Translations under genes and position numbers: made by a program
Notes under the pieces: model-generated
Seen by the model: only the letters and a program-made list of their open reading frames with translations
What the model was told of the DNA's origin: nothing
The model's database searches: none
Shown here: one piece after another, positions 1 through 64,000 of the stretch
Layout: each line of letters starts with the position of its first letter
How positions within the stretch are numbered: the first letter of the stretch is position 1
Virus record (IMG/VR): IMGVR_UViG_3300020460_001010
Coordinates: 1-64,000 of that record
DNA: 64,000 nucleotides
Source: a virus
Taxonomy: Duplodnaviria > Caudoviricetes
Reading direction: 5' to 3' (one strand)

Positions 1-216
1 ACTCCAGAAGAAACTCCAACACCAACACCAACTCCTGAAGAAACTCCAACACCGACTCCAACTCCAGAAGAAACTCCAACACCGACTCCAACTCCAGAAG
101 AAACTCCAACACCAACACCAACTCCTGAAGAAACTCCAACACCGACTCCAACTCCAGAAGAAACTCCGACTCCTACACCAACCCCAACCGAAACTCCAAC
201 TCCAACTCCGACTCCT
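1..216 (+). repeat. 30-bp coding tandem repeat ([10 protein letters not shown] x6 plus degenerate tail) with 90-bp higher-order period
   Basis: Units 1-30 = 91-120 and 31-60 = 121-150 exactly; other units differ at synonymous sites. Confidence 0.95.
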
Positions 217-489
217 GTGTATGTGGATAGAGTGGATGAGGATGATAATGTTATATCAACACCAATGTACGATGTAAACGAAGAACCAGATGTGCCGGAA
301 AGTATGGGTCCTTACTTTGTACCGTGGAGACGCAGTACTATGGAATATTACAATAAAATCCAGGAGAACAAACCAACAACTGCATCGACAAGATATGTAT
401 CAGGTTACATCTCGGGTAGTTTTATAGGAAATGTGGGTGCAGATGAGCATATACAAGAAACTCCAACCGATACTGATAATAAAAAATAA
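1..489 (+). CDS. C-terminal part of a Pro/Thr/Glu-repeat protein (gene begins left of the window); probable virion-associated protein
   Basis: Frame 1 is open from base 1 ([10 protein letters not shown] repeats) through the 217..489 ORF to TAA at 487-489, so the GTG at 217 is probably internal. Confidence 0.75.
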
Positions 490-598
490 TATTTTAACAT
501 ACATATATAATAGTGCGTGGGTGTAAATGTATTGGTTTTAGGTATTAATGAAATTATTGTCATTGACATAATATCATAATTTGTGTTAAATAATAACC

Positions 599-865
599 AT
601 GTCAATAATGGGTGTATATATTTTAGCAGGAATTACGTCAATATCTATTATATTGTTGTTGTATATTATTAGGAATTTGTATATTAAAAATAAAATATAT
701 GAGAGGTGGATTGTTGAAACTAGGGAGGAGGTTGAGAGTATGCATAGCAATATAACTAAACTGGATGCAAATCAGATGTTTGAAAAGGATGATGAGGTGG
801 GGGTGATATTTACTGACATAAAAAAACTAATAGATAGTTTTAAACAGAGGGTAACTGACGAATAA
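599..865 (+). CDS. Small membrane-anchored protein (N-terminal TM helix plus coiled coil)
   Basis: Hydrophobic N-terminus GVYILAGITSISIILLLYII; stop overlaps the next start (TAATG). Confidence 0.75.
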   Translation: MSIMGVYILAGITSISIILLLYIIRNLYIKNKIYERWIVETREEVESMHSNITKLDANQMFEKDDEVGVIFTDIKKLIDSFKQRVTDE

Positions 866-1653
866 TGGCAAAGCAAAAAACGAAATCTACGAATGACAAA
901 CCACCTACGAGTGGCAACATACCTGGTATGAAACGCAAACGGAGGAAACGGACACCAAAAAACAAAATGTATTTTACACAGGACACCGAAAATGCAATCG
1001 TGTTATACAATGCTTCGGACGACCTCGCAGAAAGAAACAAAATATTTAACGAGGGTATAAAATATCCCTTTGAAAAACTTGCGGAGAATATATTAAATAC
1101 ATTTAAATTTTCATATTTCCAATGCAGTCACGAAGAAGTGCAAAAAGAAGTTGTCAGCAATCTTGTCAGTAATATGCACAAATATAAACAAGAAAACGGA
1201 AAAGCATTTTCCTATTTTAGCATTATAGCAAAAAACTTTTTAATATTGTATAATAACGGAAACTATAAAAAATTTAAACGTCATACGAGTGTAGATGATG
1301 ATGAAGTTGTATATGATCACAAGGAATTGACAATATTTCCAAAAACGGAAACACGGAAACGTGAACTAGAAGAGTTTTTGGAATTGATGATTGAATTTTG
1401 GGATGCAAACTTGGAGAAGATATTCAAGAAAGAAACTGAATTTAAGATTGCGTCTGCGGTTGTGGAGATTTTTAGGAAATGCTCTTCAATTGAGAATTTT
1501 AACAAAAAGGCATTGTATCTGTACATTCGTGAAATGACAAATTGCAAGACACAAAATATAACCAAAGTCATAAATAAGATGAAGGACACTCAGAAGAATA
1601 TACAAGTCCAATACAGAAAAAATGGTTATATTGACATGGACTTACATAAGTAA
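865..1653 (+). CDS. Phage sigma-like transcription factor (T4 gp55-type late sigma candidate)
   Basis: Sigma region-2-like segment FEKLAENILNTFKFSY...KYKQENGKAFSYFSIIAKNFLI resembles gp55-family NAFAYFT; basic N-terminus KRKRRKRTPKNKMYF. Confidence 0.65.
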   Translation: MAKQKTKSTNDKPPTSGNIPGMKRKRRKRTPKNKMYFTQDTENAIVLYNASDDLAERNKIFNEGIKYPFEKLAENILNTFKFSYFQCSHEEVQKEVVSNLVSNMHKYKQENGKAFSYFSIIAKNFLILYNNGNYKKFKRHTSVDDDEVVYDHKELTIFPKTETRKRELEEFLELMIEFWDANLEKIFKKETEFKIASAVVEIFRKCSSIENFNKKALYLYIREMTNCKTQNITKVINKMKDTQKNIQVQYRKNGYIDMDLHK

Positions 1654-1683
1654 TGCAAACTTGGAAAAAAATATATATGTCTA

Positions 1684-1691
1684 TATTTATA
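1684..1691 (+). promoter_or_regulatory. TATTTATA putative late promoter, 4 nt before ATG (leaderless)
   Basis: Motif recurs in most intergenic gaps upstream of structural genes. Confidence 0.6.
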
Positions 1692-1695
1692 ATTT

Positions 1696-2133
1696 ATGGA
1701 AAAAGACATAGAAATTTTCGAGGGAAAGACTTTCTCATCGTTAGTACGTGACATATATAATAATTCTTCTCATAAGAAGGATCAGATAAATCAAATTATT
1801 AAGGACCTACATTCCATGATAAAGGATGTGGGTGGTGCAACGGTGGTAGCACCCATGATAAAAGACTATCTGGATGTGAGTGTGAAGAATGATGACCAAT
1901 TAATTAAATTATCAGCGGTTTTGCAGAGATTGATGTCTGGTGGGTCGTCACCAGATTCAACTGGAGATTTTATGTTGAGTGATGCTGAGAAGCAACAACT
2001 ATATGAGAGTATGCAAGAAGAACTTGAGGATATCGATAAATCCGACAAGGATATAACCGAACACTTAGAGAATGCGGATATAACTGAAAAACTTGGAAAA
2101 ATAACAGATACTATAAACGAAGATGGCACATAG
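1696..2133 (+). CDS. Hypothetical helical phage protein
   Basis: Clean ORF directly downstream of TATTTATA; acidic C-terminus; function not recognised. Confidence 0.8.
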   Translation: MEKDIEIFEGKTFSSLVRDIYNNSSHKKDQINQIIKDLHSMIKDVGGATVVAPMIKDYLDVSVKNDDQLIKLSAVLQRLMSGGSSPDSTGDFMLSDAEKQQLYESMQEELEDIDKSDKDITEHLENADITEKLGKITDTINEDGT

Positions 2134-5100
2134 TAAATACTATAAGAGGTCTGAAGACAGAGACCTCGAAATACAAACGTTGATGACTCAACGTCAGATA
2201 TATTCTAGGAAACCGGAGGGAATCCTATTTTATGAACTTGAACCTGCGGTTGTAATTGATGTTATACGGGATGAAACGCACCCCATATTTAAGAAGGGAA
2301 AAACCTCACCACACGTAAGTAACAATGAATGGCCAGCTGGATATAATGACGTGGAACACTTGGATTATTCGTGGACAGGTCGGATCAAAGCACGTCAGAT
2401 AAATAGTCAAGAGTCGGTTCCGGTGTCCGAACTTGATTGGATAATACCTTTAGAGGCGGGGTTGATTGAATATCCTCTTGTAAATGAACTTGTGATTGTG
2501 GTGGAATATATGGGATCAAAGTATTATACACGAAGATTGAATACTCGTAATTTTATAAATAATTCGGCAGACTTTAGATATGAACATAAGTATGGTAAGA
2601 ATGATGGAGTTACTGCTTCATCAAGTGCTAACCTTGTGGGTGCACGAAATAAGTCAAATATATCTCCAGCATCTGGGGTATATGGTTCTTTTTTGGGAAA
2701 GTACTTCAAATCAAATAACAAGGTGCGTCCATTAAAACACTATGAGGGGGATACTATTCTAGAGAGTAGATTTGGTAGTAGTGTTCGATTCGGTTGTTAT
2801 GTGGATGATCCTACCTTTGATGTGGGTACTGGTAAGGGACATGGTGAATCATATGAGGGCAATTATGGAAATCCCATGATACTGATTAGAAATCGGCAAC
2901 ATATAACAACTGAAGATGAAACTAAATATCAGTATAATATTCTTGAAGATATAAACCGAGATGGAAGTTCTATTCACATCACATCGGGAAATACAAAATC
3001 AGAATTTTTATCCACAATTGATCATTCATATGATAATATTTGGTATGGATGTTTGGGATGTCGACTCGGTGGATTTGGGGGGTTGTATGGACTTTCCAGG
3101 TCCATCATTGGATCGAAAAAAATTCAAAGTATTGATGATTCTGATAAGAAACTTGGGTCCCTTGGTGGTGTTGCAACACCAAATGAGGAAGATGTGAAAC
3201 TGTCTGATAAACTCGGAGCAATTGGAGATCTTGCAGGTCCACTCAACCCATATTCCGATATAACAAGTTCACTTAAAAACAATGATCTTGGTGGAGCACT
3301 TGGGGCTGCAATGGGAACTGCGGTGGGTGGTCCAATTGGTGCAAAGATAGGAAAACGACTTGGAAGTGTGGGTGCTGGATCTATTAAGAAGTTTATAAGT
3401 TCACCTGGAACACCAAACTCATCTAGGCCTTCCGAACGAAAAAAGTTTACCAAGGCAATCGCATCTGGTAATTTTTCATTGAATCCTGAGTATGAACGTG
3501 GGATTGTTAATTCGGTTACATCTGCACGAAAATCCGGCAAGGATTCATTATTTGGTTCTTCGGTGGGAGGGGCAATCTCAGCCGCAACCTCTCTGGGTAT
3601 TGATGTTCCTGGAGTGAGTGACTTGGGAATTTCATCAAATGATAGTCCAATGTTTAAGATATTTAAGTTGGCATCGTTTGGATTAAAGGCATTATGTGCA
3701 TCCCTGAGAAAAAAGCACGGTGGAGGTTATGGTTCAAATACCGAAGAAAAACTTGGTTGGTTATTGTCAATTGGAATTGACCTATCACTGCTCGCTATGC
3801 TCAAGGCACTGTTTGATAGATTGCGTGGTTTGAAGTTTAATTTTGGTTCGTTCGGTTCGTTTAACTTAAATAATCTTTTGCTTGATTTGTGTGATTGGAT
3901 AAACCAGGTGGAACATAAATCAACACTGGTCGATACATTTCGCAACGAGTCTAATAAATTTTTAAGTGATTCTGTATTGACACAACAACTGGGTGATGGT
4001 TTTATTAAAGACGGGACATACGATGCGTATGCTAGAAATCATCCTGATTTTGATATGAATTATAGGTCACTTGCGGGTGATGTAGATGCTATCAAGGAAG
4101 CATCCAAGTCGTTCGGACAAACAACCCTTGCACTACAGAAGGGAGGTTCGGAAAAGGCACATTTGAAGTTTGACCCACTAACTGGACTTTTTAGAGAAAA
4201 ACAACCCACGGGCCAACGAGAACAATTATCTACATCAGGACTATCGTCTAGTTTTCCAGACTTTTCTGCAATGTTTTCTGGAAAACAAGAAACACCCACA
4301 ACTTCTCAACCACCTTCCGCACAGACTACATCTACATCCATATCCACTCAAATCACCGGACAAGGACTAACTGGTATGGAAGCATTGCTAGGTGGATCAC
4401 AATCGGAAAAAGAACCATATAGAACAGAACCACGACCACTTGCAAACGCAACGGAGGCGAAAATATCACCAAGCACAGGAAATATGTCGGTCAGTGGAGT
4501 TGACTTACCCGCATCTCAACAGGTAGTTCCTCCGAAATCTGGAACACGTTCCTCAAATCCAGTAGTAACTCCAGTTTCATCAACTGCGACAAAAGTTACG
4601 TCATATATGAGTGGTAAGGAGATAACCCGTGAGTCGTTAAAGGGAACTCACCTTGAGTCGGCAGACTTGAATGCGGTGGCACTTCTTGATGAGACTGATC
4701 TAAATACATTAAAAGATACTCCATTGATGAATTCTGCAATTGCAGATGCCCAGAAAAAACATGACGAAACATTTGATAAGGAAATGGAAAAGGTTGAGAA
4801 GTCGGTATTGACCAAAACCGATGGAAATGCGATTTATGGCAAACAACTTCCAACATTGGTTGGGAATCAAATAATAATTAATTCGGAGAGGGTATTGATT
4901 TCATCAAAGACACAGGAAACAGGTATATTTTCAAAGAAGAAGTTTTTTGTTACAACGGACGATGAAATTACACTGGATGCAAAGGAACGGATTGTAATGC
5001 GAACGGATAGTCATTTATCTATAATTTCACCAAGTGTACACTTGGGATTGTTTACAACACAATGTCATCCTACACTTAAGGGTGATTGTACGACTGCGTG

Positions 5101-5248
5101 GTTGTCTGACTTATGTGGTTGGTTGTCTTCTCATGTTCACCACGACCCATATATTACGACGTCAAGACCCGCACAACAGGGTTCATTGGCAAGTTTACGT
5201 GCAAGATTGCCAACATTATTAAGTGAGAGAATATTTATATCTGGATAG
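2123..5248 (+). CDS. Baseplate hub/central spike protein (gp5/VgrG-like) with large central insertion
   Basis: N-terminal OB-fold-like segment (IIPLE..EYPLVNELVIV), EGDTILESRFGSSVRFG, beta-rich C-terminus (GNQIIINSERVLISSK) and HVHH apex motif; upstream of gp25 and gp6. Confidence 0.6.
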   Translation: MAHSKYYKRSEDRDLEIQTLMTQRQIYSRKPEGILFYELEPAVVIDVIRDETHPIFKKGKTSPHVSNNEWPAGYNDVEHLDYSWTGRIKARQINSQESVPVSELDWIIPLEAGLIEYPLVNELVIVVEYMGSKYYTRRLNTRNFINNSADFRYEHKYGKNDGVTASSSANLVGARNKSNISPASGVYGSFLGKYFKSNNKVRPLKHYEGDTILESRFGSSVRFGCYVDDPTFDVGTGKGHGESYEGNYGNPMILIRNRQHITTEDETKYQYNILEDINRDGSSIHITSGNTKSEFLSTIDHSYDNIWYGCLGCRLGGFGGLYGLSRSIIGSKKIQSIDDSDKKLGSLGGVATPNEEDVKLSDKLGAIGDLAGPLNPYSDITSSLKNNDLGGALGAAMGTAVGGPIGAKIGKRLGSVGAGSIKKFISSPGTPNSSRPSERKKFTKAIASGNFSLNPEYERGIVNSVTSARKSGKDSLFGSSVGGAISAATSLGIDVPGVSDLGISSNDSPMFKIFKLASFGLKALCASLRKKHGGGYGSNTEEKLGWLLSIGIDLSLLAMLKALFDRLRGLKFNFGSFGSFNLNNLLLDLCDWINQVEHKSTLVDTFRNESNKFLSDSVLTQQLGDGFIKDGTYDAYARNHPDFDMNYRSLAGDVDAIKEASKSFGQTTLALQKGGSEKAHLKFDPLTGLFREKQPTGQREQLSTSGLSSSFPDFSAMFSGKQETPTTSQPPSAQTTSTSISTQITGQGLTGMEALLGGSQSEKEPYRTEPRPLANATEAKISPSTGNMSVSGVDLPASQQVVPPKSGTRSSNPVVTPVSSTATKVTSYMSGKEITRESLKGTHLESADLNAVALLDETDLNTLKDTPLMNSAIADAQKKHDETFDKEMEKVEKSVLTKTDGNAIYGKQLPTLVGNQIIINSERVLISSKTQETGIFSKKKFFVTTDDEITLDAKERIVMRTDSHLSIISPSVHLGLFTTQCHPTLKGDCTTAWLSDLCGWLSSHVHHDPYITTSRPAQQGSLASLRARLPTLLSERIFISG

Positions 5249-5270
5249 AAAGGTTAATAATTAAATAGTT

Positions 5271-5729
5271 ATGAAGAAAAAAGAGTTAATGGAAATTATA
5301 CAACTTGCGGTGAGGAAGGAGTTGCGTACATCTCTACCTGCAATTGTAAAGGAGTGTCTGTCGGAAATTCAAACACCAACTGCACCAAAGAAAAAATCAA
5401 GAGTGACGGATCCCGTTGAGTTAGCAAAACGGGCCCTTAGTACCGAAAGTTCCACCGAGGTGCGTGTGGAGAAAAAGAAACCACCTATGGTTCAATACTC
5501 AAAGAATTCGGCAATAAACGAGATATTAAATAATACCTCGGGGGGCATTCCACAAGAGGGTTCCCGTGTGGGTGGCCACGCAAACGAACAAGAACAAATG
5601 ACAGACTTACAAGGAAATGTAGTGGACATGGATCAATTACCAGATTCAGTTTCATCTGCACTTACGAAAAATTACACAGAATTGTTGGCTGCGGTTGACA
5701 AGAAACGTGGTGTAGGAGGTGGAGTATAG
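5271..5729 (+). CDS. Hypothetical protein with N-terminal MKKKELMEII helix
   Basis: Clean ORF coupled to the gp25 gene. Confidence 0.8.
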   Translation: MKKKELMEIIQLAVRKELRTSLPAIVKECLSEIQTPTAPKKKSRVTDPVELAKRALSTESSTEVRVEKKKPPMVQYSKNSAINEILNNTSGGIPQEGSRVGGHANEQEQMTDLQGNVVDMDQLPDSVSSALTKNYTELLAAVDKKRGVGGGV

Positions 5730-6118
5730 TGGTTGAATCTAGAGTACCCCTTGGAATTCAACTACCGTACCGCAAGGGTCCGGGTGGATATTTTCTACAA
5801 ACCCATTCTGACATGGAACGGGCAAGGTACAATTTGACTATGTTATTAATGACTGCAAAGGGAGAACGTCCACTCATGCCAACATATGGTAGTGACCTAC
5901 ATGAATTGTTGTTTGAGCCGAATGTGGCAGACCACATGGATGATTTGTTTGAAGATGCTGTACGGGAAACAACCGCAATATGGATGCCGGAGGTAATAAT
6001 AACATATGTTACGGTTGAACGTGATTTGATAAATACACCAAGTACCGCAACATTGAATATTGGGTTTTCAATATCAAGCATTCCAAACTCTGAGCAAATT
6101 TTAACACTGGAGGTATGA
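5729..6118 (+). CDS. gp25: Baseplate wedge subunit, gp25/GPW family
   Basis: NLTMLLMTAKGERPLMPTYGSDLHELLFEP matches the gp25 family signature. Confidence 0.9.
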   Translation: MVESRVPLGIQLPYRKGPGGYFLQTHSDMERARYNLTMLLMTAKGERPLMPTYGSDLHELLFEPNVADHMDDLFEDAVRETTAIWMPEVIITYVTVERDLINTPSTATLNIGFSISSIPNSEQILTLEV

Positions 6119-6119
6119 T

Positions 6120-8096
6120 ATGGCAGATGGATTAGATAACCCAGTTAAAACTACATCGAGAGATATAAACTATCTCGGTAAGGATTTTAATGCGTTTCGA
6201 CAAAATTTGATAAACTATGCGAAGTCATACTTCCCACAGACATACAAGGATTTTAGTGAAAACTCGACTGGTATGATGTTTATTGAAATGGCAAGTTATG
6301 TCGGTGACGTATTGTCGTATTACATAGATTATCAGTTTAAAGAGGGGTTTATACAACACGCCGAAGAACGCAAGAACGTCGTGACACTTGCAAACTATCT
6401 TGGGTATTCACCACAACCTGTTACATCCGCATCTACGGAACTTGAGGTATATCAACTAGTACCTGCAAAGACAAATTCCACAACAGGGGAGATAGAACCA
6501 GACTATAAGTATGCTTTAAATATATCTGCTGGAATGGAAGTGACTTCGTCCGATGCAACACCAATTGTATTTAGAACAATTGATTCGGTTAATTTTACGG
6601 AAGACTCGGAAACAAACCCAACAAACGTTTCTGTGTTTGACCGTGATCCTGTAACGCAGGAACCAACATTTTATCTATTAAAGAAAACGACAATGGCATC
6701 GGCAGGTACGCTGAAGACTCGGGAGATTTCCGTTGGTGCTCCAGAACCATTTTTTGAAATAGAGTTGATAGAACCAAATGTACTTGAGATTGTTTCAATT
6801 AAAGATTCAAGTGGAAATCAATATTATCATGTACCAAACCTCGCACAAGATACCGTATTTACGGAAGAGCAGAACACGGATGCAAGAAATCCATTTTACA
6901 GCAAGTTTTCAGAAACGACTCCGTATGTGTTACGATTAATACGAACATCTAGACGATACACCACAAGAGTAAATTCTGACAACACGGTAACAATTGAATT
7001 CGGTGCAGGGACGGATAAGATGGACGATGAGGTAATCATACCAAATCTAAATAACGTAGGACGATTACTCAGTACACAACAAAGTTTTGAAGTGGCATAT
7101 GACCCATCCAATTTTTTAAAAACCAAGAGTTATGGTGAGGCACCGTCAAATACAACATTAACTGTGCAATATTATGTCGGTGGTGGTATTTCTTCAAATA
7201 TATCATCCAACACATTGAACAACATATCACTTATAAATTTTGAAGATCAGAGTGAGTACCTAACTGCACAAGAATCTACAATTTTAAGCACGATCCGTGG
7301 AAGTGTTCGGGTTAACAATCCAAACCCTGCACTTGGTGGAAAAAATGCAGAGTCAACTGATGAGATACGACTGAATTCTCTTGCATATTTTTCCGCACAG
7401 AATCGTGCAGTAACACGGGAAGATTATGTTGTTCGTGCATATTCTATGCCGAACAAGTTCGGAAGTGTTGCAAAGGCATTTGTAACACCCGATGGAATCT
7501 TGGACTCCATGACGCAACTATCATTGATAAAATCTCTTGACGAGCAAGTACCAAAGGTAAGTCCAAGTGGGTTAACACAGGTATACGGAGAGATTAATAA
7601 TCCATTTGCGGTTAATATGTATGTGCTTAGTTATGATAAAAATAAGCACTTGGTGTCTCCAAATGAATTGATATTGAAGAATCTTAGAACATATTTGGGA
7701 CAATATAAAATGCTCACTGATGGGGTAAACATAACAAATGCGTTCATTATAAATATTGGAGTCGACCTTGAGATTTCGGTTTTTCAAAACTATAACAAGA
7801 TAGAAGTTTTATCGAATGCAATACTTGCAGTTAAAAATTTCTTTGACATTGATAAGTGGCAAATTTCACAACCAATAGAAATGGGTGACCTTGAATTGGA
7901 GATTGCACGAATTCATGGGGTTAAGTCGGTTACTAATCTGCGAGTGTATAATAAGACAATTGAGGACGGAAATTATTCATCAAACGTATATGATATAAAA
8001 TCTGCCACATTTAATAAAGTTATATATCCATCAATGGACCCATCCATATTTGAATTGAAGTTTCCATCTAGAGATATTGTGGGGAGGGTGGTGTAG
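6120..8096 (+). CDS. gp6: Baseplate wedge subunit gp6 (baseplate J-like)
   Basis: INYLGKDF..FRQNLINY, MMFIEMASYVGDVLSYY, IEFGAG, GG...ESTDEIR, QNRAVTREDY motifs; follows gp25. Confidence 0.9.
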   Translation: MADGLDNPVKTTSRDINYLGKDFNAFRQNLINYAKSYFPQTYKDFSENSTGMMFIEMASYVGDVLSYYIDYQFKEGFIQHAEERKNVVTLANYLGYSPQPVTSASTELEVYQLVPAKTNSTTGEIEPDYKYALNISAGMEVTSSDATPIVFRTIDSVNFTEDSETNPTNVSVFDRDPVTQEPTFYLLKKTTMASAGTLKTREISVGAPEPFFEIELIEPNVLEIVSIKDSSGNQYYHVPNLAQDTVFTEEQNTDARNPFYSKFSETTPYVLRLIRTSRRYTTRVNSDNTVTIEFGAGTDKMDDEVIIPNLNNVGRLLSTQQSFEVAYDPSNFLKTKSYGEAPSNTTLTVQYYVGGGISSNISSNTLNNISLINFEDQSEYLTAQESTILSTIRGSVRVNNPNPALGGKNAESTDEIRLNSLAYFSAQNRAVTREDYVVRAYSMPNKFGSVAKAFVTPDGILDSMTQLSLIKSLDEQVPKVSPSGLTQVYGEINNPFAVNMYVLSYDKNKHLVSPNELILKNLRTYLGQYKMLTDGVNITNAFIINIGVDLEISVFQNYNKIEVLSNAILAVKNFFDIDKWQISQPIEMGDLELEIARIHGVKSVTNLRVYNKTIEDGNYSSNVYDIKSATFNKVIYPSMDPSIFELKFPSRDIVGRVV

Positions 8097-9397
8097 TGAA
8101 TGTGTTTTTATATCCAACCGCAGATTCTGGAATATCCAGACACAAAAGTGTTATGAATGTCAATATGGGGTTTGATGAGGTATTGGATGTTGAAAACATA
8201 TATGATGAGAATGTCGGACATCATGTATCAAGATTTGTTATGCAATTCGATTTTGATGACTCTGGTATATCTCAAGAAGTGCTAACCGATGCAGAATATT
8301 TTTTGAATTTAAAAATAACCGAGTCAACTGAGTTGTTGTATAAAAGTCATTTGCAGATATTTCCAGTCGCGAGTCGGTGGACGGAAGGTCCGGGCAGACG
8401 TTATGACGTAAACACTACATATACTGGGGTAACATGGAATTCTAGACATGATAAATCACTTCTATGGGAAGAACCGGGTGGGGATATAATTCGTTATGTT
8501 GAGAATGAACATGGGTTAAGTGAAGAACTTGTATGTGAGTATGAGTTTGGTAGACGCACCTCGGATGTATCGGTTAATATAACAAAAATAGTAGAAAAGT
8601 GGATAACTGGTAAGATTGAAAATAATGGCATTCTTGTAAAGTTTAAAGATGAGACTGTTTCCTCCGAGGGCAAGATTTCATTTTTTTCAAAAGATACGAA
8701 TACAATTTATAGTCCATATATTAGAATCGCACATAATGATTATTATTTCAATCCATGTGAGTGCCTAACTACTGAAGAGTTATCATGTGAAAACACTACT
8801 ATTGATAAAACTACCGATGAGTTGATAAGTGGAAGTCTGATAAGTGGAAGTCTGATAAGTGGAAGTCTGATAAGTGGAAGTCTGATAAGTGGAAGTCTGA
8901 TAAGTGGAAGTCTGATAAGTGGAAGTCTGATAAGTGGAAGTAATATAGTGGAAGACACGCAAAACACAGAATGTGAGTATGTGTTAAATAGAACAACTGT
9001 ACAAACACCACCGTCCCTCACCCACATTACTGGAGAATCTATTGTAATAGGTATAAAGAATATACGACAAGAGTATTCGGTGAAGGAAGAAATTCGTATG
9101 CGTCTAGGTGTTCGTGAGAAATATCCGAAAAAAACATTTTCTCAAAAATCTGATTATTTGCTTAATAACTATGTTGAGTACCCAATGTATTATTCGATAC
9201 GTGATGCGGACACCCATGAGGTTAGAATACCCTGGGATTTATACTCAAGAATAAACTGCGATTCGCAGGGTCATTATTTTGATGTTGATTTTGGGTGTTT
9301 GAGTGTTGGTAGAATATATGAGATTATGATACGAGTTGAATCTCCAAATCAAACGGAAATTGTTACAATTAAGACCAAATTTATGATTGGAAAGTGA
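8096..9397 (+). CDS. Baseplate-associated protein with DNRLRE-like domain and (LISGS)8 insertion
   Basis: SRFVMQFD, WTEG.G, TW...W..PGGD, NITKIVEKW..NNGILVK, FFSKDT..YSPYI pattern typical of DNRLRE domains. Confidence 0.65.
   Translation: MNVFLYPTADSGISRHKSVMNVNMGFDEVLDVENIYDENVGHHVSRFVMQFDFDDSGISQEVLTDAEYFLNLKITESTELLYKSHLQIFPVASRWTEGPGRRYDVNTTYTGVTWNSRHDKSLLWEEPGGDIIRYVENEHGLSEELVCEYEFGRRTSDVSVNITKIVEKWITGKIENNGILVKFKDETVSSEGKISFFSKDTNTIYSPYIRIAHNDYYFNPCECLTTEELSCENTTIDKTTDELISGSLISGSLISGSLISGSLISGSLISGSLISGSLISGSNIVEDTQNTECEYVLNRTTVQTPPSLTHITGESIVIGIKNIRQEYSVKEEIRMRLGVREKYPKKTFSQKSDYLLNNYVEYPMYYSIRDADTHEVRIPWDLYSRINCDSQGHYFDVDFGCLSVGRIYEIMIRVESPNQTEIVTIKTKFMIGK
8822..8941 (+). repeat. 15-bp tandem repeat (CTGATAAGTGGAAGT) x8 encoding (LISGS)8
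   Basis: Eight contiguous units, only the first base of unit 1 differs; in frame; no spacers. Confidence 0.97.
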
Positions 9398-9398
9398 T

Positions 9399-9995
9399 AT
9401 GAATAAGTTTGTCCCAAAGTATATAGAAAACTACGACTTTGACCAAGAGTCATATGACGTATTTGTGAACACTCCCATCGATGGTAGTCAACTCGATGAA
9501 TATAATAATTTGATAATGCGGTCAAATATAGACGAGGAAGGAATTACGGATGTTGATAATTTTTTATGGAAAATATCACCACGAAAGAATACTTTTTCAC
9601 AGGTGCAGGTAGAGAATTTCTTCGATACCGGAATATCGGAATTTCAAGAGATTGAATTGGTAGATACGAACTCCGGGTCACCGACTGAAATATCTGAGTT
9701 TGCATCCGAGGTGGATGCGGAAATAGGTGAACAACTCGCAAATGAACAAATACTACAGACACAGGTTGAAGAACTTTCAAACACACTTGATATCGAAATT
9801 GAAAAGGGAGTTAAACTCAAGGAAGATGCAACAGAGACATATCAGGCCGCAAAGGACTTGATAGTATCTCAGAGAATTTCGGCCGGTGAGGGACAGACGA
9901 GTGCAGACTTTAGTAATAAGTTTCCGTTTTTACCATTATCCGAAGGTGAAGAAGAAACATCAGGAGACAAGTTTCCCTTTATGAAATCACCATAA
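9399..9995 (+). CDS. Acidic coiled-coil protein of the baseplate cluster
   Basis: ATG 9399 just after the upstream TGA; C-terminal KFPF duplicated. Confidence 0.75.
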   Translation: MNKFVPKYIENYDFDQESYDVFVNTPIDGSQLDEYNNLIMRSNIDEEGITDVDNFLWKISPRKNTFSQVQVENFFDTGISEFQEIELVDTNSGSPTEISEFASEVDAEIGEQLANEQILQTQVEELSNTLDIEIEKGVKLKEDATETYQAAKDLIVSQRISAGEGQTSADFSNKFPFLPLSEGEEETSGDKFPFMKSP

Positions 9996-10008
9996 TGTTC
10001 GAATATAA

Positions 10009-13000
10009 GTGGTTATGAAAAAATATCATAAATATGTAAAACAGGCACCTACAAATCTTGATTTCGACTATCCACGGGGGTCTCCAGTCGATGAAAGTAT
10101 GTTTGATATTCTGACGAACGATTCGTCCGAACAAGTGCCACTTGAATTTGGTAGGTCTCCAAAGGATATAATTGAATTTTCTGTATACACTCCAGATAAT
10201 GAAGTTTTACAATCCAGAATTGTAGAACGAGACGATAGTTTTGTTGAGAGAAAATATGATTTCACGGATTATAATGGGGAACGTCGCATTGGTTCAATAA
10301 ATACATTTGACAGAAACTATCAACTATCCGAGGCAGGTGATGTAATTATATCACCTACACACGAACTGCGAGAGTTGGGGTATGTTGATGGTACACATCG
10401 GGTGGGAGTTTCATTTAGAAACGATATTGTTGGTTCTGCCGAATCCACTTCTAAGTTGATGATAACCGACATATCACCGTCTAGGATGGAATTGAAACTT
10501 GTTCCGTCTGGATTAAAAACTACGAAGAAACCATTGGAGGTTTTGTTGAATTTTGAATATGACAATTTTTTCAACAAACGACTATTAGTTGCACACGTAT
10601 ATAACGAAACCTTTAAGTTTATAAAGGGTGCGGGTGTTGAGGCATATATTAATAGAGTTATAGCAGATAATGAGATTGAGTTTTACCATGAATCTATTTT
10701 GGAGATCGTTGAACTATTCGGAATGGACTCACGACAAGACTTTGTCAAAGAATGTGTGGAGTTTCAAGAACAAGTTAACTCCCTGTATTTTAATATTATG
10801 TTGTGGAAATACAATGATGTATTTGCCGAGAATGATTTCGCAAAGGAATACGTGTTGTGTGTAGACCGGGTACTTGATATAAGTTCAAGGTTTGCAAACA
10901 GGTCCAGAGATGAGTCGTTGATAAATCCACACGACACATACCGAAAGACCCTACTTGCACAATATGACTCTGATAGAGTATCCAAAATATATAATGCTAA
11001 GTTTACATCATATTTCACGAATGTATTGAACTTTGCGGACGGAACTATTGTACCATTCGTCAATGTTGTGCGTGGAACGGAAAATGCGGAGGACACACGA
11101 AAACACAGACCTCTGGTTATAAAGTTGATAGACCCACTTTCCACGGATGTGGTCGTAGGAAATAAACTACACATATCAAATGTGGCATACTCGGATGACA
11201 TTATCCAAACCACAGTTTTATACAAACGCACAAAACCTGCAATGTATAAGATGCGAGGTCCGAATTTGTCTTTTACAAGTGGGGGTGGTTCATCTCAATA
11301 TACATTAGATAAACTTGAAAATGCAAAGCATGAGAGAAACCGAAATGCACTGTTGGATTCTACGGATGAATTAACGGAGCCATTGCGGGAACGTCTTGCG
11401 GATATTGAACAAGAGTGGAGAGCAGAGTTATACGGAACACCCCTTGAAATATCGGAAGAAATTGCTAGATATTTTCAGTCTAATATAGAAGAAAAGTATT
11501 TAACCGTTGATTATTCGGATTTTTCAAAGTTTGTTAGATATTCATCTGCGAGGAAACGGTTGGATGTTTTTATATATAAACTTGCCAAGATTTCGGAGTT
11601 TGACAGACAAATGGAACGAATTCGGAGATCGTGGAGGTTGTCAACTCCGGAAAAGTTTAATAGGATGTCATATGACACGCAAATGCAAACATTGCGTATA
11701 GAAAAAAATAAAATGCTAAATGGGTTTGATGGGTATGAGAGATTTTTATATTTTGAAGATATTGTACAACTATCGGAAACTGCAACTACACTGCAAGAAG
11801 AAATTGATGATATACGAAGGGCAGTCGCAAGACGGGGAGAGACACCACAGGATATAGAGAAAATTGCAGAATTGGAGAGACAATTAACTTATGTATATGT
11901 CAGTTGGCCTCGTCAGGATTTTGAGTGTGATAATATCGATGAGTGGTCTGAATTAATAACGGATTATGTGTATGGTGAGGCAGTTATGTATGAAGATTCA
12001 ATATGGATAGTATCTGAAAACGCAACACCAACACCAACTGATATTCCAGGAACGTCGAACGCATGGCAGTTTTTCTGTAAATGTGGTGAATGTGTTGGTA
12101 AAAAAATTCCAATGACCACTGCGTCATATACTTTCTTATCGGCAAGAACATATTACAGACCAGAACCAATTCCACCAACGATGGAGGAGTTTTCAAAAAG
12201 TTCTGCATATTCGTGGTATTCTTTAAAGGCAAAAGAGGCAGATTTCTACGATAAGCACAATGATAACTCGTTGTTAAGTAACACACCTGAGTTTATTACA
12301 CGACAAGAAACCAACTCTGACTATTTTGACTTTTTAAGTTTTATCGGACATCAATTTGATCTAATCCACCTATATGTTGATGGAATTGGTTCAATAAAAC
12401 AACCATTGAATAATCCAGATAAGGGAATTCCCAATGAGATGGTTTCTCACATGCTTAATTATTTTGGAGGTGGATTTGTTGGGTATGATGATGGTGAGGT
12501 AAACGCATTGATGAATCAAGTAACTACCAAGGAGCATATTGAATTCATCAATAAGTTTAAGGACAGAAAAAATATAATTTGGAGACGGATATTAAATAAT
12601 CTTCCCCAAATGCTAAAAGCAATTGGTACGGAACAATCGGTGAGGATTATGTTTAGGTGCTATGGTGTACCAGATTATTTGTTTAGAATACGAGAGTTTG
12701 GTGGGGTTGAATATAATACGGACTTAAGTGATGAGGCGGTTTATAGTTTTGATACATTTGATTATTATTTGAAACTTTCGGAAGAAAATCAATATGTTGA
12801 AGTGGATTGGGGAAACCCGGCATATGAAATTAATTCACTTGAATTTAGATTCGGATTTAATGCGGATGTTATTGATGTTAAAAATAATCCACACATTGTG
12901 GTCGCATCTTCACCTGGTAGGTGGGAGTTTGGTTATGAACCGGTGAATGACAATGTTGAGAAGGTATATGGTAGATTCTACTTTGCCATATACAAGGGAA

Positions 13001-16000
13001 CGGAACTTTATAAAAAGTCGTATTTTAAAGATACTAGTACTGGTAGTCAATGGGTGCATCCATTTGAGAATTCACGATATGATATTCTAATACGAAGGCA
13101 TTCTGGTGAAGATGATTCGGATAGACGTGGACTGCAATTATATGCAAAACGAGTTGAGCAATATGAGGTGGTGTATAATTCATATGCGGAAATGTCAACC
13201 GATGACCATGACTATAAAATGTTTTACGATGGTTCGTCAACATCAACCGTTGTGTTTGGTAATTACAATTATTCTAATTTTATTGGAAGACTTGACAGGT
13301 TCCGGATATACAATCATGTTCTTTCCGAACGCAGATTTGAAAACCACATATTGTTTAATCAGTCTTATGATACAGATGATCCAACCAAAATTGATGAAAC
13401 CTTGATATTTAAGGCGAATTTTGATTTTCCGTATGACTTGCGTTCTTCAGACGATAATAATTATGGTATAATTGAGAACACCGCATTTAGAAAAGACGTA
13501 CCTAAAGTCGCACGGTGTTATAATTTTATAAAGGATGAATACCCATTTGATTTTGCCGGATCTCCAGTTAGACACTATGCAAAATTACCATCATATGGAT
13601 CGCAAGTTTTTAATAATAATAAAATCAGACTGGAAACCCAGGAATTAATTACTCAATTGTCGGTGTCGGATAGGTCAACTTTAAAAAGCAATGACAGACT
13701 TACCGCAGATACAAATACGGTGGGGGTGTATTTTAGTTCAAGTGATTTGATAAACCACGAAATTATACGATTTTTTGGAGATTTCAAATTGGGTGATTAT
13801 ATAGGAACTCCTGAAGATTTATATGAAGGGGTATATGGTGAGTTTAAAAAACTGAGGCATACTTTTTATAGACATGGGTTTGGAAAATTGGACTTTTCCA
13901 CTTATTTGAATATTGTAGAGTCTTATGTCGACCCGTCATTGTTTGACAACATAAAGAAGTTGGTACCTGCACGGAGTAGATTAATATCTGGACTGGTAGT
14001 TGAACCCACACTTCTGGAACGTCCAAAAATAAAGAGACGTCCAATTCAAAATGAAATAGTTCGTCTTGATGATGTCAATTTTAACTTAAAACCGGATTGT
14101 TCTAATTTGGTATCACCTGGGAATCGTAGAAGTTATATAACGGACAACGATCAACAAGAAATAACAGGTTACGATTTTAATGCAATACATACGTCAAGAA
14201 TATCCAATTGGTATCCCTCGGAATTTAATATGAACTCTGTTAAGGACATTCCAAATGAACTTATGTATGGGGTTAGTTCATATCAAGGAGTTTCTGCCGG
14301 GTATAAAATCGAAGCACTATCCCCAACACATTCTCGATATAATATGAGCATGGATTCCCGTAACATATACGGTGCGATAAAGTTGAGTGGAACGATTGTC
14401 GCAGGTTCGAGTTTTAATTGTGTTATGTTCGGTAGACTTGGTTCTGCAATTAAAACCAACCCTGGTATTGAGAAATTTACTGGTTGGATTCATCGTGATA
14501 CAACTATAAATGGTGAAAGACCTATGATATCGGGAGGATATGACGTAAACGGATATGCAGAGTTTTCATATGTTTTTAACGGACACCGAGTCATAGGAAA
14601 ATTACATGGGGATTATGTAGGACAAATACAGGAGGGTGTAATTGCCAAATTTCAAATTCTTGGTAAGTTCGGCGGTCGGGTTTATGATGAGTGTACATCC
14701 GAGTATATATCTGGTTCAATCGCACGTGATTTAATAGAAGTTTCTAAATTTAATAAATCGGCAAATATGACTGGTTATGATAATAGAACTTCGGTGCGGG
14801 TTATAGAATCCACATTCAAGGACGGAGATGTTAATGCAGTTGAAATACCAGAAACTATACAAAAGAAAGTACCTGTTGAAATTGAATACGATACAAAATA
14901 CAAATTGCAAAACATTGATTCCGGTATATCAAGAGTTTCTGGGGAATATACTGGAATTCTTTCGGTGGACGTATCTGCTATTTTTGTTCCACCTGTTATT
15001 GTAACATACTTGGTTACATGGGAACGGGGTATAATTGAATCCAACGCATCCGGTGAACGAACATTCAATACCACAGAAACCCTGCTCAATATAAATCGTT
15101 CAACATACGACTATGTTCATAATATTAAACGCACCGAGTACGATGTCAACTCAATGATCCCCGCAGATAAAATTAAACTGAAACCAAAGTATGTTTCTGA
15201 TGATACTGTTGATAGACGAACCGAGCATGAGAATATATTAAATAGTTTGAAGAATTCTGCGTGTGATCCCACCAAGATTGCCGAATATATGTCTACTCTT
15301 GAAACATTGGAGAATGTCACTCTCAGGTATGAACTAACAGGAGATGCGTATGTAAACGGGTATGATGGTAGTACGTTTTATGTATCGGTCAAACCACCTG
15401 TACATCTTAGTGTTGGGGATAGGGTGTATATGCAAGATGTGACCATGCATTATGATAATTGCAATTATGCTGATTCGTATATAAACTTCAATGACACATA
15501 CTATACAATAACAAAGATAACTCACAACGATTCCACTGGAAATGTTGACATTGAGTTTCCACACGGAAAGACAGACTTTTCAACATCATGTGGAGGAACA
15601 TATTCTCACGGTGGAAGTATTGGGTTGGTACCAGACACATCAACGTCGGAAAGGAATGTTTACGACATTGGTAAGTATGAAATGTATTATGAATACGACA
15701 TTCCTTTTAATTTTGTTCAGAAGTTAAGAACACCTGTAATAGATTCAAACAGAGATGGAATATATGATACACTGCGTGAAGATATACCGTTGTCAATTTC
15801 CGTAGAGAATGGAAATTTTCACGCGACGTGGGTGGACGGAAATCAAGTCAATTCTTCCGGTGATACTGCAACTGGAGAAATTAAACTTGGATTTTCGGAT
15901 GAAACCGATGGTAACGGTGGGAAGAAAGAATCTACCTCGGAGTGGTATTTTGGGAATGATATTAAAACTGAAGATGGGTTGCCCTCGGAAACGTGTAATG

Positions 16001-17802
16001 ATATTTATAGATTGAAGATTGAGGTATGTGTGCATAAACAAGACCACGTGGTTACAAAACCAATGATAATAGATGATGATATTGGTGTGGGGGATGTTGT
16101 TGAGATTGTATTTCGCAAGGGTTCATACCTGTGGCATCCTGATGTTAAGGGTCTTGAGATGATTACTGGTCATGTTACTAGTTTGACCACGGATGCAAAT
16201 TCCAACACAACTCTGTCAATAAAGAATTCTGCAAACGAACTGAATACATTCCAACTCAACGCAACACACATATATAGTGTAAGAATAATTACATCGAGTA
16301 GAACGTCAACTGCGAAGGAGATACCATTTTCAGACACATATTCTGAGACTTTGCGTGGCACATCTCCGGACGAACAACGATACTATCCGGATAAAGATTC
16401 GGTGGAACTTCCTATTAAACTCAAAAGTTCAACATATGTGGTTGTAGAAAAACCTTATGAATTTTATAACATAGTTGATATTGGAAATCCAATGTTTAAG
16501 ATATGGGATGGTACATTTCCACAATATAAAGGAAACCACCGAAATGTTTTCTCACAGGCAAGCAAACGTCGTGGGGATATATATTGCAGAAGATCGGTCA
16601 GTTCAGTCAACACCACGATAAGTGATGATACTGGAACACCAAATCAAACACCTCCTATTGTGCGTACGCGGAAAACTGGAATACAAGACTCCATTGGAGA
16701 CTCCTTTTGGTATTTGGATGACAACCCAATTTCAGACTTGGTTGGGTGTGGAATAGTTGGTCACTCACTACAACAGATAACACCGTCACCCTGCGATCCA
16801 CCGATTACATCAACAACTGCATCGCAGAATGAGACTGTGGACACCACCACACAAGATCCATTTGATTTAGACTCGTTGATGTTACATTATACATTTGAGT
16901 CCGACGACACCACATCTACAATCGTGGATAGTTCTGGAAATGAGAGGACAGGAATATTGCACAATTCTATATTAAGAGACGGAGGGGTCTCTCGTAGATA
17001 TAGAAATGTGTTGGAACTTGACAATGATGTGCGAACCGACTCGGATAATACAAATAGTTATTTGCAGGTAACCGGCACACCATTCACCGCAAATGCCCTC
17101 ACGATTAGTTTTTGGATTCGTCCAATTGGAGTTAGTGGTGACAATGTTGGTATTGTATTAAATAATTCCGAAGAACCAAATTCACGTCACGGTATTATAT
17201 TAAATCCCAATGGAAACCAATACGCACTTGGATATGTGTGGAATGATAATTTAAATTCTCATTCTGTGGACTTGGGTGCAAACTTGACACATGATACTTG
17301 GAGTTATGTGGTGATATTGATGTATCCTGGTGGATTCGTTCGGACCTTTATTAATAATTGGTTCATATCAAACTATGATCTTGGTGTGAACCATCCATCG
17401 GTTTCATTTGATAAACTTGAAATAGGTAGGTTCTCTGGAATGGTGGATGATGTTAGGATATACGATGAAATTCTTGATTATGGAGATGTTGCACTTTCAA
17501 AGCAGGCCAGTGGAATGGTGGAGAGTCTGTATAAGTCAACACGGAACAATCAACCACGAACCGAACGGGATGCAGAGTTCTGTGAGTTAGACCACTACAA
17601 CTTCAGATATTATCAACAACCAGATTTTGTACTTGCGAACTCAATGTATGAATTACATCCAGGATCGGAACCAGTATCTGACCCTGAGGTCGATGCAAAA
17701 CGTAAATTTAAAATAAGAGGTGGTGTAAATGATGGAAGAAATCGCAATGCAACTACTGAATTTATGGGAAGAATTTGTGGAAGTCTAAAAGAGATTAGTT
17801 GA
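10009..17802 (+). CDS. Very large baseplate/tail structural protein (gp7-like wedge candidate) with CBM-like module and C-terminal LamG/concanavalin-like domain
   Basis: WRRILNNLPQMLKAIGTEQSVR..FRCYG and IKKLVPARSRL resemble wedge/tail-I-type motifs; LamG signature LMLHYTFE...TISFWIRP...WSYVVI...FSGMVDDVRIYD at about 16870-17475; start may be ATG 10015. Confidence 0.7.
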   Translation: MVMKKYHKYVKQAPTNLDFDYPRGSPVDESMFDILTNDSSEQVPLEFGRSPKDIIEFSVYTPDNEVLQSRIVERDDSFVERKYDFTDYNGERRIGSINTFDRNYQLSEAGDVIISPTHELRELGYVDGTHRVGVSFRNDIVGSAESTSKLMITDISPSRMELKLVPSGLKTTKKPLEVLLNFEYDNFFNKRLLVAHVYNETFKFIKGAGVEAYINRVIADNEIEFYHESILEIVELFGMDSRQDFVKECVEFQEQVNSLYFNIMLWKYNDVFAENDFAKEYVLCVDRVLDISSRFANRSRDESLINPHDTYRKTLLAQYDSDRVSKIYNAKFTSYFTNVLNFADGTIVPFVNVVRGTENAEDTRKHRPLVIKLIDPLSTDVVVGNKLHISNVAYSDDIIQTTVLYKRTKPAMYKMRGPNLSFTSGGGSSQYTLDKLENAKHERNRNALLDSTDELTEPLRERLADIEQEWRAELYGTPLEISEEIARYFQSNIEEKYLTVDYSDFSKFVRYSSARKRLDVFIYKLAKISEFDRQMERIRRSWRLSTPEKFNRMSYDTQMQTLRIEKNKMLNGFDGYERFLYFEDIVQLSETATTLQEEIDDIRRAVARRGETPQDIEKIAELERQLTYVYVSWPRQDFECDNIDEWSELITDYVYGEAVMYEDSIWIVSENATPTPTDIPGTSNAWQFFCKCGECVGKKIPMTTASYTFLSARTYYRPEPIPPTMEEFSKSSAYSWYSLKAKEADFYDKHNDNSLLSNTPEFITRQETNSDYFDFLSFIGHQFDLIHLYVDGIGSIKQPLNNPDKGIPNEMVSHMLNYFGGGFVGYDDGEVNALMNQVTTKEHIEFINKFKDRKNIIWRRILNNLPQMLKAIGTEQSVRIMFRCYGVPDYLFRIREFGGVEYNTDLSDEAVYSFDTFDYYLKLSEENQYVEVDWGNPAYEINSLEFRFGFNADVIDVKNNPHIVVASSPGRWEFGYEPVNDNVEKVYGRFYFAIYKGTELYKKSYFKDTSTGSQWVHPFENSRYDILIRRHSGEDDSDRRGLQLYAKRVEQYEVVYNSYAEMSTDDHDYKMFYDGSSTSTVVFGNYNYSNFIGRLDRFRIYNHVLSERRFENHILFNQSYDTDDPTKIDETLIFKANFDFPYDLRSSDDNNYGIIENTAFRKDVPKVARCYNFIKDEYPFDFAGSPVRHYAKLPSYGSQVFNNNKIRLETQELITQLSVSDRSTLKSNDRLTADTNTVGVYFSSSDLINHEIIRFFGDFKLGDYIGTPEDLYEGVYGEFKKLRHTFYRHGFGKLDFSTYLNIVESYVDPSLFDNIKKLVPARSRLISGLVVEPTLLERPKIKRRPIQNEIVRLDDVNFNLKPDCSNLVSPGNRRSYITDNDQQEITGYDFNAIHTSRISNWYPSEFNMNSVKDIPNELMYGVSSYQGVSAGYKIEALSPTHSRYNMSMDSRNIYGAIKLSGTIVAGSSFNCVMFGRLGSAIKTNPGIEKFTGWIHRDTTINGERPMISGGYDVNGYAEFSYVFNGHRVIGKLHGDYVGQIQEGVIAKFQILGKFGGRVYDECTSEYISGSIARDLIEVSKFNKSANMTGYDNRTSVRVIESTFKDGDVNAVEIPETIQKKVPVEIEYDTKYKLQNIDSGISRVSGEYTGILSVDVSAIFVPPVIVTYLVTWERGIIESNASGERTFNTTETLLNINRSTYDYVHNIKRTEYDVNSMIPADKIKLKPKYVSDDTVDRRTEHENILNSLKNSACDPTKIAEYMSTLETLENVTLRYELTGDAYVNGYDGSTFYVSVKPPVHLSVGDRVYMQDVTMHYDNCNYADSYINFNDTYYTITKITHNDSTGNVDIEFPHGKTDFSTSCGGTYSHGGSIGLVPDTSTSERNVYDIGKYEMYYEYDIPFNFVQKLRTPVIDSNRDGIYDTLREDIPLSISVENGNFHATWVDGNQVNSSGDTATGEIKLGFSDETDGNGGKKESTSEWYFGNDIKTEDGLPSETCNDIYRLKIEVCVHKQDHVVTKPMIIDDDIGVGDVVEIVFRKGSYLWHPDVKGLEMITGHVTSLTTDANSNTTLSIKNSANELNTFQLNATHIYSVRIITSSRTSTAKEIPFSDTYSETLRGTSPDEQRYYPDKDSVELPIKLKSSTYVVVEKPYEFYNIVDIGNPMFKIWDGTFPQYKGNHRNVFSQASKRRGDIYCRRSVSSVNTTISDDTGTPNQTPPIVRTRKTGIQDSIGDSFWYLDDNPISDLVGCGIVGHSLQQITPSPCDPPITSTTASQNETVDTTTQDPFDLDSLMLHYTFESDDTTSTIVDSSGNERTGILHNSILRDGGVSRRYRNVLELDNDVRTDSDNTNSYLQVTGTPFTANALTISFWIRPIGVSGDNVGIVLNNSEEPNSRHGIILNPNGNQYALGYVWNDNLNSHSVDLGANLTHDTWSYVVILMYPGGFVRTFINNWFISNYDLGVNHPSVSFDKLEIGRFSGMVDDVRIYDEILDYGDVALSKQASGMVESLYKSTRNNQPRTERDAEFCELDHYNFRYYQQPDFVLANSMYELHPGSEPVSDPEVDAKRKFKIRGGVNDGRNRNATTEFMGRICGSLKEIS

Positions 17803-17877
17803 TTTCAGTTAAAAATGTAGTATATAAATATTTATATTGTAAAAAGCAACGGAGTAAAATATATATATTAAAGTGTT

Positions 17878-18540
17878 ATGGGATATCTAAACAACGAAAC
17901 AATCACGGTAGAGGCCGTCTTAACAAAAAGAGGGCGGGAACTTTTGGCATCAGATAGTGGTTTGAATATAACCAGTTTTGCTCTTGCGGACGATGAAATC
18001 GATTATACACTGTATGATCCAAATCATCCAGACGGATCTCAATATTTTGACATGGCACTCCGCAACACTCCGGTGTTTGAACCACTTACGGATGAAACGC
18101 AATCGTTAAAATATAAGTTGGTGACATTACCATCTGGTACAAAACACATTCCAGTGATAAAACTTGGACAACAGAGTATTACATTGGATAAAGACTATAA
18201 TGGTGTTGTTACACTCAACCCAACTACCAACCCTGTATATAATACACGGATGGGATATACTGCGGTTTTGTCAAATCGTGAGGTTGGAACAATAACTGGA
18301 ACTGGAGTTGATGCTTCGGTTGGTGAGAATACTTCAATATTTCTTGGAGACACCGCAAGCACATTTGCTCAAACTGCGGTTGGGTTGTCATTTGAATTTA
18401 GAGTAAACCCATCCATAACACGAAACGTGGGAGCAAATCTAACGGTTATAGGAAACGAAAGTGGTGGGTCTATAACTATACCGGTCAATGTACTTGCTGA
18501 ACCACTTGAAGGGATTTCCGAGAGCGGAAATGTAGGATAA
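17878..18540 (+). CDS. Baseplate/tail structural protein
   Basis: MGYLNNETITVEAVLTKRGRELLA...ITSFALADDEIDY N-terminus; beta-rich C-terminus. Confidence 0.75.
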   Translation: MGYLNNETITVEAVLTKRGRELLASDSGLNITSFALADDEIDYTLYDPNHPDGSQYFDMALRNTPVFEPLTDETQSLKYKLVTLPSGTKHIPVIKLGQQSITLDKDYNGVVTLNPTTNPVYNTRMGYTAVLSNREVGTITGTGVDASVGENTSIFLGDTASTFAQTAVGLSFEFRVNPSITRNVGANLTVIGNESGGSITIPVNVLAEPLEGISESGNVG

Positions 18541-20048
18541 TGATATTTAGGGAACTTGATAGCACAGATAAGGTGGCAGGCAGAGTGACCTCGGTTCATG
18601 GTGGAATGTTCTCAGGTGAACACCCCAGTGAACTTGACAACTTTTATTATGATGAAGATGCACACGCAAACACCCCATTATCCAAACCACACACGTCAAT
18701 GGTGGATGCAATTAATCACATGACGGATAATTGGACAATACCGCAAAAGGAAGATTATTATGCGGATTTATACCACGAAGAGGTGTATATAGGTGGGTTA
18801 TCTAACCAATCCGCAGAACAACAATTTTCCGTAACATATGGACATATTGATGGATATGGTAGTCCTCTGTCACAGGCATTTGATTCCAAGAGTCCAAAAA
18901 TAACGAAGGCAATATATAGTCAATATAAAAATATTCTTTTAAACCCAGACGATAAGAAGTTTACATTTACACAATCGATTTTGAGAAATGATGGAACGCA
19001 TGGTTTTGTGGGATATAATTCAGATTCCATATATGTTATTAATTTCTCAACTGCCCGTATGAAGGAACGTCTTGATGAAGGAAATTTTGTAGTAACTCTG
19101 GGGGTTACCCTCGATGGAACGCAAACTTCCGATGTAAATTATCGTGTATCATTTCAAGATAATAGTGTATTTGGGGCAAGTGTTAACTACATAGCATCAT
19201 CACCTCAGTTTGGAAGAGTGTTTGATTTGGTAAAGGTTGCAAACTCAGACAGATATAATTCTGACTCTGAAGATGTTGCAAGAATGGTAAGCACACCAGA
19301 TAACTTTGTTGATGGTTCTGGAAATGATATTAGATATTGTCCAGAGGCAAATTTAAGTTTCGGTTTGGTATATCCTGACCTTGGGGTTATTGTCTTAAAT
19401 CCGGTGGCAATTGCCGAGCAACTGCAAAAAGGGTTACATCAGGCACTACTGAACAGTCTTGCCGAGAGTGATAATAAAACTTTTCCAGTTGGGTATTCCG
19501 AGGAAGAAAACGAGGGAGCAAAATTTGCATGGTTCGGTGATGTCAACCCCAAGAGTCATAGGTTGGGTAACGTGTCCGCATTCAGTTCACAACGAGAAAA
19601 CCACTCAGATTTGGTGGAAGATCCAAATACATGGAAAAGTTTGGAAGATTTGCGTCCCGCAGGTGGGGATAGAAATTATCAAAATTTTACTAAACTAATC
19701 AAGGCACTTCAGGTGGGCAAACGATTTGAGTGTAGGAACACGGAACTGATCCCATCCAAGCACTATTTTATTAGGATTAAAAATACTGACTTTAATTATA
19801 GTAATAATCCATCATTTGTGTATCAAGGGTATGAGGCAGATATAGAGGCAAAACGTGCAAATGCGTCCAGGGACGATTATATGGGAAGGGTTCGGTTTAA
19901 CGATTTCATAAATGACCCCCGTGTATATATAACTACAATTGGTTTATACAATGAAGATAACGAACTGGTTGCGGTTGCAAAATTGAGCAAACCCATACTA
20001 AAAACATTTGATTCAGAGGCATTGATTAAAGTTAAATTGGACTTTTAG
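18540..20048 (+). CDS. Baseplate/tail structural protein
   Basis: C-terminal YITTIGLYNEDNELVAVAKLSKP motif shared with the next gene. Confidence 0.75.
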   Translation: MIFRELDSTDKVAGRVTSVHGGMFSGEHPSELDNFYYDEDAHANTPLSKPHTSMVDAINHMTDNWTIPQKEDYYADLYHEEVYIGGLSNQSAEQQFSVTYGHIDGYGSPLSQAFDSKSPKITKAIYSQYKNILLNPDDKKFTFTQSILRNDGTHGFVGYNSDSIYVINFSTARMKERLDEGNFVVTLGVTLDGTQTSDVNYRVSFQDNSVFGASVNYIASSPQFGRVFDLVKVANSDRYNSDSEDVARMVSTPDNFVDGSGNDIRYCPEANLSFGLVYPDLGVIVLNPVAIAEQLQKGLHQALLNSLAESDNKTFPVGYSEEENEGAKFAWFGDVNPKSHRLGNVSAFSSQRENHSDLVEDPNTWKSLEDLRPAGGDRNYQNFTKLIKALQVGKRFECRNTELIPSKHYFIRIKNTDFNYSNNPSFVYQGYEADIEAKRANASRDDYMGRVRFNDFINDPRVYITTIGLYNEDNELVAVAKLSKPILKTFDSEALIKVKLDF

Positions 20049-20059
20049 TTGGTTAGTTC

Positions 20060-20080
20060 TGAAAATCGTTTAGATTTTCA
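20060..20080. terminator. Possible hairpin (TGAAAATC-GTTTA-GATTTTCA)
   Basis: 8-bp inverted repeat just after the stop; followed by an A run rather than a U run. Confidence 0.35.
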
Positions 20081-20089
20081 AAAAAAATA

Positions 20090-20097
20090 TATTTATA
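20090..20097 (+). promoter_or_regulatory. TATTTATA putative late promoter, 3 nt before ATG
   Basis: Recurrent motif. Confidence 0.6.
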
Positions 20098-20100
20098 TTT

Positions 20101-23100
20101 ATGATAAAACCACTTCGTAGCTCTGATAAAATTGTTCGTCCTTTTAAGACATTTAAGTCGTGGTCATATAAAAACACGGATGTATCGGATGTTATATTGC
20201 TTGAGCATTTATATTATAGTGCGGTTGAAGGAGGAATGGTCGGTGAACCAACGATACAAACCAAGACACAAATAGAACAACAATGGTCGGAATATTTTAG
20301 TGAAATGGAATATGATATACGGGAATATTCCAGTTCCGGTATAGAGTATCTTGAAGTATTGACAACCGACATAGATCCGGTGGTTGTTGCAAAGTACAGA
20401 GGAACTGAAATTTCCAACTCATTATTATATGAGAGTGGTAACGGTGCATCTCCAGAGACACATGAGATAAAATTTGGAGAATTTGATTTAGTTGTGAAAC
20501 ATGGTAAAAAAATAGATGGAGTTTTTTACCCAGTTGGACATCGAAGGTATGACGAAACTAAAGAACCTATAAATTATGATGGTTCATATCAACGGGTGGT
20601 GTATAATACCATAAAACATCTATTCTATAATGAATATTTTGTTAAACATTATGATTATAACTCGAATAAGGAATTGGATATTAAAAATCCACATATGTTG
20701 TTTGGGGTGGAGAGTGCGGAATACCATGATCCAACGGTGCTTGAAGATATTGATACTGGGGAGTCATATACAAATCGTAGAATTGAAAGACGAGTGATTG
20801 GAGACGAAATAAAAGTTCTTGAGATATCAAGAAAGCATTTTGGTGAGAAAATAAGACCAACTTCCGTGAAAATAGTTGATTATAGTTCTGAATTTGAGAT
20901 TATAAACATAATTGACGATGGATATACTAATTTAATAACAACCGAAGGTACATTCGATAATGTTCACCGAGTTGGTGTTACGTGGGCAGATAGGATACTT
21001 GCATATGGAAAACCGGAACAATTATTTGACCCAACGGATTTTTCTTTTGGAGAAACATTGTCCTCAAGTGGACCGTATTTTATTACGGGATGTCCAATGG
21101 AATACGATGAATTGTCGGAGTCGCAAGCAGGAAGTGCCTATCTGAGCAAGTATGACAGAATATCGGATTCATTCAAGACAATCCGTGCGTTTGCATGTCC
21201 ATTTACGCAAAATGGATTGTCTCTTGAGCAACGACATGATCATAACAATCTATTGTTAAGACAGATTGGTGATGTGGTGTTGTCAAACGATTATTCACTT
21301 AATGATAATTTCGGAAACGCAGTTGAACTCACCGATTCATATTGTGCCATTGGTGCGTCAAGAGCACACATTAGAGGAGAATCATCAGAAGCACCCACAG
21401 GATATGCTTTTATATATGAAAGAAACAAAGGTGGAAACGATAACTGGGGAATGGTCAATATTTTAGAGGGACTCCCAGGGTCAGAGTTTGGTTCGTCAAT
21501 TTCAATTAGTGATGATACAATGGCAGTTGGATCACCAGGAATATCGGATGGTTCTGGTGTGGTTTATATTTTTAAACGAGAGTTGAGAACAACTGAAAGT
21601 TCATGGAATCGGATAACTGATGTTCCTGACGGTTACACTTGGGATGCAGAGTCCAAAAAGTTTGAGGGATACCCCAGAGATTGTGAACTTGAACAACTAA
21701 ATCAGTCAACTACACGATGGAAGATAAAGTCGGTCATACCAGATGGTAGTATATTAAATTGTTTTACTGATATAGGTACTTTTGAGTTTGGGGATGAATT
21801 GGTATCTGGTAGTATGCCAATGTCTGGTAGTATGCCAATGTCTGGTAGTATGTCAATATCTGGTAGTCTACCAATGTCGGAGTGTATGTGTGACATTTCA
21901 ACATTTGATGGGGAGGATATAATCTCTCACGGAACTACCAGAGAAACCGATGATGAATTTGATGCTGGATATGAACCACACAAATATACCAAGAGTCCTG
22001 CATATGCGAGTGGTGATACGAATTGGGTATTGGATTCATACGTGAAATTGGATACTCCTGAGAAATGTTCTATGTTTGGTGAAGAAGTTAAACTTGTGGG
22101 TAATCGTTTATATGTCTCAACACCGTCATCCGATTCACAGACTTGCTATGTATTTGAACGCACCCACACCGAATGTGATAGTGTGGTGTGGACAGAGGTG
22201 TATAATATAACAAAAGACGGAGTGTTGGATAAATTGTCTGGAAAGTATACGGAGACCCCACACCAAGACAGATCTTTAATGGTTAGTTTTCCATATGAGT
22301 ATTCCGAGGTTGAGCATCATAGTTTTGGAAAATCTATTGATGCGAATGAAACATACTTGGTAATAGGTGACCCACAGGATAGGGAATATGCAACAGACAC
22401 GGAGACATATACGGGAGGGGCTGCATATGTATATAGGGTCGATGGTGGTGTTGAGTTTGAATCTAAAATGTATGGAGACGAAAAGTCGGAAACAAGATTT
22501 ACAACGAGATTTGGTAATTCGGTATCGATTTTTGAAAATGACATCCTGGTGGGGGCATATTGTACAGATACAAGTAAACTTGAGTTAAAGAATTCTACAA
22601 TATATGTGGATGACTATTACGCAGGTACGAACACATTGGCAGATGAAACATACTACAATGGACCAATTGCACTAAATGCAGTCGAAGGATACGCATTTTA
22701 TTATAGGATGGTTGGGGGTGAAGAACCTACATTGTTGAAAAAAGTTAAGATGAATAAGAAAAAAAGTTCTATTCGCAGACAATATGCATACTCGGTTTCA
22801 TTGAGTTCCGATTATATGTATGTTGGACTTCCTGTCATTGGAAATTTTCCATATTCCGAATTATCCACATTTGATGGTCACGACTTGGCTGCGGAGTGTG
22901 AGTCAAAAGAAAACCCACATGAATCTAAGGCACGGGAAGCACTGTTCATGTATTATGGAAAATTTAATGAAGTGGATTGGGAATCCGACAACCGAGACTT
23001 ATCTGGAAACGTAATAGCATATAGAACCGATTCTGTGCGTGAGATGAAAAACCACCAAGTTGGAAACATTTTTTATAAAAATGGAGTAGTAGTAATCACG

Positions 23101-23943
23101 GATGTTAGAAATCACTTGAAGAATATACTAAGTGGGAGTCATAATGATGGATATGAAATAGAGTTTGCAGGTACACATACACTATATGAAACTGAGATAT
23201 TATGTACGGTTGAACCAAATGAATTTAATATGAGCACAAATCCAACCTCTGTGGTATCTGAAGATATTATATATGATGTTAATGGGGATGGAAAATTTGA
23301 TATATTGGATTTGATAATAATATATAAATATTTAAAAGGTCACACGGGTTCGTCATATGTATTAAACGAAGTTGTGTCAGATGAGGAGGTACCTGGAGGT
23401 CTTTCGGTTGAACAGGATACTATGTGGCCGAACTCGGATATATTGTTGACTGAATCCGATGATGCAATCTTGATGTTTTTTGAAAGGGAGTCGGATAATT
23501 TATCTGTTGAGGAGTATAATAAAACATTACCAATATTACGCAAACTTAAGGATAATGGTGACTTTGATGTGAACAACGATGGTACATCTGGAAGTGCAGA
23601 TGCCAAATTAATAATTAGATATTTTAAAGGAAATACAGGACAAGATTTGACCCGGGGATTGATAACTAAGAATTCAAAACGAAGGGTGTCGGTGGATATA
23701 GTTGATTTTCTAGACAAGAGGACTGGTAAGAGTAATGGTGTTGAGATTTTACCTGAATTTGAACGATTTACCGATTTAAATCGGTTAATTTCATGTGGAA
23801 AGACTATGGACGCACTACATCCATATGTCACTACAATCGGTCTTTATAGTGGTCTTGACCTCGTTGGAGTTGCAAAACTTGCAAAACCAACCAAGATAAC
23901 TCCGAGTTATCCAATAAATTTTTTAATAAAATATGATGGTTAA
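20101..23943 (+). CDS. Virion protein with FG-GAP-like beta-propeller repeats and two dockerin/EF-hand-like repeats
   Basis: FGNAVEL..AIGA, FGSSISIS..AVGSPG, FGKSIDA..VIGDP, FGNSVSI..LVGAY; YDVNGDGKFDILDL and FDVNNDGTSGSADA; C-terminal PYVTTIGLY..VGVAKLAKP. Confidence 0.8.
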   Translation: MIKPLRSSDKIVRPFKTFKSWSYKNTDVSDVILLEHLYYSAVEGGMVGEPTIQTKTQIEQQWSEYFSEMEYDIREYSSSGIEYLEVLTTDIDPVVVAKYRGTEISNSLLYESGNGASPETHEIKFGEFDLVVKHGKKIDGVFYPVGHRRYDETKEPINYDGSYQRVVYNTIKHLFYNEYFVKHYDYNSNKELDIKNPHMLFGVESAEYHDPTVLEDIDTGESYTNRRIERRVIGDEIKVLEISRKHFGEKIRPTSVKIVDYSSEFEIINIIDDGYTNLITTEGTFDNVHRVGVTWADRILAYGKPEQLFDPTDFSFGETLSSSGPYFITGCPMEYDELSESQAGSAYLSKYDRISDSFKTIRAFACPFTQNGLSLEQRHDHNNLLLRQIGDVVLSNDYSLNDNFGNAVELTDSYCAIGASRAHIRGESSEAPTGYAFIYERNKGGNDNWGMVNILEGLPGSEFGSSISISDDTMAVGSPGISDGSGVVYIFKRELRTTESSWNRITDVPDGYTWDAESKKFEGYPRDCELEQLNQSTTRWKIKSVIPDGSILNCFTDIGTFEFGDELVSGSMPMSGSMPMSGSMSISGSLPMSECMCDISTFDGEDIISHGTTRETDDEFDAGYEPHKYTKSPAYASGDTNWVLDSYVKLDTPEKCSMFGEEVKLVGNRLYVSTPSSDSQTCYVFERTHTECDSVVWTEVYNITKDGVLDKLSGKYTETPHQDRSLMVSFPYEYSEVEHHSFGKSIDANETYLVIGDPQDREYATDTETYTGGAAYVYRVDGGVEFESKMYGDEKSETRFTTRFGNSVSIFENDILVGAYCTDTSKLELKNSTIYVDDYYAGTNTLADETYYNGPIALNAVEGYAFYYRMVGGEEPTLLKKVKMNKKKSSIRRQYAYSVSLSSDYMYVGLPVIGNFPYSELSTFDGHDLAAECESKENPHESKAREALFMYYGKFNEVDWESDNRDLSGNVIAYRTDSVREMKNHQVGNIFYKNGVVVITDVRNHLKNILSGSHNDGYEIEFAGTHTLYETEILCTVEPNEFNMSTNPTSVVSEDIIYDVNGDGKFDILDLIIIYKYLKGHTGSSYVLNEVVSDEEVPGGLSVEQDTMWPNSDILLTESDDAILMFFERESDNLSVEEYNKTLPILRKLKDNGDFDVNNDGTSGSADAKLIIRYFKGNTGQDLTRGLITKNSKRRVSVDIVDFLDKRTGKSNGVEILPEFERFTDLNRLISCGKTMDALHPYVTTIGLYSGLDLVGVAKLAKPTKITPSYPINFLIKYDG
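21805..21876 (+). repeat. 18-bp tandem repeat x4 encoding SGSMPM-like units
   Basis: TCTGGTAGTATGCCAATG x2, then TCTGGTAGTATGTCAATA and TCTGGTAGTCTACCAATG. Confidence 0.92.
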
Positions 23944-23956
23944 TCGTTTCATTTAA

Positions 23957-23964
23957 TATTTATA
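23957..23964 (+). promoter_or_regulatory. TATTTATA putative late promoter; AGGAG RBS at 23981-23985
   Basis: Recurrent motif plus SD 8 nt before ATG 23994. Confidence 0.6.
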
Positions 23965-23993
23965 GTAAATACAACATATTAGGAGACATAAAT

Positions 23994-24716
23994 ATGGCAG
24001 AAAAAAGAACAGATTTTAAATCAGGAGCAGACAGAAATTCATTAAAGTGGGGTCTTGAAGAACGACTCAACACAAATAACTCTCTGTTTAGGAAAGGACC
24101 AACTATATCACTTGATTCACAAAAGGGAACTGGTGTGGATTTCTTTAGTTATGGAGGTACCCGTCAAGAGTTGGATGGTACGGTCAAGAAAGGAAATACC
24201 ACAGGGGCAAATCGTCACCGCACAACAAATGAAGTGCAAGATGCCGTACAACAAGTGGACTCCACAATATATAGAAAAGGACCGGATGGTAAGGTCAACC
24301 CAACAACTGATATGGGTGTTAATTTTATATCGGACTCTGGATCTGGAGGAACTCCGGGATTTCGTCAGAAGCAAGGTATGGATAACATTGCCAAGTATAA
24401 TGGACATGCAACTGAGTATAATCCTGATAAGACTGTATTTAGAAAGGCAATGCCAGCACCTGGTGGGTATTCTGCACCAGGAATAGATTCAAGTGCAGGT
24501 CGTGGACCTGGGTCAAACTTTATGTCAGACCAAAAGGGAAGTGGCAAAAATCTAATGGGATTTACCCGCAGAGCTGACCAAGTTAATATTTCCGACTATG
24601 GAGGAAATGATCCACTAAAGGCCGCACAAGCAAGTGTATATAGAAATTATATGGATACTGTTAGATATGAGACATCCTTTGGAATGTCAGAAATCTCAGG
24701 CAGTGACGTATTTTAA
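23994..24716 (+). CDS. Gly-rich protein with three degenerate internal repeats; unknown function
   Basis: Own promoter and strong RBS; repeats (F/Y)RK...G(V/S)(D/N)FxS. Confidence 0.8.
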   Translation: MAEKRTDFKSGADRNSLKWGLEERLNTNNSLFRKGPTISLDSQKGTGVDFFSYGGTRQELDGTVKKGNTTGANRHRTTNEVQDAVQQVDSTIYRKGPDGKVNPTTDMGVNFISDSGSGGTPGFRQKQGMDNIAKYNGHATEYNPDKTVFRKAMPAPGGYSAPGIDSSAGRGPGSNFMSDQKGSGKNLMGFTRRADQVNISDYGGNDPLKAAQASVYRNYMDTVRYETSFGMSEISGSDVF

Positions 24717-24724
24717 GTTTTTTC

Positions 24725-24753
24725 TTGCAAGTGTAGGGTTATACGCATAACAT
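24725..24753 (+). promoter_or_regulatory. Sigma70-type promoter TTGCAA-N17-TAACAT, 6 nt before ATG
   Basis: Correct spacing; heads the RuvC-primase-SbcCD operon. Confidence 0.55.
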
Positions 24754-24759
24754 AAGGTT

Positions 24760-25281
24760 ATGCAAAATGAATCATATTGTTTAGGACTTGATATAAGTTC
24801 TACTGTTGTAGGTTATTGTGTATCTAGTTCAAAAGATGATATTCTTGATGCTGGATATATTGATATACACAAAGAAAAAAGTACCAAAGAAAAGGCACAC
24901 AAAGTTGCTCAATATCTAGATCCTCGTTCTATTGAACCAACCACTATAATTGTAGAAGATTCACTGAGTGGGTTCGGTGGAGGTCGAACAAGTCAACAAA
25001 CTATTGTAAAACTCGCAAAGTGCAATGCGGTAATAAGTTATGTAATTGAAGCACTATATGAGGTTGATATCAATCATGTAAATGTATCAACTCTCCGTAA
25101 GGCAGTTTTTGGGAAAAGTCGTGAAAAGGGAGTGGATAGCAAAACTTTTGTACGTGAACAACTTGAGAAAAAGATTGATTTATCTAAGTTTATCGTCTAT
25201 AATAGTAGAAAAAATTATGATAAAAAGAACTATGATATGCTGGATGCAACTGTAGCATCTCTTTATCACTGGTATAAGTAG
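24760..25281 (+). CDS. ruvC: RuvC-like Holliday junction resolvase
   Basis: LGLDISSTVVG, IIVED and DMLDA catalytic-type motifs of the RNase H/RuvC fold. Confidence 0.85.
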   Translation: MQNESYCLGLDISSTVVGYCVSSSKDDILDAGYIDIHKEKSTKEKAHKVAQYLDPRSIEPTTIIVEDSLSGFGGGRTSQQTIVKLAKCNAVISYVIEALYEVDINHVNVSTLRKAVFGKSREKGVDSKTFVREQLEKKIDLSKFIVYNSRKNYDKKNYDMLDATVASLYHWYK

Positions 25282-25284
25282 CAA

Positions 25285-26211
25285 ATGGGGATTTCCGAAC
25301 AGAAATTGCTTACCTTATTGCAAAAAGTTTTAGGTGAAGGTAAGATTGTCTCTAAAGACGAGGCAATGTTTATGTGTCCGTTTTCCCACCACAGAAAACC
25401 TAAGTTGGCAGTAAATCTGACCACACAGAGGTGGCAAAGTTGGATTGACACAAATGCAAAGGGTAGGAGTATCTTTGCGTTGTTCAAGAGGTTACAGGTT
25501 CCTAGCAATTATTTTGCAGAACTATCAAAGATTGTAAAACTACCCAAGAACACTAAGTTGGCAGATACGGAAGAACAATACGTATCATTGCCCTATGAGT
25601 TTAAAAGATTGACCGAAACCCACAAGGATTTTTCTTATACAAAGGCAATGAACTATTTAAAAAGTCGTGACATCGAATCATATGACATTGAGAGATATGA
25701 TATAGGATATTGTGCAGATGGTGATTATGCAGGAAGGATTATAGTTCCATCTTACGATGCTGATAATAAATTAAATTATTTTCTTGCTAGAGATTTTACT
25801 GGAACTGCCTATTTGAAATATAAGAATCCACCCGTTAGCAAGGACGTCGTGGTGTTTGAAAATCAAATAGATTATTCCGAACCTATTGTGTTATGTGAAG
25901 GAGTTTTTGATGCGATTGCTATACGAAGAAACGCAATTGCTTTGTTGGGTAAAAACATCCCAAGTAAATTAAAAATTAAAATGATTGAAAACAAAGTTTC
26001 TGAAGTTTATGTGGTTCTTGACGAAGATGCCATTAAAAATGCAGTAGCAATTACAGAAACATTGTTGAATGAGGACATCAAAGTGCGCTTCGTTAAAATG
26101 GGAAACGAAGATGCCGCTGACGTTGGATTCCGAGGTATGGTGGAAAAACTTCGGAATACTCCTGTGATGGGATTTGACGCATTGATGAAACAAAAGTTAT
26201 GCATGAGTTAA
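25285..26211 (+). CDS. dnaG: DNA primase (DnaG/TOPRIM) with degenerate Zn-binding domain
   Basis: YLKSR.I, GRIIVP, KYKNP, LCEGVFDA, LDED, DAAD motifs. Confidence 0.9.
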   Translation: MGISEQKLLTLLQKVLGEGKIVSKDEAMFMCPFSHHRKPKLAVNLTTQRWQSWIDTNAKGRSIFALFKRLQVPSNYFAELSKIVKLPKNTKLADTEEQYVSLPYEFKRLTETHKDFSYTKAMNYLKSRDIESYDIERYDIGYCADGDYAGRIIVPSYDADNKLNYFLARDFTGTAYLKYKNPPVSKDVVVFENQIDYSEPIVLCEGVFDAIAIRRNAIALLGKNIPSKLKIKMIENKVSEVYVVLDEDAIKNAVAITETLLNEDIKVRFVKMGNEDAADVGFRGMVEKLRNTPVMGFDALMKQKLCMS

Positions 26212-26903
26212 ACACGAAGATAAAAAAAGTTGAAAAGATCTATCATGTATCGGATATTCACCTAAGAAACGTAAAACGTCATAAAGAATACCGAAGTGTA
26301 TTTGAAAACTTTTACAAGCAACTAAAGGAAGATGCACTTGAGAATGCAATAATTTTTATTGGTGGGGATGTTGCTCATGCCAAAACAGAAATGAGTCCTG
26401 AACTCGTTGCGGAAATTGCAGACTTCTTTAATAAATGTGCGGAAATACACCCAACAATATTAATTGCTGGAAACCACGATTGTAACTTGAATAACCCAGA
26501 TAGATTGGATGTGTTGACCCCAATCGTTGATATGCTTGATAATGACAATCTGTTTTATTTAAGAGATACTGGGGTTTATAAAATTGGTGATGTGGCAATT
26601 AGTGTGTTCGGAATATTTGAAGATCCAAGTGAATATGTCAGAGGAAAAGATATAACCGACAAATCAATTTCAACAAAGGTGGCAGTTTATCACGGAGCAA
26701 TTAAAAGAAGCAGAACTGACGTGGGTTATGTTATTGTAGGTGGTGATGTGCCGATGTATATGTTTGATGGATATGACATGGTGATGTTGGGTGATATTCA
26801 CAAACACCAAATTTTACAAGAGTATCATACGGAAGCATTGTTTGTTCCCGAATCTAAGGCAGATGAGTATGTCCTTGACGGATGGGAGGTGTGTGATGAC
26901 TAA
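26199..26903 (+). CDS. sbcD: SbcD/Mre11 (gp47-like) metallophosphoesterase, N-terminal part only
   Basis: SDIH, GGDVAH, AGNHD, YHG, LGDIHK motifs; the YSGS motif and capping domain are in the 27821 ORF. Confidence 0.88.
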   Translation: MHELNTKIKKVEKIYHVSDIHLRNVKRHKEYRSVFENFYKQLKEDALENAIIFIGGDVAHAKTEMSPELVAEIADFFNKCAEIHPTILIAGNHDCNLNNPDRLDVLTPIVDMLDNDNLFYLRDTGVYKIGDVAISVFGIFEDPSEYVRGKDITDKSISTKVAVYHGAIKRSRTDVGYVIVGGDVPMYMFDGYDMVMLGDIHKHQILQEYHTEALFVPESKADEYVLDGWEVCDD

Positions 26904-27831
26904 TATTCTGATAAGATGTCGGAACATCCACATAGGTGATGTGATTTTTTCAAGCAGTGTTGCAAAGAAACTGAAAGAAAGAAATCCAAATTGCATTGTT
27001 CACTATGACATCAATTATTTGCAACCTATGGAGTTGCTTATCAACAATCCTTATATAGACGGAGTGTATTACAAGGAAACCGCAAATGTAGATTATGATG
27101 TAGTATATCAATTGATGAATGATGATGTGTCTACATTAAGTCCGTATGAGTCAGCAGTTTCTCAGTTTCAACGAATGTGTGGAATTGAAAATTTCGATGA
27201 TACCTTTGAAGTTTTTACAAATCCTCAACTCGATTATTCTATACAAAGAAGTATGGAGGAATTGACGCAAATTGGTGATTGGGACAATGACCTGATTAAA
27301 ATAGGATATCAGTCGGATTGGGACAGAAAAAGTTTTCTGTTTACTGAAGAGGAATATTATCGTGCGGAGGGTGGAGAAGATGGAACTGGGTACGGAAGTG
27401 GAAAACGAAATGTATTTGACATAATTAACTGCTTGGAGATTTCCCCAAAAATTATGTTGTTTGCATTGGGTATTGATGAAAAGGTTTCAAAGAATTATCC
27501 TTGTTTGAATTCAACTAGCAAATTTTCATTTACTGCAAGTTTGATGAAGAATTGTGATTATGTTATCGGGGGTGAGGGATGCCTTACAAATGTTTCATCT
27601 GCACTTGGTACAAAAACAATAATAACTACCGACTATATCTATCAGATGTTCGGCCCAAAGGGAATTAGGTGGCAACAAAATGGAGGTGATACAAATAGTC
27701 TGGAAACTCGTAAACCATTTTTGGGTCCAAATGTTTATTTTCCAGAAGGTGGTCATGTTGAGTTAAATCCATTTTTAACGGATGCCCAAGTTGGTGAGAA
27801 AATTTTAAGAATAGCACTTGATGGAAACTAA
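26896..27831 (+). CDS. Glycosyltransferase, GT9 (heptosyltransferase-like)
   Basis: NILIRCRNIHIGDVIFSSSVAKKLKERNP...LLINNPYID and MKNCDYVIGGEG..NVSSALGTKTI match GT9 N- and C-domain patterns; SD GGAGGT before ATG 26896. Confidence 0.75.
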   Translation: MTNILIRCRNIHIGDVIFSSSVAKKLKERNPNCIVHYDINYLQPMELLINNPYIDGVYYKETANVDYDVVYQLMNDDVSTLSPYESAVSQFQRMCGIENFDDTFEVFTNPQLDYSIQRSMEELTQIGDWDNDLIKIGYQSDWDRKSFLFTEEEYYRAEGGEDGTGYGSGKRNVFDIINCLEISPKIMLFALGIDEKVSKNYPCLNSTSKFSFTASLMKNCDYVIGGEGCLTNVSSALGTKTIITTDYIYQMFGPKGIRWQQNGGDTNSLETRKPFLGPNVYFPEGGHVELNPFLTDAQVGEKILRIALDGN

Positions 27832-30427
27832 AGAAAAATACGTAAAGATACGAAGGCTCAATCCAAGTAAACCGGTTGTAGTTTACTCGGGTAGTATGAT
27901 TCAGCAAAACCACGGAGAACTCCCCCGTGGTCATGGATATGTGTTGTGGGATGTAAAGGAACGCAAACCAAAGCACGTAGAGGTTCACAACGACTATGGA
28001 TATTATACTATAACCGTGCGTGATGGTGCGTGTGTTAGTGACTTGAGTCTATTGCCCAACAAGGCAAGGTTGCGAGTGAAGGTTTACAACACAACCGCAG
28101 CCGAGACCAAACAGATACTTGCGGACATTCGTAAGCATACAAGTATCACGGATTTGAATGTTACGAGGTGCGATGCAATTTCAGAAGCAAAAAAGTTTGA
28201 TAGAGATAGTCAGTTTAATTTTGGTGACATAACACAGACATCTGTTCAGAATGACTTGATAGAAGATTATTTAACTCGTAATTTTGTTGTAGACGAGGAG
28301 CAGATAAAAACCGCACTTGATATAAACAAGGAGGTCAATGGAAAGTTGACTATCAAGGAAATACTTCGCAATTGTATTTGGAAACCCAAGACATTTGAGT
28401 TCGGAAATATGTTCAGTTATGGTGACGGAAACGTTATTGACTTTTCCAACATGAAAAGTGTCATGGGGTTGTTTGCTTCAAATGCTTCGGGTAAGAGTTC
28501 CATTATGAGTGCTTTGAGTTTCTGTTTGTTTGACAAATGCGATAGAGCATTCAAGGCAGCTCATGTGCTTAATACAACTTGTAGTGATTTTAAGTGTAAG
28601 TTGAATTTTGAAATTGAAGGTGTGGATTATTATATTGAACGAGTGGCCACCACCAAAAAGAATGGAGATGTAACTGTCTCGGTTGACTTTTGGAAAGTTG
28701 ACGAAAATGGAGATACGGTTTCGTTGAACGGAGAGATGAGGTCGGGTACTAATGCGATTATTCGTGACCACGTAGGTTCGTATGATGACTTTGTTCTTAC
28801 CACACTCAGTTTGCAGAATAATAATTCTATTTTTATAGATAAAAGTCAAAGTGAAAGAAAAGACCTTCTTGCACAATTCATGGGTATTGATATATTTGAT
28901 AGACTTCACTCAACTGCATCGGAAGATATTAAGGAGGTTAATGCGTTGCTTAAAAGATTTAATCGTGAAGATTTCAGTGAGATTCTCGCAGAGAACCAGA
29001 AAAACTTGGAAGCTAAGGAGGGTGAGTATACTACACAACAAACTTTAACCGAGGGATATGTCACGAAGCAACGAAAGTTGAATGAAAAACTAGTTAAGAT
29101 AAACTCCGAATACAAGACGTGTTCTACTGAAGAGCAAGATTTGGATTTGGATGAACTTGAGTTTGAACAAAAGAATCTGCAAGAAAGATTAACCACTGCA
29201 AATTCCACCAGAGAGTCCACGTCCAATGAAAAACGACAACTTGCTACAAAAAGAAAAGAAGTGAAGAATTTGGTTGCTACACATGAAAAGAATGAAGTGG
29301 AGTTTGAGAGGGAACGAGTTGAGCAAGTTCAAAAGAAACTTGTGGTGGTTGATAAAGACCTTGCGGTATTACGAACTTCGGTTAATGCTAAGTTGGATAA
29401 GTTAAAGCATTTCAAGGATCATGATTATGACCCCGAGTGTGAGTATTGCGTAAAAAATGCAAAGAGTATTATAGAATCAAAAGATGAAACCCGCAAAGCA
29501 CTTGATAAAGATAAAGCAGAAGCAAACAAGTTGGTGGAACTTAGAAATGGTTATTTGGAAGATTTGGGTGATGCCGATGAAATTGAGACAAACTACAAAG
29601 AACTTAGAGATGCACGTAATGAAGTTAGGCAATTGTCGTATGAAATAAATGAAAAGGATAGCAAGATACTTGCGTTGTCTTCTATGATAGAGTCGTTGGA
29701 AAAGGATATAAAAATAAATGCAGATAAGATTGTTATGTACCACGAATGCCGTGATACCATATTGTTCAATAAAGAACTTAAAAAGTCTGCGTCTTTGATT
29801 CAAGACGAATTAAAAGTAGTTGATTCTGATGTTGAACGAGAAACTGCTAAGTCTCAAGTTCTGTTTGGTGAAGTAAAGGTGTTTGAAAAAGAACACGATG
29901 ATATTCTGAAATCCATTGAAGAGGCAAAGGGATTTGAACGAAAGAAACGTGGTTATGAATTATACTTGGATGCGGTTAAACGAGATGGTATTCCGTATGA
30001 ACTGATTTCCCAAACAATTCCGAGTATTGAAAGTGAAGTGAATAATATTCTATCACAAATCGTTGATTTTACTATGCAACTTGAAATGGACGGAAAGCAC
30101 ATCTACTCTAAGATTGTATACGAAGACAGACATTGGCCACTCGAAATGTGTAGTGGAATGGAACGGTTTATCAGCAGTATTGCTATGCGAGTTGCACTCA
30201 TAAACGTCTCAAGTCTACCGAGGTCTAATTTCTTGGCAATTGATGAGGGTTGGGGTTCGTTGGACGGAGACAACATCAATAGTGTATTTAATCTATTTAC
30301 TTACCTAAAAGGTCAGTTTGAGTTTATTCTTGTAATCAGTCACCTTGATATTATGCGTGACATGGTTGATGAGATTATAGAAATTCAATCTAAAGATGGA
30401 TATAGTCGGATAAAATATGGGGTATAA
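27821..30427 (+). CDS. sbcC: C-terminal SbcD segment fused to SbcC/Rad50 (gp46-like) ABC ATPase
   Basis: N-terminal VVYSGSMIQQNHGE..HGYVLWD; Walker A ASNASGKSS; coiled coil with CEYC hook; signature CSGME; Walker B AIDEGWGSLD; ISHL. Confidence 0.9.
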   Translation: METKEKYVKIRRLNPSKPVVVYSGSMIQQNHGELPRGHGYVLWDVKERKPKHVEVHNDYGYYTITVRDGACVSDLSLLPNKARLRVKVYNTTAAETKQILADIRKHTSITDLNVTRCDAISEAKKFDRDSQFNFGDITQTSVQNDLIEDYLTRNFVVDEEQIKTALDINKEVNGKLTIKEILRNCIWKPKTFEFGNMFSYGDGNVIDFSNMKSVMGLFASNASGKSSIMSALSFCLFDKCDRAFKAAHVLNTTCSDFKCKLNFEIEGVDYYIERVATTKKNGDVTVSVDFWKVDENGDTVSLNGEMRSGTNAIIRDHVGSYDDFVLTTLSLQNNNSIFIDKSQSERKDLLAQFMGIDIFDRLHSTASEDIKEVNALLKRFNREDFSEILAENQKNLEAKEGEYTTQQTLTEGYVTKQRKLNEKLVKINSEYKTCSTEEQDLDLDELEFEQKNLQERLTTANSTRESTSNEKRQLATKRKEVKNLVATHEKNEVEFERERVEQVQKKLVVVDKDLAVLRTSVNAKLDKLKHFKDHDYDPECEYCVKNAKSIIESKDETRKALDKDKAEANKLVELRNGYLEDLGDADEIETNYKELRDARNEVRQLSYEINEKDSKILALSSMIESLEKDIKINADKIVMYHECRDTILFNKELKKSASLIQDELKVVDSDVERETAKSQVLFGEVKVFEKEHDDILKSIEEAKGFERKKRGYELYLDAVKRDGIPYELISQTIPSIESEVNNILSQIVDFTMQLEMDGKHIYSKIVYEDRHWPLEMCSGMERFISSIAMRVALINVSSLPRSNFLAIDEGWGSLDGDNINSVFNLFTYLKGQFEFILVISHLDIMRDMVDEIIEIQSKDGYSRIKYGV

Positions 30428-30442
30428 ACATATTTAGATATA

Positions 30443-30450
30443 TATTTATT
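30443..30450 (+). promoter_or_regulatory. TATTTATT putative late promoter
   Basis: Recurrent motif at the head of the 30473-37114 cluster. Confidence 0.55.
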
Positions 30451-30472
30451 GTATCTAAGGACGTTTGTATCT

Positions 30473-31519
30473 ATGGAAAATTCCGACAAAAAGCAAGAAC
30501 TTGAAGAAACTCTAATTCAAGCAGGACTTCGCAAGGGTTATTTTACTCTAGTTGAGGGTGTATATGATCCTGGTATTTTGAAGGCAGTATTTCTTGCCGG
30601 TGGTCCTGGTTCTGGTAAGTCAGCAGTAATAGACACTGTGTTTAATGTTGCTCCTGAAGCAAAGTCTTTGACATCTTCTGGATTGAAAATAGTGAATAGT
30701 GATAGTTCGTTTGAACATTTGCTTAAGAAAGCAGGTCATAGTTTGGACTTGGGTTCATTGGATGACGAGGTGTTTAATCAAATTACAAGTGATGACCCAA
30801 ACTCAATTCGTTCCAAGGCAAAGCAAATAATGTTACAACAATTTGCTCATTACAAAAACGGAAGACTTGGTGTTATTATTGACGGAACGGGTGATGACTA
30901 TGCTAAAATATCCAAGCAAAAGAAAGAGTTGGAAAAACTTGGTTATGATTGCTATATGGTGTTTGTTAATACTTCACTTGAAGTTGCTCAACAAAGAAAC
31001 GCATTTCGTGCAAGAAAACTTCCAAGGAAATTAGTGAAAGCAGTTTGGACTGACGTGCAAAAAAACATGGGAAGATTCCAAAGTGCATTCAAGCAAAATT
31101 TCACCATCATAGATAATTCAGAAGATTTAAGAAGTAAGACAAAACCAGGAAAACTTGATCTTGCTCCTTTTATATTAAAAGCAACTGCAAAGTTTGTTGC
31201 AAAACCAATTCGCAATCCAATTGGAAAAGAGTGGATTAGTTTGATGATGAAACATGACAAGGTTACCAAAAGTGGTGATAAACGCAACAGACTTCGTGAA
31301 GACGAAGATACCGAGAGTGAAACAGACCCATTGGAGGATGTGACACTACCAATGGATCTGGAGAGATATTTGGGCAGAACTATCCACATCATAGAAAAGT
31401 TCGATTTGCAACCAAGAAAGAATCTTGCAGTTTTGTCGAGGTTGGTTGATAGTTTAGAACTTAATAAAAATCAATTTATTAGATTTTTTAATAAAATAAA
31501 GGCAAGTAAGTTTGACTAA
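30473..31519 (+). CDS. P-loop kinase (zeta-toxin/AAA_33/polynucleotide-kinase-like)
   Basis: AVFLAGGPGSGKS, VNSD, IIDGTG, lid VNTSLEVAQQRNAFRAR. Confidence 0.8.
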   Translation: MENSDKKQELEETLIQAGLRKGYFTLVEGVYDPGILKAVFLAGGPGSGKSAVIDTVFNVAPEAKSLTSSGLKIVNSDSSFEHLLKKAGHSLDLGSLDDEVFNQITSDDPNSIRSKAKQIMLQQFAHYKNGRLGVIIDGTGDDYAKISKQKKELEKLGYDCYMVFVNTSLEVAQQRNAFRARKLPRKLVKAVWTDVQKNMGRFQSAFKQNFTIIDNSEDLRSKTKPGKLDLAPFILKATAKFVAKPIRNPIGKEWISLMMKHDKVTKSGDKRNRLREDEDTESETDPLEDVTLPMDLERYLGRTIHIIEKFDLQPRKNLAVLSRLVDSLELNKNQFIRFFNKIKASKFD

Positions 31520-31887
31520 TGGATCATGATGTTCGTATCGATACCAACCAATTGATTTCAGAATTGATTTCAGAATCTCTTGGGGACACCTGGAAACTTG
31601 AATTGGCTGCGACTGGAAAAAAATTCAGTTATGCTTCAAAGAGAGATGGTAATAGGTCGTGGGCAGACAAGATGGCAAAGAAACTTGTAAAAGATTCAAT
31701 TGAGGATTATGAGTTTATAGGGATATTCAGTGAGGGTGAGTCCTCCGAGGGTCCCATACTCACGGGTGTCGTTTATCATTGTACTGAATTTTACTTAAAA
31801 AAGTCACCATATATGTACTTTGAGAAAAAGGATGCGTGTAAAATTGTATTTAAAACAAAAAAACCAACTGAATATATAGAAGGGTAA
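31519..31887 (+). CDS. Hypothetical protein (LISELISE leader)
   Basis: Translationally coupled ORF. Confidence 0.7.
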   Translation: MDHDVRIDTNQLISELISESLGDTWKLELAATGKKFSYASKRDGNRSWADKMAKKLVKDSIEDYEFIGIFSEGESSEGPILTGVVYHCTEFYLKKSPYMYFEKKDACKIVFKTKKPTEYIEG

Positions 31888-31889
31888 TT

Positions 31890-32414
31890 ATGGGTATTGA
31901 AGAGTATAAGAGATATAAAGATGATCCGTTTTGGATGAAGTCAAAATACGATGGAGTTTCCGGTGAGCAAAGATTACCAGTTCAACGCAGATTGCGAAAG
32001 GGCGGTGTTAAGTTTAAGAAGGGTGATGAAATATTGTATTACCCTAAAGGTAAAGTGATATTGGTTGGAAAAGACGCAGAGCAAGCATGGAGAGATTTCC
32101 AGGCAGCTGCCCAAGACGAAGATTTTTATATGTCTCAATATGAGGAGTCGATAATGGAAAAACAAATACAAGAAAAATATGATAGTTCGGAATACAAGAA
32201 GGCAATCAAGTTTATGTCGGGATTGCATTCAAGTATCTTGAAGGCACGTGATAAAGTAATTCGTTGGTTAGAACGAAAAGGTTTTAACAAGATAGCAGAT
32301 GATATTGATGATATGAATTCAAAGGAATGGAATGCCTTTTTGTCCAATAAAGTATATGAGCAGAAATTGCGAAATGAAATTCGGACCATGTTGACTGAAC
32401 TACTAAATAAATGA
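31890..32414 (+). CDS. Hypothetical protein, probably head-associated
   Basis: Coupled ORF; C-terminal EQKLRNEIRTMLTE helix. Confidence 0.7.
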   Translation: MGIEEYKRYKDDPFWMKSKYDGVSGEQRLPVQRRLRKGGVKFKKGDEILYYPKGKVILVGKDAEQAWRDFQAAAQDEDFYMSQYEESIMEKQIQEKYDSSEYKKAIKFMSGLHSSILKARDKVIRWLERKGFNKIADDIDDMNSKEWNAFLSNKVYEQKLRNEIRTMLTELLNK

Positions 32415-34933
32415 CAAAAAATCGGACAGACGCACTCACTTCTGATCTAACGGAGTATATGCTTGGTGATTTACTTGCCGAAGCACCCAAGATTACAAAG
32501 GTGATTGGAATATATCCTGGTAGATTTCAACCTGCTGGATTGCACCACTATAAAACATATAAGTGGTTGGACAAACAATTTGACGAAGCATGGGTTGCGA
32601 CTAGCAACAAAACAGATGCAACTAAAAGTCCATTGAATTTTAAAGAAAAGGAAATGATATGGACAAAGCATAAAGTAAAGAATGTTGTTCAAGTTAAGAA
32701 TCCGTATGTGTGTGAAGAATTATTAAAAAAGTATGACCCGAACAAAACTGCGGTGGTTTATATTTTTGGTGCTAAAGATGCAGGTAGATTGAAAACAAAA
32801 AAGGTGGACGGAACTCCTGGATACTATCAGTCGTATGCAAAGAACAAAAACAATTTAGAACCATATGCCAAACACGGATATTTTATTGTTGCTCCTCATG
32901 TGAGCATCAAGGTTCTTGGAAAGGAAGTAAACGGAACATATATTCGTGAACTTCTTGGTAGTCCAAAGTATACAGATGCACAAAGAGTAGAAGCATTTGA
33001 GCAATTGTTTGGTTGGTATGACGAAAAGATTTATGTGTATTTGAAAAAGAAGTTTAGTACTTTGTTTGAAAACGAAGAAATTTTTGAGGGATTTCTTCGT
33101 GAATATCCTGGAATTGAAACTTTCGTAAATACCCTACCCAGAGATATATTGGAACTTAGTAGTGTTTCTGGATTGGGAAAGACGATGGTCGATGATGGAC
33201 CTACTGGATATTTTCCAGGAGACGCATATGAAACTCATACCAAAGGTCGTGCGGAGATGCTTGGGTATGAAGTATTGGATTATGTGGTTGGGAAGAATTC
33301 TACATCACGGAATTCTGATTATAGAATGTGGGGGGATTATTCTGGTCCCGTACCAAGTGTTTCATTTTTTCCATCTGGGGACATTGATGAGAAGACACCA
33401 ACCAATCAAATAGAATTCGAAAATTCAAAGAAGGCATATGCCACTTGGGAAAACTTCATAAAATCATCCGCAGAGGTAGTCGGATTTAAGATTGTGGATT
33501 TTCTTGGTGCGGATATGTCCATCCGCAAACGTGACGAGCAGGGTGATGAGGATATGGAATCCAAGTTTGTTATTGATGCCGAAGAGTCGGAAGATGCTGA
33601 CGAGATTGAATCAGGTGTCGAGGGTCAACTGGTAAGTGAAAGTAAACTTATAACAGAGGGTGGAGCTGCGGGTCATATGAGCCATCCATTTGATGATAGG
33701 GAATTAACGTTTGCAGACCTCAAGGAAATGATTCGTAGATCTTTATCAGGTGAACTAAATGTTGAGAAGGAAGTCACGGAAAAACTTGATGGACAAAACC
33801 TAATGTTCAGTTGGAAAGACGGAAAACTAATATCGGCAAGAAACAAAGGTCATCTTAAGAATGCAGGCGCAGCTGCTCCAGATGTTGCCGGTATTGAAGA
33901 AATGTTTTCGGAAAAACCAGAAAATATCCGTGACGCATTCGTGGCCGCAGTCAAGGATTTGTCTACGGCAATATCCAAGTTAAGTGATGCTCAGAAGAAT
34001 AAGGTGTTTAAGGAAGGTGAACGATTTATGAACATCGAGGTAATGACACCCGCAACACAGAATGTCATACCACAGAACAAAGATATGTTGGTATTCCACG
34101 GAACACAGGCATACGATTCGGCCGGATTGCCAGTATCAGTAGATTCTGATGGGAATGATATAACTGGTGAACTTAAAGGTTCTGCGAAAATGTTGGAGGG
34201 AATGCTTCGACAAATCAATGCTAATATTCAAAGTCGGTATTCGTTAAATGCACCGATTGTTGTGGAATTGCCTAAAAGCAAATCTTTCGGTGAATCCCTC
34301 GCAAAGTATTCTGCTATGATAGATAAACTTAAAAAAGAATTTAATTTAAAAAATAACGATAAGATAATGAAGTATCATGATGCATGGTGGAGAAATCTTT
34401 TGAATAAACAACAAGCACAAAAGAAAGAAGTATTTCCGTCAAACGTATATGAAGCACTGATAGGTAGGTGGGCATATAACGACAAATCAAACAAGATTAC
34501 AACGATACGTATGGATCTGTCCAAGCAACCCAAACTACTTGCGTGGGTAAACAAATTTGAAAAAGAAGATATAGTAAAGCAGTTTGAAAAGAATATGTGG
34601 CCATTTCAATTCATCTTTTTGAAGTTGGGTGCAGAAGTGTTACAAAACGTAAAAGGATTTGTGGCAGCCGGTGGTTCTGACGATATTGCTAAAGCATTGG
34701 ATACCCACATCAAAACTCTGGAGAAAAAGAAAATGAGCTCTGTGGAATCCACGGAGAAGTTTAAGAAAGACATGGAGAAGTTGAACAAGAATCTTGCTCG
34801 TTTGAATGCCATAGGAGGAACGGATGCGATTGCACCTTCGGAGGGAATTGTATTCCAATATAAAGGGGGTACATATAAATTGACAGGCACTTTCGCACCG
34901 ATAAACCAAATTATGGGTATAATGAGGTTTTAA
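32411..34933 (+). CDS. Multidomain protein: cytidylyltransferase-like (HxGH-type) NTase, middle domain, and C-terminal KxDG ligase-like domain
   Basis: IYPGRFQPAGLHH, SPLNFKEK, VKNPY, FGAKDAGRL, NGTYIR; after LITE: GGAAGHMSHPFDD, TEKLDGQN, NIEV, EGIVF, YKLTG. Confidence 0.75.
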   Translation: MTKNRTDALTSDLTEYMLGDLLAEAPKITKVIGIYPGRFQPAGLHHYKTYKWLDKQFDEAWVATSNKTDATKSPLNFKEKEMIWTKHKVKNVVQVKNPYVCEELLKKYDPNKTAVVYIFGAKDAGRLKTKKVDGTPGYYQSYAKNKNNLEPYAKHGYFIVAPHVSIKVLGKEVNGTYIRELLGSPKYTDAQRVEAFEQLFGWYDEKIYVYLKKKFSTLFENEEIFEGFLREYPGIETFVNTLPRDILELSSVSGLGKTMVDDGPTGYFPGDAYETHTKGRAEMLGYEVLDYVVGKNSTSRNSDYRMWGDYSGPVPSVSFFPSGDIDEKTPTNQIEFENSKKAYATWENFIKSSAEVVGFKIVDFLGADMSIRKRDEQGDEDMESKFVIDAEESEDADEIESGVEGQLVSESKLITEGGAAGHMSHPFDDRELTFADLKEMIRRSLSGELNVEKEVTEKLDGQNLMFSWKDGKLISARNKGHLKNAGAAAPDVAGIEEMFSEKPENIRDAFVAAVKDLSTAISKLSDAQKNKVFKEGERFMNIEVMTPATQNVIPQNKDMLVFHGTQAYDSAGLPVSVDSDGNDITGELKGSAKMLEGMLRQINANIQSRYSLNAPIVVELPKSKSFGESLAKYSAMIDKLKKEFNLKNNDKIMKYHDAWWRNLLNKQQAQKKEVFPSNVYEALIGRWAYNDKSNKITTIRMDLSKQPKLLAWVNKFEKEDIVKQFEKNMWPFQFIFLKLGAEVLQNVKGFVAAGGSDDIAKALDTHIKTLEKKKMSSVESTEKFKKDMEKLNKNLARLNAIGGTDAIAPSEGIVFQYKGGTYKLTGTFAPINQIMGIMRF

Positions 34934-34934
34934 G

Positions 34935-36350
34935 ATGAAGGTAGATGAACGAACTCTTTCCAGGTCTGCACGAAGAAAGATGTCTCAACGGGCAAGAAGA
35001 ACTGCAAAAAAACGTGCGGTTAAACGAAAATCCCGTGCAAAACGAATGAAGTCAATTGAGCAATTAAAATCAAGTTCGGAGAAACTTGCTAAAAACTTAC
35101 TTGTAAAAAAACTGACAGGGGGTAAGACATATCAACAATTGTCCGTTGGAAAGAAAGAAGTGGTTGATAAGAAACTTGCAAAAAGACCCGGTATCATTAA
35201 AAAAATTGCCCGCAAATTACTACCCAAGGTAAAGGCAAAGGAGAAAGAAAGGTTAATGCGGGTTAGAAACAAATCCAAAGAACTTGCGGAGGCAGTAGAC
35301 CCACTTACGATTGCATCGATAGTTGGAATCACGGGAGGAGCAGTTGCCATTACCGCAACTCTTGCAAAAAAACTTTCGGATGTATTTTCACGCAATAATG
35401 TCAAATTTGACGTAGGTAAAACTTATAAACTTATTAAGAAAAAATACCCACATATCTTTACAATGATAAAGGATCAGAAATTTGGAAAGGGACATCTTGC
35501 AAAATTTATTAAAAAAATAAAGGATGAGATTCCTGGACTGAATAAAAATAAATCTATATATGCCACGACTAATATCATTGATCAACTTATGAAGTATCAT
35601 ATATCACACGCACTTGGGATAAATGATCCGAAACTTGATCCAGATAGATTTAAGAATGAATCAAAAGAAGGCAAGCACGGAGTGTTAACACTCAGTGTAG
35701 ATGGTTCTCAACCAAAGGTATCGGCACGATATGTGAATGGAAATTTAGAACCTTATGTTTTTAAAACACGAAAAGATGCCAAGAAACATACCGATAAGGT
35801 TGGTGGAAAACCATTTGAATCCTCCGACACTGGATTGTTTTATGTGGAGTTTACCAAACTTGACGGACCGGTAAACGAGAAAATTGAATACAAAACTGCA
35901 AACGAAATAAAGAAAGATTGGAAGAAACAATATCCCAATGATAAATTTACTTTCAAAAAAGTTCGTGCCAATGGAAATGAATTTCTTATGGTATTATCTC
36001 CAAAAGGTGTTGAACTTGAAAGATACCAATTTGTACCAAAAACAGGATGGACTGAAATGAACGAGAACAAAGATAACGAAGAAGATGTAAAAGAATTAAA
36101 AGCAATGCTTGATATTGCAAAAATGCTTAGTGATAAAAGTCCATACTTTAAGGGTCGTGGTAGCAAAAAGGAATACATCAAAATGCTTGTCCACAAAATA
36201 CAAAAGTTGTCGGAAGCAAAAAAGCAAAAGTTGATGACAAAAATGGACGCATATAAAAAGGTGCGAAAACCAACTATGCCGAAAAGCAGACCCATGAAAA
36301 ATAAAAAGGCATACGATAGAAAGGACTTAAAGAAGGGTAAATATGATTAA
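34935..36350 (+). CDS. Basic multi-module protein, probable prohead core/internal head protein
   Basis: Very Arg/Lys-rich N-terminus (RRKMSQRARRTAKKR...IARKLLPKVK); modules delimited by xxE sites. Confidence 0.65.
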   Translation: MKVDERTLSRSARRKMSQRARRTAKKRAVKRKSRAKRMKSIEQLKSSSEKLAKNLLVKKLTGGKTYQQLSVGKKEVVDKKLAKRPGIIKKIARKLLPKVKAKEKERLMRVRNKSKELAEAVDPLTIASIVGITGGAVAITATLAKKLSDVFSRNNVKFDVGKTYKLIKKKYPHIFTMIKDQKFGKGHLAKFIKKIKDEIPGLNKNKSIYATTNIIDQLMKYHISHALGINDPKLDPDRFKNESKEGKHGVLTLSVDGSQPKVSARYVNGNLEPYVFKTRKDAKKHTDKVGGKPFESSDTGLFYVEFTKLDGPVNEKIEYKTANEIKKDWKKQYPNDKFTFKKVRANGNEFLMVLSPKGVELERYQFVPKTGWTEMNENKDNEEDVKELKAMLDIAKMLSDKSPYFKGRGSKKEYIKMLVHKIQKLSEAKKQKLMTKMDAYKKVRKPTMPKSRPMKNKKAYDRKDLKKGKYD

Positions 36351-36699
36351 ACTCATGGATGCAGTCATTGGAACGGTGAGTGATAAAGTAAACATCTCCG
36401 TTCAGATCAACAAGACTAAACACGCAGGTGAACGTCAGTCTAGGCACGACCATATGCAAATATCCGAAAAGGACATTATGGATGTTGCCGACAAAGCAAT
36501 ACCTGATATTACGAAGGCATTGTTGTTTGATAGAATTGATGTGGGTGATTATATTCATGTAAAGGATAGAAAGACTGCATTGAATTTAATTGGAATACTT
36601 CAAGAGAAGTCACCCTACAATCTTATGTTTGTGGTGATGACTGTTATGGTAAAACCAAACTTTGTGGCAAAACAAGGAACATATACGATTGTTGTGTAG
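36343..36699 (+). CDS. Small protein with HAxER motif (possible BECR/RelE-like fold)
   Basis: TKHAGERQSRH..ISEKDI, terminal beta strands ending TVMVK. Confidence 0.55.
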   Translation: MIKLMDAVIGTVSDKVNISVQINKTKHAGERQSRHDHMQISEKDIMDVADKAIPDITKALLFDRIDVGDYIHVKDRKTALNLIGILQEKSPYNLMFVVMTVMVKPNFVAKQGTYTIVV

Positions 36700-36712
36700 A
36701 GGATAGCATAAC

Positions 36713-37114
36713 ATGATAAAACTGAATGGAAACATTTATTTAACAGAAGATGAGACGGAGAAGTATGTATATGATATATCGTCTAAATTCACTACATCTC
36801 ATCGAGCAATGTTGCCACGACAGATAGTTTATCTTGATGTTGATTTTGTATCGGATATCAGAGATGAGGCAAAGGAGACTTCATTATCATTGTTTTATTT
36901 GTATGGATATGGTGAACTTCATGCTCCAGTGAGAAAAATTATAGATGCGATTGCAGAACGCAAGAGACCACCGAGTTCATGTACAGAGAAGTTATATTTT
37001 ATGCAATATGATTTGTCGGACACCCAACGTAAGAAGTATAGAATTCAATATGGGAATTATTTGATAAACATATTTCTAGAAGAATGTATACTTAAATTTA
37101 AAAAGTTATCATAG
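36713..37114 (+). CDS. Hypothetical protein
   Basis: ORF with GAGGA RBS. Confidence 0.7.
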   Translation: MIKLNGNIYLTEDETEKYVYDISSKFTTSHRAMLPRQIVYLDVDFVSDIRDEAKETSLSLFYLYGYGELHAPVRKIIDAIAERKRPPSSCTEKLYFMQYDLSDTQRKKYRIQYGNYLINIFLEECILKFKKLS

Positions 37115-37117
37115 TAT

Positions 37118-37146
37118 TTGACAAAATACAAAAAAAGTGGAATAAT
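37118..37146 (+). promoter_or_regulatory. Sigma70-type promoter TTGACA-N17-AATAAT with extended -10 TG, 6 nt before ATG
   Basis: Perfect -35, 17-nt spacer. Confidence 0.6.
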
Positions 37147-37152
37147 AAGGTT

Positions 37153-37779
37153 ATGGCTAAAATGGATAAAGAAGATTTGAAGCACGTGATTAAACGTTCA
37201 CGTAAGTTGTTCAAGGGTGAAGAGATACCCAAAGTGCATGGTTACGAGGGAGAAGTTGAAGAACTTGTCATTCGTCAACCCGGAGAAATTTGGACAGACA
37301 AAGACGGAAAGGAGTGGAAACAGATTGGTGCTAATACAAAGGTACGAACGGATACCTTAATGGATAAGGTTCGGAAAATGACTAGAACTGCACCAAATTG
37401 TCCCAAGGAAGTTTGTACATGTGACACGACTAAGTTTTTGGATAAAAGAATGGTTGCCATGAAAGGAATGTGTTTTGATTGTGTATATGAACATGAGCAA
37501 ACACTACGAGAAGATGGTAAGTATGAAGACTATGAGAAAAAAACTATACTTGAGAACGAGAAAAGTTTTTTGAACGATGCTCGTATAAAGATGGAAGAGT
37601 CTAGAAACTATATCACACAAGACCCTAAGTTTTTGAACGAAGATGGTACACTTGAGAAGTGGAATATTCCAAGCAAGGAAACTTTGATGAAAGAATTGGA
37701 GTCCGATTTGAAGCAACTTAATGACCGACTTGTGGAAATTGATTCTGAACTGGAAAAGTTTGAAGGAATGGAATTTTAG
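37153..37779 (+). CDS. Hypothetical Zn-binding protein
   Basis: GEIWTDKDGKEW, CPKEVCTC...MCFDC; C-terminal coiled coil. Confidence 0.8.
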   Translation: MAKMDKEDLKHVIKRSRKLFKGEEIPKVHGYEGEVEELVIRQPGEIWTDKDGKEWKQIGANTKVRTDTLMDKVRKMTRTAPNCPKEVCTCDTTKFLDKRMVAMKGMCFDCVYEHEQTLREDGKYEDYEKKTILENEKSFLNDARIKMEESRNYITQDPKFLNEDGTLEKWNIPSKETLMKELESDLKQLNDRLVEIDSELEKFEGMEF

Positions 37780-37825
37780 ACGATACCTCCAACTTTTTGT
37801 TTTTGTAAAAAAGATTATATATACA

Positions 37826-37833
37826 TATTTATA
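37826..37833 (+). promoter_or_regulatory. TATTTATA putative late promoter, 4 nt before terminase ATG
   Basis: Recurrent motif. Confidence 0.6.
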
Positions 37834-37837
37834 GTGG

Positions 37838-39448
37838 ATGACCGAAAAAAAAGATCTACCACTTAGAGAAAAAATTAAACAAGAGTATGCGGAGTGTCTG
37901 AAGTCACCTGTGTATTTTATGAAAAAGTATTGTAAAATACAACATCCGACTCTTGGTACAATACCATTTCATTTATACGACTTCCAGGAGAAAACTCTTG
38001 AGAGTTTTAAAGATGAGCAGTTTAATATAGTCCTAAAGGCACGTCAGATGGGTATTTCAACACTTGTGTCGGGATACGCATTGTGGTTGATGACATTCTT
38101 TACAGACAAGTCAATTCTTTGTATAGCAATCAATCAAGAGACGGCAAAGAATATTGTTACCAAAGTAACGCATATGTCAGACTTTTTACCTTCTTGGTTA
38201 CGTAGTGAGTGTACGGAAAAAAACAAATTGAGCATGAGGTTCAAAAACGGAAGTAGTATTCGTGCGGCGTCGAGTAGTGTAGACGCATCCCGTTCATCTT
38301 CGTTGAGTTTGCTCATAGTGGACGAGTGTGCCTTTATTACTAACATGGAGGAAATATGGACTGCATCGCAATCTACGATTACAACAGGAGGTCGTTCTAT
38401 TCTGCTATCTACTCCAAATGGAATTGGTAACTTTTTTCATAAGACATGGGTTGGGTCGATGGAGGGATCTAATCAATTCAATCCAATTAAACTTCATTGG
38501 TCGTTACATCCGGACAGAGATCAGTCATGGAGGGATGAGCAAACTACATTGCTGGGAGAGAGTGGTGCAACGCAAGAATGTGATTGTGATTTTGTTACAA
38601 GTGGTAATTCGGTTGTGGATTCCACAATTGTAGAGTGGTATAAAAATAATGTTGTGAAAGAACCACTTGAACGACGGGGTGTTAATAGAGAATACTGGAT
38701 TTGGGAGTATCCAGATCATTCTAAGAATTATGTGGTTGCAGCTGACGTTGCCCGAGGTGATGGAAAAGATAAAAGTGCATTTCATGTGTTTGATGTTGAG
38801 AGTTTACGACAAGTCGCGGAATTTCGTGGTGATATGGAAACTAAGGACTATGGAAATTTATTAGTTGCAGTTGCATCTGAATATAACGGTGCGTTGCTTG
38901 TTGTTGAAAATGCTAATATTGGATGGGCAGTTTTACAACAGATACTTGACCACGGATATGCCAATTTATATTACACACAGAGGGATTATCAATATGTTGA
39001 TGAACTTGCACAACATACAAATAAAATAAACCGGATGGAGAAGAAGCAAGTTCCTGGATTTACGATGTCTACAAAAACTAGACCACTTGTAATAAGCAAG
39101 ATGGAAACATATATGCGAGAAAAAGAACTAGTTATAAATTCAGAGAGAACTGTAGAGGAACTTTTTACATTCATATGGAGTGGCATGAAGGCAGAAGCAA
39201 TGCCAGGATATACAGATGACTTGGTAATGAGTCTGTGTATTGCATTGTGGGTCAGAGACACTGCTCTTAGATTTAGATCCGAGAGCATGAATACGCAAAA
39301 AACTATGTTTGATTATATGGGGACTAGTAATAATGTATTGAATGATGACCATCAAAAACCAATTGGCAAAAACGGTATGCCATACAATCCGTATGAAATG
39401 AAAAATCCACACGGAGGAACGGAAAGCTTGGACTGGTTACTTAAATAA
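37838..39448 (+). CDS. terL: Terminase large subunit (gp17-like)
   Basis: LYDFQ, LKARQMGIST, LIVDECAF, LSTPNG, nuclease ADVARG, VVENAN, DDLVMS. Confidence 0.96.
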   Translation: MTEKKDLPLREKIKQEYAECLKSPVYFMKKYCKIQHPTLGTIPFHLYDFQEKTLESFKDEQFNIVLKARQMGISTLVSGYALWLMTFFTDKSILCIAINQETAKNIVTKVTHMSDFLPSWLRSECTEKNKLSMRFKNGSSIRAASSSVDASRSSSLSLLIVDECAFITNMEEIWTASQSTITTGGRSILLSTPNGIGNFFHKTWVGSMEGSNQFNPIKLHWSLHPDRDQSWRDEQTTLLGESGATQECDCDFVTSGNSVVDSTIVEWYKNNVVKEPLERRGVNREYWIWEYPDHSKNYVVAADVARGDGKDKSAFHVFDVESLRQVAEFRGDMETKDYGNLLVAVASEYNGALLVVENANIGWAVLQQILDHGYANLYYTQRDYQYVDELAQHTNKINRMEKKQVPGFTMSTKTRPLVISKMETYMREKELVINSERTVEELFTFIWSGMKAEAMPGYTDDLVMSLCIALWVRDTALRFRSESMNTQKTMFDYMGTSNNVLNDDHQKPIGKNGMPYNPYEMKNPHGGTESLDWLLK

Positions 39449-39469
39449 ATCAACTTGGAGACAATTATT

Positions 39470-40072
39470 ATGAAAACGCAAATTATACTCACTATTGGGG
39501 GACTAATATTTACTGGTGGATGTACCACACAATCGTTACTACCAACACAGGGAGTATATACTGAATCTGCATTTGAATCATACACTCAAGTTGAGGGGGT
39601 GGTTAACAAGATTGTTGTTGGGGAGACGAAATATTCAGACTTGGTGGCAATGGGACTTGACTTGGAGAATATTCCGAATGTCAAGAGACTTACTTATCTT
39701 GATGTGATGAGTAAGTTCAAGTTGGATAGTCCGTCACGATTTACTTTGTTTAATAAAATTGAATTGCCGTCCGGGGTTCTTAAAATGCTGGCTGCGAGGG
39801 AGGATGGTCTTGCATATGAAATAAATTTGGAAAGATTGAAAAATCAAAGAGAAGGAAGTTTGTTTTTGGATATGCTTAATTTTAGAAAAACAATACATAC
39901 AACCGGTTGGCAAATTAGTGTGTTGATTTTAATTGTAGATGGTACGGTTGAGTATGTATTATATTCGGGTGAGAAGAATATTGATAAAATAGAAAAAGAA
40001 CGAAATCCACTTGGACCATTTCAAGGATTTGATGGGGGTGACATCGTGGGAGCCGCAAGTGAGTTGAGGTGA
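39470..40072 (+). CDS. Lipoprotein
   Basis: Signal peptide MKTQIILTIGGLIFTGG-C with lipobox Cys18; GGAG RBS. Confidence 0.75.
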   Translation: MKTQIILTIGGLIFTGGCTTQSLLPTQGVYTESAFESYTQVEGVVNKIVVGETKYSDLVAMGLDLENIPNVKRLTYLDVMSKFKLDSPSRFTLFNKIELPSGVLKMLAAREDGLAYEINLERLKNQREGSLFLDMLNFRKTIHTTGWQISVLILIVDGTVEYVLYSGEKNIDKIEKERNPLGPFQGFDGGDIVGAASELR

Positions 40073-40085
40073 TGTATATATTAGT

Positions 40086-40114
40086 TTGACAAATACATAT
40101 ATATTACATACAAT
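40086..40114 (+). promoter_or_regulatory. Sigma70-type promoter TTGACA-N17-TACAAT upstream of portal (late-type CATTTATA follows at 40119)
   Basis: Near-consensus hexamers and spacing. Confidence 0.6.
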
Positions 40115-40136
40115 CATACATTTATAAGGTTATATT

Positions 40137-42011
40137 ATGGCAGAAAAATCACGATCAGGAAAAATATTCGGAGGACTTAAAAAATTATTTTCTTCAGATG
40201 TAATTGTTAGGAATGTAGGAGGTAAAAAACTTAAAGTGGTGGATACGGATGATATCCAATATACAAGTAAGTTGCGAGATAAGTATAATCGTCTACACAC
40301 ATTATACAGTGATTATACAAGTAGATACAATAGCATTGGATTTCAAACCGCACGACTAGAATTATTTAGTGATTACGATATGATGGAAAATGACCCAATC
40401 ATATCAAGTGCACTTGACATATATGCAGATGAATCCACAACTAAAAGTGAATTTGGTGATATTTTAAAAATCTCAAGCAATGATTCAAATGTTAAGGGTA
40501 TCCTTGAAAATTTATTTTATGATATATTGAATATTGAGTTTACGTTGTGGGGGTGGACTCGTAATATGTGTAAGTATGGAGATTTTTATTTGCATCTAGA
40601 AATTGAACCAGACTATGGTGTACTTAATGTAAAACCCATATCGACATACGAAATGACTCGTATTGAGGATACTGATCCGGAAAATCCTTCATATGTTGTT
40701 TTTAAACAAGAGGGTGCATATAAGGCAGATTATGAAAACTATGAAATAGCACATTTTAGAATGTTGGGTGATAGTAACTTTCTTCCGTATGGAAAAAGTG
40801 TTATTGAATCGGGTAGACGGGTATGGAAGCAATTGCAGTTGATGGAAGATGCTATGCTTGTTCACCGAATAATGAGAGCTCCTGAAAAACGAATGTTTTA
40901 TATTGATATTGGTAACATTCCACCAAATGAGGTTGATGGATTTATGCAAAAGGTCATTGCCAAAATGAAGAAAGTTCCGTATGTAGATGAAAGAACTGGA
41001 GACTATAATTTAAAATTTAATATGCAAAATATGACCGAAGATTTCTTCATGCCGGTGCGTGGTGGTGATAGTGGTACTCGCATTGAGAACATGGGTGGAA
41101 TGACATATGACGGTACGGAGGATATTGAGTATGTTAAGAATAAAATGATGGCCGCACTCAAAGTTCCCAAGGCCTTTCTTGGATATGAAGAGGGAATTAC
41201 TGGTAAGGCAACTCTTGCGGCCGAGGACATTCGGTTTGCAAGAACAATAGAACGAGTTCAGAGAATTATGCTGAGTGAGTTAACTAAAATTGCGGTAGTA
41301 CACTTATATAGTCAGGGATATACGGACTCCAAGTTGGTGGATTTTGATTTACAACTTACAAATCCGTCTACTATATTTGAAGAAGAACGGGTCAGGATTT
41401 TAAGTGAAAAGTTGAACACTTCCAGAGATATGCTGGATGCCAAGATGTTCTCCAAGAAGTGGGTGTATGATTCAATTTTTGGACTATCCGAAGAAGAGGT
41501 GGAGGAAATACGTCAAGATTTTGTACAAGATGCCAAAGAATACTATAGACTTGAGAGCATACAGAATGAGGGAACTGACCCTGCCGATCCGTCATCACCA
41601 CCACCCGCAGGAGACAACGAAACTGAATGGGGATTTGGTGAGTTTGAGGATACCGACAAAGATGCGGAACCGGAAGACCGAGTACATCAGAAACACAAAG
41701 AAGAAAATAAACGAAAAAATGCTAATAAAAAATACGACCACCCTGATAACAAACCAATGGGACGTGACCCACTTGGAGCAACTGAACGCAAGGTTTCTGG
41801 TAGAAATTGGAGTGACAGTCCACTGAAACTTGAGGCAGATTTGGAACAACTTGATGTATATCTTAATAAAAAGAAAGAGACGTCGGTGTCAAAAAAAGAA
41901 ATACTTGTAGAGGATATGGAGGAAAAAATAACTAAAAAAAATTCTTCCGATGAAACCCCTAAACTGAACACTGGGAGCATATTGGACGAAGATAATTTAA
42001 TCAATAAGTAA
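40137..42011 (+). CDS. gp20: Portal protein (T4 gp20-like)
   Basis: LMEDAMLVHRIMRAPEKRMFYIDIGN, EDFFMPVRG, ALKVPKAFL, DIRFARTIERVQ. Confidence 0.96.
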   Translation: MAEKSRSGKIFGGLKKLFSSDVIVRNVGGKKLKVVDTDDIQYTSKLRDKYNRLHTLYSDYTSRYNSIGFQTARLELFSDYDMMENDPIISSALDIYADESTTKSEFGDILKISSNDSNVKGILENLFYDILNIEFTLWGWTRNMCKYGDFYLHLEIEPDYGVLNVKPISTYEMTRIEDTDPENPSYVVFKQEGAYKADYENYEIAHFRMLGDSNFLPYGKSVIESGRRVWKQLQLMEDAMLVHRIMRAPEKRMFYIDIGNIPPNEVDGFMQKVIAKMKKVPYVDERTGDYNLKFNMQNMTEDFFMPVRGGDSGTRIENMGGMTYDGTEDIEYVKNKMMAALKVPKAFLGYEEGITGKATLAAEDIRFARTIERVQRIMLSELTKIAVVHLYSQGYTDSKLVDFDLQLTNPSTIFEEERVRILSEKLNTSRDMLDAKMFSKKWVYDSIFGLSEEEVEEIRQDFVQDAKEYYRLESIQNEGTDPADPSSPPPAGDNETEWGFGEFEDTDKDAEPEDRVHQKHKEENKRKNANKKYDHPDNKPMGRDPLGATERKVSGRNWSDSPLKLEADLEQLDVYLNKKKETSVSKKEILVEDMEEKITKKNSSDETPKLNTGSILDEDNLINK

Positions 42012-42085
42012 TTTTTTAAAAAATATTAAGTGATAATTATAGTTATATCTATATTTATGTTCATATATATTAGTTTGATTTTCAC

Positions 42086-42958
42086 GTGAAAAAATTAAAA
42101 CACAGTAAATTTAAGAATACCGGCATTCTATTTGAACTCCTAGTTCGGCAGATAACTGCGGACATATTGGATGATACGAAGGAATCTCATGCCAACCGGT
42201 TGATGCGTAAGTATTTTGCTGAGAACACTGCACTTGGAAAGGAGCAACGATTGTATCAATTATTACTTGAAGAGTCTGCATCCGATGCAGTTCATGCGGA
42301 GAGATTGGTGGATGCAGTTTCTGAGTCTCATAAAAAATTGGATTCAAAAACATTGGCAAAACTTAGATATGAGTTGGTGCGTGAAATGCGTGACGCATAT
42401 CCAATCGATGATTTCTTGCGGTCAAAAATTTCCAACTATAAGACATATGCAAGCATTTACAAACTATTTGAAAGTAAGTCACCCAATGTGTATTGTGATG
42501 CCAAAGAATTATACGAATCCAAGAATACGGTAATTTCAGAATTGTGTAATAAACGTAGGCAAAAAACCACACAAGAGTCCAGTATTGAGGAAGAGTATGA
42601 GAAGCACAATGAAGACCTGCGTTTAATAAGTTATAAATTATTGGTCGATAGGTTTAATGAAAAATATAGTGCGTTGAACGAGGATCAGCAATTGTTGCTT
42701 AAGAATTATATAAATAATATTTCAAATACCAATAGTCTGCGTGAGTATGTAAATATGCAGATACCGAAGGTGAAATCACGACTCGAAGAATTAACAAATA
42801 CCTGTGTAGACGATGAAGTGGTTAAAATTAAGTTGGGAGAAGTAGTTTCTCAACTAAACAAGATTTCGGACGGCCGTCTTGTTAAGGATTCACAAGTTTC
42901 TACATTGCTTATGTCATATGAATTGATTAAGGAACTTGAGAAGCATGGCAACGACTGA
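42086..42958 (+). CDS. Conserved-type hypothetical protein of the head gene cluster
   Basis: KHSKFKNTGILFELLVRQIT N-terminus; preceded by TATTTATG at 42052. Confidence 0.8.
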   Translation: MKKLKHSKFKNTGILFELLVRQITADILDDTKESHANRLMRKYFAENTALGKEQRLYQLLLEESASDAVHAERLVDAVSESHKKLDSKTLAKLRYELVREMRDAYPIDDFLRSKISNYKTYASIYKLFESKSPNVYCDAKELYESKNTVISELCNKRRQKTTQESSIEEEYEKHNEDLRLISYKLLVDRFNEKYSALNEDQQLLLKNYINNISNTNSLREYVNMQIPKVKSRLEELTNTCVDDEVVKIKLGEVVSQLNKISDGRLVKDSQVSTLLMSYELIKELEKHGND

Positions 42959-43505
42959 AACTCAAATTCGTAGAATTATTCGTAAAATAGTGCGAGAGGT
43001 TATGTCCGAGTCACATGATTGTAATTCCGTACACCCCGAAATTTCGCATGAAGACTGGGAACATGAACAAGATTCCATTGAGGAATTGAATGCGACATCA
43101 AATGTCGATGGATATCAGACACCATTTGCATTTTCGGATAAATCTGAAGACGATCATGAGGAAGATATAAAAGATACTGCGGAAGTATTTGATTTCAAGA
43201 AAACCGAGAACCAAGCACTGAATACTGTTAAACTTGAGGAAGGGAAAAGTCTATATCATCTATACAGAGACCATGCAGATTACAGTCCTGCACAGAAGAT
43301 AGGAGTTACTGTTAGGGAAGTCAATCGTTTGTTGACTGAAATTGAAAAGTTGTTGCGGGTCAGTTCACGATTCAAGACAGAAACCAATCTTGGTACTGGG
43401 GCATTTTGGAAAACAACCAATAGATACTTATCGAATATTGATGAGAAAATATTTAGAATATTGAGTAAAGTTAAAGATATTAAGGAAAAAAGTTATGAAG
43501 AATAG
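42945..43505 (+). CDS. Hypothetical head-associated protein
   Basis: IRRIIRKIVREVMSE leader, GYQTPFAF motif, several xxE sites. Confidence 0.75.
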   Translation: MATTETQIRRIIRKIVREVMSESHDCNSVHPEISHEDWEHEQDSIEELNATSNVDGYQTPFAFSDKSEDDHEEDIKDTAEVFDFKKTENQALNTVKLEEGKSLYHLYRDHADYSPAQKIGVTVREVNRLLTEIEKLLRVSSRFKTETNLGTGAFWKTTNRYLSNIDEKIFRILSKVKDIKEKSYEE

Positions 43506-43935
43506 TATTAGATTAGATGTGGTGTCGGCAAATGATATGTTGCTTGATAAGAAATCCAAACAAAATAAATCAACTGGACCTGTGCGAAAGTCTGCAAATC
43601 GGGGTGATGCTAAGAATATTGTAAATTCTCTTGGGTCACCTTGGAAGGAAAGCACATGGGGTGCAGAAATCAAAGCCAATACACAAGATGCATCTGCAAA
43701 AGCAAATATTTACAAAAAGAGTGATGACACATACAATGTGAGATTGTCCATAGATGTCACATCATTGAGTTCGTTACAAGAAAATTCACCTGAAGATTGT
43801 ATAAAAAATCTGCTAACGGGTATAGAATCGGTTGCAGATGTATGCTCACAACTATCAAGAGACCTTGCCCAACAACAGACCGAGCAGACGACTTTCAATG
43901 AAGTGTCGGAGGTTGTTCAAACCGAGGATGCGTAA
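43495..43935 (+). CDS. Hypothetical protein
   Basis: Coupled ORF. Confidence 0.7.
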   Translation: MKNSIRLDVVSANDMLLDKKSKQNKSTGPVRKSANRGDAKNIVNSLGSPWKESTWGAEIKANTQDASAKANIYKKSDDTYNVRLSIDVTSLSSLQENSPEDCIKNLLTGIESVADVCSQLSRDLAQQQTEQTTFNEVSEVVQTEDA

Positions 43936-44819
43936 TGTCCGAATGTTCGTGTAAGATACGTGAGGTTGATATAGATGCAGTAAATCGTGCATCTTCCACG
44001 GACACTTCAATTTCAGACTACGAGTCTGCGTTGGTGGACTTGGCCAAAAAAGCAAAAAAGGCATCGAAATCCAAGGAAGGTAGGAAACTTGAAGACGATT
44101 ATTGGAAACCTGTGTTTTTGATGATAAAGAATGCTAAACTTGGAATATCAATGGCACAACTTGGGTTATCTCCTGAAGATACCGATGGACCTGGACCTAC
44201 CACGTCTGATATGAAGATACAACCAATGGGGGATACTCGGGACGGAGATAAACAATTTGATGTTGCAAAGGATGAAGAAGAAAAATTAGAAGACGAGAAG
44301 GAGAAAGAGGAGGAGGAAAAGGAATCCTCAAAAACTCCCAATAAGTCTGAAAAGAAAGATGAGGGTATCCAAGAACGAGCAGTATCATCTTCTCAGCAAA
44401 GATTATTTGGAATGGTTCATGCGTATCAAACGGGTAAGTTGGATAAGAACAGAATAAGCAAATCGTTGTTATCTAAAATTGAGAAAATATCTGCTGGTAT
44501 ATCTACCAAAGATTCCGAGAAAATTGCATCCACGAAGCACGATGATTTACCTGAGAAGGTGACTGAGACTGTCAATTTATCGGATGAGGTGAGGCATCTT
44601 GGAATTATACTTGAATCGGATGGATATAAGATAGCATCTGCAACATATTATGGAGGTGGGTGTGTGTTGGAGGTAAAGTCTGATGATACCACACATGTAC
44701 TTAGCATGGATTCGGATATATTTCTAGAAGACTCCGACGGTTCAACAAAACTTGGAAGCACCAATGACTTTGGACACGTTGTGTATAATTTTAAGAAGGC
44801 AACTAAAATTGCAATTTAG
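43935..44819 (+). CDS. Multi-module protein with DUF3008-like segment
   Basis: IQE|RAVSSSQQRLFGMVHA...ASTKHDDLPEKV resembles DUF3008. Confidence 0.65.
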   Translation: MSECSCKIREVDIDAVNRASSTDTSISDYESALVDLAKKAKKASKSKEGRKLEDDYWKPVFLMIKNAKLGISMAQLGLSPEDTDGPGPTTSDMKIQPMGDTRDGDKQFDVAKDEEEKLEDEKEKEEEEKESSKTPNKSEKKDEGIQERAVSSSQQRLFGMVHAYQTGKLDKNRISKSLLSKIEKISAGISTKDSEKIASTKHDDLPEKVTETVNLSDEVRHLGIILESDGYKIASATYYGGGCVLEVKSDDTTHVLSMDSDIFLEDSDGSTKLGSTNDFGHVVYNFKKATKIAI

Positions 44820-44901
44820 TGTTGAGTATTTTGTTGTGTGATATAAAAAATACTACTGATATGTAAAATAAACATCGATACATATATACTTATTAAATGA
44901 A

Positions 44902-45534
44902 ATGGCTAAACAAGTGATAGTATCTACACGTCCCTTTGAATTTACTCGGGAGCAAATTTCGGAGAGCATTGCCGAGAATGATGGTCGGTTGATCGTCAGA
45001 GGAGTTTTGCAAAAAGCCCGTGAACAGAATCAAAATGGAAGGGTATATACCAGAGAGTTGTTGGAACGTGAATCTGGTAAATATCAAGAATTAATTGACG
45101 ATAAACGAGCATTGGGTGAACTTGATCATCCAGATAGTGCAGTGGTGAATTTGCAGAATGTGAGTCACAATGTTAAGAAGATGTGGTGGGACGGTGATAG
45201 TTTGGTTGGAGACGTTGAAGTACTTGGCACTCCATCGGGTAATATATTGAAAGAATTATTTAAGTCAGGAATCACACTTGGAATTAGTTCACGTGGAATG
45301 GGAACTACCAGAGAATCCGAAGGTAAGACACTTGTAAACGATGATTTTGAATTGGTCGCATTTGATTTTGTGAGCAATCCTTCTACAAGAGGTGCGTTTC
45401 TTGAACCAGTTAATTTGAATGAATCGGTTGACCCAAGTGGCACGAAGGTTGTAACTGAAGGTAGAGTATGCTCAAAGTATTGTAAGGTTGAGGGGATTAT
45501 TCACGAAATCTTGGGTGGACTTGGAGAATCTTAA
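44902..45534 (+). CDS. gp21: Prohead core protease (T4 gp21-like)
   Basis: NQNGRVY, ALGELDHP, NVSH, LGISSRGMG, FDFVSNPST. Confidence 0.96.
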   Translation: MAKQVIVSTRPFEFTREQISESIAENDGRLIVRGVLQKAREQNQNGRVYTRELLERESGKYQELIDDKRALGELDHPDSAVVNLQNVSHNVKKMWWDGDSLVGDVEVLGTPSGNILKELFKSGITLGISSRGMGTTRESEGKTLVNDDFELVAFDFVSNPSTRGAFLEPVNLNESVDPSGTKVVTEGRVCSKYCKVEGIIHEILGGLGES

Positions 45535-45535
45535 T

Positions 45536-45997
45536 ATGGAAAAGAATGAGGTTATACGACTGATTAAGGAAAGTATTTTGGAAGTTGCAAAGGAGCAACG
45601 AGACCAGATAAATGAGTTTAACCCAAAGACAGGTAGGTTTTCCGATGAAGGTCTATCTATGGATCAAAAGAAACTTGCATCCGAAAAGATTTCAAAGTTT
45701 GGTAAATATCAACGATACATCGCACTCGAAGCAAGAGACATGGATGTTGCCGAAGATATATGCAATATCGTTGATAACGCATCAAAGTATATTCTCAACG
45801 AAACTGATGATTGGTTTGATGCAATGAGTGTAAAAAGAAACTTAAAAGAAATTAAAACTCTTGCAAAGGAATTTTACAAGACGGCAAGTGAGCGTCAAGT
45901 TTACACACAACGTATGCAGAGTTTGTACGAAGATATGGGCAACATATTGAATCGTTATTTTGAAATACAAGAGGAAACTACCAATGAAGAGAAGTGA
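45536..45997 (+). CDS. Hypothetical head-cluster protein
   Basis: ATG 45536 just after the protease stop; helical; DWFD and LYEDMG..LNRYFEI. Confidence 0.8.
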   Translation: MEKNEVIRLIKESILEVAKEQRDQINEFNPKTGRFSDEGLSMDQKKLASEKISKFGKYQRYIALEARDMDVAEDICNIVDNASKYILNETDDWFDAMSVKRNLKEIKTLAKEFYKTASERQVYTQRMQSLYEDMGNILNRYFEIQEETTNEEK

Positions 45998-46712
45998 ATT
46001 GAAGGATTATATATTTCAAGTTTTACTTGAGGCAATGGATTGCCCATATGAAGTGGAGGGATCTCTTGTACAGAAAACTATGGGATTTTCCGGATATGAA
46101 ACCAGAGTTGTGTGTGAGGGTACGGTGGGTGATGCAAATGAGTTTGCCCGTGAACATAACTTTAGTTTTGTGAAGTCAGATGACTCGCACTTTGGTGGGT
46201 ACTATGAGGCCGAGCATAATACAATATATGAATTTATACCATCCGATGAGTATTATGGTGAATTGATGGAAGCCGAAATGTCTGCATCCGATGCCCTTGC
46301 GAGATTGAATGGTGACAATGATCAAATTTTACAAGAACTGGATAATACACAGATCACAAACTTCATTCGTTCATTGATGGATAATGCAGATTTTGTTGAA
46401 AGTCGTGTAGTTCCTGTGTTTACGAATGTAGCAACCCGTGTGATGGAGGGAATGTCTGATCCAAAGCAGGTTGATAGATTATTGGGTGTTATCATCACAC
46501 AGGGTCTCAAGACAGAGTTTACCGAAAATGTGGAATTGTCAAACAATCAACATAGACTTGCATTGGAAAATCTTCGTACTGAATTGGATACGTATATTAA
46601 ATCAATGACAGACGTCTGTGAGTCATGTGTAACTACCGACTATAGAGGAATCTTACTTAAAAACTATGGAAGAGTTTTGGGTACTGTTAAAGACATTTTA
46701 CCAACTACATAA
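45984..46712 (+). CDS. Hypothetical protein with MKRSELKDYI leader
   Basis: Coupled ORF. Confidence 0.75.
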   Translation: MKRSELKDYIFQVLLEAMDCPYEVEGSLVQKTMGFSGYETRVVCEGTVGDANEFAREHNFSFVKSDDSHFGGYYEAEHNTIYEFIPSDEYYGELMEAEMSASDALARLNGDNDQILQELDNTQITNFIRSLMDNADFVESRVVPVFTNVATRVMEGMSDPKQVDRLLGVIITQGLKTEFTENVELSNNQHRLALENLRTELDTYIKSMTDVCESCVTTDYRGILLKNYGRVLGTVKDILPTT

Positions 46713-46726
46713 GAGAATTATTAACT

Positions 46727-47371
46727 ATGAAAATTACAAGAAAAGAACTTAAAGAAATTATTCACGAAGTTGCCGATGAATTGGGACTTTTTGAAGGACT
46801 TACGAAAGCACAGGAAAAACTTCCTGAACCACTTAAGGCTGCTATACTAAAAAAGCAAGAATCAGATGATGCTTCTGATACCGAAGAAGAAATCTCAGAG
46901 GGAAACGCATGGGGTTCTGCCGTTCGTAAGGCACGTGAGGAAAATTTAAAAGAATTTGAATTTAATGGAAAAGTTTACACATTAACCGAAGATTCCAACT
47001 TGGATGAATCCGAGGACACTGAAGAATTTACCGGAGAAGATGACGAGGAAGTCGAAGAAGGCAATGCTTTTGGTGATGCGGTTCGTAAAGCAAAAGAGGC
47101 CGGTGAGGATGAGTTTGAAGTGGACGGTAAGACTTTTCAAGTTAAGGAAGAATCTGGATGCTATTCCGAAGAAGACGAAACCGAAGAGGAAGTCGAAGAA
47201 GGCAATGCTTTTGGTGATGCGGTTCGTAAAGCAAAAGAGGCCGGTGAGGATGAGTTTGAAGTGGACGGCAAGACCTTTCAAGTTAAGGAAGGTGTGGTTA
47301 AGAACTTCCAAGGATGTACACTATCCGAGACTTTGGCAAGAATTTCAGGAAATAAGAAAATTATTACTTGA
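46727..47371 (+). CDS. Acidic repeat protein (three EGNA(F/W)G.AVRKA modules); probable internal head protein
   Basis: MKITRKELKEIIHEV leader; three modules of about 30 aa separated by Glu-rich linkers. Confidence 0.8.
   Translation: MKITRKELKEIIHEVADELGLFEGLTKAQEKLPEPLKAAILKKQESDDASDTEEEISEGNAWGSAVRKAREENLKEFEFNGKVYTLTEDSNLDESEDTEEFTGEDDEEVEEGNAFGDAVRKAKEAGEDEFEVDGKTFQVKEESGCYSEEDETEEEVEEGNAFGDAVRKAKEAGEDEFEVDGKTFQVKEGVVKNFQGCTLSETLARISGNKKIIT
47045..47291 (+). repeat. 106-bp direct repeat (47045-47150 and 47186-47291), 2 mismatches
   Basis: Both copies encode EEVEEGNAFGDAVRKAKEAGEDEFEVDGKTFQVKE. Confidence 0.93.
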
Positions 47372-47397
47372 TTTTACTTAAAAAATAATAAGTTTTT

Positions 47398-47429
47398 AAA
47401 AAAAAGAGTGGTTGCCACTCTTTTTTTTT
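47398..47429 (+). terminator. Rho-independent terminator (bidirectional type)
   Basis: A8-GAGTGG-TTG-CCACTC-T9. Confidence 0.85.
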
Positions 47430-47460
47430 ATTTTTTTTAATATTTTCATACGTAAGTATA

Positions 47461-47468
47461 TATTTATT
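47461..47468 (+). promoter_or_regulatory. TATTTATT putative late promoter for scaffold-capsid operon
   Basis: Recurrent motif right after a terminator, about 100 nt upstream of ATG 47570. Confidence 0.6.
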
Positions 47469-47569
47469 ATTTCAAAATGCTTCCACATGATTGGAAACAA
47501 GACCAAAGGTTTTAACCTGATTGAAGTCCTTAATGACTTTAGAAAATTAATCAAGGAAAATATTACACC

Positions 47570-48850
47570 ATGAGTAAATTATTGAAAGAGGCTATTGCTG
47601 ATGCGAAGGCTGTTCGTGAGACTGCACTTGCTAATGCACGACTTGCACTTGAGGAGGCATTTGCTCCAAAATTGCAAAGTATGCTTACAAAGAAACTAAG
47701 AGAAGACGAGTCACTTGAAGATGACGAAGTTGAGGTTGCCGAAGATGATCTTGAGGTTGCCGATGACGAAGTTGCCGTAGAGGATGACGAAGTTGACACT
47801 GCTGAAGAAGAAGCTGAAGAAGACGCTGCCGAAGAAGAAGCTGCTGAAGAAGAAGCTGCTGAAGAAGAAGCACCTGCTGAAGAAGAAGCACCTGCTGAAG
47901 AAGAAGCACCTGCTGAAGAAGAAGCTGAAGAAGAAGAGGCTGCTGAAGAAGAAGCATCTGATGAAGTTGAAGAAGACGATCTTTACGAAGATAGTCTTGA
48001 TCTCGAAAGTATCATTAAAGAGTTAGAAGATGACTTGGCAATTAATGATGAGGAAGAAGTTGAGGAAGAGGACGAAGATGCTGTTGAAGAGCAATCTGAT
48101 TCTTCTGAAATTGGAAACGGAGACAACCAAGTAGACATCGCAGATAGTGATGACGAAGAACTCCCCGAAACAGACGCACAAGATGCGGAACTCGGTGAGG
48201 AAGACGAAAATACAGAAGTTGTTGACGATCTTGAAGAAGAAATTGACATCGAAATCGTAGACGAAGAAGATGAGGCCGTTACTGAGGAAGACGAAGTTGT
48301 GGCTGAAGAAGACGTCGTTGAAGAAGAAGATGAAGAAATCAATCTTGAAGAGATTCTTAAAGAATTGGAAGAAGAATCTGCCGATGTGGTGGACGAAGAC
48401 TCCACGGAAGAACTTGAAGAACTCAAGACAGCCAATGAAAAACTTCAGAAAGAAAACGATGAATACCGCAAGGTTTATAAATATTTGCGTGGTAAGTTGA
48501 ACGAAGTGAATTTGCTAAATGCAAAACTTCTTTATACAAATAAGTTGTTTAAGGAATTTGCGTTGGTAGAGGATCAAAAATTGAAGGTCGTAGAAAGTTT
48601 TGACCTCACGAAGAACGTTCGTGAAGCAAAATTGGTCTACGCAACTCTTGGAGAATCATTCAGAACAACAGTTGAATCAAAAGAACCAACCGCAGAGGTA
48701 GAAACTGCTCCTGCAAAGAAGTCAACGAAGACACTGTCTGAAGGATTTGCATCCAAGGCAATTAAATCAACAAAACCGTCCAAGCAAATCTTGTCGGAAG
48801 GTAATGACCTTGCCAACCGTTTCAAGAAACTTGCCGGAATTGCTGAGTAA
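47570..48850 (+). CDS. gp22: Prohead scaffold protein (gp22-like)
   Basis: LLKEAIADAKAVRETA N-terminus, extremely acidic middle, coiled coil, C-terminal RFKKLAGI; directly upstream of MCP. Confidence 0.85.
   Translation: MSKLLKEAIADAKAVRETALANARLALEEAFAPKLQSMLTKKLREDESLEDDEVEVAEDDLEVADDEVAVEDDEVDTAEEEAEEDAAEEEAAEEEAAEEEAPAEEEAPAEEEAPAEEEAEEEEAAEEEASDEVEEDDLYEDSLDLESIIKELEDDLAINDEEEVEEEDEDAVEEQSDSSEIGNGDNQVDIADSDDEELPETDAQDAELGEEDENTEVVDDLEEEIDIEIVDEEDEAVTEEDEVVAEEDVVEEEDEEINLEEILKELEEESADVVDEDSTEELEELKTANEKLQKENDEYRKVYKYLRGKLNEVNLLNAKLLYTNKLFKEFALVEDQKLKVVESFDLTKNVREAKLVYATLGESFRTTVESKEPTAEVETAPAKKSTKTLSEGFASKAIKSTKPSKQILSEGNDLANRFKKLAGIAE
47831..47914 (+). repeat. Coding tandem repeats EEEAA x2 (15 bp) and EEEAPA x3 (18 bp)
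   Basis: GAAGAAGAAGCTGCT x2 then GAAGAAGAAGCACCTGCT x3. Confidence 0.85.
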
Positions 48851-48885
48851 AATCAAAAAAATTAACAATCAAAGGAATTGATAAA

Positions 48886-50415
48886 ATGAGCGAAATTAGT
48901 AAATTACTAAAAGATAGTCAAAATCCACAAGCAAAACTCATGGCAGAAACCCGTGGTCTTGTTTCCAAGTGGGAAAAGACTGGATTATTAGAAGGTATCG
49001 GAAACGATACAGAGAAGAGTGGCATGGCTATTCTTCTTGAAAACCAAGCAAAGCAGCTGATTGACGAGGCTGGCAGAAGTGGAACAGGTGGTTCCGGTTC
49101 TGAGGAATGGAGTGGAGTAGCACTTCCCCTCGTACGTCGTGTGTTTGCAGAAATCGCAGCGAAGGAATTCGTTTCGGTTCAACCAATGAATCTTCCATCT
49201 GGGTTGATTTTCTACTTGGACTTCAAGTACGGATCAGACCAATCCAGACAAGGTTCTACCGGAAACGCAAGTTTGTTCGGTGGATCAGCAAATGCAAAGC
49301 ACGGTTCGACCGACAAGGCAGAAGGTGGTCTTTACGGCACAGGTCGTCATGGTTATTCGTTGAATGATAAACAAACAGCCGCAAGTGTTGCAATTGTTGC
49401 AGTAACAGAAGGTGAAGGTGACGATGCAAAGGTGGTTCAAACTTACATCGTTGCACCAGCAGACGCAGATGCCGATGGAGCACGTGCGTTCACCGTAGGT
49501 GACGATACATACCGAATCACAGGTGCGGAATTGCAAGCTGACGGTGAAACCGTTCACTTGATCACGGACGCAGACGATGCAGTTGCAGACGCTGGTAAAC
49601 TTACTTACCATGTTAAGACAACTGATAGCACACGTGGTGACTTCGAAGTAAGTTCTGAACAAGACTTCCACAGTGATGCAAAGACTACCGGTGATGACGT
49701 CGGAATTCCCGAAGTTAACTTGGAACTCAAGAGTGAACCAATCGTTGCAAAGACACGTAAGTTGAAGGCAGTTTGGACACCTGAGTTGGCACAAGACCTC
49801 AATGCTTACCATAGTGTTGACGCAGAAGCAGAACTTACGTCACTTCTTTCCGAATACGTTTCAATGGAAATTGATTTGGAAATTCTTGACATGCTTCTTA
49901 CGAATGCACATACAGACGGCGGTGACTTTGACGCATCGGCTGCTCTTACAGGTGGTGAGACTCAAGGAACATTGTTCCAGAAGCTCGGCACAAAGATTCA
50001 AAAGGTGAGTAACACAATTCATCAATTGACTCTTCGTGGTGGTGCAAACTTCTTGGTTTGTTCTCCACAAGTGGCAACCGTTCTTGAAAGTATCCCAGGA
50101 TACGCTGCTGACACTGATGGAAATCAGTCCCAGTTCGCAATGGGTGTTACCAAGGTTGGTGCATTGAACAATCGTTTCCAAGTTTACAAGAACCCATACA
50201 TGACAAGTGGTGAAGTTCTTGTTGGATTCCGTGGTTCTAACTTCCTAGAAACAGGTGCAGTTTATGCTCCGTACATTCCGTTGATCCAAACTCCATTGGT
50301 ATACGATCCGGTCAACTTTACTCCACGTCGTGGTGTAATGACCCGTTATGCCAAGAAGATGGTTCGTCCAGAATTCTACGGAAAACTCTCCGTTTCAGGT
50401 ACAGAGTCTCTGTAA
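48886..50415 (+). CDS. gp23: Major capsid protein (T4 gp23-like)
   Basis: LLENQ, LPLVRRV, VQPMNLPSGLIF, TRKLKAVWTPELAQDL, YAPYIPL, GVMTRY. Confidence 0.97.
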   Translation: MSEISKLLKDSQNPQAKLMAETRGLVSKWEKTGLLEGIGNDTEKSGMAILLENQAKQLIDEAGRSGTGGSGSEEWSGVALPLVRRVFAEIAAKEFVSVQPMNLPSGLIFYLDFKYGSDQSRQGSTGNASLFGGSANAKHGSTDKAEGGLYGTGRHGYSLNDKQTAASVAIVAVTEGEGDDAKVVQTYIVAPADADADGARAFTVGDDTYRITGAELQADGETVHLITDADDAVADAGKLTYHVKTTDSTRGDFEVSSEQDFHSDAKTTGDDVGIPEVNLELKSEPIVAKTRKLKAVWTPELAQDLNAYHSVDAEAELTSLLSEYVSMEIDLEILDMLLTNAHTDGGDFDASAALTGGETQGTLFQKLGTKIQKVSNTIHQLTLRGGANFLVCSPQVATVLESIPGYAADTDGNQSQFAMGVTKVGALNNRFQVYKNPYMTSGEVLVGFRGSNFLETGAVYAPYIPLIQTPLVYDPVNFTPRRGVMTRYAKKMVRPEFYGKLSVSGTESL

Positions 50416-50440
50416 TTCTGTTTGGAATAACAAAAAATTT

Positions 50441-50474
50441 AAGAGGGGTTCGTTTGAACCCCTCTTTTATTTTA
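50441..50474 (+). terminator. Rho-independent terminator
   Basis: AAGAGGGGTTC-GTTT-GAACCCCTCTT then T-rich tail. Confidence 0.9.
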
Positions 50475-50497
50475 TAACGATTAGTGATACAACAATA

Positions 50498-50505
50498 TAT
50501 TTATA
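50498..50505 (+). promoter_or_regulatory. TATTTATA putative late promoter, 3 nt before ATG
   Basis: Recurrent motif after terminator. Confidence 0.6.
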
Positions 50506-50508
50506 GAC

Positions 50509-51849
50509 ATGGAAGATACTGAAAACACGGAACTAGAGAGAGTTAGGTGGGAAGGTACTGCAAGTTCACCCATAGGAAAGACTCCGTTTGGGTTCTTTGA
50601 CACCGACTCTGAATTTATAAATTTTGCACCAAAGGCTGCTGACTGGGCAGCCACTAGACTTGGATATCCTGTCGTTGATATTGAAATGCTTGATGTGCAA
50701 TTTTATGCTTGTCTTGAAGAGGCAATTGCCGAATATAGTGCACAAATAAATCAATTTTCAATTAAGCAGAATTTATATAGTTTACGAGGTACATCCACAA
50801 GTGTGAATTTGACAACATCGGTATTACAAACACAACCTTTGCCATTTTATTTAAAACTTGCAGAAGCATATGGTGCGGAAGTCGGAGCAGGTGGAAACGT
50901 TGACTGGAGAAAGGCAAGTTTGGAGGTTAAAGCAGGGGTGCAGACATATGACTTGCAGGGATTATTCACACAATACTATACAGACCCACGAACTGGTGAG
51001 AAAAAATTAGAAAGAATTGAGGTTAAACGAATATTTCACAACCCACCACCAAGTTTAAATAAAATATTTGACCCAATGGCAAACTCTGGCATGGCACATT
51101 CAAATTTATTAAGTGAGTTTGGGTGGAACGGGATGCACCCGGTAGGAACGCAGTTTTTGCTAAGACCGGTGAACGAGGATTTAATGAGATTGCAGGCAAT
51201 TGAGTTTAATGAACAAGTCAGAAGAAGTTCATACGGGTTTGAAATAATAAATAACAAACTCACAATATTCCCGATACCTACAAAAGATTTTACACTGTGG
51301 TTTGATTATGTATATAAACGAGAACGTGATATAGCAGCGGTTCAGGGATATGTCGATGCTGATGAATTCAACGTAATGCCAAAAACACAAACGGAGATTA
51401 CGGAGGAAACAACTGAACAGGTTGTCGTTGATGAAACTCAATCTGGTCTTGACGATGGTACAAATGGTGATGTTTCGGACACGGAGCTCCACAGACCACA
51501 TGAAAGTGTAACGGATGCGAGTAATGCCCCATATCAATTTCATAGTTTTGCAACTATCAATGATGTTGGAAAGAGGTGGATAATGAAATATTATCTATCA
51601 ACGTGCAAGGAATTATTAGGATCAATTCGTGCAAAATATCAAAGTATTCCGATTCCTGGAGGAGAAACTTCACTTGATGGTGATGCACTTCGTCAAGAGG
51701 CGGCTTCGGAGAAAGAGCAACTTATTACTGAATTGCGTGAGGATTTGGAAGTTACGAGTCGTAGCACTACAAGTGAGCAACTTAATCAAGTATCTGATAA
51801 TTTGCAAGAGAATCTGAGAAAAGTTCCAAACTTTTTATACATAGGATAG
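50509..51849 (+). CDS. Neck/head-tail adaptor (gp13-like)
   Basis: RLGYPVVDIEM..Q..ACLEEA N-terminus; LGSIRAKY..IPIPGGETSLDG and terminal LYIG. Confidence 0.8.
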   Translation: MEDTENTELERVRWEGTASSPIGKTPFGFFDTDSEFINFAPKAADWAATRLGYPVVDIEMLDVQFYACLEEAIAEYSAQINQFSIKQNLYSLRGTSTSVNLTTSVLQTQPLPFYLKLAEAYGAEVGAGGNVDWRKASLEVKAGVQTYDLQGLFTQYYTDPRTGEKKLERIEVKRIFHNPPPSLNKIFDPMANSGMAHSNLLSEFGWNGMHPVGTQFLLRPVNEDLMRLQAIEFNEQVRRSSYGFEIINNKLTIFPIPTKDFTLWFDYVYKRERDIAAVQGYVDADEFNVMPKTQTEITEETTEQVVVDETQSGLDDGTNGDVSDTELHRPHESVTDASNAPYQFHSFATINDVGKRWIMKYYLSTCKELLGSIRAKYQSIPIPGGETSLDGDALRQEAASEKEQLITELREDLEVTSRSTTSEQLNQVSDNLQENLRKVPNFLYIG

Positions 51850-51850
51850 T

Positions 51851-52318
51851 ATGGAAAGGTCACGCGGCAGATATTATTCACGACGAGATGTGCGTTTTAT
51901 GAATAGTATAAATGGTGAGCTGATGGCAGATATAATTGAGCAACTTGTCGTTATATATAAAATTAATCCACATGAAACATCTGCAAATTTGTATGGTGAA
52001 AGTGTTGAGAAAAGTTATTTTCAAGGTGTACAAACAACCTGTTTAGTCGAAACTGATCCAGAAAGCACATTATATGAGGGATTTGGTCCAGATGTGAAGA
52101 AGGGAACATTGTTTAGATTTCACCAGAAATTGTGTGAAATGAAAGATGTATATCCACAAGTTGGAGATATTGTATTGTGGGAGAATGCGTATTTTGAAAT
52201 ATCCAATATTGTTGAAAATCAGTATCTCGGAGGACAGCCTGAGAAAAATTATAGTTTGATATCAAATGCACATATGACTCGCATTAGTAAATTGAATATT
52301 GTTGAGAGGGATATATAA
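51851..52318 (+). CDS. Neck/head closure protein (gp14-like)
   Basis: NLYGES, YPQVGDIV.W...YFEI; position after gp13-like gene. Confidence 0.7.
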   Translation: MERSRGRYYSRRDVRFMNSINGELMADIIEQLVVIYKINPHETSANLYGESVEKSYFQGVQTTCLVETDPESTLYEGFGPDVKKGTLFRFHQKLCEMKDVYPQVGDIVLWENAYFEISNIVENQYLGGQPEKNYSLISNAHMTRISKLNIVERDI

Positions 52319-53553
52319 TGGCAGATTATGATACAGTAAATAATCCGTTCATAACTTTAAAAAAACTTGGTGGGGATGGAACTGAGCAATTTAAGGCACG
52401 ATTGAATACAACTCCACCGAGTGTATCGGAGGATGCGTACAGATCTGATATGAAGAAACCAGAACACTCACTGGAAACTGATAATCGTGCATCCAAAATG
52501 CGAATGGATGAAACTGAGAGTTTTAAACAATATTCAATAACATTGATGGATATTGATAATGTGTTATATGAGTATTTTATAAATGTAATACAACCAAGAG
52601 TGCTGGGTCCAGGAGGAGAGGCAATTGAAGTTCCTGTTAGACACGCATCCCCAGAAAGGTGGGCGGCAATACAACAGGATGGTGTATTGAGAGACAAGCA
52701 GGGCCAGCTGCAACGTCCGATGATAATATTTACCAGAAGTAACATGGAACGTGATGACCAACTGGTAACATTCAACAAGTATTTAACGGTTCCGTTCGTA
52801 AAGAAATTTGATAAGTATAATATGTACGATAGGTTCAGTGCATTATCTGGAACTAAACCTGCGGGTGAGATACACAATGTGACATTTCCTGATCATGTTG
52901 TATTGACATATGATTTTACAATGTCAACCGAATATGTTGAGCAGATGAATACACTTGTAGAGAAAATAAATTTTGCAAGTGATGACTATTGGGGTGACCC
53001 ACGAAGACTTAAATTCAGAGCCTCGGTACAGGGATTTTCCAACACAATAGAAGTTCCATCTGATGATGACAGAGTGGTAACTACGACATTTAATTTAACG
53101 GTAAACGCATATTTACTTCCTGAGATTTTTAATAATCAAACCACAACTCAACGAGGTCTTACGAAACGAAAGGTGGTATTTACCGGGGAAGCAATTTCAG
53201 GACCAGGAGGGGTTTTGGGTGAGGATGAACTCCCGTCACGAAATATATTTACCTTGAAACGAACGAACCGAGAGTTGTATTTTGAAAATACCGATATGGA
53301 ATATGAAATTCATACATGGAATGATGAAGCATATTATGAACTTATATTACTTGGTGAATCGTATTACATTTCATTCAAGAAGGATGGAAGTGGTAGTCAT
53401 CTATTATGGGACATAGAAGGTTCGAAGTCAAAGGTGTATTGTGATGAAACATTGACAATTGACATATCAGATGTATGGTCAGCAGAGATAACTACGGATA
53501 AGATGACTACGGAAAAATTTAAAATTAAGTTTGTTCGGAAAAATAATAGTTGA
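52318..53553 (+). CDS. Tail terminator/sheath stabiliser (gp15-like) with C-terminal extension
   Basis: VPVRHASPERW, PMI, PDHVVLTYDF, EQMNTLVEKI, RVVTTTFNLTVNAYLLP. Confidence 0.7.
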   Translation: MADYDTVNNPFITLKKLGGDGTEQFKARLNTTPPSVSEDAYRSDMKKPEHSLETDNRASKMRMDETESFKQYSITLMDIDNVLYEYFINVIQPRVLGPGGEAIEVPVRHASPERWAAIQQDGVLRDKQGQLQRPMIIFTRSNMERDDQLVTFNKYLTVPFVKKFDKYNMYDRFSALSGTKPAGEIHNVTFPDHVVLTYDFTMSTEYVEQMNTLVEKINFASDDYWGDPRRLKFRASVQGFSNTIEVPSDDDRVVTTTFNLTVNAYLLPEIFNNQTTTQRGLTKRKVVFTGEAISGPGGVLGEDELPSRNIFTLKRTNRELYFENTDMEYEIHTWNDEAYYELILLGESYYISFKKDGSGSHLLWDIEGSKSKVYCDETLTIDISDVWSAEITTDKMTTEKFKIKFVRKNNS

Positions 53554-53578
53554 TTTTAAGTTTGATTTGTCTTATATT
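53550..53578 (+). promoter_or_regulatory. Sigma70-type promoter TTGATT-N17-TATATT, 6 nt before ATG 53585
   Basis: Spacing identical to the 24725 and 37118 promoters. Confidence 0.45.
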
Positions 53579-53584
53579 AGTTAT

Positions 53585-53875
53585 ATGGAAACTAATGAAA
53601 TAAAATTTACAACCGATGAAGTCGATGAGGTCACTAACTTAAATGCAGAGTACCAGTCATTGTTATTGGAGTTGGGTGAGGTGTATTTGAAGAAAATACA
53701 AATTGAAGAACAACAATCTGAAATTAATTCGGCAGAAGACGAACTCCGTGGAGTGTACTCTGATTTACAGAAACGTGAATCCACACTGTCTGCTAGAATA
53801 ACTAAAAAGTACGGTCCAGGTCGTCCAGATTTTGCTCGGGGAATGTATCTAAAAGATATTGATACGAAAAATTAG
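53585..53875 (+). CDS. Small coiled-coil protein
   Basis: IKFTTDEV...ELGEV...KKYGPG; heptad pattern. Confidence 0.75.
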   Translation: METNEIKFTTDEVDEVTNLNAEYQSLLLELGEVYLKKIQIEEQQSEINSAEDELRGVYSDLQKRESTLSARITKKYGPGRPDFARGMYLKDIDTKN

Positions 53876-53977
53876 TAATAAATATAGGTTTTTGCGTTTT
53901 TTGACTCATATTTATCATAAAAAGTCAATCATCCGATTTTAATCATATAAACCTAAAATTTAAGGAGACAAAATAAG

Positions 53978-56473
53978 ATGGCAGAAAGAGTAGTAAGTCC
54001 AGCAGTATTCACCAATGAAATCGACCAGTCATTTTTGGCACAAGGTATATCTCAAATAGGTGGAGCAATCGTAGGTCCTTTTGATAGAGGACCAGCATTT
54101 GCACCAACGGTAGTAAGAAGTCAGTCAGATTTGGAAGATCTATTTGGCGCACCAGATGGTAAGTATTACCAACCGTGGGTAGCACAACAGTATCTCAAGC
54201 ACCAGGGTGTTGTGACAATCGTTCGAGTGGGTTCACTTGGAGGATATGAACAACAAAATCCTGTGGTTATTAAAGCAGTTGCCCAGACAACATCTGGATC
54301 AATCGAAGCAGGTGACGAATTCGTTATCGGTGTTCTTGCAAATACATTGAAAGCAGGTTCGGATGAACCAACATATCAAGGTTTTGCATATGAAGATGGT
54401 CGTAAGGCACACATGACAGACGAAGACATTTCCGATGGGGATTTACTTGCGGAAATTGCACTTCCAAACCCAACAGAAGATGCCGGTCATGCAGATGAGT
54501 ATATAACAAGTAAGTTTTCTCTTAATCCTGCAAGTCCAGATAGTATAAACAACGTATTTGGAAGAGCACCACAAAAGAACACAAAAACTGCATATTTGTA
54601 TTCATATTTTGAAGACACCGCACGTAAGGTAGCAGAGGCAACATCAGGAACACAATCATTCAAGCTTGCACTTGATATACCATCATCCGATGGACCTTTG
54701 GATTTTATAGACGAAGGTATCAGTGAAGCAAAGACTCCGTGGGTAAAGTCACAACTTATCAGTGATGACCGATATGACTTGTTCAGAGTTGCAACTCGCA
54801 ACCAAGGAACACTTGCAAACCGTGAGATTAAAGTCGGTATCTACAATGTTAAAACTCCAGGTTCATTACAAGGAACGGATTATGGAACGTTTAGTTTGGT
54901 AGTTCGTAGATTCAACGATAATGACAAGAATCAAGAAGTTCTTGAAAATTATGACAACTTGAATCTTGATCCAGGAAGTCCACAATACTTACCACGTGTT
55001 ATCGGTGATAGAAAAGTTACTGTTGATAGTAAGGGTAAGATTATTGAGCATGGTGACTATGGAAACAAGAGTAATTGGATTCGTATTGAAATGCCAGACG
55101 ACGCATATGCTCCTGCGAATGCAATGCCATACGGATATGGTCCGTACGCATCCCCTCTTGCAAATGTTAACTTGCCAGAACCAGAGTGGAGTTATGCAAG
55201 TCATTACGAGAAAAACCCAGGAAGATACTTCTGTGGTACGGTGTTTAATCAAGAAAGTCCTGATGGATTGCTTGAACTACCAGAATCGTCACGCAACTCA
55301 ATTGAATTGTTTGCCCCAATCCCACCAAGTGCGGGTGTTGCCGGAAATGGATTCTACCTTGACGAACCTGGACAATATGTCAGTCTTGACGCACAGCCAG
55401 ATGGAAGTAGTGATTATGAAACACATATCACGGAACCTGTGGATGCAGATTTGCTTGGAACAAATGATTATGTCAATGTTCGTGCAAGAAGATTCCTCGT
55501 AGGTTTCCAAGGTGGTTTTGATGGTCACTCACCTACACATCCAATACGTTTGGGTGCGGCTATCTCACCACAAAACGCACAAGGACTCAATTGTTCCGGA
55601 CCACATACGGAAGGAACAGAGGGATACAAGAAAGCATTTGCGGCTTTGAGTAATCAAGACGAGTTTGATATTAACTTGCTTGTGACTCCTGGTTTGAGTC
55701 TCGACCTTCATAGAAATGTTGTTAATCGTGGAGTTGATCTGTGTGAAACCCGTGAAGATTGTTTCTACATTCTTGATTGTGTTGGGGCTGCCAACCAACC
55801 AGGTAGAGTAGATGACGCAGTTGATATGGTAACAACACTTGATACCAACTACGCTGCAACATACTATCCGTGGGTTAAGATTATCGACCCATCCACTAAC
55901 AAGATTATGCCATTCCCACCAAGTGCGGTTATGCCAGCAGTATATGCGTCCAACGATAAGGTTTCCGCAGAGTGGTTCGCACCTGCCGGTTTGAATCGTG
56001 GTGGAATTGAAAAGGCAGTTGGTGTTATGGATCGTCTTAACTTCGCAGAGAGAGATGTACTGTACGAAGGTAAGGTTAATCCAATCGCTGCATTCCCAGG
56101 ACAGGGCATCGTGGCATTCGGTCAAAAGACACTTCAAAGACGTCCATCTGCTCTTGACAGAATTAACGTACGTCGTTTGATGATTGCTCTCAAGAAGTTC
56201 ATTGCAAGTACCGCAAGATTCTTGATATTCGAACAAAATGTGGCTGCCACACGAAATCGTTTCTTGAGTATTGTAAATCCATACTTGGAAAGTGTACAAC
56301 AAAGACATGGTCTGTATGCTTACCGTGTAATCATGGACGAAACCAACAACACACCTGCGTTGATTGACAGAAACATTCTGTATGGTCAGATCTTCTTGCA
56401 ACCAGCAAAGGCAGTTGAGTTTGTAATTCTTGATTTCAGTCTTACACCGACCGGTGCAAGTTTTGAAGGATAA
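53978..56473 (+). CDS. gp18: Tail sheath protein (gp18-like)
   Basis: VSPAVFTNEIDQS, AIVGPFDRGPAF, YYPWV, WFAPAGLNRG, GQKTLQ..SALDRINVRRL; AAGGAG RBS; TATTTATC at 53909. Confidence 0.96.
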   Translation: MAERVVSPAVFTNEIDQSFLAQGISQIGGAIVGPFDRGPAFAPTVVRSQSDLEDLFGAPDGKYYQPWVAQQYLKHQGVVTIVRVGSLGGYEQQNPVVIKAVAQTTSGSIEAGDEFVIGVLANTLKAGSDEPTYQGFAYEDGRKAHMTDEDISDGDLLAEIALPNPTEDAGHADEYITSKFSLNPASPDSINNVFGRAPQKNTKTAYLYSYFEDTARKVAEATSGTQSFKLALDIPSSDGPLDFIDEGISEAKTPWVKSQLISDDRYDLFRVATRNQGTLANREIKVGIYNVKTPGSLQGTDYGTFSLVVRRFNDNDKNQEVLENYDNLNLDPGSPQYLPRVIGDRKVTVDSKGKIIEHGDYGNKSNWIRIEMPDDAYAPANAMPYGYGPYASPLANVNLPEPEWSYASHYEKNPGRYFCGTVFNQESPDGLLELPESSRNSIELFAPIPPSAGVAGNGFYLDEPGQYVSLDAQPDGSSDYETHITEPVDADLLGTNDYVNVRARRFLVGFQGGFDGHSPTHPIRLGAAISPQNAQGLNCSGPHTEGTEGYKKAFAALSNQDEFDINLLVTPGLSLDLHRNVVNRGVDLCETREDCFYILDCVGAANQPGRVDDAVDMVTTLDTNYAATYYPWVKIIDPSTNKIMPFPPSAVMPAVYASNDKVSAEWFAPAGLNRGGIEKAVGVMDRLNFAERDVLYEGKVNPIAAFPGQGIVAFGQKTLQRRPSALDRINVRRLMIALKKFIASTARFLIFEQNVAATRNRFLSIVNPYLESVQQRHGLYAYRVIMDETNNTPALIDRNILYGQIFLQPAKAVEFVILDFSLTPTGASFEG

Positions 56474-56499
56474 TTTATACTAAAAACCAAACAAAAAAG

Positions 56500-56530
56500 A
56501 AAACCCCCTGCATATGCGGGGGGTTTTTTT
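56500..56530 (+). terminator. Rho-independent terminator
   Basis: AAAACCCCCTGC-ATAT-GCGGGGGGTTTTTTT. Confidence 0.9.
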
Positions 56531-56553
56531 GTGTCGATATATATTTATTTTAA

Positions 56554-57255
56554 ATGGATATGTCTCTTACGGATATTTTGCACGAAATGCAATATGATGA
56601 GTTTGTTTTGTTTGTGCGTAAGCATAAACTAGACGAAGATTGTTCTGTGTTGACTGAGTTGAGCATACCAGGTAGACTTAAAAAGATTTGGGGGTTTATA
56701 AAGGAATTGGCCTCCAAGGTATCGTTGAAGTTGGTGGACTTGGTTAAATTGTTTCTTGATAAAACTGTATTCAAATTCTTTGCTAAGATTAAGTTTAGCA
56801 TGGAGTGGTTGTTCAAACTCGTTAAAAAGGGATTCAAGGCATACAAGGACGTAATAAAGGCAATTGGTGATTATCTTGCAAGTACCAAGGTAGGTAAGTG
56901 GACAGAAGAAAAACTCAAGGCCTTGGATGCCTTTTTGAAAAAACATCCAAAAACCAAGAGAATTGCAGGAATGGCAGTTGCTGGTATTCTAATTTATATT
57001 TGGTTGAACATGACGTTCACGGGTAACGCAGACTACGACTTTGATATGGGAGATATGATTCTTGCACTTGGTGGAGGATTTACTTTATCAACTTTGTTTG
57101 CAGGTCCTGAAGGTATGGCATTATTAACTTTGTTTGCAACTGGTATGATTGGGTTATCATTTCCTTGGCCAGGACCGCAACATTTCCAGTTCGTGGGTGC
57201 AGTTTTATATGGTTCTGCTAAATTGGTTGGAAAGAAATTAAGGAAAGATAAATAA
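56554..57255 (+). CDS. Membrane protein inserted between sheath and tube genes
   Basis: Own TATTTATT promoter (56542-56549); hydrophobic segments IAGMAVAGILIYIWL, MILALGGGFTLSTLF, ALLTLFATGMIGLSF. Confidence 0.75.
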   Translation: MDMSLTDILHEMQYDEFVLFVRKHKLDEDCSVLTELSIPGRLKKIWGFIKELASKVSLKLVDLVKLFLDKTVFKFFAKIKFSMEWLFKLVKKGFKAYKDVIKAIGDYLASTKVGKWTEEKLKALDAFLKKHPKTKRIAGMAVAGILIYIWLNMTFTGNADYDFDMGDMILALGGGFTLSTLFAGPEGMALLTLFATGMIGLSFPWPGPQHFQFVGAVLYGSAKLVGKKLRKDK

Positions 57256-57381
57256 ATATATTTTTTTCTTTGTTGATATTTATTAAATAAATGAGGTTGA
57301 AATTTTGAAAAAAAGGTTTTTTTGATTTTTTAATTCATATTTATCTAAAAGTTCTAAACTATAAACTGGAGAAGTTAAATT

Positions 57382-57873
57382 ATGGCAGAGTTAATCGAAG
57401 CACAAGAAATGTTTTTTACGGCGTTTGAACCCAAAACTTCAAATCGCTTTATTATGTACGTTGACGGGATTCCCGCATATCTTATTAAGGGGATGTCACG
57501 TCCAACACTAGCAATCGAGGTTAATACCTTGGATCACATCAACATCAAACGTAAAGTCCGTGCAGGTAAGGCAGAGTGGCAAGACATCACAATGACACTT
57601 TATGATCCTGTTGTTCCAAGTGCAGCGCAAGCAACAATGGAATGGGTTCGTCTCTCCCACGAATCAGTTACAGGAAGAAACGGATATGCAGACTTCTATA
57701 AGAAGGACTTGGTATTCAATATGCTCGGACCTGTTGGTGATAAGGTTGAAGAGTGGACAATCAAGGGTGCGTTTATCAACAACGCAACTTTCGGTACACT
57801 TGACTGGGCAACTGGTGATCCAATGACCGTTGAATTGACATTGTCATACGACTACGCAATTCTTCAATACTAA
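57382..57873 (+). CDS. gp19: Tail tube protein (gp19-like)
   Basis: EPKTSNRF, GKAEWQDITMTLYD, YKKD, VEEWTIKGAF, LSYDYA; TATTTAT at 57277 and 57338. Confidence 0.93.
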   Translation: MAELIEAQEMFFTAFEPKTSNRFIMYVDGIPAYLIKGMSRPTLAIEVNTLDHINIKRKVRAGKAEWQDITMTLYDPVVPSAAQATMEWVRLSHESVTGRNGYADFYKKDLVFNMLGPVGDKVEEWTIKGAFINNATFGTLDWATGDPMTVELTLSYDYAILQY

Positions 57874-57902
57874 ATTGATAATACACCAACTCCGGTTTTT
57901 AC

Positions 57903-57935
57903 AAAAAAAAAACTTCCTACGGGAAGTTTTTTTTT
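57903..57935 (+). terminator. Rho-independent terminator with UACG tetraloop
   Basis: A10-CTTCC-TACG-GGAAG-T9. Confidence 0.9.
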
Positions 57936-57957
57936 GGCCAGTATATATTTATTTAAT

Positions 57958-58299
57958 ATGAATAAGACTTTATTAAAGCAAACTATTCTTGAACTCTTTG
58001 AAGAGGTAACCGAGGAAAATTCAACTGACATTCGGTTGGATGAGTCTTTTAAACCTGCATACCACGCACTTCTTAAATTTTTATTAAAGATGGTACAAAA
58101 GGGAAAGTTTCGTAGACCTTATGATATTGACACCAGTTCCGGACGAATGGTTTTTGTCACGAAAGGTGGGAAGAAACTTGTAATTAATGATGCTAACATC
58201 GGTATTACTATCTTAAAGACATGGAAAGGTAGAAAGGATAAGAATTTCTTTGACTACAGTGAGCATGATGAAATTATGAAATTTGCACTTGCTGGTTGA
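57958..58299 (+). CDS. Hypothetical protein (MNKTLLKQTILE leader)
   Basis: ATG 4 nt after TATTTATT (57946-57953). Confidence 0.75.
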   Translation: MNKTLLKQTILELFEEVTEENSTDIRLDESFKPAYHALLKFLLKMVQKGKFRRPYDIDTSSGRMVFVTKGGKKLVINDANIGITILKTWKGRKDKNFFDYSEHDEIMKFALAG

Positions 58300-58329
58300 T
58301 TATATATCAAAAAAAGAAAAAAAAATACA

Positions 58330-58358
58330 TTGACCGAATATATATATTTTGTTAAGGT
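58330..58358 (+). promoter_or_regulatory. Possible sigma70-type promoter TTGACC-N17-TAAGGT (extended -10)
   Basis: TG-n-TAnnnT with a near-consensus -35. Confidence 0.4.
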
Positions 58359-58389
58359 TTAATGTATAAATTAAAAAAGGTTACAAATT

Positions 58390-59325
58390 ATGGCAGACGA
58401 TAATACACCAGTCGAACTTCCACCGGAAGTTAAGGAAGCAATGCGAAGGGATGCGGAAAAGACGGCATCGACCCAACAAAAGGCACAACCATCCCCATCG
58501 CAATCAACACCAACGCAAGATGCACCTGTGTTTTCACAACAAACGGATCAGGTACAAACTACACAATACCCGAGTGAGGTTATTGATTTACCAAGTCGTG
58601 GTTGGTTCTACCCACCCGAGTCTCCACTTGCAAGAGGTAAGGTTGACATCAAATACATGACTGCAAAGGAAGAAGACATTCTGACCAGTCAAAACTTGAT
58701 TAAGAAGGGTCTTGTTCTTGATAAATTGCTTGAAGAACTTATTGTTACACCTGGCATTTCTCTTGACGATATTTTAGTTGGTGATAAGAATGCAATTTTT
58801 ATCGCCGCAAGAATTCTTGCGTATGGTAAGGACTATAAGGTTAAATTTAAGGACCCATCAACTGGTGACGATGTTGAAGATGTAATTGATCTAACTCACC
58901 TTGATAATAAGGAATTTGACTTTGAGAGTGCAGAACGTGGAAGAAACTTATTTGAATATGAACTTCCGTATAGTAAGAAGAAGATACATTGGAGTCTACT
59001 GAAGCACTCGGATGAAAAGGCAATTGATGCAGAACTAAAGAGTCTTAAAAAGTTTTCAAGGGATAAGAACCAGTCAAGTGAAGTTACGACACGTCTTAAG
59101 TATGTTATTAAGGCACTTGATGGTGAAGATGATAAAACTAAGATTAAGAAATATGTGGATACCGAGTTGCTTGCAAGGGATAGTTTGTCTTTCCGCAATC
59201 ACATTAAGGAAAATACTCCTGATATTGATTTGACCTTTAATTTTGAGTCTGAAGAAACGGGATATACCGAAAGGATGAATCTGCCCCTTGGGGTAGACTT
59301 TTTTTACCCTACCGCCCGAGTATAA
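58390..59325 (+). CDS. T4 gp26-like baseplate hub/tail assembly chaperone
   Basis: IDLPSRG.FY, KYMTAKEEDIL, GDKNAIFIAARILAYG, terminal PLGVDFF; between tube and tape measure genes. Confidence 0.85.
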   Translation: MADDNTPVELPPEVKEAMRRDAEKTASTQQKAQPSPSQSTPTQDAPVFSQQTDQVQTTQYPSEVIDLPSRGWFYPPESPLARGKVDIKYMTAKEEDILTSQNLIKKGLVLDKLLEELIVTPGISLDDILVGDKNAIFIAARILAYGKDYKVKFKDPSTGDDVEDVIDLTHLDNKEFDFESAERGRNLFEYELPYSKKKIHWSLLKHSDEKAIDAELKSLKKFSRDKNQSSEVTTRLKYVIKALDGEDDKTKIKKYVDTELLARDSLSFRNHIKENTPDIDLTFNFESEETGYTERMNLPLGVDFFYPTARV

Positions 59326-59548
59326 GGTCAACCTCCACGAAGAGGTTTTTAACTTATCTTATTACAGTCAAGGTGCGTTTACGCAGGAAATTGTCTACAA
59401 TCTCCCGATACATCTTAGAAGGTTTTATGCCAAGAAACTTATCGATGTAAAGAACAAGGAAAACGAGCAAGCAAAAAAGGCTCAACAAGATGCAAAGTCT
59501 AAGGCATCCGCTGCAAAGGCTCGTTCACCAAAACGTTCATATAAATAA
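59297..59548 (+). CDS. Start-less +1-frame ORF (FFTLPPEYKVNLHEEVFNLSYYSQGAF...YNLPIHLRRFY...SYK); C-terminal part of a frameshifted chaperone
   Basis: Open between TAG 59294-59296 and TAA 59546-59548; no in-frame ATG/GTG/TTG; begins at T7 run 59299-59305. Confidence 0.8.
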   Translation, partial: TFFTLPPEYKVNLHEEVFNLSYYSQGAFTQEIVYNLPIHLRRFYAKKLIDVKNKENEQAKKAQQDAKSKASAAKARSPKRSYK

Positions 59549-59582
59549 GTCAATTTTTTGATACATTGACTGGGTTTATTTT

Positions 59583-59615
59583 AACTCCGTTTTTAACACA
59601 AAACGGAGTTCTTTT
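59583..59615 (+). terminator. Rho-independent terminator
   Basis: AACTCCGTTTT-TAACAC-AAAACGGAGTT-CTTTT, downstream of the frameshift ORF stop. Confidence 0.75.
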
Positions 59616-59656
59616 ATATTTATGAATATATCTACATATATTTAGGAGTTTTTGTA

Positions 59657-59941
59657 ATGAAAAAGAAGTTATACACCGAAGCACAGATAAATGAAATTTT
59701 GAGTAAAATTGCAACTGCCATTTTGGGAGGTTACACCAAGGGACTTCTTAAAGTTGCCGAGAAAGACCCCAAGTTACATCAGGCAATTAGTGCAGTTGCG
59801 GATGCAAAGATAGCGTTGGATGATTATGTTAGTGCAGAGTATATGCTTCCAGATGCGGAAAGTTTGTCAGATAACAGTAAGAAAAACCAACTACGACTAC
59901 AAAAAAATCTTGCAAAACTTGCACAACGTCGCAAAAAATGA
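59657..59941 (+). CDS. Small helical protein upstream of tape measure
   Basis: TATTTATG (59617) and AGGAG RBS (59644). Confidence 0.75.
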   Translation: MKKKLYTEAQINEILSKIATAILGGYTKGLLKVAEKDPKLHQAISAVADAKIALDDYVSAEYMLPDAESLSDNSKKNQLRLQKNLAKLAQRRKK

Positions 59942-59968
59942 GTGTGAAGTTCCACAGGAAATATCATT

Positions 59969-62900
59969 ATGCCACCGGACCAGGATGAATCTGAAAATGA
60001 GAATATTCAACAACTTATTGATATTCTCAAAAAGCATAATGCGGACTTGTATCAAAGTTTGATAAAGTCAGTTGGTGCAACTGATGCAAACTTGATATCG
60101 TTTATAAAGGAATATAAGCGAAAACAGAAAAATCAAAAGGCAGATTTAGGTGATATATTGAAGGCAACTAAAGGTGTAAATAAACACCTTGAAAAAGATT
60201 TAGATTCTTTTGTTGATAGTTTTCTGAACTATGTTGATAAACAAAAGGATGCAAATTCTAAAGTCATATCATCAACCGAAAGTATAAGTGCATCGTTGTC
60301 AAAGGAAATATCAAAGATAGATTCTGGAGTCGGAGGACTTGCGAAGTCCACAAATTCTGCTTTAATAAAGATGCAAAGTTTGATGGCAAACTTGGCGAAA
60401 GAATATACTGCGATGTCTAGAGCATCTGCACACGTAATTAAGACCGCAACATTGGATGGGACGAAAGTCGGAGGAAAAAGTGAACCTGGTGGTTCGTTGG
60501 TTGCGGTGTCAAATATATCGGAACTTGCCAGTGGAGTTGCAACTGCAACTTCATCTGTAAATGACTTATCTGCCGAATATGATAGTCACGAAGCAACTGC
60601 AACACAGGCTAAAGAAATCACACTGACAAATCGGAATGCGGCCGCAGAAACTCTAGGGGCTGCACAGGCAGACCAAATGTCAGCAACGGCAACCGCAGAT
60701 TCGGAGGGAAATTATATTGATATGCAGAAATCTGTCGAAGTTCTTAAAGACGGACATAAAACTGCAATGCAGTATATGACTGACGGAACAAGTCATCTTG
60801 CAAGAAATATTGATATGGCGTCGGACATGGCACTGCACCAACAGAAGAAGTTTGCTTCGGAAAGTGCCAACGCAGGAGCCAACACTGGAATCACATCTGA
60901 GGATTGGTTGGGTGCTGTCACAACTACGAATGATGTTGATTTGTCTGGGCTGGAAGAACTTGCGAACAAACGAACAGATATTGCCAGACAAATGCAGGAA
61001 TCGGCAGAAAAAGGTACACTCAGTGACGATTTGCCTGGAATTGCAGACGATTATGTTGCAGATCTGCAAAAACAAAGTTCGGCTGCACGGGAATATCTGG
61101 ATGCTCGTCGTGACGACATTGCAGACTATAGAAGTGAGGTTGAAGAACTTGGTGCGGAGCATACCGATTTAACCAAACGCATGGTGAATATGGATAAAAC
61201 ATCGGATGAGTATAAAAATGCAGCCGAGGAAGCACAACTCCTACAGGACACAATGGAGGGTCTTAACCGAGAAATCGGAAACTATGAAGCAGTTGGTCAA
61301 ATTTCTGTTACACTTGATGCGAATCTAAAGGGAATGGAGACAATTGAACAGGCAAGAAATAATTTGGAACAATTTGAAAGTCAGGCAAACGGATTTAAAA
61401 TCCAACAAGGTGCATTTGAAAATCTCAAGGGACTTCTCACCACAATTCAACGTGGAACACGGAAGGTGTCTAACAAGGAACTTGCATCTGCATATAAAGA
61501 TGCAGGAATGCAGAATATGCCGGAGTACGATCAGGCTGTACAAAATCCGATTGGTCTTGCAAGTTTGCCGGAAAATTATCATAAACTTACCGATGATCTG
61601 AACAGACGACAACAAGAAGCATATCAAAATCAACAGGCCGCATTGGCAGATGCCGAGAAGATTCATGGTGAGATAGCATCCGTAAATTCGACAAACATTG
61701 GTTATGCGAACCGGATGGTTAAAAGACAAGAGGAACAGAATGATTTGGCAGAAGAGGCTTTGGGACTTGCTCAGAAAACTCAGGAAATTGCTCTTGAGGC
61801 AACGGGGACCGGAGTTTGGTCAGATTCCATAATAAAGCAGACCGATGCATTTCACGATAAAATGCTCGACATTGTAGGTAAAGTTCCATTATTGGGTACG
61901 GCTATGAGATCTGCATTGGAAGAACCGATGAAGAAATCTAAAGAGAAAATGCAGGACATAGTTGTCCAAGGCATCGGGGGAATCTCCTCAAAAATTGCAG
62001 AATTGCACAAACAGAATGGTAAAGATGGCATTCTTGGTCCAGTAAGTGCATCGGAAAAATTCGGCATAATTAAAGATGGTTTCAAGGACATGGGAAAGCA
62101 AATCACAGGACTTACCAGTATGTTTGCCAATTTGTTTTCACCTGCCATCATAGGTGCAGGTATATTATTTGTTCTGATCGGCCTTGCCATTTCTCGGTTT
62201 CTTGAACTGGACAAAGCTGCCGAAGACTTTAGACGTGAAGTTGGACTTGGTCGTGATCAGACTGCGGAAATTGAGGATATTGCCAGGAATGTAAATGTTG
62301 AATTCCAAAAGTTTGGGATAAGTCTGGAACACGCATTTCACGCAGCCAGTGCGTTGACTAATCAGTTTGGAACACTTGTAATGGCAACTAGAGAAAATGT
62401 TGAAATGGTTGCACTCCTTGCAGAGAATCATGCGGTATCAACTGCAAACGCTGCGGGTGCGTTGGATGTGTTATCAAGAGTTGGAGACGGAACTGCGGAG
62501 TCGGCAAGAAGTGCAATGCACCTTGCAACTGGAATGGCAAAGGCTGCCGGTGTACCTTTGGATAAGGTTATGGAAGATGTTGCAGGAGCAAGTGATGAAA
62601 CTCTTGCATTGATACGAGGAAGTACAAAAGAATTGATACACGCATCTGTTGAAGCACGTAGACTTGGTGTATCCCTTGAAACATTAAGTGGGGCTGCATC
62701 TCATATGCTTGATTTTGAATCGAGTATTAGAAGTGAAATGGAGGCATCGGTTTTTGCAGGACGTCATTTAAGTTTCGCAAAGTCAAGACAACTTGCTTTT
62801 GAGGGTGACATTGTAGGAATGCAAAAAGCATCGTTGGAAACAATAAAACAGGCAGGTGAATGGACGGAACTGAGTTATTTCCAACAAAAGAAACTTGCAG

Positions 62901-64000
62901 AGGCAGCCGGTATGACTGTGGGTGAAATCGGAACACAACTTACCCGTGAAAAGCAACTTGAAGCATTAAAGCATGGAACGGCCGAACAACAGAAAATGTA
63001 TAATCGGTATATGCAAATGCAGAGTGATCTGCAAGATGGCAATAATAAGTCTTTGGAGCAACAGGGTGAGGAGATGATCAAGCAAGAGTTGATGCAGAGC
63101 AAGATGAATGAACTTAAAGACCGATTCAGAGCAATTATGACCGAACTGGGTGAAAAACTATTGCCACTTGTTGAGGTAGGTTTTTCATTGATAGTACCAA
63201 TTGTACAGGTTCTATTTGAAACTGCAAAATTGATACTGATGCCGTTCACTGTGTTGTCTGATATAGTTAGAGCATTGACAGGAGATTTTAGTGGTCTTGG
63301 TGAAAGATTTGGAAGTTTTGGGGATATTGCATATACTGCACTTGGACTTATTATTGGTTCTGTTGTTCTTCTAAATACTAAGTTACTTGGATTGGGTCCA
63401 TTGATAGGAAAAGTCGGAACAGGTATTTCAGGAATGTTCACAGGTGGTAAAGAGGCCCTTGCAGGCCTAACAAAGGGACTTGGTGACTTTTTTAATGGAG
63501 GAGAAACCGGCGCAACTTCACTTGGATCGAAAATGAGAACTATGTTTGATGGATTATCAAAGAAGGTAACCGGAATGTTCAGTTCAGACGATGCGGTCAA
63601 AGGTGCAACGAAAAAGGCAAAAGATAAAATAAAGAGTACGGTTGCAGACAAAGCAAAAGATGTTGCCGAGGATGTTGCACAGGAAAAGGTAACGGACTCG
63701 ATTTCATCTGGAACCCGTGGTGGATCGGATGTATCAAAGAATTCCATGCCTGATGTAGACACAGATAAAGGTGGTAAGGGTGTAACAAGTTTTGCTGAAA
63801 AATTTAATTCAATTGATATGAAAAAAATCCTACAAGGTGCGGCCGCATTATTGGTTTTATCGGGTGCATTGTGGGTATCTGCAAAAGCATTTCAAGAATT
63901 TGGTAAAGTTACATGGGATGGTGTATTAAAGGGCACGGCTGCACTTGGAGTTTTGGTGGGTGGACTTTATGCAATTGGAAAGGTAATGGATCAAAATGCA
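59969..64000 (+). CDS. Tape measure protein (partial, at least 1344 codons; runs off the window)
   Basis: ATG CCA CCG GAC at 59969; same frame reads ..GLYAIGKVMDQNA at the window end; Ala/Gly-rich helical sequence, LLDFESSI..E-type motif (MLDFESSIRSEMEA), hydrophobic segments near 63170-63420; absent from the ORF track because it has no stop. Confidence 0.88.
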   Translation, partial: MPPDQDESENENIQQLIDILKKHNADLYQSLIKSVGATDANLISFIKEYKRKQKNQKADLGDILKATKGVNKHLEKDLDSFVDSFLNYVDKQKDANSKVISSTESISASLSKEISKIDSGVGGLAKSTNSALIKMQSLMANLAKEYTAMSRASAHVIKTATLDGTKVGGKSEPGGSLVAVSNISELASGVATATSSVNDLSAEYDSHEATATQAKEITLTNRNAAAETLGAAQADQMSATATADSEGNYIDMQKSVEVLKDGHKTAMQYMTDGTSHLARNIDMASDMALHQQKKFASESANAGANTGITSEDWLGAVTTTNDVDLSGLEELANKRTDIARQMQESAEKGTLSDDLPGIADDYVADLQKQSSAAREYLDARRDDIADYRSEVEELGAEHTDLTKRMVNMDKTSDEYKNAAEEAQLLQDTMEGLNREIGNYEAVGQISVTLDANLKGMETIEQARNNLEQFESQANGFKIQQGAFENLKGLLTTIQRGTRKVSNKELASAYKDAGMQNMPEYDQAVQNPIGLASLPENYHKLTDDLNRRQQEAYQNQQAALADAEKIHGEIASVNSTNIGYANRMVKRQEEQNDLAEEALGLAQKTQEIALEATGTGVWSDSIIKQTDAFHDKMLDIVGKVPLLGTAMRSALEEPMKKSKEKMQDIVVQGIGGISSKIAELHKQNGKDGILGPVSASEKFGIIKDGFKDMGKQITGLTSMFANLFSPAIIGAGILFVLIGLAISRFLELDKAAEDFRREVGLGRDQTAEIEDIARNVNVEFQKFGISLEHAFHAASALTNQFGTLVMATRENVEMVALLAENHAVSTANAAGALDVLSRVGDGTAESARSAMHLATGMAKAAGVPLDKVMEDVAGASDETLALIRGSTKELIHASVEARRLGVSLETLSGAASHMLDFESSIRSEMEASVFAGRHLSFAKSRQLAFEGDIVGMQKASLETIKQAGEWTELSYFQQKKLAEAAGMTVGEIGTQLTREKQLEALKHGTAEQQKMYNRYMQMQSDLQDGNNKSLEQQGEEMIKQELMQSKMNELKDRFRAIMTELGEKLLPLVEVGFSLIVPIVQVLFETAKLILMPFTVLSDIVRALTGDFSGLGERFGSFGDIAYTALGLIIGSVVLLNTKLLGLGPLIGKVGTGISGMFTGGKEALAGLTKGLGDFFNGGETGATSLGSKMRTMFDGLSKKVTGMFSSDDAVKGATKKAKDKIKSTVADKAKDVAEDVAQEKVTDSISSGTRGGSDVSKNSMPDVDTDKGGKGVTSFAEKFNSIDMKKILQGAAALLVLSGALWVSAKAFQEFGKVTWDGVLKGTAALGVLVGGLYAIGKVMDQNA

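Follow-up and report, generated by a model that had tools for sequence, protein, structure and literature searches.

Downstream of the SbcD/SbcC genes, a 64,000-nt stretch of a Caudoviricetes genome (IMG/VR record IMGVR_UViG_3300020460_001010; the window) encodes a P-loop kinase and an 840-aa multi-domain protein whose domains begin directly after [L/I]xE triplets. The locus raises the question of whether these enzymes are packed into the head, cut apart by the prohead protease, and injected with the DNA, or are ordinary enzymes of the infected cell. An ORF check found all ORFs and motifs at the positions given by the original prediction, and its observation of a kinase and a multi-domain protein bounded by [L/I]xE was confirmed, domain calls included (Table 1; a slash in a sequence marks the presumed cleavage site).

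Table 1. Coordinates of the features of the locus and of the head genes downstream.
Feature	Position	Strand	Evidence or remark
SbcD/SbcC genes	26199-30427		5' of kinase gene
ATATTTAT motif copy	30442..30449	+	24 nt 5' of kinase start; motif counts
Zeta/Pnk-type P-loop kinase gene	30473-31519	+
Kinase N-terminal leader, residues 1-28	30473..30556	+	ends LVE/G
P-loop kinase core	30557..31300	+	ends at NRLRE/D; Walker A GGPGSGKS at 30599-30622
Acidic linker and conserved C-terminal tail of kinase protein	31301..31519	+	LPMDLERYL...
Two small genes, 122 aa and 174 aa	31519..32414	+	between kinase and 840-aa gene
840-aa protein gene	32411-34933	+	nucleotidyltransferase, DDGP module, ligase-type domain
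Leader, residues 1-24	32411..32482	+	predicted helix ending LAE/A
HIGH-fold (cytidylyltransferase-like) nucleotidyltransferase domain, residues 25-220	32483..33070	+
Spacer ending ILE/L (residues 246-248) and DDGP module (residues 249-416)	33071..33658	+	module ends ITE/G
RNA-ligase-like covalent nucleotidyltransferase domain, residues 417-840	33659..34933	+	starts GGAAGHMSHPFDD
Ligase motif I, K458-L-D-G	33782-33793	+
Very basic 471-aa protein, same gene run	34935..36350	+	phrog_23027 5.8e-11
Large terminase, TerL	37838-39448	+	profile match; TerL and portal together: phrog_2 8.4e-48, phrog_213 1.1e-61
205-aa ORF between TerL and portal	within 37838..42011	+
Portal	40137-42011	+	profile match; see TerL
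gp21-type prohead protease, presumed processing enzyme	44902..45534	+	phrog_207 head maturation protease 4.6e-51
Major capsid protein	48886-50415		LIDE/A ~40 residues before VQPM

Gene Order and Upstream Motif

The most likely start codon of the kinase is ATG 30473, with its AAGGA Shine-Dalgarno sequence. The motif ATATTTAT occurs in 26 copies vs. 7.0 expected, and + strand copies lie almost only directly 5' of gene starts, including those of the kinase, TerL, sheath, tube, and most structural genes. Four further copies occur among the replication genes, so the motif does not mark structural genes alone, and the late-type operon of the original prediction stays a putative one.

The 122-aa and 174-aa genes are syntenic in seven close viral contigs; family searches with their products gave no significant match, and the 122-aa protein has ISE/L and ISE/S within residues 13-19. 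The 471-aa gene is likewise syntenic in close relatives, and its basic product is a candidate for further cargo, outside the finding proper. In the major capsid protein, the LIDE/A site stands ahead of VQPM as it does in T4 gp23.

TerL, portal, and a gp21-type protease accompany the kinase/840-aa module. The module lies just upstream of TerL in 79 of 80 related viral (IMG/VR) loci, with portal beyond TerL where the contig reaches, and a gp21-like protease is downstream in 29 related loci, 22 of them among the 29 loci that span ≥11 kb. SbcC is near the module in 8 of the 80 and is mostly not adjacent.

Predicted Enzyme Activities

The kinase protein reads ...FTLVE/GVYDPG...GGPGSGKS, and later ...NRLRE/DED. 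Its core matched Pfam Zeta_toxin (2.5e-11) and AAA_33 (5e-8), phrog_12810 (3.9e-36), and the polynucleotide kinase family phrog_505 (2.9e-4), in keeping with the Pnk/zeta-like kinase originally proposed; the sole match in a PDB profile search was CthPnkp kinase at 0.12. Most of its >7,500 relatives are ~245-290 aa and match only query residues ~30-265. The C-terminal tail is conserved only among close relatives of roughly 350 aa, and family searches with linker and tail returned no match. No 3'-phosphatase or cyclic phosphodiesterase was seen in the kinase/840-aa operon.

The 840-aa protein reads ...DLLAE/APKITK...GRFQPAGLHH, then ...RDILE/LSS...VDDGP, and in its C-terminal part ...KLITE/GGAAGHMSHPFDD...EKLDG...EGIVFQYKGGTYKLTG. 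At E ≤ 1e-3 it is matched by 3,228 representative clusters, most of which cover the C-terminal domain. The leader is modeled by AlphaFold2 as a helix (residues 5-22) of low pLDDT; in relatives it takes the form M..kLTEeLIkpfL..xE and is entirely missing from some members. Residues 25-220 are modeled at pLDDT >88 and carry the motifs GRFQPAGLHH and (S/N)GTxxR, with G175, T176, and R179 at least 90% conserved. The Pfam profile PF01467 (CTP_transf_like) lies barely above its cut-off of 21 bits (3e-4, 21.4 bits), Foldseek matched NadM NMNAT (1.9e-4) and PPAT (about 4e-4), and hhalign aligned the domain with cyanophage cytidylyltransferases (Prob 93.5, E 2.3e-7). The degenerate HIGH nucleotidyltransferase of the original prediction thus holds, as does its remark on AGLHH, the HxGH being non-canonical (GLHH). 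The spacer/DDGP region is mostly at pLDDT <60; the DDGP module gave no match in a Pfam search and is missing from Mel-JY01 and many relatives.

The original prediction had read ligase motifs I, IV, and V in the C-terminal domain; these proved invariant across 61 diverse sequences, and motif III (E543) could be added to motif IV (E811-G812) and motif V (K823). Invariant residues in that set are G417, G421, H422, K458, D460, G461, R477, G536, E543, G812, and K823. The model of the domain (pLDDT 91.8, pTM 0.90) includes a ~180-aa helical insert and, in a structure search, showed an RNA-ligase fold: RNA ligases took all the top places in Foldseek, at weak E-values starting at 6e-3, and VIA-align gave Rnl5 (5cot) Z 9.0, T4 Rnl2 8.3, Trl1 7.7, and T4 Rnl1 7.4, vs. 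5-6.8 for DNA ligases. Pfam also gave a weak match (0.0099) to the adenylation domain of NAD-dependent DNA ligase, and no OB or DNA-binding domain accompanies the ligase-type domain. By sequence and model, the C-terminal domain is predicted to be a new lysine nucleotidyltransferase of RNA-ligase-like type, with DUF6267 as a distant relative. Together, the predicted enzymes are a Zeta/Pnk-type kinase, a HIGH-fold nucleotidyltransferase with degenerate HxGH, a DDGP module, and a ligase-type domain.

Seven representative proteins fuse the kinase (29-50% identity to the window kinase) to the ligase domain, five of them also to the nucleotidyltransferase, as kinase-NTase-ligase or NTase-kinase-ligase. 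Since relatives fuse them in differing orders, kinase, transferase, and ligase form one functional unit. Among 35 long relatives, three add a PolyA_pol/CCA-adding head with RNA-binding domain, two HD, one 2H, and one KTI12; one relative carries a Tox-ART-HYD1 domain. In Pelagibacter phage HTVC008M, DUF6267, kinase, and CTP_transf_like protein are encoded by neighboring genes; there, and in T4-like cyanophages, these split genes follow gp41 and MazG as part of the replication module.

Conservation of the Junction Motifs

The raw [LI]xE count is that of chance, at 4 vs. 3.4 expected in the kinase and 11 vs. 8.8 in the 840-aa protein, but conservation among 840-aa relatives is far from it. When [LIVM]xE was ranked over 838 positions in 56 non-redundant diverse relatives, the best-conserved positions were 246 (89%), 414 (80%), 455 (in ligase motif I, 75%), and 22 (67%), so that the junction triplets ILE, ITE, and LAE take ranks one, two, and four. 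All three, as originally proposed, lie at domain junctions, in linkers that AlphaFold2 models at pLDDT <50. [LIVM]xE directly precedes GGxxGH in 108 of 135 representatives, LLM, LLC, or LTC replacing LxE ahead of 20% of ligase domains, and lies no more than 25 aa ahead of D[DES]GP in 55 of 58.

In the kinase, [LIVM]xE[GAS] stands exactly 17 residues before the P-loop in all 118 P-loop-bearing relatives examined. Among 25 diverse members E28 and G29 do not vary, and neither does the DxGIxK that comes next. Since the motif is kept even where the whole leader is MINE, it could belong to the kinase fold. At the C-terminal junction the Glu is conserved, with P3 varying as L/V/M, and as R/K/Q in divergent members. 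Across the genome, N-terminal [LIVM]xE[AGS] occurs in 9 of 20 genes at 30473-48850 vs. 6 of 49 elsewhere (Fisher p = 0.005). Judged from alignments and models, the junctions carry short linear motifs that the family as a whole conserves within flexible linkers.

Relatives in Phage Virions

In Agrobacterium phage Atu_ph07, AUZ94865, which carries the kinase, is gp53 (mass 87.07 vs. 87,08 kDa); it starts MKWNDLNE/A and has VTE/G ahead of the kinase domain. In ESI-MS/MS of virions it gave 31 peptides at 45.5% coverage and was most abundant in gel band 9, beside proteins of 21-24 kDa (PMC6102473). The protein runs mainly at about 22 kDa, not 87 kDa; its predicted kinase fragment is 23.0 kDa. Cyanophage cytidylyltransferases homologous to the 840-aa N-terminal domain begin MRFRQFIIE/A or MKKFSAFLSE/A, decapeptides that resemble T4 capsid-targeting peptides. 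In T4, a 10-residue capsid-targeting sequence suffices for packaging, with residues 8 and 10 as the processing determinants, and Alt, like the internal proteins, is ejected into the host (PMC9026906). The cyanophage enzymes were detected in S-SZBM1 and S-CREM2 virions (PMC9146016, PMC10665884), with the S-CREM2 authors' caveat that abundant soluble enzymes may co-purify; the quoted part of the S-SZBM1 virion list does not include the DUF6267 neighbor.

Alternative Explanations

The enzymes might instead be ordinary, unpackaged cytoplasmic enzymes of RNA repair or nucleotide metabolism, with [L/I]xE serving a structural or partner-binding role and virion detection reflecting co-purification. 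T4 Pnk and Rnl1 are cytoplasmic, a precedent that this explanation matches, and it accommodates the persistence of the motif, with its invariant E-G and DxGIxK, in kinases almost devoid of a leader (MINEG...), the split homologs in replication modules, the S-CREM2 caveat, and the failure of ATATTTAT to fix expression timing. However, motif conservation in pLDDT <50 linkers of a variable region is hard to explain structurally, and the 31 gp53 peptides, found mainly at about a quarter of full mass, the tight synteny with TerL, portal, and protease, and the T4-like decapeptides on cyanophage homologs all argue against it; we regard it as possible, although doubtful.

Packaged or not, the enzymes could act on small nucleotides, the NMNAT-like domain and a kinase of nucleotides or dinucleotides rebuilding NAD+ or neutralizing immune signaling nucleotides. 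The kinase would then work as Zeta does on UDP-GlcNAc, AvrRxo1 on NAD, and NadR on nicotinamide riboside. Zeta_toxin is the best Pfam match of the kinase, NadM enzymes rank first when Foldseek is run with the N-terminal domain, jumbo-phage fusions of HIGH NTase and P-loop kinase have been interpreted as pairing NMNAT with nicotinamide-riboside kinase (PMC7824862), cyanophage virions reportedly contain NMNAT-like proteins, and single relatives carry 2H or Tox-ART-HYD1. Yet this chemistry leaves no role for the ligase-type domain, the most conserved part, whose structural neighbors are all polynucleotide ligases; the HxGH motif is degenerate, profile searches found no Nampt or Nudix partner in the region examined, and tRNA is suggested by the fusions to CCA-adding enzyme with its RNA-binding domain, to HD, and to KTI12. 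We consider it unlikely, and lean towards RNA as the substrate on the sequence of the CCA-adding-enzyme and HD fusions. Healing and sealing of nicks or ends of the phage genome, during or after packaging, would explain a module between SbcCD and terminase, and DNA ligases are among the structural and Pfam neighbors of the ligase-type domain. However, RNA ligases outrank them throughout, the OB or DNA-binding domain is absent, fusion partners are RNA-directed, and SbcC accompanies few related loci; this role is very improbable.

Proposed Role

Of the original interpretation, the enzyme assignments are borne out by profiles, folds, and catalytic residues, whereas packaging and cleavage are supported indirectly, by the linker motifs, gp21-like protease, T4-type capsid site, synteny, and relatives in virions. 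Considering motif conservation, synteny, and virion relatives, packaging of both proteins in this phage is likely, and since a head-protease motif is conserved ahead of each module, they are probably packed in the capsid, cut apart, and injected. That they are conserved head-gene-block cargo of a T4-like marine phage, packaged, cut, and ejected, has in our judgment a somewhat better than even chance. As such cargo, the N-terminal leaders would act like T4 capsid-targeting sequences and both proteins would be built into the prohead core, where the prohead protease would cut after the Glu of each motif to free kinase, transferase, DDGP module, and ligase. Ejected with the DNA, the pieces would act ahead of any phage gene expression, most likely healing and sealing broken RNA, particularly tRNA: the kinase would add phosphate to 5'-OH ends, the ligase, through a K458-AMP intermediate, would join 5'-P to 3'-OH, and the HIGH transferase may either produce NAD or another adenylylated cofactor or take a nucleotide as its substrate. 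If packaged, the enzymes would be a ready-made repair or anti-defense kit delivered with the phage DNA.

Gene context and upstream motif

All genes of the 94.6-kb viral record were encoded on the + strand, those around the kinase in the order listed in the table. The capsid protein was most similar to that of Flavobacterium phage immuto (52%), followed by those of Microcystis phage Mel-JY01 (48%) and Rhodothermus phage RM378 (37%). Since it is closest to proteins of Bacteroidota phages (immuto, RM378) and of Mel-JY01, the host may be a marine member of the Bacteroidota rather than SAR11 or a cyanobacterium. No tRNA genes were found within the window. The 471-aa protein, encoded immediately 3' of the 840-aa gene in a synteny kept in close relatives, has a Lys/Arg-rich N-terminus and may be an internal protein of the head that binds DNA. 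Two ORFs (36343-36699 and 36713-37114) begin MIKLMD... and MIKLNG...; MIKLMD is also the usual start of kinase relatives with short leaders (MIKLMDILLEG...), which may reflect chance or a shared leader.

Genes of the kinase/840-aa region and the adjoining head region
Feature	Position	Strand	Remarks
SbcD, glycosyltransferase, SbcC	26199-30427	+	First in gene order
Kinase gene, 348 aa	30473-31519	+	ATG at 30473 with AAGGA Shine-Dalgarno sequence
Two small genes, 122 and 174 aa	Between kinase gene and 840-aa gene	+	No significant family match for either product
840-aa gene	32411-34933	+	
Very basic 471-aa gene	34935-36350	+	phrog_23027, 5.8e-11; followed by three small genes
Large terminase, portal, gp21-type prohead protease, acidic scaffold-like proteins, T4-type major capsid protein, sheath, tube	After the small genes	+	
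gp21-type prohead protease	44902-45534	+	phrog_207, 4.6e-51
Major capsid protein	48886-50415	+	T4-type

The octamer ATATTTAT was present in 26 copies vs. 7 expected, spread over positions 1683-59623 of the window (e.g., 17828, 20089, 23956, 30442, 37825, 42051, 47460, 50497, 53908, 56541, and 57337), and its + strand copies were almost confined to short gaps directly before gene starts. It is found upstream of the kinase gene and of most structural genes, but since four genes of the replication region are likewise preceded by it, the motif cannot be called late-specific. The genes of the kinase/840-aa region share an upstream ATATTTAT and are co-oriented with and adjoin the head genes, although the motif is not restricted to these. 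Its distance to the start codon is just 4-6 nt in several genes, shorter than a normal -10 element would allow, which makes it odd as a promoter; possible roles are as a promoter of leaderless-type transcripts, as a processing site, or as a translation signal. Upstream of the operon, the T4 late promoter, TATAAATA, was absent.

The kinase

The original prediction of a Pnk/zeta-like kinase was borne out by Pfam searches, in which the 348-aa protein scored above the cut-offs of both Zeta_toxin (2.5e-11, 43.8 bits; cut-off 22.3) and AAA_33 (5e-8, 33.8 bits; cut-off 27), and by its Walker A motif, GGPGSGKS. The PHROG polynucleotide-kinase family phrog_505 was matched weakly (2.9e-4), and the best match of the kinase-family profile in the Protein Data Bank (PDB), also weak (0.12), was the kinase of Clostridium thermocellum Pnkp (CthPnkp). 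Plain sequence searches of the PDB returned nothing significant for the kinase or the 840-aa protein, and NCBIfam gave nothing useful for the kinase or the ligase-like domain. With Pfam and NCBIfam, no HAD or phosphoesterase domain was found in the 348-aa protein, i.e., it is not a kinase-phosphatase of the T4 Pnk type, and the operon yielded neither a phosphatase nor a cyclic phosphodiesterase. Relatives of the kinase numbered >7,500, most of them 245-290 aa long and covering only query residues ~30-265; Syn9 gp186 was considered as a homolog and rejected on comparison. In Methylophilales phage Melnitz-3 (MZ577098, 58858-73493), a relative with 47% identity lies in the tail/baseplate gene region and is followed by a gene for an NT5C-type (HAD) 5'-nucleotidase, an arrangement that recalls the kinase-phosphatase pairing of T4 Pnk.

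The 840-aa protein

The N-terminal domain (residues 25-220; pLDDT >88 in the predicted model) has a Rossmann-like family fold, with Foldseek matches to NadM NMNAT (1.9e-4) and PPAT (~4e-4) at a probability of 1.00 and a score of 21.4 bits against the Pfam model CTP_transf_like (PF01467; cut-off 21). A canonical HxGH was not found after GxFxP, where the window reads GRFQPAGLHH, so that the degenerate motif (GLHH) to which attention had been drawn earlier is indeed a feature of this protein. The same region varies among relatives (PFHxGH, PFGPHH, PMGKHH), and those of cyanophages retain PPHAGH. Since PPAT likewise lacks the first His, the transferase may still be active despite its degenerate motif. 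The second, ISxTxxR-like signature reads NGTYIR in the window, and its residues G175, T176, and R179 were at least 90% conserved. The middle module bearing the DDGP motif (residues ~226-416) was poorly modeled and gave no family match. Four metagenomic relatives of ~1,155 aa (P0033, P0034, P0037, and P0059), 76-77% identical, have an extra N-terminal region of ~320 residues, which had no match in Pfam and none to the kinase or to either small protein (122 and 174 aa).

The C-terminal domain (residues 417-840) was modeled with high confidence (pLDDT 91.8, pTM 0.90). When the model was compared structurally by exhaustive VIA-align search, the first 18 places were all taken by ligases or capping enzymes, led by RNA ligases: Rnl5 of Naegleria (5cot; Z 9.0, 191 residues aligned at an rmsd of 4.2), T4 Rnl2 (Z 8.3), Trl1 (Z 7.7), and T4 Rnl1 (Z 7.4). 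Foldseek agreed, with weak E-values (from 6e-3). Among 61 diverse sequences, K458, D460, and G461 of motif I (EKLDG) were invariant, as were E543, G812, and K823 in motifs III, IV, and V, which follow in order; E811 was at least 90% conserved. Between motifs IIIa and IV lies a helical insert of ~180 residues, and the N-terminal part of the domain carries a family-specific motif, GGAxGHMxHPFDD. The original prediction had named ligase motifs I, IV, and V and proposed a check of the fold; the catalytic residues proved invariant, and the model recovered the adenylyltransferase-domain fold of ligases. No Pfam or NCBIfam model captured the domain. From its sequence and modeled structure, it is a predicted RNA-ligase-like member of the covalent lysine nucleotidyltransferase class. 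All 11 [LI]xE triplets of the 840-aa protein fall within its first 497 residues, with 0 in residues 498-840 vs. ~3.6 expected, possibly because protease sites are selected against in the mature ligase domain.

At E<=1e-3, the 840-aa protein matched 3,228 representative clusters, in which the C-terminal domain was the constant part, occurring alone or behind variable N-terminal regions. In a Pfam census of 35 long relatives, CTP_transf_like occurred in 28 and Zeta/AAA_33 kinases in 5; three had the head of the CCA-adding enzyme together with the RNA-binding domain, two had HD, and 2H and KTI12 were each seen once. The kinase was fused with the ligase domain in seven representatives (29-50% identity to the window kinase), five of which also had the transferase, in the order kinase-NTase-ligase or NTase-kinase-ligase. 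Of 80 viral contigs in which the ligase domain had a relative (42-87% identity), 79 encoded a terminase homolog after it; where the contigs were long enough, the order was kinase, NTase, ligase, TerL, portal, and gp21-like protease. The layout in Mel-JY01 is the same without the middle module. From the fusions, kinase, transferase, and ligase domain are predicted to be one functional unit.

Relationship to DUF6267

The ligase-like domain is probably a distant relative of DUF6267 (PF19782). The Pfam model of this family (cut-off 27 bits) gave no hit at E<=0.1 in the 840-aa protein and none across the 94.6-kb record; BLASTP of the C-terminal domain against the DUF6267 protein of Pelagibacter phage HTVC008M was not significant, and a profile searched against the single sequence gave 0.18. 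The kinship is suggested by a profile-profile comparison (hhalign E 0.018 over 128 columns), by a shared motif order, (G/T)H(M/L)xH(P/L)xDD, K(L/W)DG, NxI.Y, and EG(I/Y)V...K, and by the nearest ESM-Atlas clusters (score 0.96), ~1/4 of whose members contain DUF6267. Moreover, DUF6267 too is partnered with a HIGH nucleotidyltransferase: it is a core gene of T4-like cyanophages (T4-GC 71), where it adjoins a 'cytidylyltransferase' gene, and in HTVC008M the genes for DUF6267, the kinase, and a CTP_transf_like protein are neighbors. Unlike the window module, DUF6267 genes stand on their own within replication modules. The family has no recorded function, and the literature searched contained no mention of it, nor of Mel-JY01 and 'cytitidyltransferase'. 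A capsid-targeting leader on DUF6267 proteins was considered and dropped, LLVE being present only in HTVC008M and not in Syn9, S-WAM1, or S-CRM01. In Synechococcus phage S-CRM01 (NC_015569, 100464-109639), a Ser/Thr-kinase gene, g130, is located between g132 (DUF6267) and g127 (cytidyltransferase); the kinase type of g130 has been reported in S-CRM01 virions (PMC10665884).

Conserved cleavage-type motifs

Counts of [LI]xE triplets equaled the expectation from composition; therefore, their mere presence means little, and a simple excess was rejected. Conservation by position was more informative. In 56 non-redundant relatives, [LIVM]-x-E was kept at positions 246 (ILE, 89%), 414 (ITE, 80%), 455 (within ligase motif I), 22 (LAE, 67%), and 218 (LFE, 51%), so that the three sites at which cleavage by a gp21-type protease had been postulated, LAE, ILE, and ITE, were the best-conserved non-catalytic triplets of the protein. 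All three lie in segments with pLDDT <50; linkers usually rank lowest in conservation within a protein. A triplet stood directly before GGxxGH in 108 of 135 representatives (the others reading LLM, LLC, or LTC) and just upstream of the DDGP motif in 55 of 58. In the kinase, [LIVM]xE[GAS] was found exactly 17 residues before the P-loop in all 118 P-loop-bearing relatives; at the C-terminal site the Glu was kept and P3 was variable.

The capsid protein has LIDE↓A (the arrow marks the supposed cut) ~40 residues before VQPM, as in T4 gp23. An N-terminal [LIVM]xE[AGS] occurred in 9 of the 20 genes of 30473-48850 vs. 6 of 49 elsewhere (p = 0.005). The genome thus combines a gp21-family protease with conserved (L/I)-x-E leaders and junctions before a small residue, as expected of T4-type internal head proteins. 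Between the protease and capsid genes (45536-48850), four proteins have short leaders ending in L/I-x-E (MEKNEVIRLIKE, MKRSELKDYIFQVLLE, MKITRKELKE, and MSKLLKE), two of these proteins being extremely acidic (21-26% Glu); all four are probably scaffold, core, or internal proteins.

Relatives in virion proteomes

A relative of the kinase (38% identity, 1e-33) forms the middle of the 778-aa protein AUZ94865 of the Agrobacterium jumbo phage Atu_ph07, which we identified as gp53 of Table S5 (PMC6102473) by its mass (87.07 vs. 87,08 kDa) and a matching series of neighbors. This protein was detected in the virion with 31 unique peptides and 45.5% coverage, and was most abundant in gel band 9, alongside proteins of 21-24 kDa (PMC6102473). 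It starts MKWNDLNE↓A; VTE↓G precedes the kinase core, and NL(T/N)E↓LFDT precedes two C-terminal repeats; cuts at these sites would yield a kinase fragment of 23.0 kDa. In the Atu_ph07 genome (MF403008, 34468-47073), gp53, with its start resembling the T4 capsid-targeting sequence, lies beside a run of paralogs of ~30 kDa (gp55-gp65), all in the virion proteome.

By hhalign (Prob 93.5, E 2.3e-7), the 'cytidylyltransferases' of cyanophages are homologs of the 840-aa protein's N-terminal domain. They start MRFRQFIIE↓A or MKKFSAFLSE↓A and resemble the capsid-targeting sequence of T4, which has 10 residues with processing determinants at residues 8 and 10 (PMC9026906). S-SZBM1_140 and its neighbor _139 were detected in virions (PMC9146016), as was S-CREM2 ORF154, and NMNAT-like virion proteins are listed for three other cyanophages (PMC10665884); the S-CREM2 paper cautions that soluble enzymes may co-purify with virions (PMC10665884).

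Discussion

The nearest parallel in the literature is provided by Alt and the internal proteins of T4, and the next nearest by the polyvalent injected proteins that Iyer et al. described (PMC5512222). As with T4 IPI, IPII, IPIII, and Alt, the leaders of the window proteins are short and end in [L/I]-x-E, with a small residue next; a gp21-type protease is encoded nearby, the genes lie beside the head genes, and relatives have been seen in virions, one of them at reduced size. Alt, a packaged ADP-ribosyltransferase, is a precedent for an enzyme as head cargo. However, the window leaders are 24-28 residues long vs. 7-10 in T4, and the putative internal junctions would free several enzymes from one chain. 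To our knowledge, no kinase, HIGH nucleotidyltransferase, or RNA-ligase-like enzyme is among the head cargo of T4. Polyvalent proteins likewise join unrelated enzyme domains in one chain, are encoded beside late/virion genes, and are thought to be processed around delivery (PMC5512222), but they have a built-in metallopeptidase for processing, a task that would fall here to the prohead protease. Their hub domains (zincin metallopeptidase, ArdC-N, MuF, DdrB-ParB) gave no match to the window proteins in Pfam, PHROGs, or NCBIfam, libraries that divergent copies may escape. No association of RNA ligases with the 2H domains of polyvalent proteins was reported by Iyer et al. (2017; PMC5512222).

The most economical account, and one that we judge somewhat probable, is that the kinase and the 840-aa protein are capsid cargo. 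Their leaders would target both to the capsid, the prohead protease would cut at the conserved junctions, and the resulting enzymes would be ejected with the phage DNA. Counting against such cargo, some kinases keep the motif behind a four-residue leader, and E-G is invariant together with the residues that follow; a fifth of the ligase junctions have no Glu; and distant, split homologs lie in replication modules.

The chemistry of the module is less certain than its packaging. Healing and sealing of RNA (tRNA) ends is favored, since the constant ligase-type domain is accompanied by the kinase and, on occasion, by CCA-adding, HD, 2H, and KTI12 partners. The genetic coupling of a polynucleotide-kinase-like P-loop kinase to a KxDG lysine nucleotidyltransferase is that of T4 Pnk and Rnl1, and motifs I, III, IV, and V and the fold (Z 7.4-9.0) are shared with Rnl5 (5cot), Rnl2 (1s68/2hvq), and Rnl1 (9do4). 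Unlike these RNA ligases, the window domain has no sequence similarity detectable by phmmer search of the PDB, carries the extra GGAxGHMxHPFDD and the insert, and is without any of the known C-terminal domains, as the kinase is without the phosphatase domain of T4 Pnk. T4 Pnk and Rnl1 are, moreover, cytoplasmic and not virion proteins. Action on NAD or nucleotides is a live alternative, to which an NMNAT-like fold next to a Zeta-type kinase would be suited (PMC7824862). In NadR-like and NadM-like phage NAD salvage enzymes, a HIGH NMNAT is fused to a P-loop kinase or to Nudix, and in the window module, too, a HIGH domain, best matched by NadM, is associated with a P-loop kinase. Unlike in those enzymes, the HxGH is degenerate, the kinase belongs to the Zeta/AAA_33 and not the NadR-like type, and the constant partner is of the ligase type; no Nampt or Nudix partner was found in the region examined.

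Packaged and injected enzymes are known in a few phages, namely Alt and the internal proteins of T4, the virion RNA polymerases of N4 and phiKZ, and the Dar proteins of P1. Many marine T4-like phages might preload their capsids with a nucleic-acid repair kit, cut from precursors by the protease and injected to reseal cut host RNA, a generalization that we regard as tentative and less probable than packaging in this phage. The kit would pair an RNA 5'-kinase and an adenylyltransferase with a hitherto unrecognized RNA ligase clade (the DUF6267 superfamily, with thousands of clusters). Where anticodon nucleases or other RNases of abortive infection had cut host tRNA or mRNA, the breaks would be resealed before phage gene expression. 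Such a preloaded kinase/transferase/ligase set would, if real, be a new class of first-minute counter-defense, and packaging would explain the recurrence of 'cytidylyltransferases' and kinases in cyanophage virion proteomes. The predicted RNA-ligase-like lysine nucleotidyltransferase offers a first functional handle on a very large uncharacterized family linked to DUF6267, and conserved [L/I]xE triplets in flexible linkers together with a nearby gp21-type protease may serve as a sequence rule for predicting capsid cargo in uncultured phages.
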